NCBI GenBank assembly: GCA_032718475.1
Contig: JAUCBJ010003535.1
Location: forward strand, 1 to 64,000
DNA from: Nemertoderma westbladi
Lineage: Eukaryota > Animalia > Xenacoelomorpha
Direction: 5' to 3'
DNA: 64,000 nucleotides
The notes under the pieces are model-generated. The model saw nothing but the letters and a program-made list of their open reading frames with translations. It did not search any database and was not told the DNA's origin. Each line of letters begins with the position of its first letter. The first letter of the stretch is position 1. Below are positions 1 to 64,000 of the stretch, one piece after another. The position numbers and the translations under genes were made by a program.

Positions 1-702
1 TACTGTATAAACAAAAAAAATTATTGCGTAATAATCACTAATGCTCGTATACATGTAGCTGGAACCTGACGGAATCTCATGTATCATACTGCTTGGTTTG
101 TTGATTTGGCGACAGCAGTCGTGGAGTTGGCAATCAATATAATATAATATATGCATGATGCGTGTAGTTGGTGGCCACGTTGTCAGCATATACAGTATAC
201 AGTGGTTGGTTGCGTGGTAGTGGTGGTAACGTGGTGAAAAGGCGAATAACCGTAGGGTTAGGCAAACATCGCCGTTGATTGGTTGGTTGGTGGGTGGGTA
301 ACAGCTGTGGATTGAGTAGCGATGGGATGGGGGCTAGCCATGCATCGTGAGGTTAGGCTATGTGAAGATGAATATGCAATGGTTGGTGAAAAATAGCGAT
401 TTGAAAAATAGTAGACGTTACCTGATGCTAAGTGTAGACACTCGAACACCTGTAAAATAAAGGTTGGTGATTGGATGCAGTACTAGCGTCGGGGGACTAA
501 TAACGCCTCTAGCGGAATAAGCGGGAACTTGAGAATTTACCATGGTTACGGATGAAATGCTGTCATCTGATTGGTTGAAATAATAACGACCACTGCTAAA
601 GGATGAAATGGTGGCTTCTGATTGGTTGCAGTACCAGAAATGGATGGTAATGATGGGCTACGGGTGACCTTGGCCGGGGGTCATAGTATATTATACTACT
701 AG
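1..702 (+). mobile_element. Foreign sequence interrupting LTR element A; possible Helitron-like 3' end
   Basis: Homology to element B stops abruptly at about 703. A hairpin TGACC-N9-GGTCA (665-683) is followed by CTAG (699-702) and then T, resembling a Helitron 3' terminus. The other end is outside the window. Confidence 0.3.
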
Positions 703-1699
703 TATATCGCTCCCTGATACCAAGATCATCTTCTATCAACTCCGTCATATCTGCTATCTGAGTTTATTAATATTGTAATGAGTTTATGTTTAGGCGAGCG
801 GGCGTCGCTGCCTACCTCTCTTCGCCCCGGACAGTGGGATTCTCAGCGCCGATGTACCGTCGTCGCGGTGTTTACGCCAACATGTAGCAACATCACGACA
901 ACGATAACCGGCACAAGTCACTCCACTGTCCGTCCCAAAGGCTTGAATCCACTTTAGGTTCTTTCTATAGGAGAGTTGGGCTACTTTCACAATTGCGACT
1001 AGCTACTGTAAACACACCTTAGCAGTAACATTCACCTACAAACGCACAAATTCCACACAACTGTCACCAATTGTACACATACAGGCCATTTGTCCGTTAG
1101 TCAGTGCCTTCCAGAATGTCACGTTATTACTGTGTATCCTTGGATACTAACAGTGTGCTATGTATTCTCTATGCTATGCAATGGGACAAGCTTTCTATTG
1201 TTCTCTTAACTTGCTTCTAATTCTAGCGTGGGTGTTGCTATGGTGACATTATGGAATGCTAGCGGTAGAATTAGGGTAATTCTCATGCATACAGATCTGG
1301 GATGCTATTTAATAATAATTCTTTAATTGTCAATATCCTCTTTATGCATGATTTTAATTTTATCGGCTATTGACTATATGTTGGAGATTCTCGCACTCTA
1401 ATACACTCAATAGGATGAATCTCCGCTCCCATGATCTATTAATTAATGGAATTTTGGGAATGTTATAAATTGCACAAAACGACAATTTATGAAATTCATT
1501 TAAAGTATGAATTTAAATTTATTCCCGTGAATTTTATTATTTGATGTTAAAATTGACACAATTTGATTCCAGAGCAGGTCTGGGGACATAGGATCCTTAA
1601 TTCTATGAAAATTGTCTTTTAAGAGTATCGGTAAGTGCTGCGATATCTTAATTGACTAGAAATTTAAAGGATCTGAATTTTACTGATTTTAATAAATAT

Positions 1700-2031
1700 T
1701 AAATTAATATTTAAGATGGGCACCGATTTATTCCAGAACTTGTCTGGGGACGTTAACCACTGATTCTAGAATTTGTCTTTCAAGTATATCGGTGGGTGCC
1801 GCGATATCTTAATCGACTAGAATTACAGATGGTCAAAAGGTTTAACAGATTTATTTGCGTTTTACGCTACTGTTATAGGGACATCACGCTACTATATGTA
1901 TTATTTAATATAAGGTAGAAGAGCAATATCGCACGAAGCAATGTCAGTGTGAAGAGGCAAGTCGTTTTCAAGGTCTACCCAGAGCTTGGTTTAGCCGAGA
2001 CACGAGGATCTGAACTTTGCATTCCTAATAC
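1700..2031 (-). other. Highly conserved non-coding block in the 3' region of element A (putative structured cis-RNA)
   Basis: Nearly identical to 28960-29292 in element B while the flanks diverge; contains nested inverted repeats (CACCGAT/ATCGGTG, ATTCTAGAA/TTCTGGAAT). It partly duplicates 1555-1665. Confidence 0.55.
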
Positions 2032-2370
2032 TCTGCCTACCAATAATACTTAAATATAGTAGGGGCTTTATTGTACTTTAATAAGTACGGACATTTCATC
2101 TTACTGTAGTCACGTATTTATAATATGATACGGACAGTAAGGAAAGAGAAAAAATTATTTCTCGCCGTCACTAAATATATATTATATGTAATTACGTACG
2201 TAATAAACACTAATATATTGCACTAATCTACTAAATAATCACTAAAAATAACATTCTACTAAATAAAATTAAAGAAAACGATTATAGTAAAATTACATAA
2301 TAATACATACATAAATATAAAATAAAAACAAATATAAAATGATATAGTCACACGCCCACTCCACATGCTA

Positions 2371-5300
2371 TCACGTTATGGAGTCCCTAGATATTTGTCG
2401 GATTAGGGAAGTAGTCGTAGGAAGAGTATCTTGCCTTCCATAGTTTCCGGACAGTTTTCGGTCTCTTTCCAGTAAATATAAACGACTAGCTGGGCGATTG
2501 AGTTGTTGTGTTACTTTCTCCGCTCCCTTGGCCTGTCTAACCTCCGCCGTGGTAAGATGAGGAGGCCATTCTTCTTCTTCTTTACTTAAGAAGTCGGATC
2601 CACCTAACCAGCCTGGAGTATCTATTAGTTCTTGAGGAGTTGCTCCTCTGGAAGCGATGTCGGCTGGATTAATCGTCCCAAGGCAATGTCTCCATTGATC
2701 TACATTGGAGTTAATATCGTCATTATCTGAGGAGTATGGTGTTCCCTCAGTTGGATCGTCCACATCACTGCTCTCCACTTCCCATTCCTTTACTTGGTAT
2801 ACCTGTTGTTGAGGTAATCTCTCTTTGAGAGTTCTACGGGAAGGGCCAGTGAAGTACCAACCTACTCTAGTTCTTACCGCATAGGTTTGCAGTGGCTGCG
2901 GTTGAGCAGGCCGTTTCTCCAATGTCTCGAGCGCCTCATGCGCGTTTTGGCCGATGAGTATTTGCACGCCAGGATAATCTGTCTGGAATCGAGGTATCTT
3001 AAGATGTTGGATGCTCTCATCCTCGTCCCAATTATAAAGGTCTGCTTGGGTAGTAGCGAAGTTCTTTATAGCCACCAATTTTACCGACCTTATACCTTGT
3101 GCTCCTAATTTATCCTGGGGGGTGGACAACACACCTACATAGTAGTCTGCCGTTAGGGTAGATTTCCAAACCTGCATAATTCCTGACATATTCAATTTAG
3201 TCCGGAATTTGGGTTGTCCAGCAAAGATATCTTCGGCTAGTTCTTGATCGATGAATGTTCCTGTGCTGCCGGAGTCAAGGAGGGCGTTCACTATGTAACT
3301 TTTGTTAGGACCGTGAATTCTTACCTGCACTACAGGAAATTCTCTGATTCCTACGTTGGAAGTTGGAGCTTTCCAAGATGGTTGTCTGTCAAAGGTAGTT
3401 GGGGGGAACTCATTTTCGGTGTCCTTTTCATGCGTAAGTGCTCGATACACTGCGGTATTTATTAGGTAACAGGATTCGTTGGCGTCGGAGAATTCGTCCG
3501 TATAGAATCCTTCCATCTCAGATTCTTGATCAGTGTCATTTACATCACTGAATTGGACATGTAGTTCGGGCTCACTTACCTGACTCGGGTTGTCTCGTTC
3601 GAACTCACTGTGTAACAAGATGTGATGTTTCGCGCCACACTTTGCACACTTTACGTCGGAGTAACAGGTTCGCCGTTGGTGTCCTGATCTGAGGCAATTA
3701 TAGCATAACCGCTTATTCCACAGGACTGCACATCTGTCTACAAGGGATTTCTTTAGAAATTCAGCACACGCGCTCAAACGGTGGGGCCCGTCGCACAGCG
3801 CACATTTTGGTTTGATGTTACTCACTTTACCTTGGATAACGTTATGCACTCTCGTTCTTTCTTCGGGCTTTCTTCCGTGAATTCTCTTAGGAGACGGAGG
3901 AGGAGTTGTTGTTACCTGTTCTCTCCTGTCACTGGTTCGAGACTTGTATTTACTTACGTCTTTATAGGTCTTGTTGTCATAGTAAGATTTTGCTGTGTCT
4001 TTCCCGCTGTCCTCTTCTTGAGAAGCTTGGCTTTCGCCGTCGTCAGTATAACACACTGGTATTATCCTTCTCCTAGAAACGGGTTTCTCACTTACCTTAT
4101 TTTCCGATGTTTTCTCTCTGGACTGCCTTATGAGTTGTAATTTTACTTCACTATCTAAGAAGGACATGAGATCAGCCATGGTAGGGCTTCGTCGTTGCTG
4201 CTCATTCATGTACAACACTTTCTTGTCCCAGCGTGTACATACTCCACCCTTTGGTAAAGTAGAGACTACGGCTCCAATAACCATGGAACTCTGATATTCA
4301 TGAGACTTACCTAACCAGTCCAATTGTCTACAGATCTCCTGAATCTCATCGGAAAACTCTATAATCCCGCTACTAAGGAAGTTTCGGGGGGCTACTAATT
4401 TTGCATACAAATACTTAGCTATGTTATCCTTGTTACCATACCTGATGTTTAATGTATCCCAAACTTGTCTTAATCCTTCTGGATGTCCAATAAACTTTAA
4501 CGCCATTAACTTGGGAGGTCCTTCCAAGCACTTGATGAGGAATCTAAGTTTCTCTCCGTTAGATAGTACAGAGTTCTGTATGCTATCTTTGTAATATTCA
4601 TTAAAAGGTAACCATTTCATCTCATCTCCATTGAATTTGACGATTTCTCCCACTTTGACCGTTTGGCGGGCTTCTGTTCTAGCCATCTGACGCGTAAAGC
4701 TTTCTTGGGCCATCGTGTTATTTAATATCGAATTATCGGTATATAAATTTCCCGGATTATTATCAGGTCTATAGGGAATATCATTAACAACAGGTTTATA
4801 ATCACCCTTAATAGGGTTTGCTATAGGAGTTTCTACTTCACTAGCAGTATAGATGCGTGTAGGCTCCACACCTTGCGCATGTAATACTTCAGACCTAACA
4901 GGTTGACACAATGTTACAGGAGGTATTGGTATACCCTTTTGTATATTGACTAATTTGTCGCGTTCCAGCGCGATACTTTGCTGCACTTCTTGCAATTCTG
5001 CCCTACTTTTCCTTACTGTTCCCTTAAGTTGGTAGACAGTCTCCTGCATCTGTCCGAGCAGGAGATGCATCCCCCGCCGTCCCTCCTCTACCCACTCGAC
5101 CGCCGAAGCGGGAGTCGCCAACATTTTAGCGGGCTGACGCGGGACGACAGGAGACAAATCTTTGATTTCTCTCTCAGCTTCCAGGACAGGGATATTCTCA
5201 TGGACTGTTCTACCGGGTACAGGCAGTGTAGTACTGTGTAAAGGGAATTTAGAGTTAAGCTCTGGAAGTACAGGGGTCTCTAGCACAGGAGTGGCTTTTG

Positions 5301-6465
5301 GAACGACAGGCCTAATTATTTCAGGCTCATCAACTATAGTAGGGAGTTTTTTGACCTGAATAATTTGTTCTGTGGGTTCTGTACTACCTAAGTCTGTGCT
5401 AGCTAGTTGTCTTCTAACCGCTGGGGGCAAATCAGGCAATTTGTGACGGTGAGATGTTTTTCTACGCCTGCTTAGACGAGATCTATTTCCTCCGCCTTCA
5501 GGATCGGTGGTCTCGCCTTCCTCCGATGATGTGTATCCTTGGCGCTTGGGAGTAGATCGACTCCTCATCTGCATTTGACTAGCAGTTAACTGTTTATTTA
5601 TGCAGTCTTGCGTCTCTTGAAGATTTTCCAACTCCAGTTGTGTGGTCTCCTCAGAAGCTCTCCGTTCTGCTTCTGCCACTGCCATTGCTGCTGCTGCTTT
5701 GGCTGCTTCCACTGCCTCTGCCGCTTTCACTGCCGCTGCCGCTTTTGCCGCTGCTATTGCCTTTCTGTCCTCTATCGCTTTTTTCTTTACTTGTTCTTCT
5801 TGGACTCTAACGAGGCGGAGTTTTTCATCAAATTTAGCTTGGTTTGCAGCTAACATTTCCGCATCGATTGCGTCCAACACAAGCTTGGTTCCTTCACTAT
5901 TAGGGCGAAGTCCAGACAGTCGTCTCCTCAACTCTTTGTCTCCTATGAATCGCTGATAGTCTGACAGATAGATGTCAATGGCGTCTCTAGTTCGCGGCTT
6001 CTCTGCTGCTGTTAATTCGCTTTCCACTTCGCTTTCCTCCTCGCTTTCCACTTGAGAAGAAGTGGCGTCGGTTGATTCTTCATAGGTTGGCCGCTCATCA
6101 TAAACCGTATCCGCCATCTTCGCTCCGCGTTCGGGCGTCCGCTCAACAGTATCCGAACTACTGGAGCTATCGGGCCGCTGATAACTAGGTTCTTGGCTAG
6201 GAGGTTGCTGCTGTTTTATAGCTTCTTCTTGATCCCGCTTGACTTGGGCCCGAGTACCTATGGCAGACCAACGGCGCTTCACTAACTTCGCAAATTGCGA
6301 AATCTTTTCTACCAACCTAGGTTCTGACACAACCACTGCAGGGGTTGCCCTTCTTACAGTATGAGGGGTTTCAGACCTCGGTCTGGGATTCTCTACACTT
6401 TGATCTGAGAAACAGGCTGTTGTTTCTAGGAGACTATCTGACAGAGTTTGCCTTGTGTCAGCCAT
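2371..6465 (-). CDS. gag-pro: BEL/Pao Gag-aspartic protease polyprotein (1364 aa), lacking RT and integrase
   Basis: Coiled-coil N-terminus; DUF1759-like KFNGDEMKWLPF; BEL/Pao triple zinc knuckle (CALCDGPHRLSAC, CYNCLRSGHQRRTC, CAKCGAKHHILLH); protease ALLDSGSTGTFI..ILIG..RTRVGW; then only the RNase H tail WRH..NPADIASRG. No YxDD or integrase motifs. Confidence 0.93.
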   Translation of the reverse strand: MADTRQTLSDSLLETTACFSDQSVENPRPRSETPHTVRRATPAVVVSEPRLVEKISQFAKLVKRRWSAIGTRAQVKRDQEEAIKQQQPPSQEPSYQRPDSSSSSDTVERTPERGAKMADTVYDERPTYEESTDATSSQVESEEESEVESELTAAEKPRTRDAIDIYLSDYQRFIGDKELRRRLSGLRPNSEGTKLVLDAIDAEMLAANQAKFDEKLRLVRVQEEQVKKKAIEDRKAIAAAKAAAAVKAAEAVEAAKAAAAMAVAEAERRASEETTQLELENLQETQDCINKQLTASQMQMRSRSTPKRQGYTSSEEGETTDPEGGGNRSRLSRRRKTSHRHKLPDLPPAVRRQLASTDLGSTEPTEQIIQVKKLPTIVDEPEIIRPVVPKATPVLETPVLPELNSKFPLHSTTLPVPGRTVHENIPVLEAEREIKDLSPVVPRQPAKMLATPASAVEWVEEGRRGMHLLLGQMQETVYQLKGTVRKSRAELQEVQQSIALERDKLVNIQKGIPIPPVTLCQPVRSEVLHAQGVEPTRIYTASEVETPIANPIKGDYKPVVNDIPYRPDNNPGNLYTDNSILNNTMAQESFTRQMARTEARQTVKVGEIVKFNGDEMKWLPFNEYYKDSIQNSVLSNGEKLRFLIKCLEGPPKLMALKFIGHPEGLRQVWDTLNIRYGNKDNIAKYLYAKLVAPRNFLSSGIIEFSDEIQEICRQLDWLGKSHEYQSSMVIGAVVSTLPKGGVCTRWDKKVLYMNEQQRRSPTMADLMSFLDSEVKLQLIRQSREKTSENKVSEKPVSRRRIIPVCYTDDGESQASQEEDSGKDTAKSYYDNKTYKDVSKYKSRTSDRREQVTTTPPPSPKRIHGRKPEERTRVHNVIQGKVSNIKPKCALCDGPHRLSACAEFLKKSLVDRCAVLWNKRLCYNCLRSGHQRRTCYSDVKCAKCGAKHHILLHSEFERDNPSQVSEPELHVQFSDVNDTDQESEMEGFYTDEFSDANESCYLINTAVYRALTHEKDTENEFPPTTFDRQPSWKAPTSNVGIREFPVVQVRIHGPNKSYIVNALLDSGSTGTFIDQELAEDIFAGQPKFRTKLNMSGIMQVWKSTLTADYYVGVLSTPQDKLGAQGIRSVKLVAIKNFATTQADLYNWDEDESIQHLKIPRFQTDYPGVQILIGQNAHEALETLEKRPAQPQPLQTYAVRTRVGWYFTGPSRRTLKERLPQQQVYQVKEWEVESSDVDDPTEGTPYSSDNDDINSNVDQWRHCLGTINPADIASRGATPQELIDTPGWLGGSDFLSKEEEEWPPHLTTAEVRQAKGAEKVTQQLNRPASRLYLLERDRKLSGNYGRQDTLPTTTSLIRQISRDSIT

Positions 6466-6626
6466 GTTTGATTGTACAGTTGAATGCCTACTGCTATATT
6501 ACAGTTAAAGCAAGTCTAGTAATTCAGTATCACTGTTAGCCTAATAATTAATTACCGATACTGCTACTCAGTGTAGCGTGATATATATATAATATATTAG
6601 AATACCGGTATGCTTATAGTATATAT

Positions 6627-8744
6627 CCCTGCAAACAATTTACTTTCAAGGAATGTCAGAAAAACATCATTAATTTGTTATAAATGTTGATAAATGTTAT
6701 TCCCTTGTTTGATAGAATATTTAGATGTTCAATATATGTTATTTTAACATTACTCTATAATGTCTTTGTCAGACATTAAATAAATGATAACTGTTGAAGT
6801 TAAAAAAACGTAATTTTAATGTGAGAACATAAACATTAGTCAAAAATATTTTATAAGTGTTTAGTTCTAACATTTTAAGAACATGGTTTGTTACATATCA
6901 GAACAATGTTATTTTGTCACATAAAATAAGCATTATGCGATAGACGCTGTCACTTCTATTATCTAATCTGAGATTGATGATTGGCTAATTTTAAAATTCG
7001 CGGTAATGGAGGAATTTTCCACATGTAAATGGTATACAGTATGGTATGTTGTACAATACTCATTCTGGCATGCCTGTATTCAATGTTTATTGTGTATATG
7101 TATTGTTATACTGCTGTACTGCAAGGCCTATCTCTATATTACTGTAGTGTAGTTACTGCAGGCCTACTGCTCTGTACAGTAGCTTATATTTTTGGTTTTA
7201 TAGTTTTGGTTTTGTGATTTATTTAACCTGAACTCATAAATAAAACATATCTACCTGAATGCGAGTTCGCCTTTACCCTCTGGATTCACACATTACTGCA
7301 TTGGACCTACCAATTACAGAATTCAAGTCTGCCAGGACCAGAAAGTCCCCTTAAACCAGCACTGACAGGTGGAGGATTGACTTATTTGTCTGTACTGATG
7401 GTGGATTTCAACAGCCGAGGACTAAAGATTGGAATTCTTATTATTGGGAGGTCCCAGTTTTCAGTTGAAGGGGCAGGGCACAGGGACAGCATTACTACAA
7501 AACTTTCGATTCGATTTGAAAACTTCACATTAACTGTTATTACAAACTATTTATTGTTTCAGTTTTTAGATTGTACTTTTGTAGGGCCTAGGCCTATTGA
7601 TTTATTTTTACAGTTTAATAAATGAAGCTCACTCAGCTATAATTATAATTAACATTTAATTTTTTAAATATGATTTGTTCAGATAGAGAGGATTTGCGAT
7701 GCAATCAAAATCATCCCTCTCCAGGGAGGTACTGATTACTCTCCCAGAAATAAATCTGTAACCTGTTTTTTTTTTGTTTACCCGTAGGATATAATAATGT
7801 GCCTCTGTAGCCAACTGTAACCTGCTCCTTTTAATAATTTAACATTGTTGTGAGGTATTATTTATTAAACCCACCACTATATGTACATTATTTTATATAG
7901 ACTACAAATCAGATCTATAAATCTAGTGAATAATATTAACTTAAAGTATTTTAATTGATGAAATTCATTACGTTGTTGTCACTTATTATTACGTCATAAA
8001 CATATTCATTTTAAGTCTGTGATTAACTTTAACCGAAATATCAAAACCATTCACGTAATGGGCCATACAGCCATATATTTGTTGTTTACTTATTGCGATA
8101 TTTTACTTTGATTTTGCTGTTTATTTCATTATTTGTTCCTGACTGGTCATTATACAAAAAATTCAATTCAAGTTATACGTTTTAATTGTTATTAATTTGC
8201 ATACAATTGCATATACAACAAAATTGTATTCAATCAAACTGTGTTAGAGATTGTAGCCGAGCCTGCCACTACCATATCAACATGCGTAGGGAAATCATTA
8301 ATTAATTATTCAATAAAGGGTTTGGCAATTATAAAGAACGGCAATGGAGGGGGATTATTATTTTGAGCAAGCGAACCAACCATAAAACATGAGAGAAGGG
8401 CTTAATGCACGTATAATGTTACGTTTTTAGCAAACAATATTTTTATGTTAAGAAATAACATAAAAGCAACGATCTAAATAAACATTATGCCGTTGTTATT
8501 TTAATGTCAATAAAAATACAATAATAATGATAAGGAATAACATAAAAGTAATGATATATGTAACCATCCTGGCTTTGTTATTTTAATGTTATTAAAAACG
8601 AAATAATAACGTTAGTATATAACGTCATATTTCTTGGCCAATTTACAGTTTTTTTACCATTAATCTAACAATTTGAAATAATGTTATCTATGTCATTAAA
8701 TAACATTTTAATAACAGCTTTTTAACAATACATTGTTTGCAGGG
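6627..8744. mobile_element. Non-autonomous DNA transposon (CCC termini, CMC/EnSpm-like) inserted in the element A leader
   Basis: TIR CCCTGCAAACAAT / ATTGTTTGCAGGG with many subterminal TAACATT/AATGTTA motifs. Absent at the homologous site of element B (about 33710-33720). AT/ATAT duplication; superfamily is tentative. Confidence 0.8.
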
Positions 8745-9909
8745 ATATAAGTATTATTACAGACTAGATTTGTCCAGAGTACCGGTATATAATTTTAGCA
8801 CAAATATATATAAATATATAATAGGCCTATCGTGAATATCGGTATACAGCTGACACTTATAGTATATATAAGTATAATTATTACAGACTAGAATTAATTA
8901 CAGAATACCGGTATGATTTCAGCTCAAATTTATAGAAATAAATATAATAAGCCTATTGTAAATACCGGTATGTCAATTATTTTAAAATAATTGAATTTCT
9001 GAATGTTAGGGGTTACTTGGTTACTTTACTTACTTTATTACCGTTATTTGAGCAGCATTCCAACTGATATTAAGACCTAAGTGTTGTATAACAGGCCTAC
9101 TATTTTATTAATAGATTTAGTGGATTTATATGTACCCTTATGAGGGGTTTTGTTACAATATTGAAATAGATGTTACTATTTCTGGGGGGAGTCACTACAC
9201 AGAAGCTGTGCGCTCTCAGTGGAGTGCTACTTATTGGACACTAAAACAGATAATTCTAATTTACCTAAGTTACTTAATACTACAAATTACTTACGATACG
9301 GGTGAGATTAAATCTCTAATTAAACACAACAAAATATTACGTACGAAATTTTTAGGGTAATTTTACAGGAAGTCTACAAACCAGCCTAACAAAGGGTTAG
9401 AATTCTGGTTATTACAACGGACAGGGTACTACGGTATTTGAAAATAATAAGTAGTAGTAAATATATTGCACTGTCCAGATAGGAAAAATACCACCGCCTG
9501 ATGACCTATAGCCGTATCGCTATAGGTACTACGTTATGTATCACGGAGTGTTCCTACCTGGAAGTTAATTACCGCGGACTACCAGATCCAACGTGCCTAT
9601 TAACCACTTTACAACACAAATATACTGCCTACACACTAATTACCTTCGGAAAGCACTGTACACTAAACCCTAGATTAGGTACAAGTACTGGTACAACAAT
9701 CATCAGTAGTTAAATATACTTGAACAGTTAAAAAACCACGGCATCTGCTGGAGTGACCGAAGCACAAAGTCACCAGTCTTTTCCTACGCCAAGCAGCCCG
9801 TGTAGTACCGGGGTTAATTTAACTATAACGGTATGTGTAACAAACACAATTACTGTAGGAATAAACTTGGGGACATGAATGTTGCGAATAATCGCATAAA
9901 CTCTGAATA

Positions 9910-10480
9910 ATAAATATTACGCTACCCGTACAGAATACTCAAACAAAATACAAACCAAACGCTGGCAGACTACCACCAAGCCTAAATAAACTACAGTATG
10001 TGCAGATTCCGAAATCGTTAGTTAGTATGCGTTCTAACACGGTAGTACGACTTATTCTTTAAGAGGGGATTGACCTTACAGCTATGTCTGCCCCAACTTA
10101 CTAACTGGCACTTTATCAGACAAACTCTACAAATGCAGCAATCTCTTCAGACCTAATAATAGCTAGACAACAATCCAGCCTACAAAATATCTGAGTAATA
10201 ACTATTACGGTACCTGAACAGACCACACAAACAAACACAGGCCAAAACGTTGGCAGAATACTGTCAACCCTAAATAAACTACAGTATGTGCAGATTCCAA
10301 AATGGTTAGTTAGTATGCGTTCTAACACGGTAGTACGACTTATTCTTTAAGAGGGGATTGACCTTACAGCTATGGCTGCCCCAACTTACTAACTGGCACT
10401 CTATCGGACAAACTCTACACACGCCGTAATCTCTCCAAACCCAACAACAATCCGACAACAGTCCGGCCTACAGTTATCTG
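9910..10480 (-). repeat. Tandem duplication (288 bp period) of a structured leader domain, element A
   Basis: AGTATGCGTTCTAACACGGTAGTACGACTTATTC occurs at 10024 and 10312. Confidence 0.85.
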
Positions 10481-10834
10481 AACAATCTGAGCAGACTTAC
10501 ACGTCTTCAGCTCAATATTAACTTACTAGGAAATAAAACTGACAGAAATAGACCTAAGTAAAATCCCAATAAAAACCAGGCGTCCCCGATTTAATATCGA
10601 GACCTACCGGTATACAATAATCAAAATCGAATAATACTAATGTACTTATACTGGAAGTACCGGTTAGGACAGTTGGGCCTACAGACCTACAGAAGTACCG
10701 GTTCTGGCAGTTGGACCTACGGACCTACAGCAGTACCGGTTCTGGCAGTTGGGCCTACTGACCTACAGAAGTACCGGTTCAGGTTTACCGGTCGACCGGT
10801 ACTTTCAACTTTGTTGCTTACTGCAATAAAGTCA

Positions 10835-10845
10835 ATAACTGTTAT
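10835..10845 (-). promoter_or_regulatory. Non-tRNA primer-binding site of element A (ATAACAGTTAT), complementary to LTR 11572-11582
   Basis: Abuts the LTR end, does not start with TGG, and has an exact 11-nt complement inside the LTR. Confidence 0.7.
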
Positions 10846-12081
10846 TGTACGCGCTTTTGAAGACCTTTAGCAGTTTAACCTGCCAAAATTTATATGTCTT
10901 TTGGTTTATAAATAGACTTTAGAAGATGACAAATATTTAATACCAATAAACACAACATTAGCAGAAGCCAGCCTAGTGCGCGTCCTTTCACCCGCTGGAT
11001 ATACCCGGGAGACTGGATTCTGAGGGCTTAGATTATTATTGCAGTGTAAGCTTACTGTATTGTATTATTCGATTGATCGTTAATAAATAATTTCTGACTA
11101 ATATTATTCACTTTCGGGAAATATTAACAGTTCCTTTAGGATGTGGCGCTCTATCTAGGTAAACAGAGATATGACTTATACTAATCACAACGGTAAGTCG
11201 GTAAGGCTTATGATTCACGTATGAGGCGCATTCTTTAGGAAATGCTTAGTTATCAGTCACAATCATGCACACTACCGGTAACACACAATACTGCTCACTA
11301 ATTTGCCGACCGTCAATGAATTTTATCATATATAAAGCGAACAGCAACTGACTCATGTAGGGCTTATCAAATAGCATTAAATTCACTACAAACCACAATA
11401 ATATAAGTCGCAATCGCTATATATAACCCGTCTCTCTAACCTGTAGTGTATCAAGAAAATTGGGAAATTTGGGTTCTTTTTATATGTTCTCCAAATAATA
11501 TTCAACCAAAACACAACAGTAAACAGCATTAAGACGGTATGTTAAGATATGATATGACAAGATGTGACAAGATAACAGTTATACGCTCTATAGTCTTAAG
11601 CCTACTAATGTTTCTTCTAAAGTCTGAAACGAATTGACTCTAGAGCCGGTGTTCCTGGCCTAGATAGCAACAACACAACAGTATCACAAAAAACAGTAAG
11701 ACTGAACACTCCTAGTATCATCGGCCGAATATCTACACGTCGACAGAAAAAATCGCTCTGATTGGCTCAAACCAAACAAAGAACCGTGCGTCCAATGGCT
11801 GTTTCCATGCCAGCAACCAGCTGCTAGATGTCGCAATCTGAATCATCAAGGCCAAGCCGTGTAAAGGTATTTGGTGCATTGCGGGTTTTTTGCCTTACCA
11901 TGTCCGCCAAAGCAGGTATATAGACGAATGACTTTTATGTCCGTTAAAACACCTGTAACAGTACCTTGCGGGCGAGGGGAATATATATACAGTTAGAGAA
12001 CCTTTTAGAGTATTCCAGCGCCTGGGGGGAAACTGGATTGCGAAGCAAAGGGGCCAGTTATATCCCACAGAAGCTTTTACA
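10846..12081 (-). repeat. 5' LTR of element A (1236 bp)
   Basis: Begins TGTACGCGC and ends GCTTTTACA like the element B LTRs; shares conserved internal blocks, a CCAAT box (11761-11765) and Inr-like TTCAGTC (about 11703). Confidence 0.85.
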
Positions 12082-13664
12082 TTAGCTGTAACATCAGAAA
12101 TCTCCTTATTTTGTCTCATGGCATTAAGTGCAATTACAATTGATTTCGCAGACTTTTGTTCCTTCAATGGAGCTTTATGGAAGAAGCTGGTATGAACATG
12201 GATACCATGCTTGAGTGGACTATATATTTGCAGAGAGTTTACATTCAGGATGTCCTAAGTTAGAACTGGGTTAGCAATGCCTATACTACCATCGGAACAG
12301 GAAAACTCAAAAATGTATCGAAGGTTATCATTACATGGGCCGCCCCCAAACATAACAGGATTACCAGCTCATCTTCTAAGCACTTTAAAATAATTTTTGC
12401 GCCAACCTGAAACTGTGTTATAAAGGATTTCTACTCTGATGCAAATGTTCATACCTTAAATGAATCCCGACAAAAAAGAAGGCTCGTGAACTAGGAGGAA
12501 AGTGAGGAGATTAGGCTCTAGGACAGATGGTGGCACCCAAGAAGATAGATGATGGACCATGTTCTGGAATACTTGGTATTTGACAGATACCTAGATTATG
12601 TGTACCTTGATGTGCAACTATTATTTATAACATAATAATATAGTTGTTAAGTTGTTAAATATTCGGTTATAAAATGAATAAAGTGATTGTAAATATAATT
12701 TGCTGTCTCAATTCTAAACTCTCAGTCTGTGAATTAATTTGCTCTTTTAAAGTTGATCTCATCTGTATCCAAAACCTCCAAGCCTTCATTTTACATAACT
12801 TGGGAGATATTCCACCACATTATTAGAGGTCACAGCGTCACTAACTCTTGGCCTAATTATTTGTTGTGTTACTTGCTGTGTAGAGCATAGGAATTATCTG
12901 GTGTGAAATTGAGGGAGTTTGTATTTTAATAATTTAATCTAATCTTTTCATCATTTAATTGTTTAATTAATTGGTTTAATTATATTTATTTATTATTCCG
13001 AAATAAACGCTTCAGTGTAGGAAAAAATCGTTGAATTGTACCAAATAGTTCGTTAGTTACAACATTATCAGTTGTTGTATTAGGTTGATATTAGTGTTGA
13101 GTCCCGAAGAAATAGTTATATTTAGCGGATATGGTTAGGGCGTATTTTTTAATGTCATTAATCTCTACGCACGGATTTACAGTTGTAATTAACCCACTTT
13201 AATGTTAAATGATTTTAACTCGAATCGAGGAAGTGTATTAATTTCCATCAGGAAATAATCGAATTGATTACGGCAACTCCCCACTTGAGGTTCACTTGAA
13301 GGGCCTCCTGTCTGCATTACGGTAATGTAACGGTATCTGGAATTAGTATACTGCCATCACATATTCCAAGTCCGATTGTATGATTGGTCACGAAAGTGTT
13401 TCGAACCCACAGTTTACAAGTGATATTTAATTAAATATCGCGATGTCTATTATTTAAATTGCATAGTATTACTGCAATTAATTGAATCTAACATAGTTTC
13501 ATAAAATTAAGATTCATTAATTATTTTCGTTGTTTAATTAATCGGAAATGTTTAGTTTTTTTTTGCGTCGGTGATTTAAGATGAATTATTATTGTATTAT
13601 GTCCAACTGAAATCTTGGAATATATATAACTTATCTGTAGGACAGCACAATAGTATAGGCCTAC

Positions 13665-13858
13665 CCACCTTGTCGTTGCGGATAAATCCGTTGTCTTGAA
13701 TTCAGATCTCTCTGGGGTCGTGGGTTCGATCCCGGTATGGGACCCAGGGTAGTTTTCGGTTCGAATGCTTTAAAAGGACTGTCTAGAGGGTGAATATCAT
13801 ATCTGCCTTACATCCTTAACTGGTAGCTAAACGAATTCTGGAGTTTCTTCTGGAGAGG
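13665..13858 (+). mobile_element. tRNA-derived SINE, 5' part (related 3' fragment at about 14453-14570)
   Basis: B-box GGTTCGATCCC; body similar to 23785-24067. Confidence 0.6.
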
Positions 13859-15614
13859 CTTTGATAAATTAATATTATCCCCTTCTACTACTGTACACGT
13901 ACAGTAAGTCGAGCGAGCTCGGAATTTATTATAAAAAAAAACAATAATTAAGCACCACAGCATTTCAAGTATAACTATCGTCTACATAACATGCCGCCAT
14001 GCACCGAGGCTAACATTCCTACTTATTTCATTTGCATTCGCAGGTCAAATCCAATTTATTTATTTAAAAGTGCCGACACCGCCTGGGGTTGGTTTGTAAG
14101 CGGTGTATTCTGGCCCAGACCCCATAAAGGTCTCACCACTAGAGCTTCTTATATACTGCTAGTCGCTTATAGGCCCGTGCTTCAGGATGAATTACATTAC
14201 AAGTGTCTAGAATGGTGTTTGGAAATATGCGGTCATCTCTCCCTCTCTCAAGGGGAAATTCGATAACAGCTGATTACTCTCAACAATAAAACTGTAACCT
14301 GTTCTATTGTGTTTAGTTTATGGTTTTGGTTAAAATAACGTGACACTGTAACCTGCTCCTTTCCCTAAATTGAGAATTTAACATTGAGGCGGGATATTAA
14401 TTCGCCAAGATGGGATTTGCGTCCAGTCCCCCCCCCCCCCCCTGTCTCTAAATTGTAGCTAAATGAGTAATTGTGTTTCCATTGGGGAGTATAGTTCTGG
14501 GGGAACCACATATAGTTCTATTTGTGCGTAATCCCTGGCCGGCCTAATGGCCGAAGAAAACTTGACTTATCTTATAAAATAGCATTGCAAAAACAAAATA
14601 CCCTAAACTAATTAATAGACTATTTAGTAATATTAATATGGATATTATTTTAAATTCATGATGACCGGAAACCAGCTGTTACTTGAATTCTCAATAGCAA
14701 TATTTTATAAATATGAATTATCATATCCCTCCTCATTCATTTAAATCCCCCCATAACATTGCAGGATACAACGATAGTATCAAGCTGTTTATACATTATT
14801 AATGTGAATCCTGATGTTATTGGGGTCATAATATTCATAAATTCCTGCACCTGCACCTGAACCCTATTAATTCACGTAGGTTCAAGTTGTGACTACTTAT
14901 TAGCTCTCCCTGTACATCTTTTTCGCGAGTGAGTTAATTAATTTATTATCCATTATATTATTTAGGCAACGTTATGGAAAATACCAATAGACTAGAACAT
15001 AGAATACCAATACCAATATTAAATTGATAGAAGGCAGCCCACCATCTTAATAGGTGATCTCTAACCTAAATAAATGATAAATGTATGAAAAATATACCGG
15101 GCGATAATGCAGGACTCTGTTACAAGGATGCTATTGCCTCTAGCCACCAAGCACCAGTAACTCAACAACCGTAACAACCAATCACTACTTCGACTATTAT
15201 GTGTCGAGCTCCTTAGTCAATTGTGCAGAGTAAGACTAGTAAGACCCCCTTACGGTTTTTTCTTATTTTGGACATGCCTCCATTGTGGTTGAAAGAAGGG
15301 ATAGAAAACGATATACCATCGAAAAGATAATCATCAAAAGTAGGGCCTACATAAAAATTTGAAAAATAAATTTTTAGCACCCCCTAGCGGCCTCCGTGAG
15401 ATGTTAAAAATTTTACTAAAAAGACTATGTATATTATCCGTTATTTTCTATTTTCATTTTCCGCTACATATTTTTTGAAACCAGCATGTTCATTTTATAA
15501 TCTTTTTCACGCACTTGAATCTCTATAAAAATGGCGGGAAATTCAAATTTAAATTTTTGCATACATACATACATACATAACTTATAATAATACATAATAC
15601 ATGCATATGCATGT

Positions 15615-17080
15615 TTTTAATAATAGTTGGATCCAAGCGCCCCGCCCACTCTCGTGACACCTCTGATTACTAATTACTCTTACCTATATCCAGCAGTCTG
15701 CAGTTCCATAGTCTGCCGCTAGAGGGCGTAATATCTGAAAATTAACATCGCTAACTTTGTTATTTTCATTCTGACTAGGTTTAAACTCGTTAGGCATCTA
15801 CTATATCATAGGCTATATCTTTAAAGAGTCGCAGAGTAGTCTGAAGTTCTACAGTCTGCCGCTAGAGGGTGAAATGTCTCAAAGTGAAAACCTGATCTCA
15901 TTTGAATGTTTTTAATAGATTCGGATTTAATTTTAATTTTTAATTAGTATTTTTAATTTAATTTAAATTTTAATTTAATTCGGATTAAGACTCGGATTTA
16001 AGACATGAGGCACTCCTAAATCATCGAGTTTTAGGTTTGAGCCACAGACTATGCCTCACTGAGACATAGACTATGCCTCACTGAGGCAGTGAGGCACAGA
16101 CCATGCCTCACTGAGGCACAGACTATGTCTCACTGAGGCACTGAGGCACAGACTATGCCTAATGAGGCACAGACTATGCCTCAGTGAGGCATAGTCTGTG
16201 CCTCAATGAGGCATAGTCTGTGACTCAGTGAGGCATAGTCTTTGCCTCAGTGAGGCATAGTCTGTGCCTCAGTGAGGCATAGTCTGTGCCTCAGTGAGGC
16301 ATAGTCTGTGCCTCAGTGTGGCATATCATGTGCCTCAGTGAGGCATAGCCTGTGCCTCAGTGAGGCATAGTCTGTGCTTCCGTGGGGCATAGTTTGTGCC
16401 TTAGTGAGGCATAGTCTGTGCCTCAGTGAGGCATAGTCTGTGCCTCAGTGAGGCATAGTCTGTGTCTCAGTGAGGCATAGTCTGTGGCTCAAACCTTAAA
16501 CTCGAGGCTTTAGGAGTGCCTCAGGTCTTAAATCCGAGTCTTTAGCGGCAGACTGGAGAACTGCGGGTCGATCAACCTCCTCGGTAAAGTATAGCCTATG
16601 CCATAGAAGATGTCTACCAAGTTTCAGCCTAAATGGTTTAAAAACAATCAAATGAGATCAGGTTTTCACTTTGAGACATTTCACCCTCTAGCGGCAGACT
16701 GTGGAAATTCAGACTACTCTTTAAAGATATAGCCTTTGATATAGTAGATGCCTAACGAGTTTAAACCTAAGCGGATTGTAAATAACAAATTTACAGAAGA
16801 TGTTAATTTTCAAATAATATGCCCTCTAGCGGCAGACTGGGGAACTTCAGACTACTCTGCGACTCCGTAAAAGATATAGCCTATGCCGTAGTAGATGCCT
16901 ACCGAGTTTAAACGTAATTGGAATGAAAATAACAAAGTTAGAGAAGATGTTAATTTTTAGATAATACGCCCTCTAGCGGCAAACTATGGAACTGCAGACG
17001 GCTGGATATAGGTAAGAGTAGTTAGTAATCAGAGGTGTCACGAGAGGGGGCGTGGCGCTTGGATCCAACTATTATTAAAA
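15615..17080. repeat. Long imperfect palindrome with central inverted 20-bp tandem arrays (GCACAGACTATGCCTCACTGAG-type)
   Basis: The arm starting TTTTAATAATAGTTGGATCCAAGCGCC at 15615 mirrors the arm ending at 17080. The array switches orientation near 16180, and the right arm has extra ~145-bp subrepeats. Confidence 0.85.
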
Positions 17081-17175
17081 ACCTGTTGCTTGGTTAAAGC
17101 TAATTGGGGGTCAAAGGTCAACGATAAAGCTGTCTGGATAAGAGTAATTAGTTACCAGTAAGGGAGCTGTATACC

Positions 17176-17759
17176 TAAATAAAGGATACTTTGAATACGT
17201 AAGGAAAAGGCATGGGCAGCCTTGAATAGGCTTTCCAGGATTTGGAAGTCACCGATAATTAATCGGAAACTTAAGGTCCGATTATTTAGAGCAGCAGTAG
17301 TTCCAGTACTCCTTACGGGAGTCCATGCTGGGCTCTAACTGCTGAGGACACCAAATCTCTGGATGGCACATTCACAAGAATGCTACGCCGGGTTCATTGT
17401 GTCAAGTACAATGCACACATCTCCAACCAGACCCTATATAACATTGGAGGTGTCTCATTGGTTCCCCCAAGCTTGACACTAGAACAAAATCGCCTCCGCT
17501 TTGCAGGACATTGCTTTCGCCGTGAGGACCAGCCAGTGCATAATCTTGTACTTTGGCAGCCTCATGGAGTGAATAAGCATGGTGGACAGCCCATGACTTT
17601 CTTGAGACGCATCTTAAAGGACACTGGCCTTGAAGATGCGGATGATCTAGCAAATGTCATGGGTGATAGGGAGTTGTGGCGGTGCAATTTTGTTGACAAG
17701 CCGGTACAGCATTCTTAAAAATGCAGCTGCAATGCAGCATGCCGATCCTAGTAGTAGTA
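17176..17759 (+). mobile_element. 5'-truncated RTE-clade LINE
   Basis: Frameshifted C-terminal ORF2 (LSRIWKS..KVRLFRAAV..RMLRR..NRLRFAGHCFRR..DRELWR), (TAG)n tail, and TSD GAGCTGTATACC at 17164-17175 and 17760-17771. Confidence 0.88.
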
Positions 17760-17968
17760 GAGCTGTATACCATAGGGCTAAGTATAACGAGATGAAAGTC
17801 AATGAGGTCATTTAGAAAGTAATGGCGGTGCAATTTTGTTGACAAGCCGGTACAGCATTCTTAAAAATGCAGCTGCAATGCAGCATGCCGATCCTAGTAG
17901 TAGTAGAGCTGTATACCATAGGGCTAAGTATAACGAGATGAAAGTCAATGAGGTCATTTAGAAAGTAA
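17677..17968. repeat. Perfect 146-bp tandem duplication spanning the LINE 3' junction
   Basis: 17677-17822 equals 17823-17968. Confidence 0.9.
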
Positions 17969-19820
17969 TATATAAAACTAATTATTGGTAAATCTAAAAA
18001 GGGTCTAATTAGCCTAATTGTGAAGTGTCACCCAGACAGTCTGGCGCCAATGACACCCAATGACACCCTATGGGTGCTACGACTCATCGTTGAGTCATGA
18101 GTGTGGTCGGACTGTCGCCGAGAGGAGCAAACCTTTACTACTCATATATAAAAACAACACTCTTTTAATCCTACAAAATTGTGGACCCTAAAAAGGTAAA
18201 GCCCCCCTTAACTCCAAGAAGATCACATTTTATGCATGAGACATGACACATCATTAAAAAATATTAAATTGTCGGCGAATGGTTTAGATTCTCGGCGCCT
18301 TGTTTAGATTTCGGTTTAGATTTCGGCCAAGATTTCGGATTAGATATCTACAAGCCCAAATCGAAGCCGAAATCGACGCCGAAATCTAGGCAGAAATCTA
18401 TGCCAACTGTAGAGTCGAATTACACACTATGGTACTGCGGTACCATAGTGCTGTACTGGTAACAGGGAAACACAGGCTGACAAGAAAACAAAACTGCAGC
18501 TGTAGGACTTCCCTCCAAAATTTCCGCTTAGATTTCGGCCTAGATTTCAGCTTAGATTTCAGCCTAGATTTCGGCTTTGATAATAACCTTGTTTTGGATT
18601 GTATTTAAGAGGTAGTAATATTTAAAATATATGAAACTAATTAGAGACCAATATCTAAGCCTTCTGCATGTTCTAGAGTGTTGGAGTCATGTAATTCAGA
18701 TAATATTTCTAGTTGTGATAAATTGGAAAAAAACCAATTTGGTTTTTGTGGCTCGGCACTGAAATTTGTATTTTCGCATTGAGGGGGGGGGGGGGGGGGG
18801 GGGGGGAGGACCCCCAATTTGAACCTCACATTTTTGGTCTCTGGACCATAAAATTGGGTTAAAAATTTTTTTTTTCTTGCTACAAAACATCGTCTGGACT
18901 GTGAAAGAATAACCAAACCAAATATTTTTAAAATTGGAACCAAAATGGCTCCGTAATGGCAAAAAGTGCCATTTTGCGCCAAAGGCTACGCCAGAGTGGT
19001 GAGGGTTGGATCCCGATTGGTATCAACAATAAAGTATATAATATATCAGGTCAGTATATATTATCACAACTAGTCTGATACCAGCAAACACAGACTGCAT
19101 GGCCGGTACCGATAATGGTACACGGAGGTAAGAAAGGTACGTAACTATGCTGATGTACAGGGTAAGATAGTGCTGCCATGTGACACAGTCAGACTGAGGC
19201 CCCTCCGACAATGCGGTACCTGTTCGGCCTTAGGTCTATATCCACTATAATATATATATGCTAGACCTTAACGTCTGGCGTATACGCTAGACCTAAGGTC
19301 TGGAGCTTTTTCTCTACCAATATTTGGATTTTTGGAGTATTGAGAAAGGTATTCTTAACAATTGTACCAAATTTCAACTCATGTCAGTTAAAATTGGCGG
19401 ATAAATATACTTTTTCATGAAAAAACGTCATTCTGAGATATGGGTGTTAAGTTTAAGGAACAATTCGAACCTTCCCGCTATTTTAGATAATACCATTTTT
19501 CTATGTTCAACAATAACTTTGTCAAAAGTGAATGAAATTCAACGACATTTTTCATCTTTGGTAAACATATAACTAGAAAAACAACTTTCTGGCAATTTTA
19601 TTAATATCTGTACCGTAAGAGCCTTTTTTATGAAAAGGGCCCCGTACAATTGTAAGTATAGTGCTGCTTGAAGGCTTGTCAAAAATCAGACTAGCTCTTA
19701 CGTTTTGGGTAATAACTTGAGTTTGAGAAAAGATATGAGAAAACTGCTCGCATATTTGAGATCTCCATTAAATTGGGCACATGAAAGAATAAAAAAGTTT
19801 TTTGTCAATTTCCAAAATAG

Positions 19821-21760
19821 GGGGGTGCAGACAGTGGTGTAGATACTAGTGCAGACAGTGGTGCAGACACCTGGTGCAGACAGTGGTGCAGACAGTGGTG
19901 CAGACAGTGGTGCAGACAAAGGTGCAGACAGTGGTGCAAACACTGGTGCAGACAGTGGTGCAGACACTGGTGCAGACAGTGGTGCAGACAGTGGTGCAGA
20001 CACTGGTGCAGACAGCTGGTGCAGACAGTGGTGCAGACAGTGGTGCAGACACTGAGTGCAGACAGTGGTGCAGACACTGGTGCAGACAGTGGTGCAGACA
20101 GTGGTGCAGACACTGGTGAAAATACTGAAATACCAGAGTACCACAAAACACAATACCACCAGGCACTATTATATTATATTTTATCATAGACTTTATTATC
20201 TACAAATATGCGAGTAACTACTGAAATGTTCTACATGAAGTAGGCAGGAAGTATGTAGTACAAGTCGGGGTGCGTGGGGGTGAATGTGCCCTGATTACAA
20301 ATAATTATAAGTGGTGTGTACGAAAGTAATTAATCGGTATTCCCGTTTTCATATAAACAATAATGTATACAAACTGTGAGCACCATGCAGCAATGTCTCC
20401 AAGGAATGAGGCTTAAGCGACAGTGTTTGATTGTTTATGCATGAACTACTTTATACAGAGTATGTTTAATTTCACTGCTTATTAATAAAACGAGCTAATC
20501 AAGTTATTGTCTCATGATGCTCAGTCGTCAGTCTGACTTGTTGGCTACTAAATTCAAATGTAATTGTTATTATCGACATTCAATAAATAATAAGTATTAA
20601 CACTTCTTATTATAACTGTAATGTAGTTCTGTATAAAAAGCCGTATCACTGTCGAGTTTGAAGAAAAGGTGATGGAAATGTGTGGGTCTTGGGACACATT
20701 AGAACTGGAAGTCAAACAAGTAGCTTCATTCTCTAGCTAGGTTAAATTGTATTTATATATTTATAATTAAATGCAATTTAAATTCGTTATATATTGAACT
20801 GAATCTATAAGATGGGGGGGGGGGGGGTGGGGGGGGCTTAGACGCAGTAAAAATTAGACGCAAATAACAGCTGCTGATTACTCCCAAAAATAAAGCTGGA
20901 ACCTGTTCTATTGAGTTTCGTTTAATGTTTTGGTTAGAATAATGTGTCACTGTTAACTCACGCTCGAACATGCGACGGTGTCTGCACCTGGTGTCTGCAC
21001 CAGGTAGCTGAACCAAGTGTATGCGCCAGTGTCTGCACCACTGTCTGCACCACTATTTGCACCACTGTCTGCGCCACAATCTGCACCACTGTCTACACCA
21101 CTGTCTGTACCACTGTATGCACTAGTGTCTGCACCATTACCTGCACCAGGTGTCTGCGCCAGTGTCTGCACCACTGTCTGCACCACTGTCTGCACCACTG
21201 TCTACACCACTGTCTGCACCACTGTCTGCACTAATGTCTACACCACTGTCTGCACCACTGTCTGCACCACTGTCTGCACCAGTGTTTGCATCACTGTATG
21301 TACCTCTGTCTGCACCACTGTCTGCACCACTGTCTACACCACTGTCTACACCACTGTCTGCACTACTGTCTGCACCAGTGTTTGCGCCAGTGTCTGCACC
21401 ACTGTCTGTACGACTGTCTGTACCACTGTCTGCACCACTCCATGCACCACTGTCTGCACCATTGTCTGCACCACTGTCTGCACAACTGTATGCACCACTG
21501 TCTGCACCACTGTCTGCACCATTGTCTGCAACACTGTCTGCACCACAATCTGCACCACTGTCTACACCAGTGTCTGCACCACTGTCTGCACCACTATCTG
21601 CACCAGTGTCTGCACCACTGTCTGCACCACTGTCTGCACCACTATCTGCACTACTGTCTGTACCACTGTCTGCACCAATATCTGCACTACTGTTTGCACC
21701 ACTATCTGCACCAATGTCTGCACCACTGTCTGCACCAGTGTCTGCTTAACGTTTACACCC
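19821..21760. mobile_element. Foldback-type element with inverted 12-bp arrays (TGCACCACTGTC)n; left terminus damaged
   Basis: Arrays at 19825-20116 and 20980-21745 are in opposite orientation. The right end TGTCTGCTTAACGTTTACACCC matches the 46224-47621 copy; no TSD found. Confidence 0.75.
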
Positions 21761-23784
21761 CCGAAAAACGCGTTTAGACTGATATACCTTTTCTCACTGC
21801 TGAACTCTACAAATGGTACTCATTTGGGAACGCCATGAGGTTTTAATTGATTATTTAAAAAAAACTTACGTTGGACAAATTTCATGGATTTGTATTATTT
21901 TGTATTGTTTATGTATTTATATATGGTAATTATTTATCTATCCGTATTTAGTAAAGGTTAAAGTTTGAATTTACTGGTTCTAGTCTGTGCGATTTTGGAC
22001 AATCTATTTTTATCAATAGATATAATATCTATATATCTATACAGGTTATAAGACAGAAATAAGCGATACAAACCACATAATAAGGATAAATTTGGGAAAA
22101 ATACAAATTCTTCATATAAAATCCCAGTAGAATTTCGAGTGAAAACCTGGTATTCTTCACATGGGCGCAAATGTCACCTACCAAATATCAAGAAATTAGA
22201 CTCTCGTTGACTTGAATTATATTCGTGCAAAATTTGAACTATGCAACTTGACAACAACATATAAATTCCAGAAAGACATTTTATTACATTCAGTAAACTC
22301 TACTCATATAATATTCATATCTAATAACCAAAGTAACATATTTAAGAAGTTTCTAAGGAAATATTATAAAACAAGTGCCATAAATAGGAAATAGATTAAT
22401 TAATATGCCCACGTTAATTTTAGCAATCGGGCCGCCTCTGCATGACCTTTAGTATTAGTATACTTTGGTAGGACCTCCACGTTTTTCTGTGCTTACTTTT
22501 AATTTGCGAATGAAATAAATTATCAGATTTTTATGTTCAAAATAACAAATAATTATAAATTTAATTTCCCGTCTACAATACGTTGTTATGTAAAATAACA
22601 CGATAACTCCAAGAAGCCCATCTCCCGTTAGTCAACTTTTAGATTCTCCAATCATCAATATTCATATTGTTGTGGTTGTGACTTGTAAATCATATTCTTG
22701 TTGGTTTTCAAGAACAACGTGTTGCCGCCGAGAATTTCTATCGTTGCCCGGCGCCCCTTTATTTATTGAGTATGACAGATATGCGTCGATACGTTGTTGT
22801 TGTTTCCAGTTCAATATTCCAATAATAGCAGTGCCAAGATTTGCAACATAGTATTTGGCTTGCGTGTTCCATTCCTATAACCCATCCCAACTCTATAAAG
22901 AGAGGGCCCCGCCTGGTATTTGTGACAAATGTCAATTGATCACCGTTTACTATACAGTACGGCACAATTATTGATATCTTCATAATTAGGTTGTGTATGA
23001 CAGGACAGATATAATAAGTAGGTTGCTAAGTAAACACATGTTGCTATTCTCCAATTCCTCTTGTTATTCAATAATTTAATTCCATAATTAATTACAACTG
23101 TAGTTCTTTATTACAAAGAATAACAGACATGAAGTGTGGTGCATTATTTCGGTGACGGCCCCAACCGCATGGACATCCTGAACATTTTTAAACGAATACT
23201 ATAAACATTATATTTTTCGCGGTAATTTGGCGAATACATCAAGATTTAATTATTTTTATTTAAACTCCTTCGATTACAACTGTTTTTTATTACCAACAAT
23301 GACTCGTTTTTTTATCGTATTCATATATACATATTTTTTATCGTATTCATTTATAGTGTTTGTAAACTGTACGTCGATTACATCCTATACTGTAAGCGCG
23401 TAGAACACAGCGTATTGGCGCTATATAAATACTTATTAAATAAGTATTATTATAGAAGTAGGTTTGGCTTGTTTCCATGGCATATCCATCATGGTGAACC
23501 CGTATTATTAAACTGTAAGATAGGCCTTATTTGATAGAAAATTTATTAGTTTTGATATATAATTAATTTAAACGTTTAAATGTTATTCTAAAATATTTTG
23601 TGATAAATGTGACACTGCTGGTGTTATAATTGTTTTGCTACTACAGTTTGTACATCTATAATTTTAGATTAATTAACGTACGTCCGAGGGACTTTCGACG
23701 CAATCTTCATCCTTCTCCATGTGAAAATCGACGCTAATGTGACGTCATCGTAACCCTAAATAGGCTGTTCTACCACTACACCAT

Positions 23785-24067
23785 GGTCACACCTTGGTGT
23801 AGTTGTTGCATTGAATTCACATCTACTGTAGGTCGTGGGTTCGATCCCAGCATGGGGGCCAGCGCAGTTTTCGTTTCGACACGAATGCTTTGAAGGGGCC
23901 AGCCAGCGTACCTTACATCATTAAGTGGTAGCTAAATTACTACCGGTACTGGAGTTTCCTCTGGGGAGTAAAGTTCTGGGGGGATCGCACTGGAAATAAG
24001 TCGTCAGTCTTTGTGCGTAATCCCTGGTCTAACGGCCGAAGAAAATTTACTTCACTTTTACTTTTAT
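23785..24067 (+). mobile_element. tRNA-derived SINE, near full length
   Basis: A-box-like TGGTGTAGTTG, B-box GGTTCGATCCC, body and GGCCGAAGAAAA tail shared with 13665-14570, simple-repeat end. Confidence 0.65.
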
Positions 24068-25337
24068 CAGCATTAGTATATTATTTTAGCTTGAATAACG
24101 TGCCACTGCAACCTGCTCCTTTCCCTTAATTAATAATTTAACATTGAGGCGAGATATTAATTAGTTGAGATGCGATTAGGACCCCCCCCCCCCCCTCCCC
24201 TCCCTATCTGACCTAAACTCTACTTTATTTTTAATTTATAATAAATTATGTTAATTACGCCATGATATTGGCAGACCCAGGAAAATTAAAATCATAAAAT
24301 TATATATAAATATGAAGCTAAAATTTAAAATTTTATGTTTATTAATAGACTATACATTCATTCTTTAAAGTATATATATAACTTACTACTTACTATTCGA
24401 CGCACTATTTCTTAGAAACATCAATAATAGATAATATGTTATGTACTGCATCGTAGTATATAGAGTGTGTAGTGTGCAAATAATGGCTATGTTAGTTGTG
24501 TGAATAGTATTGCGTGCCCATTTATTTACCTACTAAGTCTGCTCTATTGATTGTGAGAGTTGATAGAAATTACGTCTTCTGTTCTCAACCTAAAGGTTTC
24601 ATTTCTGAACTCCAGTTCGCTTACTGGGAATACGAATCTAAATTTAAATATAGGTTTACTTATTAGTGATTGAATTGCTTAATTATAACTACATTGAACC
24701 TTTATAAGAATTAATATATGTTAACACTTTATTAAATGTTAAACTATAGTCTGTATGACTCCTACTGTTTGTGACTGTTCTAGTTGTAGCATTGTAATAT
24801 TTATTACGAAATAAAAACATTACCAAATATATTTTGTGATGATAGCAACTAAGTCAAGTCTTTCACTGCTTAGTTATTTAAGAGGATGTTACCCGGTTTC
24901 CATAGCAACTCGACACCATATCTCCACCCAGTGAAACGGATTAGTGCACCCCTAGATGAACGTTGTCAGGAGACCGCTAGACTACCAGAGAGACCACGGG
25001 GTAATCACTACATTATAGATTCCAGTGGGGACTCAGATACAGACAGTGAGGCTAGCGTCATAGAGATAATTAAAGTGAGCCTCCAGCAGCCTAACAAGCA
25101 AACCAACCCTAGCGATGTTCGTAATAATGTAGAAGAAACTGGTACAGTTGTTGGAGAAGAACAATTCAATAGTACCTTTAATAGGTGAGACAATTAATAT
25201 AATATTAATAATATAAATAAATCACGACAAAACAAAATTTTGTAATAGAATAAACTCGTTTTTCTAGTTTTTCAATTGTAGTTGCGAAATGTTATACTGT
25301 GCCTTGTGTTCTGTCAGTTTGATTTAGTTATTATGTG

Positions 25338-26617
25338 TGTTCGCGCTTTCAGACCTTTGGCAGTTTAACCCACCAAATTAAGATGTCTTCTAGATATTAA
25401 ATCTGTTTTTTAGTCTATGACAAGTATTTGATTCACTACACTAGTCGAAACCAATCCGTGCGCGACCATTCACCCGCTGGATATTCCCGGGAGATTGGGT
25501 TCGACGGTTTAATTTTATTGCTATGTAAGCCTAATGTATTATTCGACTGACAGTACTATATAATCTCTGACAATATTATTCACCTTCGGTAATATTAACA
25601 GTTCCTTTAGGACGTGGCGCTTTATCTATATAAACAGAGTTATGACTTAAACTACTCACAACGATATGGCTTAATTATAATTCACATATATGGCGCATTC
25701 TTTAGGAATTGCTTCTTTAACAGACTCACTCATACACAATGCTGCACAATACTGCACACTAATCTGCCAATCTTCACTGATTTTAGTCACATATAAAAGG
25801 AACACAGACTGACTCATGTAGGGTCTATCAAATAACATTAGATTCACTTCAAACCACTTTAACATAAGTCACAATCGTTTATCTGTAACCCTTCTCTCTT
25901 ACCTTCGGTATATCAAGAATATTGGGTTTCGGGGTTATTTATCGTTATTCCAAATATAATTATTCGTCAACCATATTATGAAGAACTGACGGTAAATAGC
26001 AGTATAAAACAACAATGAAAACACTGATTGTTATGAGTTTGCAATGTTTCAGCAGTCAGCATGTATCATCAGTCAGCAGTGATTCCATGAGTTTGATCGG
26101 TATGTTAGTACCGGTATGTCAGCAGTGAGATATTTACAGTTAAAGGATATATGCCCTTTATAATTAAACCTACTAGTGTAAGACTAAAAAGCAGTACAGC
26201 ACAAAATACTTCCAAGCCGTTCTTTCTTTGGCTCAAGACTGAATGTAAACACTGCACATAGGCATTGCGTCATTTCTCGGAAATTTTCTGTACAAGGAGC
26301 CACAAAACGCTCTAATTGGCTGACTGAACTGAGAGACGCCGTAGAACAAAGGAAATCAACACGTATGAATGTCAGCTGTTAACCGTAGTCATAGTAACTA
26401 CTGTTCAAGAGTAGCTATCACCCCTTTGCGTCACGAATTGCCATAGAATCATAAAATATGCCTTTCACAGTACACATACGGAGGAAATAGGTCTTAGATC
26501 CTCTAAAAACACCGATACAGCAATAATACGGTCTCTTACACTTATTAAATCAACTACAGAGTATTTTAATGTAAAAGATAATAAAAATAACGGGGCAATT
26601 CAGCAAAGGCTTTTACA
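25338..26617 (-). repeat. 3' LTR of element B (1280 bp)
   Basis: Direct repeat of 35764-37044; by eye it differs only by one A in a homopolymer. Confidence 0.96.
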
Positions 26618-26627
26618 CCGCTCCCAG
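26618..26627 (-). promoter_or_regulatory. Polypurine tract
   Basis: Sense CTGGGAGCGG immediately before the 3' LTR TGTA; a short G-rich PPT as in BEL/Pao elements. Confidence 0.7.
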
Positions 26628-27673
26628 AAAATGGGATTTTCAGTCTATAAAATATAAAAATCACAGTTTCTAAAACATAAAGATACTCTAAACAGTTAGT
26701 CTTTCTTACGCAGACGGCGTTTACGCAGTTTTTTGAGGCTAGCAAGAGTCTTTTTCTCTTTGGGGGGAGCCACTTTACTAGGAGGGCCATAACTCCTGGG
26801 TGAAGGGTGCAATATGATTGCATTAGAAGGTTTGGGTTTACTGTCGGTGTCTCGTCCATTTCGATATGCTTCTCCTCGAGCTGATTTTCCTCCGCTTGTC
26901 ATGGGATACGTTCGTCCAAAACTCTCGCAGAGAATAGGGTTTTCTAAGCTTGATATCTTCTTTGAGATTCGAGGTTTCCCAATCGAACTGAGATAAGGCC
27001 AATTCGTTTATCGATTGGACTTACTGTGATAACTTACGTTTATCTGAACAAACGCAGGTTTCTTTTTTGATCTTTATAAAATAGCGTTTAACTCGTTTCG
27101 TACAACGCTCTCCTTCACCTTGATGAAGGGTTGTATCGCGTTAAACGGGACGACCATACGGTTGGATAGTGATATTAGGTGTCTGCGTCATAATCCAGCT
27201 AGGTAAGATGGGCGGCTAGCTAGAAATCACTGTCGGAGTGTTACCGATTAATTGTTAGGGTAGCACTAGATCTTTGAACAGTGAATACAGGCCGCGAGGA
27301 TCCGCGACACCACCAAGATCGCAGGTCTGAGGTCCAACTAAGGAATGAGGAGGTTTGACCGAGTATTCCGGGACTCTGATCGTAGGTTTACTCCAGGATC
27401 GTTCGAGCCGAGTGAGCATAGGTGATACGTCAACAAGTTTCGGTTTACATGGATGTTTATGTCTTTCCGTTTATTATTTGGGTCTAGGGCATTTATCGTA
27501 ATAATACCAAAGACGCACGTCTGGTAGGGTAAACGCGGGTGACATTTATTTGTTGTTACAATGCTTCTATCAAGAATTCCAAATATACTTTGGAGTTACC
27601 GCGTCCATTTGTTTCTTTAGTGTCTTTTCTTTCGAGCCGATTTCGAATAGAATTTTCGCATTCGAATTTCAGT

Positions 27674-27979
27674 TTATGGTTCCGACTCCGCTGGGCAGGA
27701 TATATAGTCGACATAGTCCGTATTGTGTAAATCGATAGGATGACCAGTAGTTAAGAAGACCATATACGTACCATTACGCTGCGTATATCGAGCAGCGAAT
27801 TTTCTATAGTCCAACTCGCGCGCGAGCTGCTCTTGGGACATTGGCGGTTCGATATAACGACCATCGTCCTCCGCAGCAGTTGGACTAACGTCGCCGCGTA
27901 TTAAGCTATCAACAAACGCTTGCAAAAGTAGAGTATATCGCTCCCCGATACCAAGACCATCTTCTATCAACTCCGTCAT
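27674..27979 (-). CDS. Putative accessory ORF2 (101 aa, unknown function) in the element 3' region
   Basis: Start MTELIED(G/D)LGI(G/R)ERYT and upstream TAGCAGAT are conserved in element A (ATG at 748) until the interruption at 703. No recognisable domain. Confidence 0.35.
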   Translation of the reverse strand: MTELIEDGLGIGERYTLLLQAFVDSLIRGDVSPTAAEDDGRYIEPPMSQEQLARELDYRKFAARYTQRNGTYMVFLTTGHPIDLHNTDYVDYISCPAESEP

Positions 27980-29511
27980 ATCTGCTATATATGAGTTTAT
28001 CCATATTATAATGAGTCCACATTTAGGCGAGCGGGCGTCGCTGCCTACCTCAATCAACCCCCGGACAGTACGAGATCCTCAGCGCCGATGTGTCGTCGCC
28101 GCTGTACTTTCGCCAACGACGTAGCCGCACAACGACAACGACAACCGGCACAAGTCACTCAACTGTCCGTCCCAAAGTCTTAGATGTACTTCAGGTTTTC
28201 CTTGGAGAGTTAGGTTACTTTACGATTGCGACTGGCTACTGTAAACACACCTTAGTAGTAACATTCGCCTATAAACTCACAAGTACCACACACACAACTT
28301 GTCACAAATTACACACACTCGGGTCACTTGTCCGTTAGTCAATGCCTTCCAGAATGTCACTGTATTATTATGTATCCTTGGATACTATCAGTGCACTATT
28401 TATTCCCTATGCTATTCAATGGGACAAGCTTTCTATTGTTCGTTTAACTCAATTCTAATTCTAGCGTGGTTGTTGCTATGGTGACATTATGCAAAGCTAG
28501 CGGTAGAATTAGGGTGATTCCAATGCATACAGATCTGGGATGTTATTTAATAGTAATTCTTTAATAGTCAATGTCCTGTTTATACATGACTTTACGAATT
28601 TTATAGGCTATTAACTATGTTGGGGAGACTTTCGTACACGCATACGCATAATAATATAAATCTCCGCTCCCTTGATCTATTAATTAATGGAATTTTGGGA
28701 ATGTTATAAATTGCGTAAAATGGCAATTTATTAAATTCATTAAAAGACATGAATTTAAATTTATTCCCTGAAATTTTATTATTTGATAATTAAATGGACA
28801 TATTTTGATTCTAGAACATGTCTAGGGACACAAGATCCTTAATTCTAAGAAAATTGTCTCTTTAAGAATATCGGTAAATGCTACGATATCTTAATTGACT
28901 AGAATTGTTGAAGGATCTGAATTTTACAGATTTTGACTTATTTGATTTGTAAATATTAACTAATTAATATTTGAGATGGGCACCGATTTATTCCAGAACT
29001 TGTCTGGGGACGTTAACCACTGATTCTAGAATTTGTCTTTCAAGTATATCGGTGGGTGCCGCGATATCTTAATCGACTAGAATTACAGATGGTCAAAGGG
29101 TTTAACAGATTTATTCTGCGTTATACGCTACTGTTAAAGGGACATCACGCTACTATATGTATTATTTAATATACGGTATGAGAGCAATATCGCACGAAGC
29201 AATGTCAGTGTGAAGAGGCAAGTCGTTTCCAAGGTCTACCCAGAGCTTGGTTTAACCGAGACACGAGGATCTGAACTTTGCATTCCTAATACCTAATAAT
29301 TATTTCTTCGCCGTCGCACTAAATATAATATAAGTAATTACGTACGTAATAAACACGAATATATTGCACTATTCTACACAATAATCGCTAAATAATATTC
29401 TACTAAATTAAATAAAACGATTATAATAAAATTACATAGTAATACATACATAAATATAAAAATAATAAAATAATATAAAATAATAGAGTCACACACCCAC
29501 TCCATATGTTG

Positions 29512-32500
29512 TTACGTTATGGAGTCCCTAGATGTTTGAAGGATTAGGGAGGTGGTCGTGGGAAGAGAATCTTGCCTTCCACAGTTTCCGGAGAGTCCTC
29601 CATTCCCTTCCGATAAACACAAACGACCGACTGGGTGATTGAGTCGCTGCATCCTAAATACAATTCCAGGTTTCCTCTTCGTCCTGGAATAGTGACGATA
29701 GAAACATCGCTCAAAGTATATGACGGCGTCACAAAGCCGATTCCAGGAGCTATAGTGGTCCGTCGCTCTCTGCAGGAGAGGTGAGAGTCCCTGCGAGACG
29801 TCTGATGTTCCAGAGCTCCAATCGCTCTCTCTGATCTTCATGAAGGATCCACTCGCGGTGGGGAGGCCCAGATCCACGGCGTCGTCCCTGGCAACATGTA
29901 ATACCGACAGATCTATCCCGGGTTCAAATAACTCCGATCCACACGTCCGGGTTTCAGGTTCGACTTTCTCCGCTCCCTTGGCTGGTATAATCTCAGTCTG
30001 AGTAAGATGGGGAGGCCATTCATTCTCCTTACTCAGGAAGTCGGGTTCACCTAATCGGTCTGTAGTATCTGTCAGTTCTTGAGGAGTTGCTCCTCTGGAA
30101 GCGATGTCCGTTGGATTAAACTTCTTGGGGCAATATCTCCATTGATCTAAATTGGAGCTAATATCGTCATTATCTGAGGAGTATGGTGTTCCCTCAGTTG
30201 GGTCGTCTCCCTCACTAGTATCATCTTCCCATTTACTCCGCTGGCAGACGCGATCTTGAAGCAGTCTTTCTCTGAGCGTTCTACGGGAAGGTCCAGTAAG
30301 GTACCAACCTACTCTAGTTCTTACCGCATAGGGCTGAAGTGGTTGCGGTTGAGCAGGTCGTTTCTCTAATGTCTCCAGCGCCTCATGAGCGTTTTGGCCG
30401 ATGAGTATTTGCACTCCAGGATAATCAGTCTGGAATCGAGGTATGTTAAGATGTTGGATGCTCTCATCCTCGTCCCAATTATAAAGGTCTGCTTGAGTAG
30501 TAGCGAAGTTCTTTATAGCCACCATTTTCACTGACCTGATGCTATGTTCTCCTAGTTCGTCCTGGGGGGTGGACAACTCACATATATAATAGTCGGCAGC
30601 TACAGTAGAATTCCAAACCTGCATGATCCCTGACAGGTTTAGCTTGGTTCGGAACTTGGGTTGTCCAGCAAAGATGACTTCGGCTAGTTCCCTATCGATG
30701 AATGTTCCTGTGCTACCGGAGTCCAGGAGGGCGTTCACTATATAGCTCTTCTGAGGTCCGTGGACCCGTAACTGGACTACAGGAAATTCTCGGATTCCTA
30801 TGTTGGAAGTTGGCGCTTTCCAAGATGGTTGTTGATCGGAAGTAGTTAAGGTAAGGTCGCTGTCTGTGTCTTTCTCATACACGAGTGCTCGATACACTGC
30901 GGTGGTGTTTATTAGGTAACAGGATTCGTTTTGGTCGGAGAACTCGTCCGTATAGAATCCTTCCATCTCAGATTGATCAGTGTCGTTCACATCACTGAAT
31001 TGGACATGTATTTCGGACTCACTTACCTGACTCGGGCTGTTTCGTTCGAATTCCGTGTGCAACAAGATATGATGTTTTGCGCCGCACTTTGCACACCTTG
31101 CGTCGGAGTTACAGGTTCGCCGTTGGTGTCCTCGTCTGAGGCAATTATAACACAACCGCTTATCCCACATGACTTCACGTCTATCCTCGAGTGATTTCCT
31201 CAGGAATTTATCACACGCATTTAAACGGTGGGGCCCGTCGCACAGCACACATTTGGGCTTGATGTTACTTACTTTAACATGTGCTGTGTGGTGCACACTT
31301 GTTCTTTCCTCGGGCTTTCTCACCTGAATTCTTTTAGGAGACGTAGGAGGGGTTTTTTGTACCGGTTCCCTTCTGTCATTGGGTCGAGACTTGGATTTAC
31401 TTACCTGATCTTTAGGCATTTTATTGACATAAGATCTGTCAGTGTCTTTCCCGCTGTCCTCTCCTTGAGAAGTTTGGCTTTCACCGTCGTCGGTATAACA
31501 TACTGGTGTTACCCTTCTCCTAGAAACGGGTTTCTCACTTACCTTGTTTTCCAATGTCTTCTCTCTGGACTGCCTTAGGAGCTGTAATTTCACTTCTCCA
31601 TCTAAGAATGACATGAGATCAGCCATGGTAGGGTCTCGTCGTTGTTGTTCCATCATATATAACACTTTCTTATCCCAGCGTGTACCTACTCCACCCTTCG
31701 GTAAAGCAGAAGCCACTGCTCTAATAACCATAGCACCCTGATACTCATGAGACTTACCTAGCCAATCTAATTGTCTGCAGATCTCCTGAATTTCATCGGA
31801 AAACTCTATAATCCCGCTGCTAATAAACTTTCGGGGCGCTACCAACTTTGCATACAAATACCCAGCTATGTTATTCCTATTACCATACCTGATGTTTAAT
31901 GTATCCCAAACTTGTCTTAATCCGTCTGGATGTCCAATAAACCTTAACGCCATTAACTTGGGAGATCCTTCCAAGCACTCGATGAGGTATCTAAGTTTTT
32001 CTCCATTAGATAGTACGGAGTTCTGTATGTTATCTTTGTAATATTCATTAAAAGGTAACCATTTCATCTCATCTCCATTGAACTTAACGATCTCTCCCAC
32101 CTTTACCGCTTGCCGGGCTTCGGTTCTAGCCATTTGACGCGTAAAACTTTCTTGGGCCATCGTGCTATTTAATATCGAGTTATCGGCATATAAATTTCTC
32201 GGATTATGATCAGTTCTATATGGAATATCATTATCAACAGGTCTATAATTACCCTTAATAGGGTTCACTATAGGAGTTTCTACTTCGCTAGCAGTATAAA
32301 TGCGTGTAGGCTCCACACCTTGCGCATGAGATACTTCAGACCTAACGGGTTGACACATTGTTACAGAGGTTGGTGGTATACCCTTTTTTAAGTTTACTAA
32401 TTTATCGCGTTCTAACGCGATACTTTGCTGCACTTCTTGCAACTCTAACCTGCTTTCCCTCACTGTTCCCTTTAAATGTTGGACAGTCCCTTCCAACTCT

Positions 32501-33558
32501 CGGACCTGTTGGGAGGAGCGTATCCGATTCTCCTTCATCTCTCCGAGGAGAATATCCATCCCCCGCCGTCTCTCATCTACCCAATCAACCGCCGAAACGG
32601 GATCCGCCAACGTCGTAGCGGGCAGACAAGGGACAACGGGCGACAAATTCGGAATATTTCGCTCGGGGTCCAGGACCTGAACTGTCTCTCGGGCAGTTCT
32701 ACGGGGCACAGGTAGCTTAGTGCTATGTAGAGGGAATTTATAGGTAGCTTCAGGGAGCACAGGTGTATCTATTACCGTAGGGGTGATTTCAAGAACAGGC
32801 CTAATTATTTCAGGCTCATCTACTATAGTAGGGAGTCTTTCTATTTTAATTATTTGGTCTGTGGGCTCTGTACTACCTAAGTTGGTGTTATTTAGTTGCC
32901 TTCTAACAGCTGGAGGCAAATCAGGCAATTTCTGACGGTGGAATGTTCTTTTACGTCTGCTTAGGCGAGATCGATTTCTTCCGCCTTCAGTGTCGGTGGT
33001 ATCGCCTTCCTCAGATGAGGTATACCCTTGTCTTTTGGGAGTAGATCGACTCATCATCTGCATATTACTAGCTGCTAACTGTTTACTGAAGTCGTCTTGC
33101 TTCTCTTGAAGATTTTCCAACTCCAGTTGGATGATCTCTTCAGCCGCTTTTCGTTCTGCTTCCGCCACTGCTGCCGCTTTTGCCTCTGTTCGTTCTGCTT
33201 CCGCCTCTGCCGCTGCCGCTTTTCTTTCTGCCTCTGCCACTGCTGCTATCTTTCTGTCTTCTATACGCTTTTTCCTTACTTGTTCTTCCCTTTCTCTAGC
33301 GATGCGGAGTTGTTCATCGAATTTAGCTTGGTTCGCCGCTAACCTATCCACATCAATCGCATCTAACACAAGTTTGGCTCCTTCGCTATTAGGGCTAAGT
33401 CCCTCTAGCCTTCTCCTCAACTCTTCATCTCCCACAAAACGCTGATAGTCTGACAGATAGATATCAATGGCATCCTTCTTATGCGGTTTCTCTGCCGTCG
33501 CTTCGCTCTCGGTCGTATCTAGTAGACTGTCTGACAGGTTCTGCTTTGCATCAGACAT
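29512..33558 (-). CDS. gag-pro: BEL/Pao Gag-aspartic protease polyprotein (1348 aa), lacking RT and integrase
   Basis: Same motifs as element A: triple zinc knuckle, LLDSGS protease, WRY..NPTDIASRG, and SSWNRLCDAVIYF post-RNase H linker remnants. Confidence 0.94.
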   Translation of the reverse strand: MSDAKQNLSDSLLDTTESEATAEKPHKKDAIDIYLSDYQRFVGDEELRRRLEGLSPNSEGAKLVLDAIDVDRLAANQAKFDEQLRIAREREEQVRKKRIEDRKIAAVAEAERKAAAAEAEAERTEAKAAAVAEAERKAAEEIIQLELENLQEKQDDFSKQLAASNMQMMSRSTPKRQGYTSSEEGDTTDTEGGRNRSRLSRRKRTFHRQKLPDLPPAVRRQLNNTNLGSTEPTDQIIKIERLPTIVDEPEIIRPVLEITPTVIDTPVLPEATYKFPLHSTKLPVPRRTARETVQVLDPERNIPNLSPVVPCLPATTLADPVSAVDWVDERRRGMDILLGEMKENRIRSSQQVRELEGTVQHLKGTVRESRLELQEVQQSIALERDKLVNLKKGIPPTSVTMCQPVRSEVSHAQGVEPTRIYTASEVETPIVNPIKGNYRPVDNDIPYRTDHNPRNLYADNSILNSTMAQESFTRQMARTEARQAVKVGEIVKFNGDEMKWLPFNEYYKDNIQNSVLSNGEKLRYLIECLEGSPKLMALRFIGHPDGLRQVWDTLNIRYGNRNNIAGYLYAKLVAPRKFISSGIIEFSDEIQEICRQLDWLGKSHEYQGAMVIRAVASALPKGGVGTRWDKKVLYMMEQQRRDPTMADLMSFLDGEVKLQLLRQSREKTLENKVSEKPVSRRRVTPVCYTDDGESQTSQGEDSGKDTDRSYVNKMPKDQVSKSKSRPNDRREPVQKTPPTSPKRIQVRKPEERTSVHHTAHVKVSNIKPKCVLCDGPHRLNACDKFLRKSLEDRREVMWDKRLCYNCLRRGHQRRTCNSDARCAKCGAKHHILLHTEFERNSPSQVSESEIHVQFSDVNDTDQSEMEGFYTDEFSDQNESCYLINTTAVYRALVYEKDTDSDLTLTTSDQQPSWKAPTSNIGIREFPVVQLRVHGPQKSYIVNALLDSGSTGTFIDRELAEVIFAGQPKFRTKLNLSGIMQVWNSTVAADYYICELSTPQDELGEHSIRSVKMVAIKNFATTQADLYNWDEDESIQHLNIPRFQTDYPGVQILIGQNAHEALETLEKRPAQPQPLQPYAVRTRVGWYLTGPSRRTLRERLLQDRVCQRSKWEDDTSEGDDPTEGTPYSSDNDDISSNLDQWRYCPKKFNPTDIASRGATPQELTDTTDRLGEPDFLSKENEWPPHLTQTEIIPAKGAEKVEPETRTCGSELFEPGIDLSVLHVARDDAVDLGLPTASGSFMKIRESDWSSGTSDVSQGLSPLLQRATDHYSSWNRLCDAVIYFERCFYRHYSRTKRKPGIVFRMQRLNHPVGRLCLSEGNGGLSGNCGRQDSLPTTTSLILQTSRDSIT

Positions 33559-34869
33559 GTTTGTTTATACAGTTGAATGCCTACTGCTGTATTACAGTCT
33601 GAGCAAGTCTAGTAACTCAGTATTAACTGCTAGCCTAGTAATTAATTACCGGTACTGCTACTCAGTGTAGCGTGATATATATAATATATTAGAATACCGG
33701 TATGCTTATAGTATATATAACTATTATTACAGACTAGGTTTATCACAGAATACCGGTATAATTTTAGCACAAATATATGTAAAAATATAATAGGCCTATC
33801 GGAATACCGGTATACAGCTTACAGTTTGTAGTATATATAATTCTGAACTAGAATTAATTACAAGTACCGGTATAATTTCAGCCTAAATTTATAGAAATAA
33901 AGATAATAGGCCTATCGTAAATACCGGTATATCAATTATTTTAAATAACTGAATTTCTGAATCTCAAGGGTTACTTAGTTACTTTAACTTACTTTATTGC
34001 CGTTATTTAAGCAGTAGTCCAACTGATATTGAGACCTAATGGTTGTATGGTAGGCCTACGATTTATAAATCGTTAGATTTGATTTATAATATATATATAC
34101 CCGTTTTAATGGGTTTTGTCAATGTTTGAAATAAATGTTATTATTTCTGGGGAGTAATCACTACACAAAGCGGTGCGCTTTCAGTGAAGTGTTACGTACA
34201 GGACACTAAAACAAATAATACTAATTTACCTAAGTTACTTAATACTACAAATTACGTACAATTCGGGTGAGATTACAATCTCTAAATAAACACAAAAATT
34301 TACAAAAAAAAACACAAAATACGAATTTTTAGGGTAATTTTACAAGAAGTTTACAAACCAGCCTAACAAAGGGTTAGATAACCGGTTATTACAACGGACA
34401 GAGTACTACGGTATTTGAAATAATAAGTAGTAGTAAATACACTGCGTTGTCTAGATAGGAAATACCACCGCCTGACGACCTATAGCCGTATCGCTATAGG
34501 TTCTACGTTATGTATCACGGAGTGTTCCTACCTAGAAGTTAATAGAGCTAATCGAATGTGCCTATCAACCACTTTACAACACAAATATAATGCCTACAAT
34601 AATTACTTCGGAAAGTACTGTACACTAAACCCTAAATTAGGTACGAGTACTTGTACAACAGATAATCTGTAGTTAAATATACTTGAACAGCTAAAAGAAC
34701 CACGGCATCTGCTGGAGTGACCGATGCACAAAATCACCAGTCTTTACCTACGCCGAGCAGCCCGTGTAGTACCGGGGTTAATTTAACTATAACGGTATGT
34801 ATAACAAACACAATTACTGTAGGAACAAACTTGGGGAATTGAATGTTGCGAATAATTGCATAAACTCTG

Positions 34870-35440
34870 AATAATAAATATTACGCTACGCGTACAAACT
34901 ACTCAAACAAAATACAGACCGAACACTGACAGACTACTATCAAGTCTAAACAAACTACGGTATATGCAGACTCCGAAATGATTAGGGAGTATGCGCTCTA
35001 ACCCAGTAGTGCGACTTATTCTTTAGTTGGGGGTTTACCTTACCGCATTGGCTGCCCCTACTGCCTAATCGTACTTAATCGGACAGATGATCTACACACG
35101 CGGCAATCCGTTCAGACCTAATAACAGCCAGACAACTATCCAGCCTACAAATTATTTAAATAAAATTATACGCTACCCGTACAGACTTACACAAACAAAG
35201 TACAGACTAAACGATGGCAGACTACTCTCAAGCCTAAATAAACTACAGGACATGCAGACTCCGAAATGATTAGGGAGTATGCGCTCTAACCCAGTAGTGC
35301 GACTTATTCTTTAGCTGGGGGATTACCTTACCGCATTGGCTGCCCCTACTTCCTAACCGTACTTAATCGGACAAGTGCTCTACACACACTGCAATTCGTT
35401 CGGACTTAACAGCAATCAGACAACAGCTCAGCCTACAAAT
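34870..35440 (-). repeat. Tandem duplication (288 bp period) of a structured leader domain, element B
   Basis: AGTATGCGCTCTAACCCAGTAGTGCGACTTATTC occurs at 34988 and 35276. Confidence 0.85.
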
Positions 35441-35752
35441 TGTCTGTACAATCTGATCAGGTTTACACGCCTTCTGTTCAATACTGGCCTACAAACAAAT
35501 AAAACTTGACAGAAATAAGTAAAATCTCAATAAAAAATCAGGGCGGCCGTTCCCTGATTAAGTACTAAGACCTACCGGTATACAACTATCAAAATCGAAT
35601 AGTACTGCTGTACCTGTACTGCTGTAGGTACCGGTCCGGGTGGTTAGGTAGTCAGGCCTACTGGTACCGGTTCTGGCAGTTGGGCCTACTGACCTACAGA
35701 TGTACCGGTTGACCGGTACTTTTAACTTTATTGCTTACTGCAATAAGAAGCA

Positions 35753-35763
35753 ATATCCTTTAA
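35753..35763 (-). promoter_or_regulatory. Non-tRNA primer-binding site of element B (TTAAAGGATAT), complementary to LTR 36566-36576
   Basis: Abuts the LTR, lacks TGG, and has an exact 11-nt complement in both LTRs (36566-36576, 26140-26150). Confidence 0.72.
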
Positions 35764-37044
35764 TGTTCGCGCTTTCAGACCTTTGGCAGTTTAACCCACC
35801 AAATTAAGATGTCTTCTAGATATTAAATCTGTTTTTTAGTCTATGACAAGTATTTGATTCACTACACTAGTCGAAACCAATCCGTGCGCGACCATTCACC
35901 CGCTGGATATTCCCGGGAGATTGGGTTCGACGGTTTAATTTTATTGCTATGTAAGCCTAATGTATTATTCGACTGACAGTACTATATAATCTCTGACAAT
36001 ATTATTCACCTTCGGTAATATTAACAGTTCCTTTAGGACGTGGCGCTTTATCTATATAAACAGAGTTATGACTTAAACTACTCACAACGATATGGCTTAA
36101 TTATAATTCACATATATGGCGCATTCTTTAGGAATTGCTTCTTTAACAGACTCACTCATACACAATGCTGCACAATACTGCACACTAATCTGCCAATCTT
36201 CACTGATTTTAGTCACATATAAAAGGAACACAGACTGACTCATGTAGGGTCTATCAAATAACATTAGATTCACTTCAAACCACTTTAACATAAGTCACAA
36301 TCGTTTATCTGTAACCCTTCTCTCTTACCTTCGGTATATCAAGAATATTGGGTTTCGGGGTTATTTATCGTTATTCCAAATATAATTATTCGTCAACCAT
36401 ATTATGAAGAACTGACGGTAAATAGCAGTATAAAACAACAATGAAAACACTGATTGTTATGAGTTTGCAATGTTTCAGCAGTCAGCATGTATCATCAGTC
36501 AGCAGTGATTCCATGAGTTTGATCGGTATGTTAGTACCGGTATGTCAGCAGTGAGATATTTACAGTTAAAGGATATATGCCCTTTATAATTAAACCTACT
36601 AGTGTAAGACTAAAAAGCAGTACAGCACAAAATACTTCCAAGCCGTTCTTTCTTTGGCTCAAGACTGAATGTAAACACTGCACATAGGCATTGCGTCATT
36701 TCTCGGAAATTTTCTGTACAAGGAGCCACAAAAACGCTCTAATTGGCTGACTGAACTGAGAGACGCCGTAGAACAAAGGAAATCAACACGTATGAATGTC
36801 AGCTGTTAACCGTAGTCATAGTAACTACTGTTCAAGAGTAGCTATCACCCCTTTGCGTCACGAATTGCCATAGAATCATAAAATATGCCTTTCACAGTAC
36901 ACATACGGAGGAAATAGGTCTTAGATCCTCTAAAAACACCGATACAGCAATAATACGGTCTCTTACACTTATTAAATCAACTACAGAGTATTTTAATGTA
37001 AAAGATAATAAAAATAACGGGGCAATTCAGCAAAGGCTTTTACA
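35764..37044 (-). repeat. 5' LTR of element B (1281 bp)
   Basis: Direct repeat of 25338-26617; CCAAT box at 36742-36746 and Inr-like TTCAGTCTT at 36661-36669 on the sense strand. Confidence 0.96.
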
Positions 37045-37480
37045 ATGTGGCCTTTCAGATATAATTGTATTATGTCATTGCTGTTGCTAACTAATTAATT
37101 TGTAGTAAAATAATCAAAAACAACAATTTTCATATGGATGAATAGTTTGTTACACTGACCGCGGATTTTGAATATTATATCGCTATTTTTATCTTGCAAT
37201 GGGGTGAACCAAAATTCGGGTTTCAATTTGTTTGGTTTTATTAAATCACGGTGAATTTTCTGATTGGTGTAATGGATACTATAAATACATTATTAGGCCT
37301 ATAATATTATTGAAATATTACTTATATATATGGGCACAATCGATTTTTGAAAGTTGGAATTTTTCATAATGTGTGCATTTTCTGTGGAATTCCCCCTATG
37401 GAATGGGTGCAGGGACTGTGATAGCAGTGCTTAGGAGTGAACCTTGAAATAACCATGTTAGGCTACAGTAGTATATAGAA

Positions 37481-38477
37481 AATACACACCATGACCCGTA
37501 ATATAGTGTCATTTTCTGATGACACAGACCCCCCCCCCCCAAATTTTTCTACAAATCTTTAAAATATTGCTTGAAATTTGTAACACAACTAGTTCAACTC
37601 ACCGTGGTTGTTACCATGAAGCCGGAATTTTCAATTTTGCCTTTACATTTTTTTTATAAGCGTTTTAAAAAAATCGCCTCATTTATCCCCCTCCGCCTCG
37701 CTTTATAGATATCATTAAAAAGCTTGCGTTCCAAGGATTCCAAATATGTAACAATATTTGAATTTCGTTGAGAAACAGCTGAGAAATAGGCGTTCAAAGA
37801 TTGCAAGAATTATTGTTCGCTGCAGGACATTTATTCTATTTAATTTTTTTTTTTTTTTTTTTTTTCAAACAAGTAAACATGTTCATAATATTATTTGTTA
37901 AGTTTAATTATTATAAATCTTTTTACTAAAAAAATTTTTTCTATTTAATAAATACATAATGTTCTGAAACAATTTGTTTATGTATTTGTCTATTTGTCTA
38001 CGCAATATAGATATTGTATAGGCAAGGCATACCGCTGTTGCCCACCAACTCATAAAATAAATAACACGTTCTAGAATTTTGTGTATTTATTAAATAGAAT
38101 AAATGAAATGTCCTGCAGCGAACAATAATTCTTGCAATCTTTGAACGCCTATTTCTCAGCTGTTTCTCAACAAATTCAGATATTGCTACATATTTGGAAT
38201 CCTTGCAACGCAAGCTTTCTATTGATATGAAAAAACAAATGTGAGGAATGGCAATGATACGGATGGTGCGATTTCGCAAAGGACACTTTTTTAAAACGCT
38301 TATAAAAATAATGTAAAGGTGAAATCGAAAATTGCGGCTTCATGGTAACAACCACGGTGAGTTGAACTAGTTGTGTTTCAAATTTCAAGCAATATGATAA
38401 AGATTTGTAGAACAATTTTTGGGGGGGGGGGTCCGTGTCATCAGAAAATGACACTATATTACGGGTTATGGTGTATT
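37481..38477. mobile_element. MITE-like element with ~350-bp inverted arms
   Basis: ACCCGTAATATAGTGTCATTTTCTGATGACAC..GTTCGCTGCAGGACATTT is mirrored at about 38105-38475. Confidence 0.75.
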
Positions 38478-40170
38478 AGGTGAACATTGTTAATGTACTT
38501 TGCACAAGTTAATAAACCACAGAAACAAAAGTTACCCCCCCCCCCCCCCCCCCCTGGGTGAATGGGCAGGGCAGATAGTGCAGCAGATTGATCGCTAGTG
38601 AAAATTACTAGTAGATCTATTTTTTATATAACCCTAACCCATTTTTGGGATGATTGCCCGGAATGTATAATTTACGAGTTGTTATTGTTTCTGTAAAACT
38701 CCCTTCCTCTAAGAGATATAAGAATGGACTTTAATTGAAATGAAAACAGAACGTTTGAGTAAACAAATAACACGTAAATAACACGATATAACACATTATT
38801 GAAGACGCAGTTACTCACATAGTGATAGTATAACTTCTATTGTTATGATACGCACAGGTGGCCACAGCCACGTAATTTATCTATTACTGCGTAGCGAGGC
38901 AGTAAATAATGGATAATTAACTACTGTATAGGCAGACAAAATAAATAAGGCATTGGGATGATGGCACAGCTTGGGAGAACTACGATTAGGACAGAGCTGT
39001 AATACCGATTGATAGTGGCAATCATGATCACAATGTACTGTTTACCGCGCAGCCTATATTACATCAACCAACGGTCATTATACTTATTCAATGACATTCA
39101 TTATCCAATAACAAGCCTCCACCCCGACTAGTGTGTGTGCTGAACAGAGTATACTATTGTACCGCCTTCAATGCGGTTTGTTATGAGTGTGCACTACTCG
39201 GAGAAATCTACCAATTGATGATGCACTTCTACCTAATGGACTGGTTTTATTATTATTATTATTCTATGCCATTGTCATTGTTATTGTTATTATAATTATA
39301 ATAATAATAATAAATATATAACTGTAATATAACAGCCTGTAATAATGTTGTAATAAATGTTGATTGGACTTAACTACTGTAGTTATTTTATTTATGCTTT
39401 GGGTTTAATAAAGAAGAATACAATTTTAGAAACAATCTGCCTAGTATATATTACCAATTATCAGAGGATCACAAGGTTTCTAATATTTAATACATATTGT
39501 TATTATCGTATTAAATACAAGATTGTTAAGATATGTCAGTATCTTAATTTTAAGTCTTTTTAAAGTCTTCAGCGTGAGCTAAATTTAGTGTATTATTATT
39601 ATTTGATCATTAAAATAATATATAAAATAAGTATTAATACATATTAATTTATTAATTACAATTCATTATGAAATTAATTTCAGTTTAACAGTACAAGTGT
39701 AGCGATCTAGCTAGCTATAAGAATAATTGTTTATTGTGTTGCCTAGCAACATATCCAGATTCCTTAGTTGGGAAACTTTGCAGCTAACGTTCTAGTTCCA
39801 GGGTGGCCACAAAGTCTTCTGGTTCGGTCCCAAATTGTAACAGTCTTCGAGGTGATAAGCTTTTACGTAGCAGTACAATTATTAGTGGACCGGTCACCCA
39901 GAGCCGGACTGTTTTTCCCTACCAAATTTCAGATGAATCTGAATTGGTTCTACAGCTACTCATAGGTTTCGTACTATTCGCCCCCTAACGGCCGATAGAC
40001 GAACTATAGAAGTCTGTCTGTATGTACAATTTATAATCTTTTGATAGACTACATGTGTATCAAGTTTAAGTTTATAATTTATTTTTTATTATTGGTGTTA
40101 TGGGTGAATGAGTGGTTTCATATTATTATAACTTTTTGTTGGGCACAGCTTTTGCAAAGTCGGCAATGAC

Positions 40171-40240
40171 ATCCAGGTGGGTTCTAACTGGTGACCTCCG
40201 GGTTGGAAGTCTGACGCTCAAACCATTCAGCTAGCGGCTC
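40171..40240 (-). mobile_element. tRNA-like SINE head or tRNA pseudogene
   Basis: Minus strand reads TAGCTGAATGG..AGTTAGAACCC (A/B-box-like); the downstream body resembles 61524-61565. Confidence 0.4.
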
Positions 40241-41429
40241 AGGTAAAAGATAGACCTGGAAATACTATCTGATACCTTGTATGTCGTCAATTTACCTTTA
40301 ATTTAAGTTTAAGTTTGGTTCCATTTAAATCAAAGTTTGACCGACTTATTAGAGTTCGAACAGAACGACGACGGCAGATAGTCCAATAATTTTACCGATA
40401 CGTAAAAGCTCAGCTGAGTTAGTGACTCGCCCCATAACTGTATGAGTGAAGTCCGGACAATTGGGACTCGAACAATTGCGACCCGGATTGTCCGGGTGGC
40501 AATTGTCCGGGTCGCAATTGTCCAGGCCGCAATTGTCCTAACATCTGTATGAGTGACCGTCAATGTATCGGAAGGACATTCACTCATTACTGCATTACTT
40601 GGAAAACCTCTTACAGTAGGGAAAAGGGCTATTCATGATTTCCACAGTTAAGTGGACATCAATATGTCCGAACATGAAACACAGTATTTCTTCAATTTTA
40701 ATAGCTCAAGTCCTTGGTAGTAGTCTAAACCTTTGTAAAACTATTCAGTGCAATTTCACAACCGTCTATAAAACAATCGATTCAATTTGATCCCATTTGA
40801 ACATACTTTATAAGGACAGTTAACCCCATATCATCTAAAGAGATTCATTTTTGTTATGAGCTTATCCCCAAGACTAATCTATACTTAATAAAACCGTACT
40901 CTCAAATTTAAAATTATTCACTTCCAAGAATAGTAAATGTTTGCTCTAACTAGAACATAATCAATCAGCCTTTACGAATTATGTAATTCCATAACGGAAA
41001 CTTAATATTATTTCAATACCTAATAAACAAGTGAGTTTACGATGTTTACGATGGTTACGACGGTTACATTATATCCGTTATGGAATTACGTTATGGAATT
41101 ACTTGATCTTGAATCCTATTGGACTAAGTGTTTTGTTGCTATTTATAGCAGCTTACATGCTGCCTGGGCTTTTCCTGAGCCAGTTTGTGTGTGTGTTTTT
41201 CAATATTTGTTATATGTCTGAAACCAATTGCCAGAATTATAATATTTAAATTTCACTGTTTTGTCTGCTCTACTTTGATCTTAACAGAATCGCACTCTAA
41301 ATCGTGTTTATATTATTTGATAGGTACAGTACCCCGAAAAACCGAAATTTACTTCTACAACAATTGCTTTGACTGTGCCTTATTTAATAGCGGAATTAAT
41401 CTATATTTAATTACAGTAGGCCTATCAGA

Positions 41430-43480
41430 GAATGGGAAAACCGAAATCAAATGCAGATATGCAGATATATTCAACTTCGGAAGGTATTGGATAAAGATGA
41501 GTTAATCGGTTAGATAGAGAGAGGAAGAGCAAAAAACGCCAAGAATTTATCAATGGAAAGTTTGAATAAACTTCGAGTCGAAACTAGATTACGAGTTCAA
41601 AAATTCAGGAAACTAAAATCTGTCAAACTTTCTCAAACTGCCACTTATAATGCCACAAGTACCATAAGTATGCCGCATAAGCAAGCATACCACAAGTATG
41701 TCGCCTTCAAGTCGGTATACTATGATTCAATCAATATGTAAAGCTGTTCAGCGTGCGTAACGATCGATGCTTAACAGTCCACGCAAGAAGTCTTGAGTCA
41801 TAAGGAAACTCGCCATGTCCGAGGGAATCGCTATCATAAAGCATGGAAAAGCGACAACTAGTAACCGTGGGATTGATGAACATACAATTAACACCATTAT
41901 TGTCGAATATTATTCGAATGATGAGATTTCAAGTGTTTCGCCAGGGAAAGCTGATAGTGGGAGGCCAAAAACTGAGAAAACAAAAACGGCATTTGATAAT
42001 GACATTGACTGAAGCGTTTGCGTTTGTCATCTTTAAAGATACCAAACCTGATATCAGTGTTGGTGTTTCGAAAATTAGCTCATTACGTCCCGCCCATGTG
42101 TTATTATCATCTCAACTTCCTCGAAATGTTTGCACCAAAATATAATTATATTATTGATTGCTCTCCATCGCGAGTTGCCCGAAGTCTTTCCATTATACGG
42201 CCCAGAATTTATACAAAGCAGTGTGTGTTTGCGATTGCACTAACAAGCTATCAACAAGCTAATATTAGAGGGCTTCCCTCTAATAATGGTAACACATACA
42301 CAATGCTATATTTTATAGTATAGTAGTATGATTTTTCATGGCTTGCGTTTATGGGCATATTAATCAGTAGTATTTAGTATTGTAACTGTAAATGTGTTGT
42401 TAATAATATTTCTCATAATTGTATATATTTGCGGCTCATACATTTTATTACTTTAATTTTTTAATTAATTAGTTAAACTAGTTTTAATTTATTAATTGGC
42501 TATTTTAATTTCTACATAAAATATCAGAATATAAAAAGTTAAAAAAAAGTGTAAATAAAAACGTTATCTTTAATTTATTTTGCCAATTTACCAATTTATA
42601 ATACCTTAATTTTAGTTACTTATTGCAGGTTTTGTTACATTTTGTTTTATAGTTTCGGTTTGTGATTTTTCACGTTGTCGCACAAACTTAAATGTGTAAA
42701 AAAAGCTCTGTTAGGCCGCAATGCATAAGCAATGCATAACACAGATATAACAGGGGGGGGGGGCAGCAGTGGAAAATATCCATAACGGCCCATCTTCCTG
42801 GTTAAAAATTGGGTTGTCTTTGTATTCGTGGCATCCTGTCTACCAAACTTATTTCCCGAGATTCAATTCACCTGGGAATTCTTCGAAACGTCCCATAGGA
42901 AGGGGCCTTGCGATCATATCGGTGGTCTTGCTAAGCGACAAGTCCAGCGTGTAGTAAATAGTCGGAGGATGATAGTTAATGACGCACGGATGTTTGCAGA
43001 GGATCTTTCAAGTGTAAACAATAATATTTATATTATATTATTGACTGAAGACGAAATCAGAGACTGGGTAACAAAGAATATTGCAGAGTTATGGGAAAAT
43101 GTTTCGGGAGTTGAAGGAACCATGAATATTCATCATATGGAACCCAAACCAACAAATTTTTTGTTAACGCGTTTCACTGCAACCGCCACATCTTGCACAA
43201 TACATTATTTATGGATGCGCTATTGACGGATTCGCTTCCCACTAAAGAAATTAGAAATACAGCCATTGCTGGTATCGACGTTTACGTTGTAGTGCTTTTC
43301 AATGGTGAATATATGCCAGGGCAAGTTATGGGCATAAATACTACCCTTGCCCATGTGTCTGGCACTGATCCTGATGCATTGCATGAACTAACCATTATTA
43401 TGGAGAAGAGTATTGGATATGCATGGGAGTGGAAGTTTATACATGAAGATTTGCGAACCCAACATAATAAATAAGCGGGG
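41430..43480 (+). pseudogene. Decayed DDE transposase, probably Sola-type
   Basis: Fragments YYSNDEISSVSPGK, KQKRHLIMTLTEAF..VGVSKISSLRPAHV..RNVC and WEFFETSHRKGPCDHIGGLAKR lie in different frames. Flanked by repeated GTAATTCCATAACG motifs (40983-41100, 43650-43950). Superfamily is from motif recall only. Confidence 0.65.
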
Positions 43481-44959
43481 ATTATTTCGCGTTCTGGAAC
43501 TCGATACTCTGTTTGGGTTTAATTACTTTCTGATTCCTAATTTAATAATACAACTTGTTATATATCTATTGGGTTCTCTAATATACTTTGTATCGGCATC
43601 AATTACACAATTTATTACTATCTTTTAACTATTAATAACAGATTTTGTTAACGTAATTCCATAACACTTCGGAAATGTAATTCCATAACGACATGTATTT
43701 GATATAATATTCATTTCAGTTGATTACTACTTTATCTACACAATTATTTCCAAACTACATCTAGTTTGCCTCGTCATAACTAGTAGTGAATATTCTAGGT
43801 ATTATTAGTTCGCAGGGAAATAACTTAGAAAAGTATTTAAAAAATCTCATGTATTTTTTTCATGTAATTCCAAAACACTGATTATTATATTGAATAAATT
43901 TAACATAACAAACATTTTTGAAACTGAGTCCGATTGTAATTCCATAACGGTGGAATTCATGCAAAAGACATCACTAACAAAATAAAACATAAAGCCGAAT
44001 CACAACTCGCTATCTCTCACATCCAAAGAGGCCTTGCTGAGAAGGTGAAGCTAAAAATAAAACATGTGGCTGAATTCAATTAGGCAACAGTTAACATGTT
44101 AAGTTAATAAGTCGTGTGAATCAGTACTGCCGGTTGCAGTGCAGTACACTGTAAAAAAAATGAAACATTTGCTTCATTTTTATTATGGTAAAAGAATAAA
44201 AGCATCAATACGGGCGTTTTTCCTTTAAATTGTTTGTGGTGAAATTGATCCACTCTATTCTATGTGAAATACCTAGAATAATTTCTTTAAAATGCATTGT
44301 TTTACCCCAAAATATTTGAGAAATAAAATAAAAATATCTATACACATTAATTTGCCTTTAAACAATTGTGTAAATATTAAACTGAAATCACCATTATACC
44401 ACTGGCCGTATTTCTTTTCACCATGTTATACAGTAATATGGTGTAACACATTTATTAATCCAGATAAGTTTTCGTGATTTCCTATTATAATAATTAAGGT
44501 AAAATACCAATTAGAAGTGTACTTTTATACATTTAAGTGTCTGCCAATTTCACCATGAAAATGGTAAATAATGAAAATGGTTAATGGTAAATACCATTAT
44601 TATCAACTTTAAAATAAACATCCGCTACACAACTTAAAATGTCTGTTTTTGATTTTTATTTTAATCAAATTAAAATTAAAATCGTTATGTTGTTATGTTA
44701 TGTTATTTTATTGCACCGAGCAGACGATTTTGATGACAAAAATTAAATTTTAGTTTTTTGGTAATAAAAGGGTTTCAATACTGTGAATTATAACAAAAAA
44801 AGCCAACATATTTTATGATTTTGTTTGTTTTGACAACACGTTGCTTAAAAGCAACACGGTGCGACAAAGGAACGTAATAATGAAGAAATATATTATAGTG
44901 AATGTTTTTTTCTGTCTGATTTGTTTCAGTTTTGTTCCACTTCTTTCAACTGTTTGTAT

Positions 44960-45296
44960 GTCTGTCTACCTTCCTACCTGTCTGTTCGACTGTCTGTTCG
45001 TATGTCTGCCTGTCTGTCTCCATACCTGACTGTTTGTCGGGGTCTGTCTGTCTGTCTATCTGTCGGTCTGTGGTCTGTCTCTCTGCATGCCTGATGGTTT
45101 ATCGGTCTGTCTATCGGGATTTTCTTATAGAAAAGCAACGGGGGGCTAATTTTATCTAAAAGTTTGTACCCGGTGTTATTTTTTTGTGCTCTTTCTATTT
45201 TCGACTGTGTTCGGCAGTTTTTGGAGTGTGTTCGGGTGTGTTGGAGTGTGTTCGGGTGTGTTGGGGTGTGTTCGGGTGTGTTGGGGTGTGTTCGCT
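44960..45296. repeat. (TGTC)n-like microsatellite followed by a 10-bp GTGTGTTCGG repeat
   Basis: Directly visible periodicity. Confidence 0.8.
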
Positions 45297-46223
45297 TGTA
45301 TTCTGTAAAAAGATCTATCCAGACATCGGGAAACAACTTTGACAAGGTATTGGATAACGTCATTTGCATGGAGCCACATACCCGCAGTAAGGTTGATGCA
45401 GCCGTTACTGGGTTATTTACACATACAGTACTGTAGATAATATTGTTTTAAAATAAATACAAATACTTGATCGTAGATAGATGTGGGATTATCGTCGTCA
45501 GTTAGAGCTGTACACTGGTATCGATTGGTACATACTGTAGAATAGGGATTATTGTAGATTGTCTGCAGTCAATACCTACTACATACACTTATACTGTAGT
45601 GCAGTAGGCCTTGTCTTCAGTACATCTATATAATATACTGTATATGGAGAAAGAGAAACAAGACAACTTATTTTCTTAAAATGGTGGCAAATTTACTTTA
45701 AATAGGCCCCTACCTACTGTACATATTGGACGGATAATACAACATCTGACAATTTTTCCCAAATAAGTCACATATTTTTAACGTCAATTATTTAGTACTT
45801 CCAAATTTATTCGTAATTATTATATAATTTATTGTTTTAGAGTTTTTAATCGAGTTAGTTCAATAAATCAATGCAGTGAAGCAATAAAGAAGATGCCAAG
45901 TGTATTTTGGAAACGGATGAATAATAGAAACTCACAGTGGTAAGTAATAAATAGGCATAAGTAGGGTAAGTACTGTATGTACAATAGAAACTCACAGTGG
46001 TAAGTAAGAAATAGGCATAAGTAGGGCTCAACAGAAGCTTCGGCTTCGGTTCGGTTCGGGCCGAAGTTTGGCAATTTCGGTTCGGTTCGGCTTCTGCAAT
46101 TGATACTGCAGAAGCCAGGAGCAAACTTTGCTAATTATTCCAAGTATTATATTGACTGATTGAGCTAAGACCAGAAGACAGTAAGACTAATCAATCTGTC
46201 CATCGTTGTACTAATTAATTTTG

Positions 46224-47621
46224 GGGTGCAAACGTTAAGCAGACACTGGTGCAGAGCAGACAGTAGGTACAGACAGTGGTGCAGACAGTGGTGCAGACAG
46301 TGATGCAGACAGTGGTGCAGACACCTGGTGAAACAGTGGTGCAGTCGTGCAGCCACTGGTGCAGACAGTTGTGCAGGCTTTGATACAGACAGTGGTGCAG
46401 ACAGTGGTGCAGACACTGGTGCAGACACTGGTGCAGACAGTGTTGCAGACAGTGGTGCAGACACCTGGTGCAGGCACTGGCTGACTGGTGCAGACACTGG
46501 TGCAGAGCAGACAGTGGTGTAGACAGTGGTGCAGACACTGGTGCAGACAGTGGTTCAGACACTGGTGCAGACAGTGGTGCAGACAGTGGTGCAGCCAGTG
46601 GTGCAGACAGTGGTGCAGCCAGTGGTGCAGACAGTGGTGCAGATACTGGTGCAGACACTGGCAGACTGGTGCAGACAGTGATGCAGACAGTGGTGCAGAC
46701 ACCTGGTGAAACAGTGGTGCAGTCGTGCAGCCACTGGTGCAGACAGTTGTGCAGGCTTTGATACAGACAGTGGTGCAGACAGTGGTGCAGACACTGGTGC
46801 AGACAGTGTTGCAGACAGTGGTGCAGACACCTGGTGCAGGCACTGGCTGACTGGTGCAGACACTGGTGCAGAGCAGACAGTGGTGTAGACAGTGGTGCAG
46901 ACACTGGTGCAGACAGTGGTTCAGACACTGGTGCAGACAGTGGTGCAGACAGTGGTGCAGCCAGTGGTGCAGACAGTGGTGCAGCCAGTGGTGCAGACAG
47001 TGGTGCAGATACTGGTGCAGACACTGGCAGACTGGTGCAGACAGTAAAGGCTGAAAGGGGCGAGCAGGTTAGTAAAGGAGCAGTTTAGTAAAGGAGCAGG
47101 TTTCAGAGGAGTATTGGGGGAACCAAAACAATAAACGTTATTGTTTTGGAGGCTAAGAATACCCAAGGGCCAAGAATACTCACAGGCTAAGAATACTCGC
47201 GGACTAACAATTCCTGAGACCTTACTGTAGTTAGTCTGCACTGTCTGCACCACTGACTGACTGTCTGCACCAGTGTCTGCACCACTGTCTGCACCAGTGT
47301 CTGCACCACTGTCTGCACCAGTGTCTGCACCACTTTCTGCACCACTGTCTGCACCACTGTCTGCACCAGTGTCTGCACCACTGTCTGCACCAGTGTCTGC
47401 ACCACTTTCTGCACCAGTCTGCACCACTGTCTGCACCAGTGTCTGCATCACTGTCTGTACCAGTGTCTGCCGCACCACTGTCTGCACCACTGTCTGCACC
47501 AGTGTCTGTACCACTGTCTGCACGCTGCACCACTGTCTGCACCACAGTCTGCACCACTGTCCGCACCAGGTGTCTGCACCACTGTCTGCACTGCACCACT
47601 GTCTGCTTAACGTTTACACCC
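46224..47621. mobile_element. MULE/Foldback-type non-autonomous element with inverted 12-bp arrays
   Basis: TIR GGGTGCAAACGTTAAGCAGACA / TGTCTGCTTAACGTTTACACCC; 9-bp TSD TTAATTTTG (46215-46223, 47622-47630). Confidence 0.9.
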
Positions 47622-47718
47622 TTAATTTTGGACTGAACTTCCATTTAAATGGCATTATTTTTTTAATTGTTTTCAGTTTACTTGGGTAGTTTCAAAATTA
47701 GCTTATAATTATACAGTA

Positions 47719-49085
47719 CCGTAAAACGGGGTGACTTGATACAGTTTTTGCCTTTAACTGTGAATATCTTTTGAAGTTTTTATCCAACACAGATGGAATA
47801 AAAAGACAATTTTATAGTCGGGATGAGTACTACACCACTAGACTAAAGCACTATTTCAGGTGCTTAGTCTAGTGGTGTTTTTTTTTTAAAAACCAGCTGT
47901 ATCAAGTCACCCCACCTAACGGGGTGACTTGATACACGAGCAAATTTTCCGCAATAATACCACTCTGTGAATGAGTTTGGATCATGTTGTAGGCTGTGGG
48001 GGTGACTTGATACATCTTGGAAATTTTAAAAAAAGAACGAAGTCCCCACCTAATGGGGATATAAAATTATGGCTAAAATTAAAAATAACTCAATTTTTTA
48101 TGAAAAAATATTAAATATTTAACAAGTTAAATTGCACTTTAAAAACGGAAAAGACCTTCATTGCATAGTGCCATCATGACACCAATAAGTAAGACAATAC
48201 ATTTTTAAAAAATCTGCAAACTAAAACAATGAATATAAGCACAAATTTTGCAAATTTAAGGTTTAAGTAAAGATGAAAAAATATTTTAGAAAATCTAACT
48301 TATAACAATAGGCCTAGTTAACAAGTTAAATTGCACTTTAAAAACGAAAGAGACTTTCATTGCATTGTGAAATCCTGACTCCAGTAAGTAAGACAAGACA
48401 TTTTAGAAAAAACTGAAAATTAAATCAATGAATTTAAGCACAAATTTTGCAAAATCAAGGTTTAATTAAGTAAGATAAAATTTAAAAAAATACTGCAAAC
48501 TAAATTAACAGATCAATGTAGGCCCTATTTAAGCACAAATGTTGCAAAATAAAGGTTTGCAGTTGGTATCTATCAATATACTGTACTCTATCAATAAACA
48601 CTATCAATAAACAATACTGCAATATACCCTACACTGCCGAAGAGGATATGATTTACAGTTAACCAATATGTATCAAGTCACCCCATTTTGAGACACACTT
48701 TCAAAAAACGGGCACTCCACCCCCAATTCATATGAAAATGTGTAAAATTTTTTTAGGATCATAATATTCAAAGACATCTATTAGCATCTGTAAAAATAAT
48801 TTTTGAACAACATTAACCCAAAGTGTCAAAAATTCGACCTATATTTTGACATTGAAAAAAAGTGAATTTTTGAAAAATGCATTTTTGGCTCTAGTGATCA
48901 CAAATGCGAAGCAATGACAAAATTTATTTTAATATTTGACAGACAATTTATTCAGACATCTTCTAACTGTCTAATATTTCAATTTTTATCATAAGATCAC
49001 GCAATCACCCACAATCCGTTAAAGAAAAAAAGTATAACTTGCTGTATCAAGTCACCTCAATGTATCAAGTCACCCCGTTTTACGG
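47719..49085. mobile_element. pogo/Tc1-mariner-like non-autonomous element
   Basis: TIR CCGTAAAACGGGGTGACTTGATACA, TA TSD, internal copies of the TIR motif. Confidence 0.88.
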
Positions 49086-52000
49086 TAGTTTAGGTTAGGC
49101 TAAATAGGCCTATTGCCATTTTACTTTGTAGTACCTATTTTTTAATTAATCATAACTTTGATACATAATACCAAATACAGAAATATACCTACTACCTCAT
49201 ACTGTCATATAAATAGTACTACCTGTACTTTTAGTGAGGTTTTCTAAATTTTATGTCACTACTGTACGGCTTACTACGGATGAAAATGTGGTGCATACAG
49301 TAGCAGTAAGTATACAGTAGTTTAGGTTAGTAATGCTGTACAGTAATGTAAATATTGTCATTTTATTTTGTAGTGCTTATTTTTTTAATTAATCATAGCT
49401 TTCTTGCTAAGTCCGCAGACCAAATAGGTACCAGTCTGCCACTGCCAGTCAGCCAGTATAGTGACGTAAAGACGAATTTATGACCATAACTTGCTAACTT
49501 TCTGAACTTCGGTTCGGATTCGGTTCGGTTCGGCCCGAAGTTGGCCCTGCTTCGGTTCGGTTCGGTTCGGCACCATAAAGTGCCTTCTGTTGAACCCTAG
49601 GCATAAGTAGGGTAAGTACTGTATGTACAATAGAAACTCACAGTGGTAAGTAAGAAATAGGCATAAGTAGGGTAAGTACTGTATGTACAATAGAAACTAA
49701 CAGTGGTAAGTAAGAAATAGGCATAAGTAGGGTAAGTACTGTATGTACAATAGAAACTCACAGTGGTAAGTAAGAAATAGGCATAAGTAGGGTAAGTACT
49801 GTATGTACAATAGAAACTCACAGTGGTAAGTAATAAATAGGCATAAGTAGGGTAAGTACTGTATGTACAATAGAAACTCACAGTGGTAAGTAAGAAATAG
49901 GCATAAGTAGGGTAAGTACTGTATGTACAATAGAAACTAACAGTGGTAAGTAAGAAATAGGCATAAGTTAGGGTAAGTACTGTATGTACAATAGAAACTC
50001 ACAGTGGTAAGTAAGAAATAGGCATAAGTAGGGTAAGTACTGTATGTACAATAGAAACTAACAGTGGTAAGTAAGAAATAGGCATAAGTTAGGGTAAGTA
50101 CTGTATGTACAATAGAAACTCACAGTGGTAAGTAATAAATAGGCATAAGTAGGGTAAGTACTGTATGTACAATAGAAACTCACAGTGGTAAGTAAGAAAT
50201 AGGCATAAGTAGGGTAAGTACTGTATGTACAATAGAAACTAACAGTGGTAAGTAAGAAATAGGCATAAGTTAGGGTAAGTACTGTATGTACAAAATGAAA
50301 TAGGCATAAGTAGGGTAAGTACTGTATGTACAAAATTAAATAGACATACCTAATAGGAATTACCTATTAATTGTTAGTAAGCACAAAAAGAAATAGGCAC
50401 AAACTACGGAAAAATAAGTGCATCCCGGAATTGTGTTGGTGGTTACACCAATACTGTTGCTATGCGACACGTATTAAATCCTTGGTGTTGTCTCAAATCC
50501 CACCGACATACCTTTAAATTTAATGTGTGCCCCATGATTGGTTATAGTCCATGCTCTCTAAGTTATGTGCCCCATGATTGGTTATACCCCGTAGGCCCTG
50601 CCTCTTCTCTAAGTTAAGACCAAGTGCTCTGATAAAATAAATATATTGTTGGAATATAATGCAAAGTGTTATTAATATTGTGTTATAATAATTATTCTGT
50701 ATGAATTTAACAATGTTACAAAATATAATTATTAATTACTGAAGACTTTGTATTCTACGCTTTATTATATATTTGTATGCCTATTTATCAACAAGCCCAT
50801 CTTCACTTACCATTATTTTTCCAGCACCTATTCATCTGGTGATGATGATGGTCTTTCGGCTGCTAACGACTCTATCGTAGGGATAGACGATTCGGCCTCC
50901 CAGATGGGAGTACCAAAAAGAAAACAACACCAAACACAGAAGAGAACACTAGATACATCATCTAGTGATGAAGCACATTGGGTTAGTTAATATATTTTAT
51001 TATTATTTCACCGTAATCTTACAAAAGGTTTCACGACAGCGACAGGTTAAATAATTATGATTTTAAATTCATGTTTTGCAAGAAGGTATGTACTTCTCCG
51101 CAAAGATAGTGGACATTGGTTCATTATATATAAAGGCCACACCACTTGAATGCATCGCTTGCCTGTCGCTGCCATTATAGTGCCATATAACTACATCATA
51201 CACATGGTGATGAGTATTAACGAATTATGAAGGCAGTGGCCGACAAGTCTTATCCATTCTCTCTCAGGGAGATGATGGGTTTTTGAAATCTGCGTTATGT
51301 TGAGATTGTACAATGTCTGGATTTGGTATTTTTAAACATCAAACGCCCATAAGTTTCTGCCAAATAGCAGCCCATGCTCTACTGCTACCCGAATAAATTT
51401 ACCTTCAGAAAGGGTGTGATACCAGGTGATTTGTATACCTTTGATAGTTATTTAAAATGCAGACCATTCTGCAATCGGAGGTTTTCCGCAGATTTCCAAA
51501 ACCAAGACTCTAAGTAGCAGAAAGTCACCTACTGTACATGACCCACAAAGCCACCCTACTTCTGAATACAAAGTGACGGTCGTTGACCTGCTGTATGAGC
51601 AGGAATCAAAGTTTACACCCACTTTTAAAAATATAGGAAACATTGGATATTGCTTGTTTTAGACTTCTAGGTAGTGACTGACAATCAATGTCCAATGTCA
51701 CTGACATAAATCCCAAATCTTTAACAAGTCAAGGTCCGTCAAGTGTATTGACAGTTGTTCTGTAATTCTACAACCTCTACAGTAGATGGTTGTATCCCAC
51801 CCCATCTACACTACAATGTATATATTTATTAGTATTATTATGTTTTCAAGAAGATCCTTCCACAGCACTCCGCCACAACGTATTACAGTTTTTGACTTTG
51901 ATTGTAGTATTGTATACGATAACCACAAACCAAAATTAATAAATCTATTATTCTAAACATTTATTTACATGTACAGTAGGTGTAGAGTACTGTAGGTGCA

Positions 52001-52869
52001 CAATGTAGGTTTAGCCTACATGTAAGCCATTATTAGCAGAGACATGGTACAGTAGTAAGCAAGAGATGTAAGGTAGTATTGAAATTTGTCATAAAGAGGT
52101 GTTTAATTAGTGGAACCCAGAGATAAATTGAGATAAGAGAATAAAACGAAATAAAAGAAAAATAATTACAGTAATGGAGGGTGCAATTACTTGTTTAGCT
52201 ACAACTTTATTTACATGTATCTTTATCGTGAGAAGCTCCAATTCTTAGGCTAGTATGGAAATACATTTCCATGGGGGCTGTCGAAGAAAACTGTCAAATT
52301 TGTGGTGGTCTTCTTAGAATTAACAAAACGTCTAGAAGAAAAGTCTGATAGTAAAAATAGCAGATTGTAGTAAAGAACCTTTACAGAACCCATTCTGGTA
52401 TCCATGAAGCCGTGAATCCGTGATGTGATTCAATATAATTATATTGTATAGTTTCGATTCGAGATTACGAGATTCCATGGAGAGATAATAATACTGTAAT
52501 GTAGGTTGCCCTTCTTGGGATCTGGCACCAACATGTACGTTATCATTTCTTGTACAGAGGCAAATACTGTCTACTGTAGTAGACCGACCATCTCTATTCT
52601 GTCTACTGTAGATCTATGATGATGCATGATGAATGAGCTCAAAAAACTCAGGAATTGTAAAGACCTCAGACACCATCTACTCCACTGAAACAATTAGTAA
52701 AGTATTAATGCTCTTGGCAAGACATGGGCTCCATCCTCCTGCCTTTCGGATCAAGTTTTGGTTCAATAATTCTGTTCAACATTACTCTGTTGAATAGTTT
52801 ATTTACAATCGAAATGAGGCTGATCCCACGATATGTGACCCATTAAGTCTTAATGGGTCACATAGCAAC

Positions 52870-53110
52870 AGCTTGGTCTAGTGGTGACATTCACGGGCTT
52901 CCAATGAGGAAGGCCTAGTCGATCCCTAGATGAGGCAGCACTGTTTGGGCCCAGTGCTTTAAATTCTGCAGCCTAGCCCAACCCTGGCTTTCATCCTTTA
53001 CTGGTCGATAAATGGGAACCAAGGCAACTAAGGAAACGAGTGGAAGGGTTTACTGTGGAAGATCACCCATGGTGGTAAACAGGCATTCCTTGGACAAACC
53101 AGCCTAAAAT
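52870..53110 (+). mobile_element. Degenerate tRNA-derived SINE
   Basis: TGGTCTAGTGG A-box, decayed B-box, and TTCATCCTTTACTGGTCGATAAATG resembling a conserved SINE core. Confidence 0.5.
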
Positions 53111-55924
53111 ATTCTCCCATTCATTAAGTCTAAAGTTTCCTCTAGTTTTTTTTTGGTACAGCAGCCATAACTTGTTATTATTTCTTGAGGTGAAAAATTA
53201 GCGTGGTACATGTTTTGGATATGGAATAAAGGAGTACTTTTGTAAATCTTGAATACATCAGGAGGTATGCCACCAACAAGTTATTTGCCATACAGTAGAA
53301 TATGCAGCAGTTTATACTTTGGAAAACCTTATCATTTTCATCTTCATTGGAAGTAAAAGGGACTCATTGTTTTCATCACTCACAACATTAACAAACTCTT
53401 TGTACCTCTCACAGTGAGCTATTTCTTAACAGACCAGTGCGTACTGTAAGACCTGTTGATGTGTTGAAGCAGACCACACAGTAGTAGTGAATTTTTCTCC
53501 TCATTATGGTTCTTAAAGGCAGAGCTGTCATACTGAAGAGAGGACTTCTGCACAGTCATGTTCGAACGAAGACATCAGAACGCCTTTTCATCAATACTTT
53601 TTTTGAAATACAATACAGTAGGATAGATCTGTGGCTTATGTCCACTGGGTAGGTGCCCTAGATATAGAGTTTCACTGGTTTCTTCGGAATCCTGAGTGAT
53701 GGCCAAAAACATATCATTGGCGAGGATCAAATCTTCAACAACATTTCTAAACTTCGGTTGATGTGGTTGCTGTACACCAAAGCTTACTGGAGCTGAATGG
53801 CATAGAGGCATATTGAGTCCACAAGACAAAATAGCAATAAAAGTTCATTGATCTGTACAACTGGTTCATTAGCAGGAGGGTACCGCTACGTACATGTAAT
53901 TGATACCACATTGGAAAAATATGCATTAACTTCCAAGCGAAACATGACAAATTGGCAGCGGATAATTCTACTAAACGTTTCTTCTAAAAAAAAATGCAGA
54001 CCTTTTCTCGTAAAAACTTAGCATTTTATCTCTCAGCATGACTTCCAGTTTGCATACAGTAGGTGATAACGTAAATTGTTCGTCAGTTTCTGTTTCTAAA
54101 AGCGTACAGTATAATAAAATGGAAGGTTGGTATAAATTACAGAGATAAAACCTACATTATTCAGCATTCAATTGTGTCCCAGGGCCAGCCCCAAATTGAT
54201 ATATATACTAGGAGAAACTCTATAAGCTCATTAGGTCCTTTGTGGGTTCTTTAGTGCGTTAGGTCCTACAGTCCTAAAGTCTGGAAGGTACCGGCACGGT
54301 ACGATACCGCAAATAACATTATAATATACAATACAAATAATTGCAACCTGTTGACTTTCGTTTATTGTTTTGGTTAGAATAACGTGTGTTACTGCCACCT
54401 GCTCCTTTCCATAAAAGCGTAAAAGGGAGAACCGGTAAGGCATAAAGTAACTAATGTGGCAAGCGGCAGGGACCTTACAGGTCACAATCAGGGAAACTGT
54501 GCAGAGTGTAGTGGTGTACTGTGATTCTGGTTCTCCTACCAGCCTACTGTCGATTGGCCGATGGGTGCCAACAAGTTGATATGACTTGCAAACGTGTCAA
54601 CTGTCAGACTGTATTCAGGTAGACCTATCGCTATATGTTTATGTTTAATGTTTAATAGTTTAGGGTAAGAGGAAGATAAACTTATAGATACCCATCACCG
54701 ACATAATTTAAGGCAATCTTTATATAGAACCAGAACTGAAAGTAAATTAATATGTTGTATGTAATACCGGTAATAGAATAAAATATTAATAACTACTAAT
54801 ACTAACTACTAATAAAATATAGTAAGAAGTTGAAGAAGAGTATAAAAAAAACCTGATACGACACCAACGAAATACATGTACTCAATCCAGCGTAGGACTG
54901 TTAAAAACCGGCGATGCACAAACAACAAACTATAATATAGGTTAAAACAAAGTAGTGTAGAATCGGTAGAACTATTGAAATTTGAATAAGGTATGTATGA
55001 ATTATTAAAAACCGACTGAATTAAAATTTAAATAAAATATGTATGAATTATGTATGAATTACTAAAAACTGACGGGGTAGGTTAGTGTGGCGCAAACAAC
55101 GTACGTACCATAATTTTAAAAAAGTATTTAAAAATATTGACAATAAATTTGTAAATAAGTAATGTTGTACAGGCTTAAAAACATGTCAATAACAAATAGT
55201 CTACATTGATACCAAATTGAATTAAAGATTTCTTACGTGCAGATCCGAATGTGAAGCGATTATTGCCTAATGGTCAATAAAAAATTAATTAATTAATTAT
55301 GTATTCCTATATTATTGATACAATTAAAAATGATTTAATTAAAATATTGTAATTAAAATGTAGTATTCCTACTGTACCATAGGTTTTCATGCGTATATTT
55401 GGGCATGAAAGGGTTAAATAAATAAATAAATTTATAGACTAGAAATTAAATATAAACCAATCAATTAAGTTATTTAATTCATTAAATTTAGAGTTACAAT
55501 TATCACGCATTGAAAAATGTTTCTAGGTCCACCACGACGGATCGGTCTGTCGGTAGCTGTAGGTATTGCAGTAGTGTACAGTTAGGTACGGTATGTAGGT
55601 TAGGCCTACAGCAGTACAGCCTACACCCGACACCTACACCAGTACTGCAGTACACTGCTACTACATACCTGTCAGCCTGTAGGCCTACCCACCTATCCCA
55701 TACCCCATGTCTTGTCAGCATGTACCGGCAACCGGTATCAGGGTATTCAATACTGCAGTACAGCAGTACCGGTACTGTAGATGTTGGATGTAGTCTCAGA
55801 AGACCACAGACTGACAGACTCATGTCAGTATGTTGGCAGCATTTTTAAAATTTTTTTCCTTTAACATTTCTCTACCAGTGTACTGAATGTCTGACCACAT
55901 GGCTGTATGGTTTCCCTCAATTGG

Positions 55925-56554
55925 CAGTCGGCCCAGTCGGGAAGAAGTAGTCCCCACTATTTTCAACTGAGTTGAAATTTCAACTTTATTTTTTAAATTC
56001 AACTTTTTATTACGGTAAAATTCAACTTTTGGCTGTTTGGAGTAGCGGTACGGACTTGTACGGTCAGACTGTCAGACGGTATAGTTTAAAATTCAATTTT
56101 TTTTTTAAAATTCAACTTTTGGTGTAGCTTTGGAAATACTGAAATATGGAATTGGAATCCATTACTGGCTGACTGGTATTCCATTGTATAATAATTATGG
56201 CATACCGGTACAGCGGTAATTTCATAGGGCCTACATCTAATAAATTCCCGTACAGCCGTAGTATTTCAGCTAATTTGCAAATGTAATCACTTAAAATGTT
56301 TTAAAAAAGTATTCCCGACGGTGAAAGTTTTTATTCCATCCACCATCGGTAATGAGGGTTAATTTTTCGAATTACATCCATAAAAACACCCCTTCTGTGA
56401 CGTCTTGCTGTCTTGGCAGCTTGGGGCCTTGCCTTTCTGCGCCACCTGCCATTTTAGAGTTGAATTTACAACTTAAAAGTTGAATTACCGGTACATTTTA
56501 AGTTTTAAATTTCAACTCAGTCTGTCAGTTGAAATTTGAACTTCTCCCCGACTG
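55925..56554. mobile_element. MITE with CAGTC termini and a 5-bp TSD
   Basis: CAGTCGG..CCGACTG ends flanked by ATTGG on both sides; subterminal TTCAAC/GTTGAA repeats. Confidence 0.6.
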
Positions 56555-57201
56555 ATTGGTATAAAGTGATCGTTTAGGCCTAGGCCTATTGTTTTATTAG
56601 AAAAGCCCGTCTTTTTCTGTCTGTAACCTGCTCCTTTCCCTCAATTTGTAAAGTGGCCATTTATTGTTTTGGTTATTGGTAATGTGATCGTGTATTGTTT
56701 TGGTTAGAAAAGCCCGCCTCTGTCAGTCAGGGAGATCATCAATTTTGGGGTTACCCCAAATTTCGAATTCTGGTAATACTGTAATAGACTGTCGAAAATT
56801 GGGGTTTTTTGTTCAAATTTGAGGTATTTTTAGGCTCATAATATCGAGTGTTGCTGCGACTTAGGGAAACTGTTGGAGCAACTTCTACTTTTAATATGTT
56901 AAAATATAATGTAAAATAAGAACTTTTATCGATGCAATAAAATATTTCACCGATGCAAACATGCTTTAATTGGGGGCGAAAATTGAAATTTGAGGTTAAA
57001 CCTCAAATTTGAGACAAAACCTCAAATTTCGCCAGCCTTTACAACATCACCAGCCTGTCAGCAGTAGGGTGTAGCAGTAGGCTTTGCTGCTTAGTGCTTA
57101 AATAGAGCTTGGTGAGAATGGGTGACCAGTGTAACCTGTGACCTGACATGTATGCAGGGCAGGCTTAACCTTACAGACAGCACAGTAACTTACAGTCAAT
57201 A

Positions 57202-58364
57202 CAGTAAGGGAAAATACCCCGAATCGGGGTATATACAGCTATATACACCGAATCGGTGTCATAGTAGAAAATAATGACACCGATTCGAGATTTTCAGTAG
57301 AAAGTTATACCCCGAATCGGTGTTCTTCTAGAAAATCTCCAGGCAGTGGAAAAATTAGGTATACCCCGAATCGGGGTATAGGAGTTATTTACGCCCCTCC
57401 AGAAAAATGATGTTTCACTCATGCGATGCCAGACTGGAATTCATAGTGCTGTAGTGCGGAAATTACCTTTTTTTTGTGCAGTACAATAGGCCTACTGTTT
57501 CATAATATAAATGTGGTAACTATTGATAGATATAGCTGTATAGGGCCTACTACTGAAGTGCGGGACGTCCTGTATAGGCCCCCTTCTAGGCCTATACTGT
57601 ACATTTACATTATTATTATTGCAGTGTTATTTGTCTATCAACTGATTTATAAATATGGATATGATAACAAAAAGTATGTATTTTAATCAACACGGAGTAC
57701 CAGTCATAGTCAGTTAGTACCAGTACAGTAAATTCCATAATTAACAAACAATTTACGTCTAATAAACAAACAATAATATAATAGGAAATCACCAAATATA
57801 CTCGCATCGCAATTATTCGCAAATATATTAAATATTTTAATTAATTTGTTCGTTTATATAACACTAATACTAATTAGAATATGAATTACATCACGATAAT
57901 CCATTAAAAAATATAAAAAATGACAAGAAAATATACACCGAATCGGTGTCAGAGTGGAAAAAAAGAGCCGATTCGGTGTATTTTCGAGAAAATTGAATTC
58001 CTGAATCGGTGTACTAGAAAATACTGACCCCGAATCGGTGCTTCTGCAGGCTGTAGTAATATATCGTAAGCCCCCATTCGGGGTACAGGGAGTCCTGGAT
58101 ACCCTGATTCGGGGTATAATTTGCATTAGATTTTCCGGTACAATATCGAAGCCGGAAGATTTCATTATTACTTCAAAGTTTTCTTATTTGTAGTACACAC
58201 CAATGTGTATTCGAATATGTTAAAACGAAATTGCGGAATTAAAATCTTCATATGCGGAAATGAAGGAGAAAAAATGTCTATGGGAGAACCCCGAATCGGG
58301 GTATCATGAAACCCCGAATGGGGGTTTGCTTCTATACCCCGATTCGGGGTATTTTCCCTTACTG
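57202..58364. mobile_element. Tc1/pogo-like MITE
   Basis: TIR CAGTAAGGGAAAATACCCCGAATCGGGGTATA with many CCGAATCGG repeats; TA on the left, CA on the right. Confidence 0.85.
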
Positions 58365-58429
58365 CAATAACTTTAATGATTGTTAACTCCGTTAGTGATT
58401 GGTGAGAAAAATGCAGAAGACTAGATAAA

Positions 58430-59120
58430 TTCGCTATCCTTACAGCCTTACTGTTGGTAAGAAGAACAGTAGACCAAATCTTCACTGTTGCGAGATTCAA
58501 GCTCACACAGCTGCACAGCACAGTCACAGACTCAGGAAGACCTACGATATCTTGTAGATGTTGAATCAATTCCAGAATTTGGAAGTTTACATATTCTGGC
58601 ATTCATCTGTTCTGTTCATCATTCATATCACACATCTTCAGAAAAAAATATGTTTTCTGGCTGTTGGTGTCCTCTTTAAAACTTTGTATATCAAATGAAG
58701 CCATTCCTCTCCTGATAGCCTGAAGACTTATGTAATATTCGCCTGCCCTAGCTCTATCTGTCAATTGGAATACTGTACCATCAGTTTGGAGCCCATTTCT
58801 AGACAAATGTTGCAGCAAAGGTTGACAGGTTGACGTGGTTTATACAATATATGTGGACTTGATTCTTTTGTTAGTTATTCTATATGACTGGCAACTGGAG
58901 AGTGGAGACTCTAAAGTTGGAACCTTATGAAGCAAAGGCCAAGCCCCGCCCATCTGCCCATGTCTGCATGTTCCATACATCACCTCTTCTTTATCAGGGT
59001 CATTAACATATGGAACATGCTGGACCCTGGACCTGGAACACAGTAGAAACATCATCATCTCATCACTAATCGCTAGTCTTTTAAACAGTCTTTAGACTCT
59101 GCTTTCTTATCAAGACATCT
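58430..59120 (-). pseudogene. Frameshifted coding-like remnant with a SAP-like motif
   Basis: Adjacent short ORFs (PYVNDPDKEEVMYGTC; LLQHLSRNGLQTDGTVFQLTDR); family not recognised. Confidence 0.3.
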
Positions 59121-59299
59121 GAAATGTTTTAGAAATCTAAGTGACTGTTTGTTTAAAGGCCTACTATACATACTTACATCCTTTTAAATTGCCCTTATGT
59201 GGAACCAGAATCATTTATAACTTGGGCAAAAAGTATAACCTTTTTCACTAATCTATTCTCGAGGCTTTATCTCATTTCTGGAGTACACCTTGCAGGCAC

Positions 59300-61022
59300 C
59301 CAGGTTGGAATTCATGCATGAGCGCGCAGGTACGCTTTGTTGTTTTGAAATCACCGCGCACCTGAAATTGGCTCGTCGCGCACCTCATCATATGTCATAA
59401 TCCAAACAAAATCGCGCAGCTCATGTCATGCATATCTCAAAAAATCGCACATTTCATAAGAACAATTTTACATTCCTATTTTACAAGTTTGAGCGTTTTA
59501 AGCTTATCTTTACGTCTGTCTGTCTGTACGTTGAATCTAGGCTTACATAATAAATGTAATTTTTGCAACATTGTTAATATTAAAAAATATTTTTTTAATC
59601 CACTACTATCTGACTATGGTGGCCCATCGGGCTCACTGCTTTTATAACAGAAAATATTATTTTAGATCACAAACAAAACATGTACCGGTAATTTCAAAAA
59701 AACGAATATTGAAATAGGTACCAGTCTGCCAATAATACTTTGTATAGGCCTACCTAACAATTAGGCTTAAACATACAGTTGGCTTATAATTAAGTCATAC
59801 TTATAATACATTGTTACTTTCTGACTTTACCTGTTTACTAACGTAACATCGGCATAGCATAGACCTAATAACAATACAACAATAGAGTACTGTAGTTAAA
59901 ATAAATTAGGGCTCGATCGGAGTTGGGATTTGGCCGGAGCCGGAGCAGGAGCCGGAGTTGGACAATTTGGCCGGAGCCGGAGCAGGAGCCGGAGTTTTTC
60001 AAAAATTTTAAAAATCAAAAATTTTCAAAAATTTATTTAAAAAAAAAATAAAGTATGGTTATCGTTCGCCAATCGCTCATAATCAATCATACTGTAGGTC
60101 TAATTAATTTCATAATTTATAGATTTACGAATTTTCAATTTAAGTAATTAATTTATCACGGACAGACGGCCTGACGCTGACGGCCTGATGTTGACGGCGA
60201 TGGCCTGACGCTGACGGCTAAAAATTACCTACAGTACCTAACTCGCTAACTGTCTAACTGTTGTAGAGGTGTGTACTGTAGGTAGCCTACCGTACGTGTA
60301 CCAGTACTGCAGTACAGTATGCTGGCATGACAGCAGTAAATGGCTGCAGTGGTACAGTCTGACAGTGTACAATCATAGCATTTACAATTTTTTAAAGTAG
60401 GGCCTATCTGTAACAGTCTGCTAGTCAGCCAGCTGGCCAGTACCAGTACTGCAGTACAGTCAGTCAGTCATTGACTTTAAGTAAATACTGCAGTATTATC
60501 AGATTATACTTGAGATTGAAGCTGTACTACAGTACTTCTGTACTTATAGTGTTAAATAATTGTTCAGATTAGAATATGCACGAAATATAATACTTTATTA
60601 AAAAATTAACTCCGGCAATATTTTTGCCGGAGCCGGAGCAGGAGCCGGAGGTGCCAAAATGGCCGGAGCCGGAGCCGGAGGCCGGAGCTCCGATCGAGCC
60701 CTAAAATAAATAGACAAATTCAGCTCCGGTTGCCGGTATTACAGTATTACTGTATTATGGTGAAGTGATTTGACATAGACTGTTTGAAGAATTGGAAATG
60801 AGAAACTAATGCGAGCGTAGCGAGCGAAATTTTTTTGTGTATTTTCGTGATTTCAATTAATTTGTGGTGCGCATCAGAGGCAGAGCTGCGCGCTGAGGCG
60901 CAACGCGCACCTGTCTCACACCCGAACGCGCACCTGTCTCACCCAAACGCGCAACGCGCATCTGGTTTGCGGTCATTCGCGCAGGTACGCGTCCGAGTTT
61001 TGCAGCATGAATTCCAACCTGG
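59300..61022. mobile_element. DNA transposon/MITE with an 8-bp TSD
   Basis: TIR CCAGGTTGGAATTCATGC / GCATGAATTCCAACCTGG, TSD GCAGGCAC, CGCGCA subterminal repeats. Confidence 0.82.
59907..60703. mobile_element. hAT MITE nested in the previous element
   Basis: TIR TAGGGCTCGATCGGAG / CTCCGATCGAGCCCTA, (GCCGGA)n repeats, 8-bp TSD AAATAAAT. Confidence 0.9.
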
Positions 61023-61143
61023 GCAGGCACTAAAGTTGCATTGCAATAATCGATAGTGTGTAGGGATGGATTTCGCTCAAATTTCGATCAAAAATTTTGA
61101 TCAACACTTTCAATGAAATTTTAGAAATTCCACCCAAAATATT

Positions 61144-61419
61144 TTGGCACTTGTGTCAAATCAAATAGGTGACCCTCCTAATCTGCTAATCCTGAAATCA
61201 CCAGCTAATGCTGAAATTTAGTGCAGGTGATATCAATATTCCTAACACTTGTTTATTGTTTTTTGGTTACTTTCAACTCACCTCTGTAACCTGCTCCTTT
61301 GACCTTTGCTAACCCTGTAACCGGGCACTAGTGAAAGTGACTTTAGTTTTGGTGATTTAAGGATTAGCAGAATAGGAGCTAGGAGGGTCCCCTACAGCCC
61401 TATTTGACACAAGTGCCAA
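61144..61419. mobile_element. Small MITE-like inverted repeat
   Basis: TTGGCACTTGTGTCAAAT / ATTTGACACAAGTGCCAA. Confidence 0.6.
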
Positions 61420-62847
61420 TGTTTTATTGTACTTTTTTTACCGGGAGAAAAAGTAAAATCAATGCATAATTATGGCTCTATGGTACATTATTATGTGGCA
61501 ATATTATTGCAGGTTGTTGCTGTGTTGCCGACGTTGCAAAAGCTTTGCCCAACAAAAAGTTACAATATTCAGATATTATGGGGATAACTTTTTCCCTACA
61601 AGTAGGGAAAAAAAGTAGGCCTACTACTTTTTCTCCCGATTTTAGGGCATATTCAAGCAAAAAAGTAACAATATAAAAATATAAGTTCTTTAACTGTTTA
61701 AGCTCTGTAGGTACTTCGTTTTATATGTCTACCATCTGATTAGCCGCCCCACTGCACCCCTACCAGTAGCCTTTTTAAATATAAGCCTTTTTAAACTACC
61801 GGTAATACTGAATATGTTTTAAATGTTATATTTCACAACACTCAGACACTACCCTAGCCCTAGGCCTACATCAGTTTATTTTTTTACCTTTGCAATACAG
61901 TAACAAGCTAACAACTACTGAACTAGGCCAACTATGGCTTCTGTCTGTATCTGACTTGGACTATGCTGCTATGAATTTCAAATTTGGGGTAAAACTCAAA
62001 TTTAGAGAATTAACCTAACCTTGTATTAAATTTGAGGTAATTCCAAAATTGGGTCTATAATTTGAAATTTGAGGTATTCTCAAATTTGATGATCTCCCTG
62101 ACTGTCTGTAACCTCGTAACCTGCTCCTTTCCCTCAATTTGTATAGTGGCCGTTTATTGTTTTGATTAGCAAAGCCTGCCAGCCTGCCTACTGGCCTACC
62201 AGCCTACAGGCCTATGTAACCTGCTTCTGCTTTGTACAGTTGTACCCTATGCGCTATGCCCTAGGCAGGCCCTAGTTTACCGGTCTGCCGGCCCCGGCAC
62301 CACGCCACCACGGCCACCACGTTAACGGCGTTATAGCGTTACAGCTTACGCTTACACTGTTACAGGCTTAGCCTGCTACTACTGTACTACCTGACTACAG
62401 CCCTGACACCTAACAGTCTGACAGTGGTTAAGGTGCGTTAGGTCCTGGCGCCAGGGCGCTTTAGGTCCTGGCAGTCGGTGAGAAGTCAAAAATTGGACTT
62501 TAGTCCAAAATTGGACTTCGACTCCAGTTCAAGTCCAAAATTGGACTTCTGTGAGTCCAATATTGGACTTCAAATCAGCTAATTGTTCCAGGGCCTTGGC
62601 CTTAGGTACGTGATAGGCTGATAGGGTAGACCTACGGTAGAGCATATCAGATGTATTTCATTAGGCTAGCGCTAGACTGCTAGGCGTATTTTCTGTTGCA
62701 GTGTAGTTGGGATCATTCCAATATTTATGAAGATATTTACTGGTACTTTATACTGTTAGGCTATAATAATTTATTTCACCATAGGACGAACGGACTTTCA
62801 TAAAACCGCCACCCATCGCCCCTCTCCGACGTAAAATACCTGCGTTT

Positions 62848-63261
62848 GTGGCGACGCGTCGCCCGCATGGGTTTCCCGGAGATACGCGCCGTAATATTAT
62901 GGATTCAGCGGAGGAGGCGATAGATGAACAAACCGGGACGACCGCAGCGAGGCAACGAGGTGCGAAACGGTTGCGGTACATAGTAGAGTCGGATAGCGAA
63001 GAGGGGGTGGTGAGCGATGTGGAGGGAGATTGGACTGAAGGAGAGGAGGAGATATCGGTATCGAGCAATGACGACTCTAATAGCGAGATGGATCAAATAA
63101 GACTTCCTCGGAGGGATGTGAGTAGATTCGATCAGCCCCTTAGTGTGGACGTGGACCAATGTACCGTTGTTCTAGAACGGATAAACACACCGGAGACAGT
63201 GAAGAGGGGTGCTACCTCACACCAATCCTCTTTGAAAGGGAGCAATAGGAATTTCGGTTAG
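62848..63261 (+). CDS. Acidic low-complexity ORF of unknown origin (possibly a transposon-protein N-terminus)
   Basis: GC-richer ORF with a basic patch (RQRGAKRLR) followed by a D/E/S-rich tract; no domain recognised. Confidence 0.25.
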   Translation: MATRRPHGFPGDTRRNIMDSAEEAIDEQTGTTAARQRGAKRLRYIVESDSEEGVVSDVEGDWTEGEEEISVSSNDDSNSEMDQIRLPRRDVSRFDQPLSVDVDQCTVVLERINTPETVKRGATSHQSSLKGSNRNFG

Positions 63262-63649
63262 TTGTTGTTTTATATTTAGGCCTAATATTAAAGTGTTACC
63301 TATTAGTTTAGTTGCCATTTGATTGGGTACCAAAATTTAATTACCGGTACTTTATTTAATATTTTCTTAGGTAAATCTCGAAGCGATCTGAGATGGAAGA
63401 AACTTCGACGAACTCCGGAATCCGACGATTATACGGAGGAGAGCGGGAGTGGTTACTACGGGTCGCCCAGTGACAGTTCTGGTCGCGATAGTAACACCGA
63501 CTCTACCGAAATCGGGATCGCTATAGGGCCAAACATCGCGATAAAACGACCACCGACGGCCTGGCTGGAAGCCAACCAGTCGTCCATAGCAACGGTCGGT
63601 CAAGTCACAGAAACTCGGAGTACCAACTCCGGAGTCGCTCGCATTAAAA

Positions 63650-63985
63650 CTGTTACTCATACCGGAAGTAATGTTACTCATACCGGAAGTAATGTTACTC
63701 ATACCGGAAGTAATGTTACTCATACGGGAAGTAATGTTACTCCTACCGGAAGTAATGTTACTCATACCGGAAGTAATGTTACTCATACTGGAAGTAAGGT
63801 TACTCATAACAGAAGTAATGTTACTCATACCGGAAGTAATGTTACTCATACCGGAAGTAATGTTACTCATACCGGAAGTAAGGTTACTCATAACGGAAGT
63901 AATGTTTCTCATACCGGAAGTAATGTTACTCATGCCGGAAGTAAGGTCACTCATACCGGAATTAATGTTCCGCGTACCGGAAGTC
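63650..63985. repeat. 21-bp minisatellite (TACCGGAAGTAATGTTACTCA)n
   Basis: About 15 tandem copies are directly visible. Confidence 0.92.
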
Positions 63986-64000
63986 GTGAGTCCCTGCTCG

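Follow-up and report, generated by a model that had tools for sequence, protein, structure and literature searches.

Elements A and B, two sibling LTR retrotransposons on the minus strand of the 64-kb stretch of DNA analysed here (the window), are BEL/Pao derivatives that on balance likely prime reverse transcription, much as Tf1 does, with an 11-nt LTR stretch of their own RNA, and it is considerably more probable still that they self-prime in some form. Self-priming is a known mechanism, and would be new here in a family described as tRNA-primed. The two elements are 77-88% identical over their aligned parts, and are laid out as follows.

35764..37044, minus strand: 5' LTR of element B, 1281 bp, TG...CA, differing from the 3' LTR by a single 1-nt indel
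25338..26617, minus strand: 3' LTR of element B, 1280 bp, with the 11-mer present again at 26140-26150
37045..37049 and 25333-25337, no strand assigned: target-site duplication of element B, 5 bp, ATGTG
26618..26625, minus strand: likely PPT of element B, a short purine-rich tract adjoining the 3' LTR
29512..33564, minus strand: open frame of element B, 1350 codons from stop to stop
10846..12081, minus strand: 5' LTR of element A, 1236 bp, its 3' LTR lying outside the window
2371..6498, minus strand: open frame of element A, 1375 codons, with the same domain set as in B

The frame of B encodes a DUF1759 Gag, Cys/His knuckles, an aspartic protease motif and, at the C-terminus, a short fragment of the Pao RNase H region; DUF1759 scores above its cut-off in both frames, and in both a stretch of about 45 amino acids close to the end of the frame corresponds to the last part of the RNase H region in full-length BEL/Pao polyproteins. 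Gag and protease are of the BEL/Pao type in A and in B, and B also has the LTR organization of such an element (TG..CA ends, target-site duplication and PPT), A being represented by a single LTR within the window. Their relatives are likewise BEL/Pao, with PF05380 present in all six matches of one protein search and in five of the six top matches scanned in another, and the best of these relatives carry Peptidase_A17 and DUF5641. A and B thus resemble the Belpaoviridae in their DUF1759 Gag, Cys/His knuckles, protease and C-terminal Pao-type RNase H motif, as well as in LTRs of ~1.2-1.3 kb with TG..CA ends, the 5-bp target-site duplication and the short purine tract, but they differ in having no 18-nt PBS for tRNA-Arg or tRNA-Gly, no reverse transcriptase and no integrase. 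In fact, a tblastn search with six full-length BEL/Pao relatives found neither of these two enzymes in the whole window, and the PR-RT-RH-IN set of the family is absent from A and B, in which only the ~45 amino acids at the end of the RNase H region are left. Two protein searches returned no close autonomous partner, the best matches being only 22-38% identical. Judged by their coding content, A and B are non-autonomous, highly repeated derivatives of BEL/Pao LTR retrotransposons, not complete members of the family.

The family is very abundant, as 13693 contigs of public run X1 and 2539 of run X3 fall on the 1.5-kb LTR region, although these figures are not a copy number. Its known range points to an animal host (PMC3601003). 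The LTRs of B are one base apart and its target-site duplication is intact, which marks B as young and recently reverse-transcribed with its present PBS. In both A and B, the frame that joins Gag and protease to the tail of the RNase H region stays long and open, and this openness despite the loss of reverse transcriptase and integrase suggests selection on Gag and protease in a semi-autonomous family. One relative (P0015) has a domain set similar to that of A and B.

The evidence for self-priming centers on the bases directly behind the 5' LTR, on their counterpart within the LTR and on the hairpin beside them.

35753..35763, minus strand: PBS of element B, 11 nt, sense TTAAAGGATAT, with no spacer after the LTR and no TGG
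36566..36576, minus strand: candidate self-primer of element B, LTR positions 469-479, with its predicted 3' end at 36566
10835..10845, minus strand: PBS of element A, sense ATAACAGTTAT, directly after the LTR
11572..11582, minus strand: candidate self-primer of element A, the exact complement of its PBS
35782..35803, minus strand: conserved U5 hairpin of element B, 8 bp, in which the pair U-G becomes C-G with the common allele at 35798

Much of what an earlier sequence-only reading had claimed about these sites was borne out. When the sequence was rechecked, the 11 nt that follow the LTR proved in both elements to be the exact complement of the LTR site listed above, and the two LTR sites occupy homologous positions in the alignment. 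A PBS starting with TGG, which that reading had found lacking in both elements, is indeed absent: the leader of B is free of TGG over its first 300 nt, and the first TGG in A lies at +268. The four differences that it counted among the 11 PBS positions of A and B were confirmed, as was the compensation of all four at the LTR site (conditional p 3.7e-5 given four changes), and the C that it placed next to the 3' end of the would-be primer is present in both elements. In B this C, at 36565 and just past the primer 3' end, sits opposite the terminal A of the LTR, and in A and B alike the last base of the primer would pair with the base directly behind the LTR. Both elements have what characterizes Tf1-type priming, namely a post-LTR PBS that complements an ~11-nt segment of the 5' LTR.

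Each 11-mer is single-copy within its own LTR, and the PBS of B is the sole 11-mer, of 1989 in the leader, with a perfect LTR complement; the leader of A has one further perfect LTR-complement site (three overlapping 11-mers). Among 5000 dinucleotide-shuffled LTRs, a match of at least 11 nt at offset 0 arose seven times for B and four times for A, and 19 and 23 times, respectively, when offsets of 0-5 were allowed. A chance match, or a functionless scar of template switching or gene conversion, is consequently a very improbable origin of the pairing and is largely refuted: the 11-mers are AT-rich and A has another short inverted match between LTR and leader, but the rarity of such matches in the shuffles, the homologous positions and the four matched changes out of four all argue against it, as does the youth of B, which was reverse-transcribed with its present PBS. 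The duplexes of each PBS with its own LTR site reach -16.2 and -17.9 kcal/mol versus -5.7 and -3.8 kcal/mol for the cross duplexes between A and B; the core primer:PBS duplex is only about -10 kcal/mol, which counts against self-priming.

The pattern of change between A and B is also informative. The two PBSs are identical at 7 of 11 positions, similar to the LTR region beside the partner site (18/26), and the flanks of the PBS are more alike (33/38 and 39/44; Fisher p 0.058). All 11 pairs between PBS and LTR site are Watson-Crick in A and again in B, and the U5 hairpin beside the PBS shows one-sided G-U steps between the two elements in three of its eight pairs. According to the accessible parts of two papers, plus-strand synthesis in LTR elements copies the primer into PBS DNA (PMC7175516, PMC11042837), and Tf1 cDNA has the PBS, copied as DNA, at its 3' end (PMC11042837). 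A PBS recopied from the primer, without a wobble intermediate, would explain the strict Watson-Crick match, and changes in an LTR site that served as primer would enter the PBS directly, which is the pattern seen. The strict match spans 11 nt, or 12 with a common allele at 35752, and the point at which it stops hints at the length of the primer. This allele, at leader position +12, accounts for 88% of the depth in run X1 and 87% in run X3 and adds a twelfth Watson-Crick pair; A and B are without it.

This pattern also bears on the rather improbable alternative that a host RNA (an internal tRNA fragment or small RNA) is the primer, and that the LTR:PBS helix is structural or regulatory, with a role in packaging, dimerization or circularization or as a switch that hides the PBS. 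Such priming would be in keeping with the ICTV description of the Belpaoviridae as tRNA-primed, with a PBS of 18 nt that matches tRNA-Arg or tRNA-Gly as its complement, in a replication cycle that the same description calls poorly understood (PMC8742986); half-tRNA priming exists in Ty1/copia, as the accessible part of one study reports (PMC6317226), and the region has alternative folds. The two PBS versions are 4/11 apart, however, so that no single host RNA could match both, and the match begins with the very first base behind the LTR. A purely structural helix, for its part, would be expected to pass through G-U or mismatched states, as the neighboring helices do. Four PBS 8-mers are absent from seven supplement files of PMC13524379, including metazoan tRNA 12-mers (3' ends only). 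No tRNA gene was found in the 64-kb window, and Rfam gave no match in 33500-37100.

Self-priming of the Tf1 type calls for more than a primer and its PBS. As described in the accessible part of a preprint, Tf1 needs three duplexes, the central primer:PBS helix and the pairing of both PBS-adjacent segments with the LTR downstream of the primer (10.1101/2022.12.06.519325). Candidates for both flanking helices are found in A and B.

35767..35772, minus strand: arm of the U5-end helix of element B, 5' of the PBS, pairing with 35886-35891
35886..35891, minus strand: partner arm of the U5-end helix of element B, pairing with 35767-35772
10849..10854, minus strand: arm of the U5-end helix of element A, pairing with 10978-10983
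35941..35956, minus strand: LTR arm of the third duplex of element B, pairing with leader 35733-35746 (6+7 bp, 3x1 loop)
35733..35746, minus strand: leader arm of the third duplex of element B, +18..+31, for which a local leader hairpin competes
11036..11051, minus strand: LTR arm of the third duplex of element A, pairing with leader 10816-10829

In both elements, the U5-end helix pairs positions -4..-9 with a site ~125 nt upstream and contains one compensated pair (U-A in one element, A-U in the other). The third duplex pairs leader positions +17..+32 (+16..+31 in A) with a partner ~190 nt before the LTR end, at a homologous place in A and B, and this partner is the best within the 730-800 nt behind the primer (-15.1 kcal/mol in B and -16.6 kcal/mol in A). 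Shuffles equalled it in 3 of 200 cases for B and 4 of 200 for A, with a probe that had been adjusted after the fact; the first probe, which for B was without the last two bases, gave 32/60 in B and 0/60 in A. When the PBS is held occupied, the U5-end helix forms with a probability of about 0.5 in B and 0.9 in A, and the leader-LTR helix with about 0.5 in B, where the local hairpin competes, and 1.0 in A. On the strength of two sequences only, both elements are predicted to be able to form the flanking helices of the Tf1 ‘pretzel’.

Folding of longer segments gave mixed results. The last 162/177 nt of the LTR, a region picked after its fold had been seen, have z-scores of -3.1 and -2.7 in sense versus -1.6 and -0.8 in antisense. 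With a start at the primer and a 60-nt leader, the primer:PBS helix belongs to the minimum-energy structure predicted for the complete RNA of 860-790 nt (11/11 pairs in B, 10/11 in A). With a 150-nt leader, it lies 4.5-6.1 kcal/mol above the minimum-energy fold in the two elements, and the primer:PBS pair probability is at most 0.05 at all seven starts tried per element. The pretzel is a pseudoknot until the RNA is cut, and nested folding consequently cannot hold it whole, which makes the long-leader folds a weak test. The PBS of A can also fold on itself (primer-bound probability 0.25-0.7), which counts against the mechanism.

In the mechanism that these observations suggest, transcription would start at, or 1-2 bases from, 36576, and the first 11-12 nt of the RNA would fold back across ~800 nt onto the PBS, where two flanking helices, together with the primer:PBS helix, would make up the three-duplex pretzel predicted by folding. 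The RNase H of a reverse transcriptase borrowed from an autonomous BEL/Pao partner would cut before the unpaired C at 36565 and the reverse transcriptase would extend the new 3' OH straight into the terminal CA of the LTR; in Tf1, to go by the accessible text of one paper, the RNA is cut between bases 11 and 12 (PMC7175516). During plus-strand synthesis the primer would be copied back into the PBS, which would thereby take over any change at the LTR site. A primer built by splicing need not be invoked, since the DNA contains the 11-mer in one uninterrupted piece, and minus-strand intron ends were found in none of the 15 joints listed from public-run contigs.

A less likely alternative is an internal or longer self-primer, in which transcription would start upstream and the cut at 36566 would free a longer capped primer, with the PBS complement in its last 11-20 nt. 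Its start could be YTAGT at -26, for a primer of ~35 nt, or TCAGT at -92/-123.

36598..36602 (11604-11608 in element A), minus strand: YTAGT motif, at -26 relative to the start of the primer in A and in B, a possible promoter element or alternative start

That YTAGT lies at exactly -26 in A and B speaks for this alternative, as do a ~50-nt block (36565-36616) common to contigs that diverge on either side of it and the 8-9 further pairs that can be drawn upstream. CCAAT, conserved at -170 in B and -183 in A, usually lies at a distance of 60-100 nt, and is nearer this distance from TCAGT than from the primer; there is no TATA box at -30 of the predicted start. The upstream pairing is nevertheless less specific than the sequence-only reading had proposed. 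Its claim of an extension by about 9-10 pairs through G-U wobbles comes down to the 8-9 drawable pairs, which are equalled by 92 of 1240 other LTR 12-mers in B and 239 of 1195 in A, and the antisense strand, on which the extension was said not to work, is merely ~2 kcal/mol worse. Nor is the TTCAGTC proposed as a conserved Inr-like element 90-120 nt upstream conserved in place, since the TCAGT sites at -92 (B) and -123 (A) do not align in register. Strict Watson-Crick pairing ends at 11 nt (12 with the common allele), the leader bases of the extension have a better homologous partner in U5, and longer 5' ends worsen the standing of the helix in folds. The idea of an internal primer thus loses much of its support, and the non-significant extension and the out-of-register Inr favor a Tf1-like primer at the 5' end. 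Within the LTR, on the plus strand, 36212-36242 and 11329-11355 hold a conserved TATA-like box and an AP-1-like TGACTCA, a possible antisense promoter.

A further possibility, which we regard as highly improbable, is priming by an RNA 3' end: the copy of the site in the 3' LTR (26140-26150), polyadenylated or cut there, would fold back on the PBS. Every full-length transcript contains this copy, and B has a TATAAA, which we take to be a variant poly(A) signal, that ends 17 nt ahead of the 3' end of the primer. At the same place, however, A has TATAGA, and single-base deletions within the hexamer are listed in runs X1, X3 and X4; such a scheme would also imply a U5 of 800 nt and a poly(A) tail that would have to be removed.

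Contigs from public runs give some information on variation around the primer; none of the 11 runs listed is recorded as RNA, which has no bearing on expression. In four runs, no substitution at a level of at least 1% is listed in the 11-mer of B, but only five substituted places are listed in the 231 nt covered, so that an invariant primer says little alone. In favor of the Tf1-like mechanism, the indels and loose ends of the family set in 1-3 nt beyond the 3' end of the primer, with joints and loose ends located at 36563-36565. Among the 12 common alleles listed for the last 162 nt of the LTR, in a tally drawn from 40 of 130 rows, seven fall at unpaired places, four keep a pair and one breaks a weak pair. 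A rise in depth near 36565-36606 in run X4 was rejected as a start signal; overlapping contigs of two LTR versions explain it. One contig of run X5 (record 26) carries a third version of the LTR site, 2/11 from A and 2/11 from B, followed by C. Scans of viral contig and genome contig collections yielded no further relatives, and the phased LTR/PBS pairs number two. A metagenome match (L001) is a chance 22-mer, unrelated to the window by blastn; this contig appears phage- or archaeal-virus-like, with methyltransferase-like, PAPS-reductase-like and IS200-like frames recognized by eye.

Compared with the Tf1/sushi group of Ty3/gypsy chromoviruses (Tf1/Tf2 of S. pombe, Tj1, Tosmo and Tcry1), as the accessible parts of the literature describe it, A and B share an 11-nt PBS straight after the CA of the LTR that complements a site in the 5' LTR, the lack of a tRNA match and the three-duplex layout, which is predicted here. 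They differ in their BEL/Pao Gag and Pao RNase H tail, in being non-autonomous and in the ~800 nt that separate primer and PBS; moreover, start site and cleavage have been shown for Tf1, whereas those of A and B are predicted from sequence. The proteins of A and B are BEL/Pao-like and not those of Ty3/gypsy chromoviruses, which places the elements outside the Tf1/sushi clade, and they appear to work like Tf1 without belonging to it. The PBS of A starts with ATAAC (10841-10845) and that of B does not; the PBS of Tf1 begins with ATAAC according to the accessible text of PMC11042837, and the shared start may be due to chance.

The sequence-only reading named Tf1 (Ty3/Gypsy) as the established case of self-priming, and this holds in that self-priming has been shown for Tf1; Ty3/gypsy is not the sole family concerned, since self-priming has been predicted for the Ty1/copia TAR lineage as well as for Tf1/sushi elements and Tcn1, as far as the accessible parts of these papers go (PMC7175516, PMC4600332, PMC6317226). 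For TAR, the prediction was based on at least 10 nt that are complementary to the LTR and begin 0-5 nt behind the 5' LTR, in the accessible text of PMC6317226, a feature that A and B share with the TAR lineage (Houba, Osr-1) and plant Tcn1, although those are plant elements of other families. TAR and Tcn1 show that self-priming likely arose more than once, and BEL/Pao would be a further origin. We found no report of self-priming in BEL/Pao in the literature searched, and subscription journals, Repbase Reports, GyDB and bioRxiv supplements, which lay outside its scope, could hold such a note. The accessible parts of PMC3601003, PMC6934838, PMC5443660, PMC13524379 and PMC3286476 contain none, and the words primer, PBS and tRNA do not occur in PMC3118150.

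That this is a tRNA-independent, convergent self-priming system, as first proposed, stands as the best explanation and is supported by the three-duplex fold and the pattern of change, while still being read from sequence. We lean towards the view that an animal BEL/Pao lineage independently reinvented the whole Tf1 device, comprising the 11-nt self-primer, the unpaired base at the cut and the pretzel across an 800-nt loop, with a PBS rewritten in each cycle, primers that drift between subfamilies, and the device acting in trans for a family with Gag and protease only. If true, this would change the ICTV picture of the Belpaoviridae and make a self-primed branch of BEL/Pao the third such family, after Ty3/gypsy (shown) and Ty1/copia (predicted), and the recurrence of this helix length and fold in a family unrelated to that of Tf1 would suggest that the reverse transcriptase and RNase H themselves impose a constraint. 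Self-priming would free such elements from any control that the host exerts through its tRNA supply or tRNA fragments, and would explain why PBS finders that seek TGG miss them.

Several other features of the window were observed. The leader of A is interrupted by a 2.1-kb insertion (6627-8744) with terminal inverted repeats starting CCCTGCAAACAAT and ATAT on either side, likely a non-autonomous DNA transposon and perhaps piggyBac-like. The leaders of B and A each contain a 288-bp tandem duplication (34882-35441 and 9902-10481), and short 38-nt repeats of the AGTACCGG type lie just behind the PBS. Arrays of 12-bp units occur as inverted pairs at 19800-21800 and 46200-47700, ~1 kb and 0.2 kb apart, and other minisatellites are located at 16038-16557, 49548-50353 and 63588-63984.
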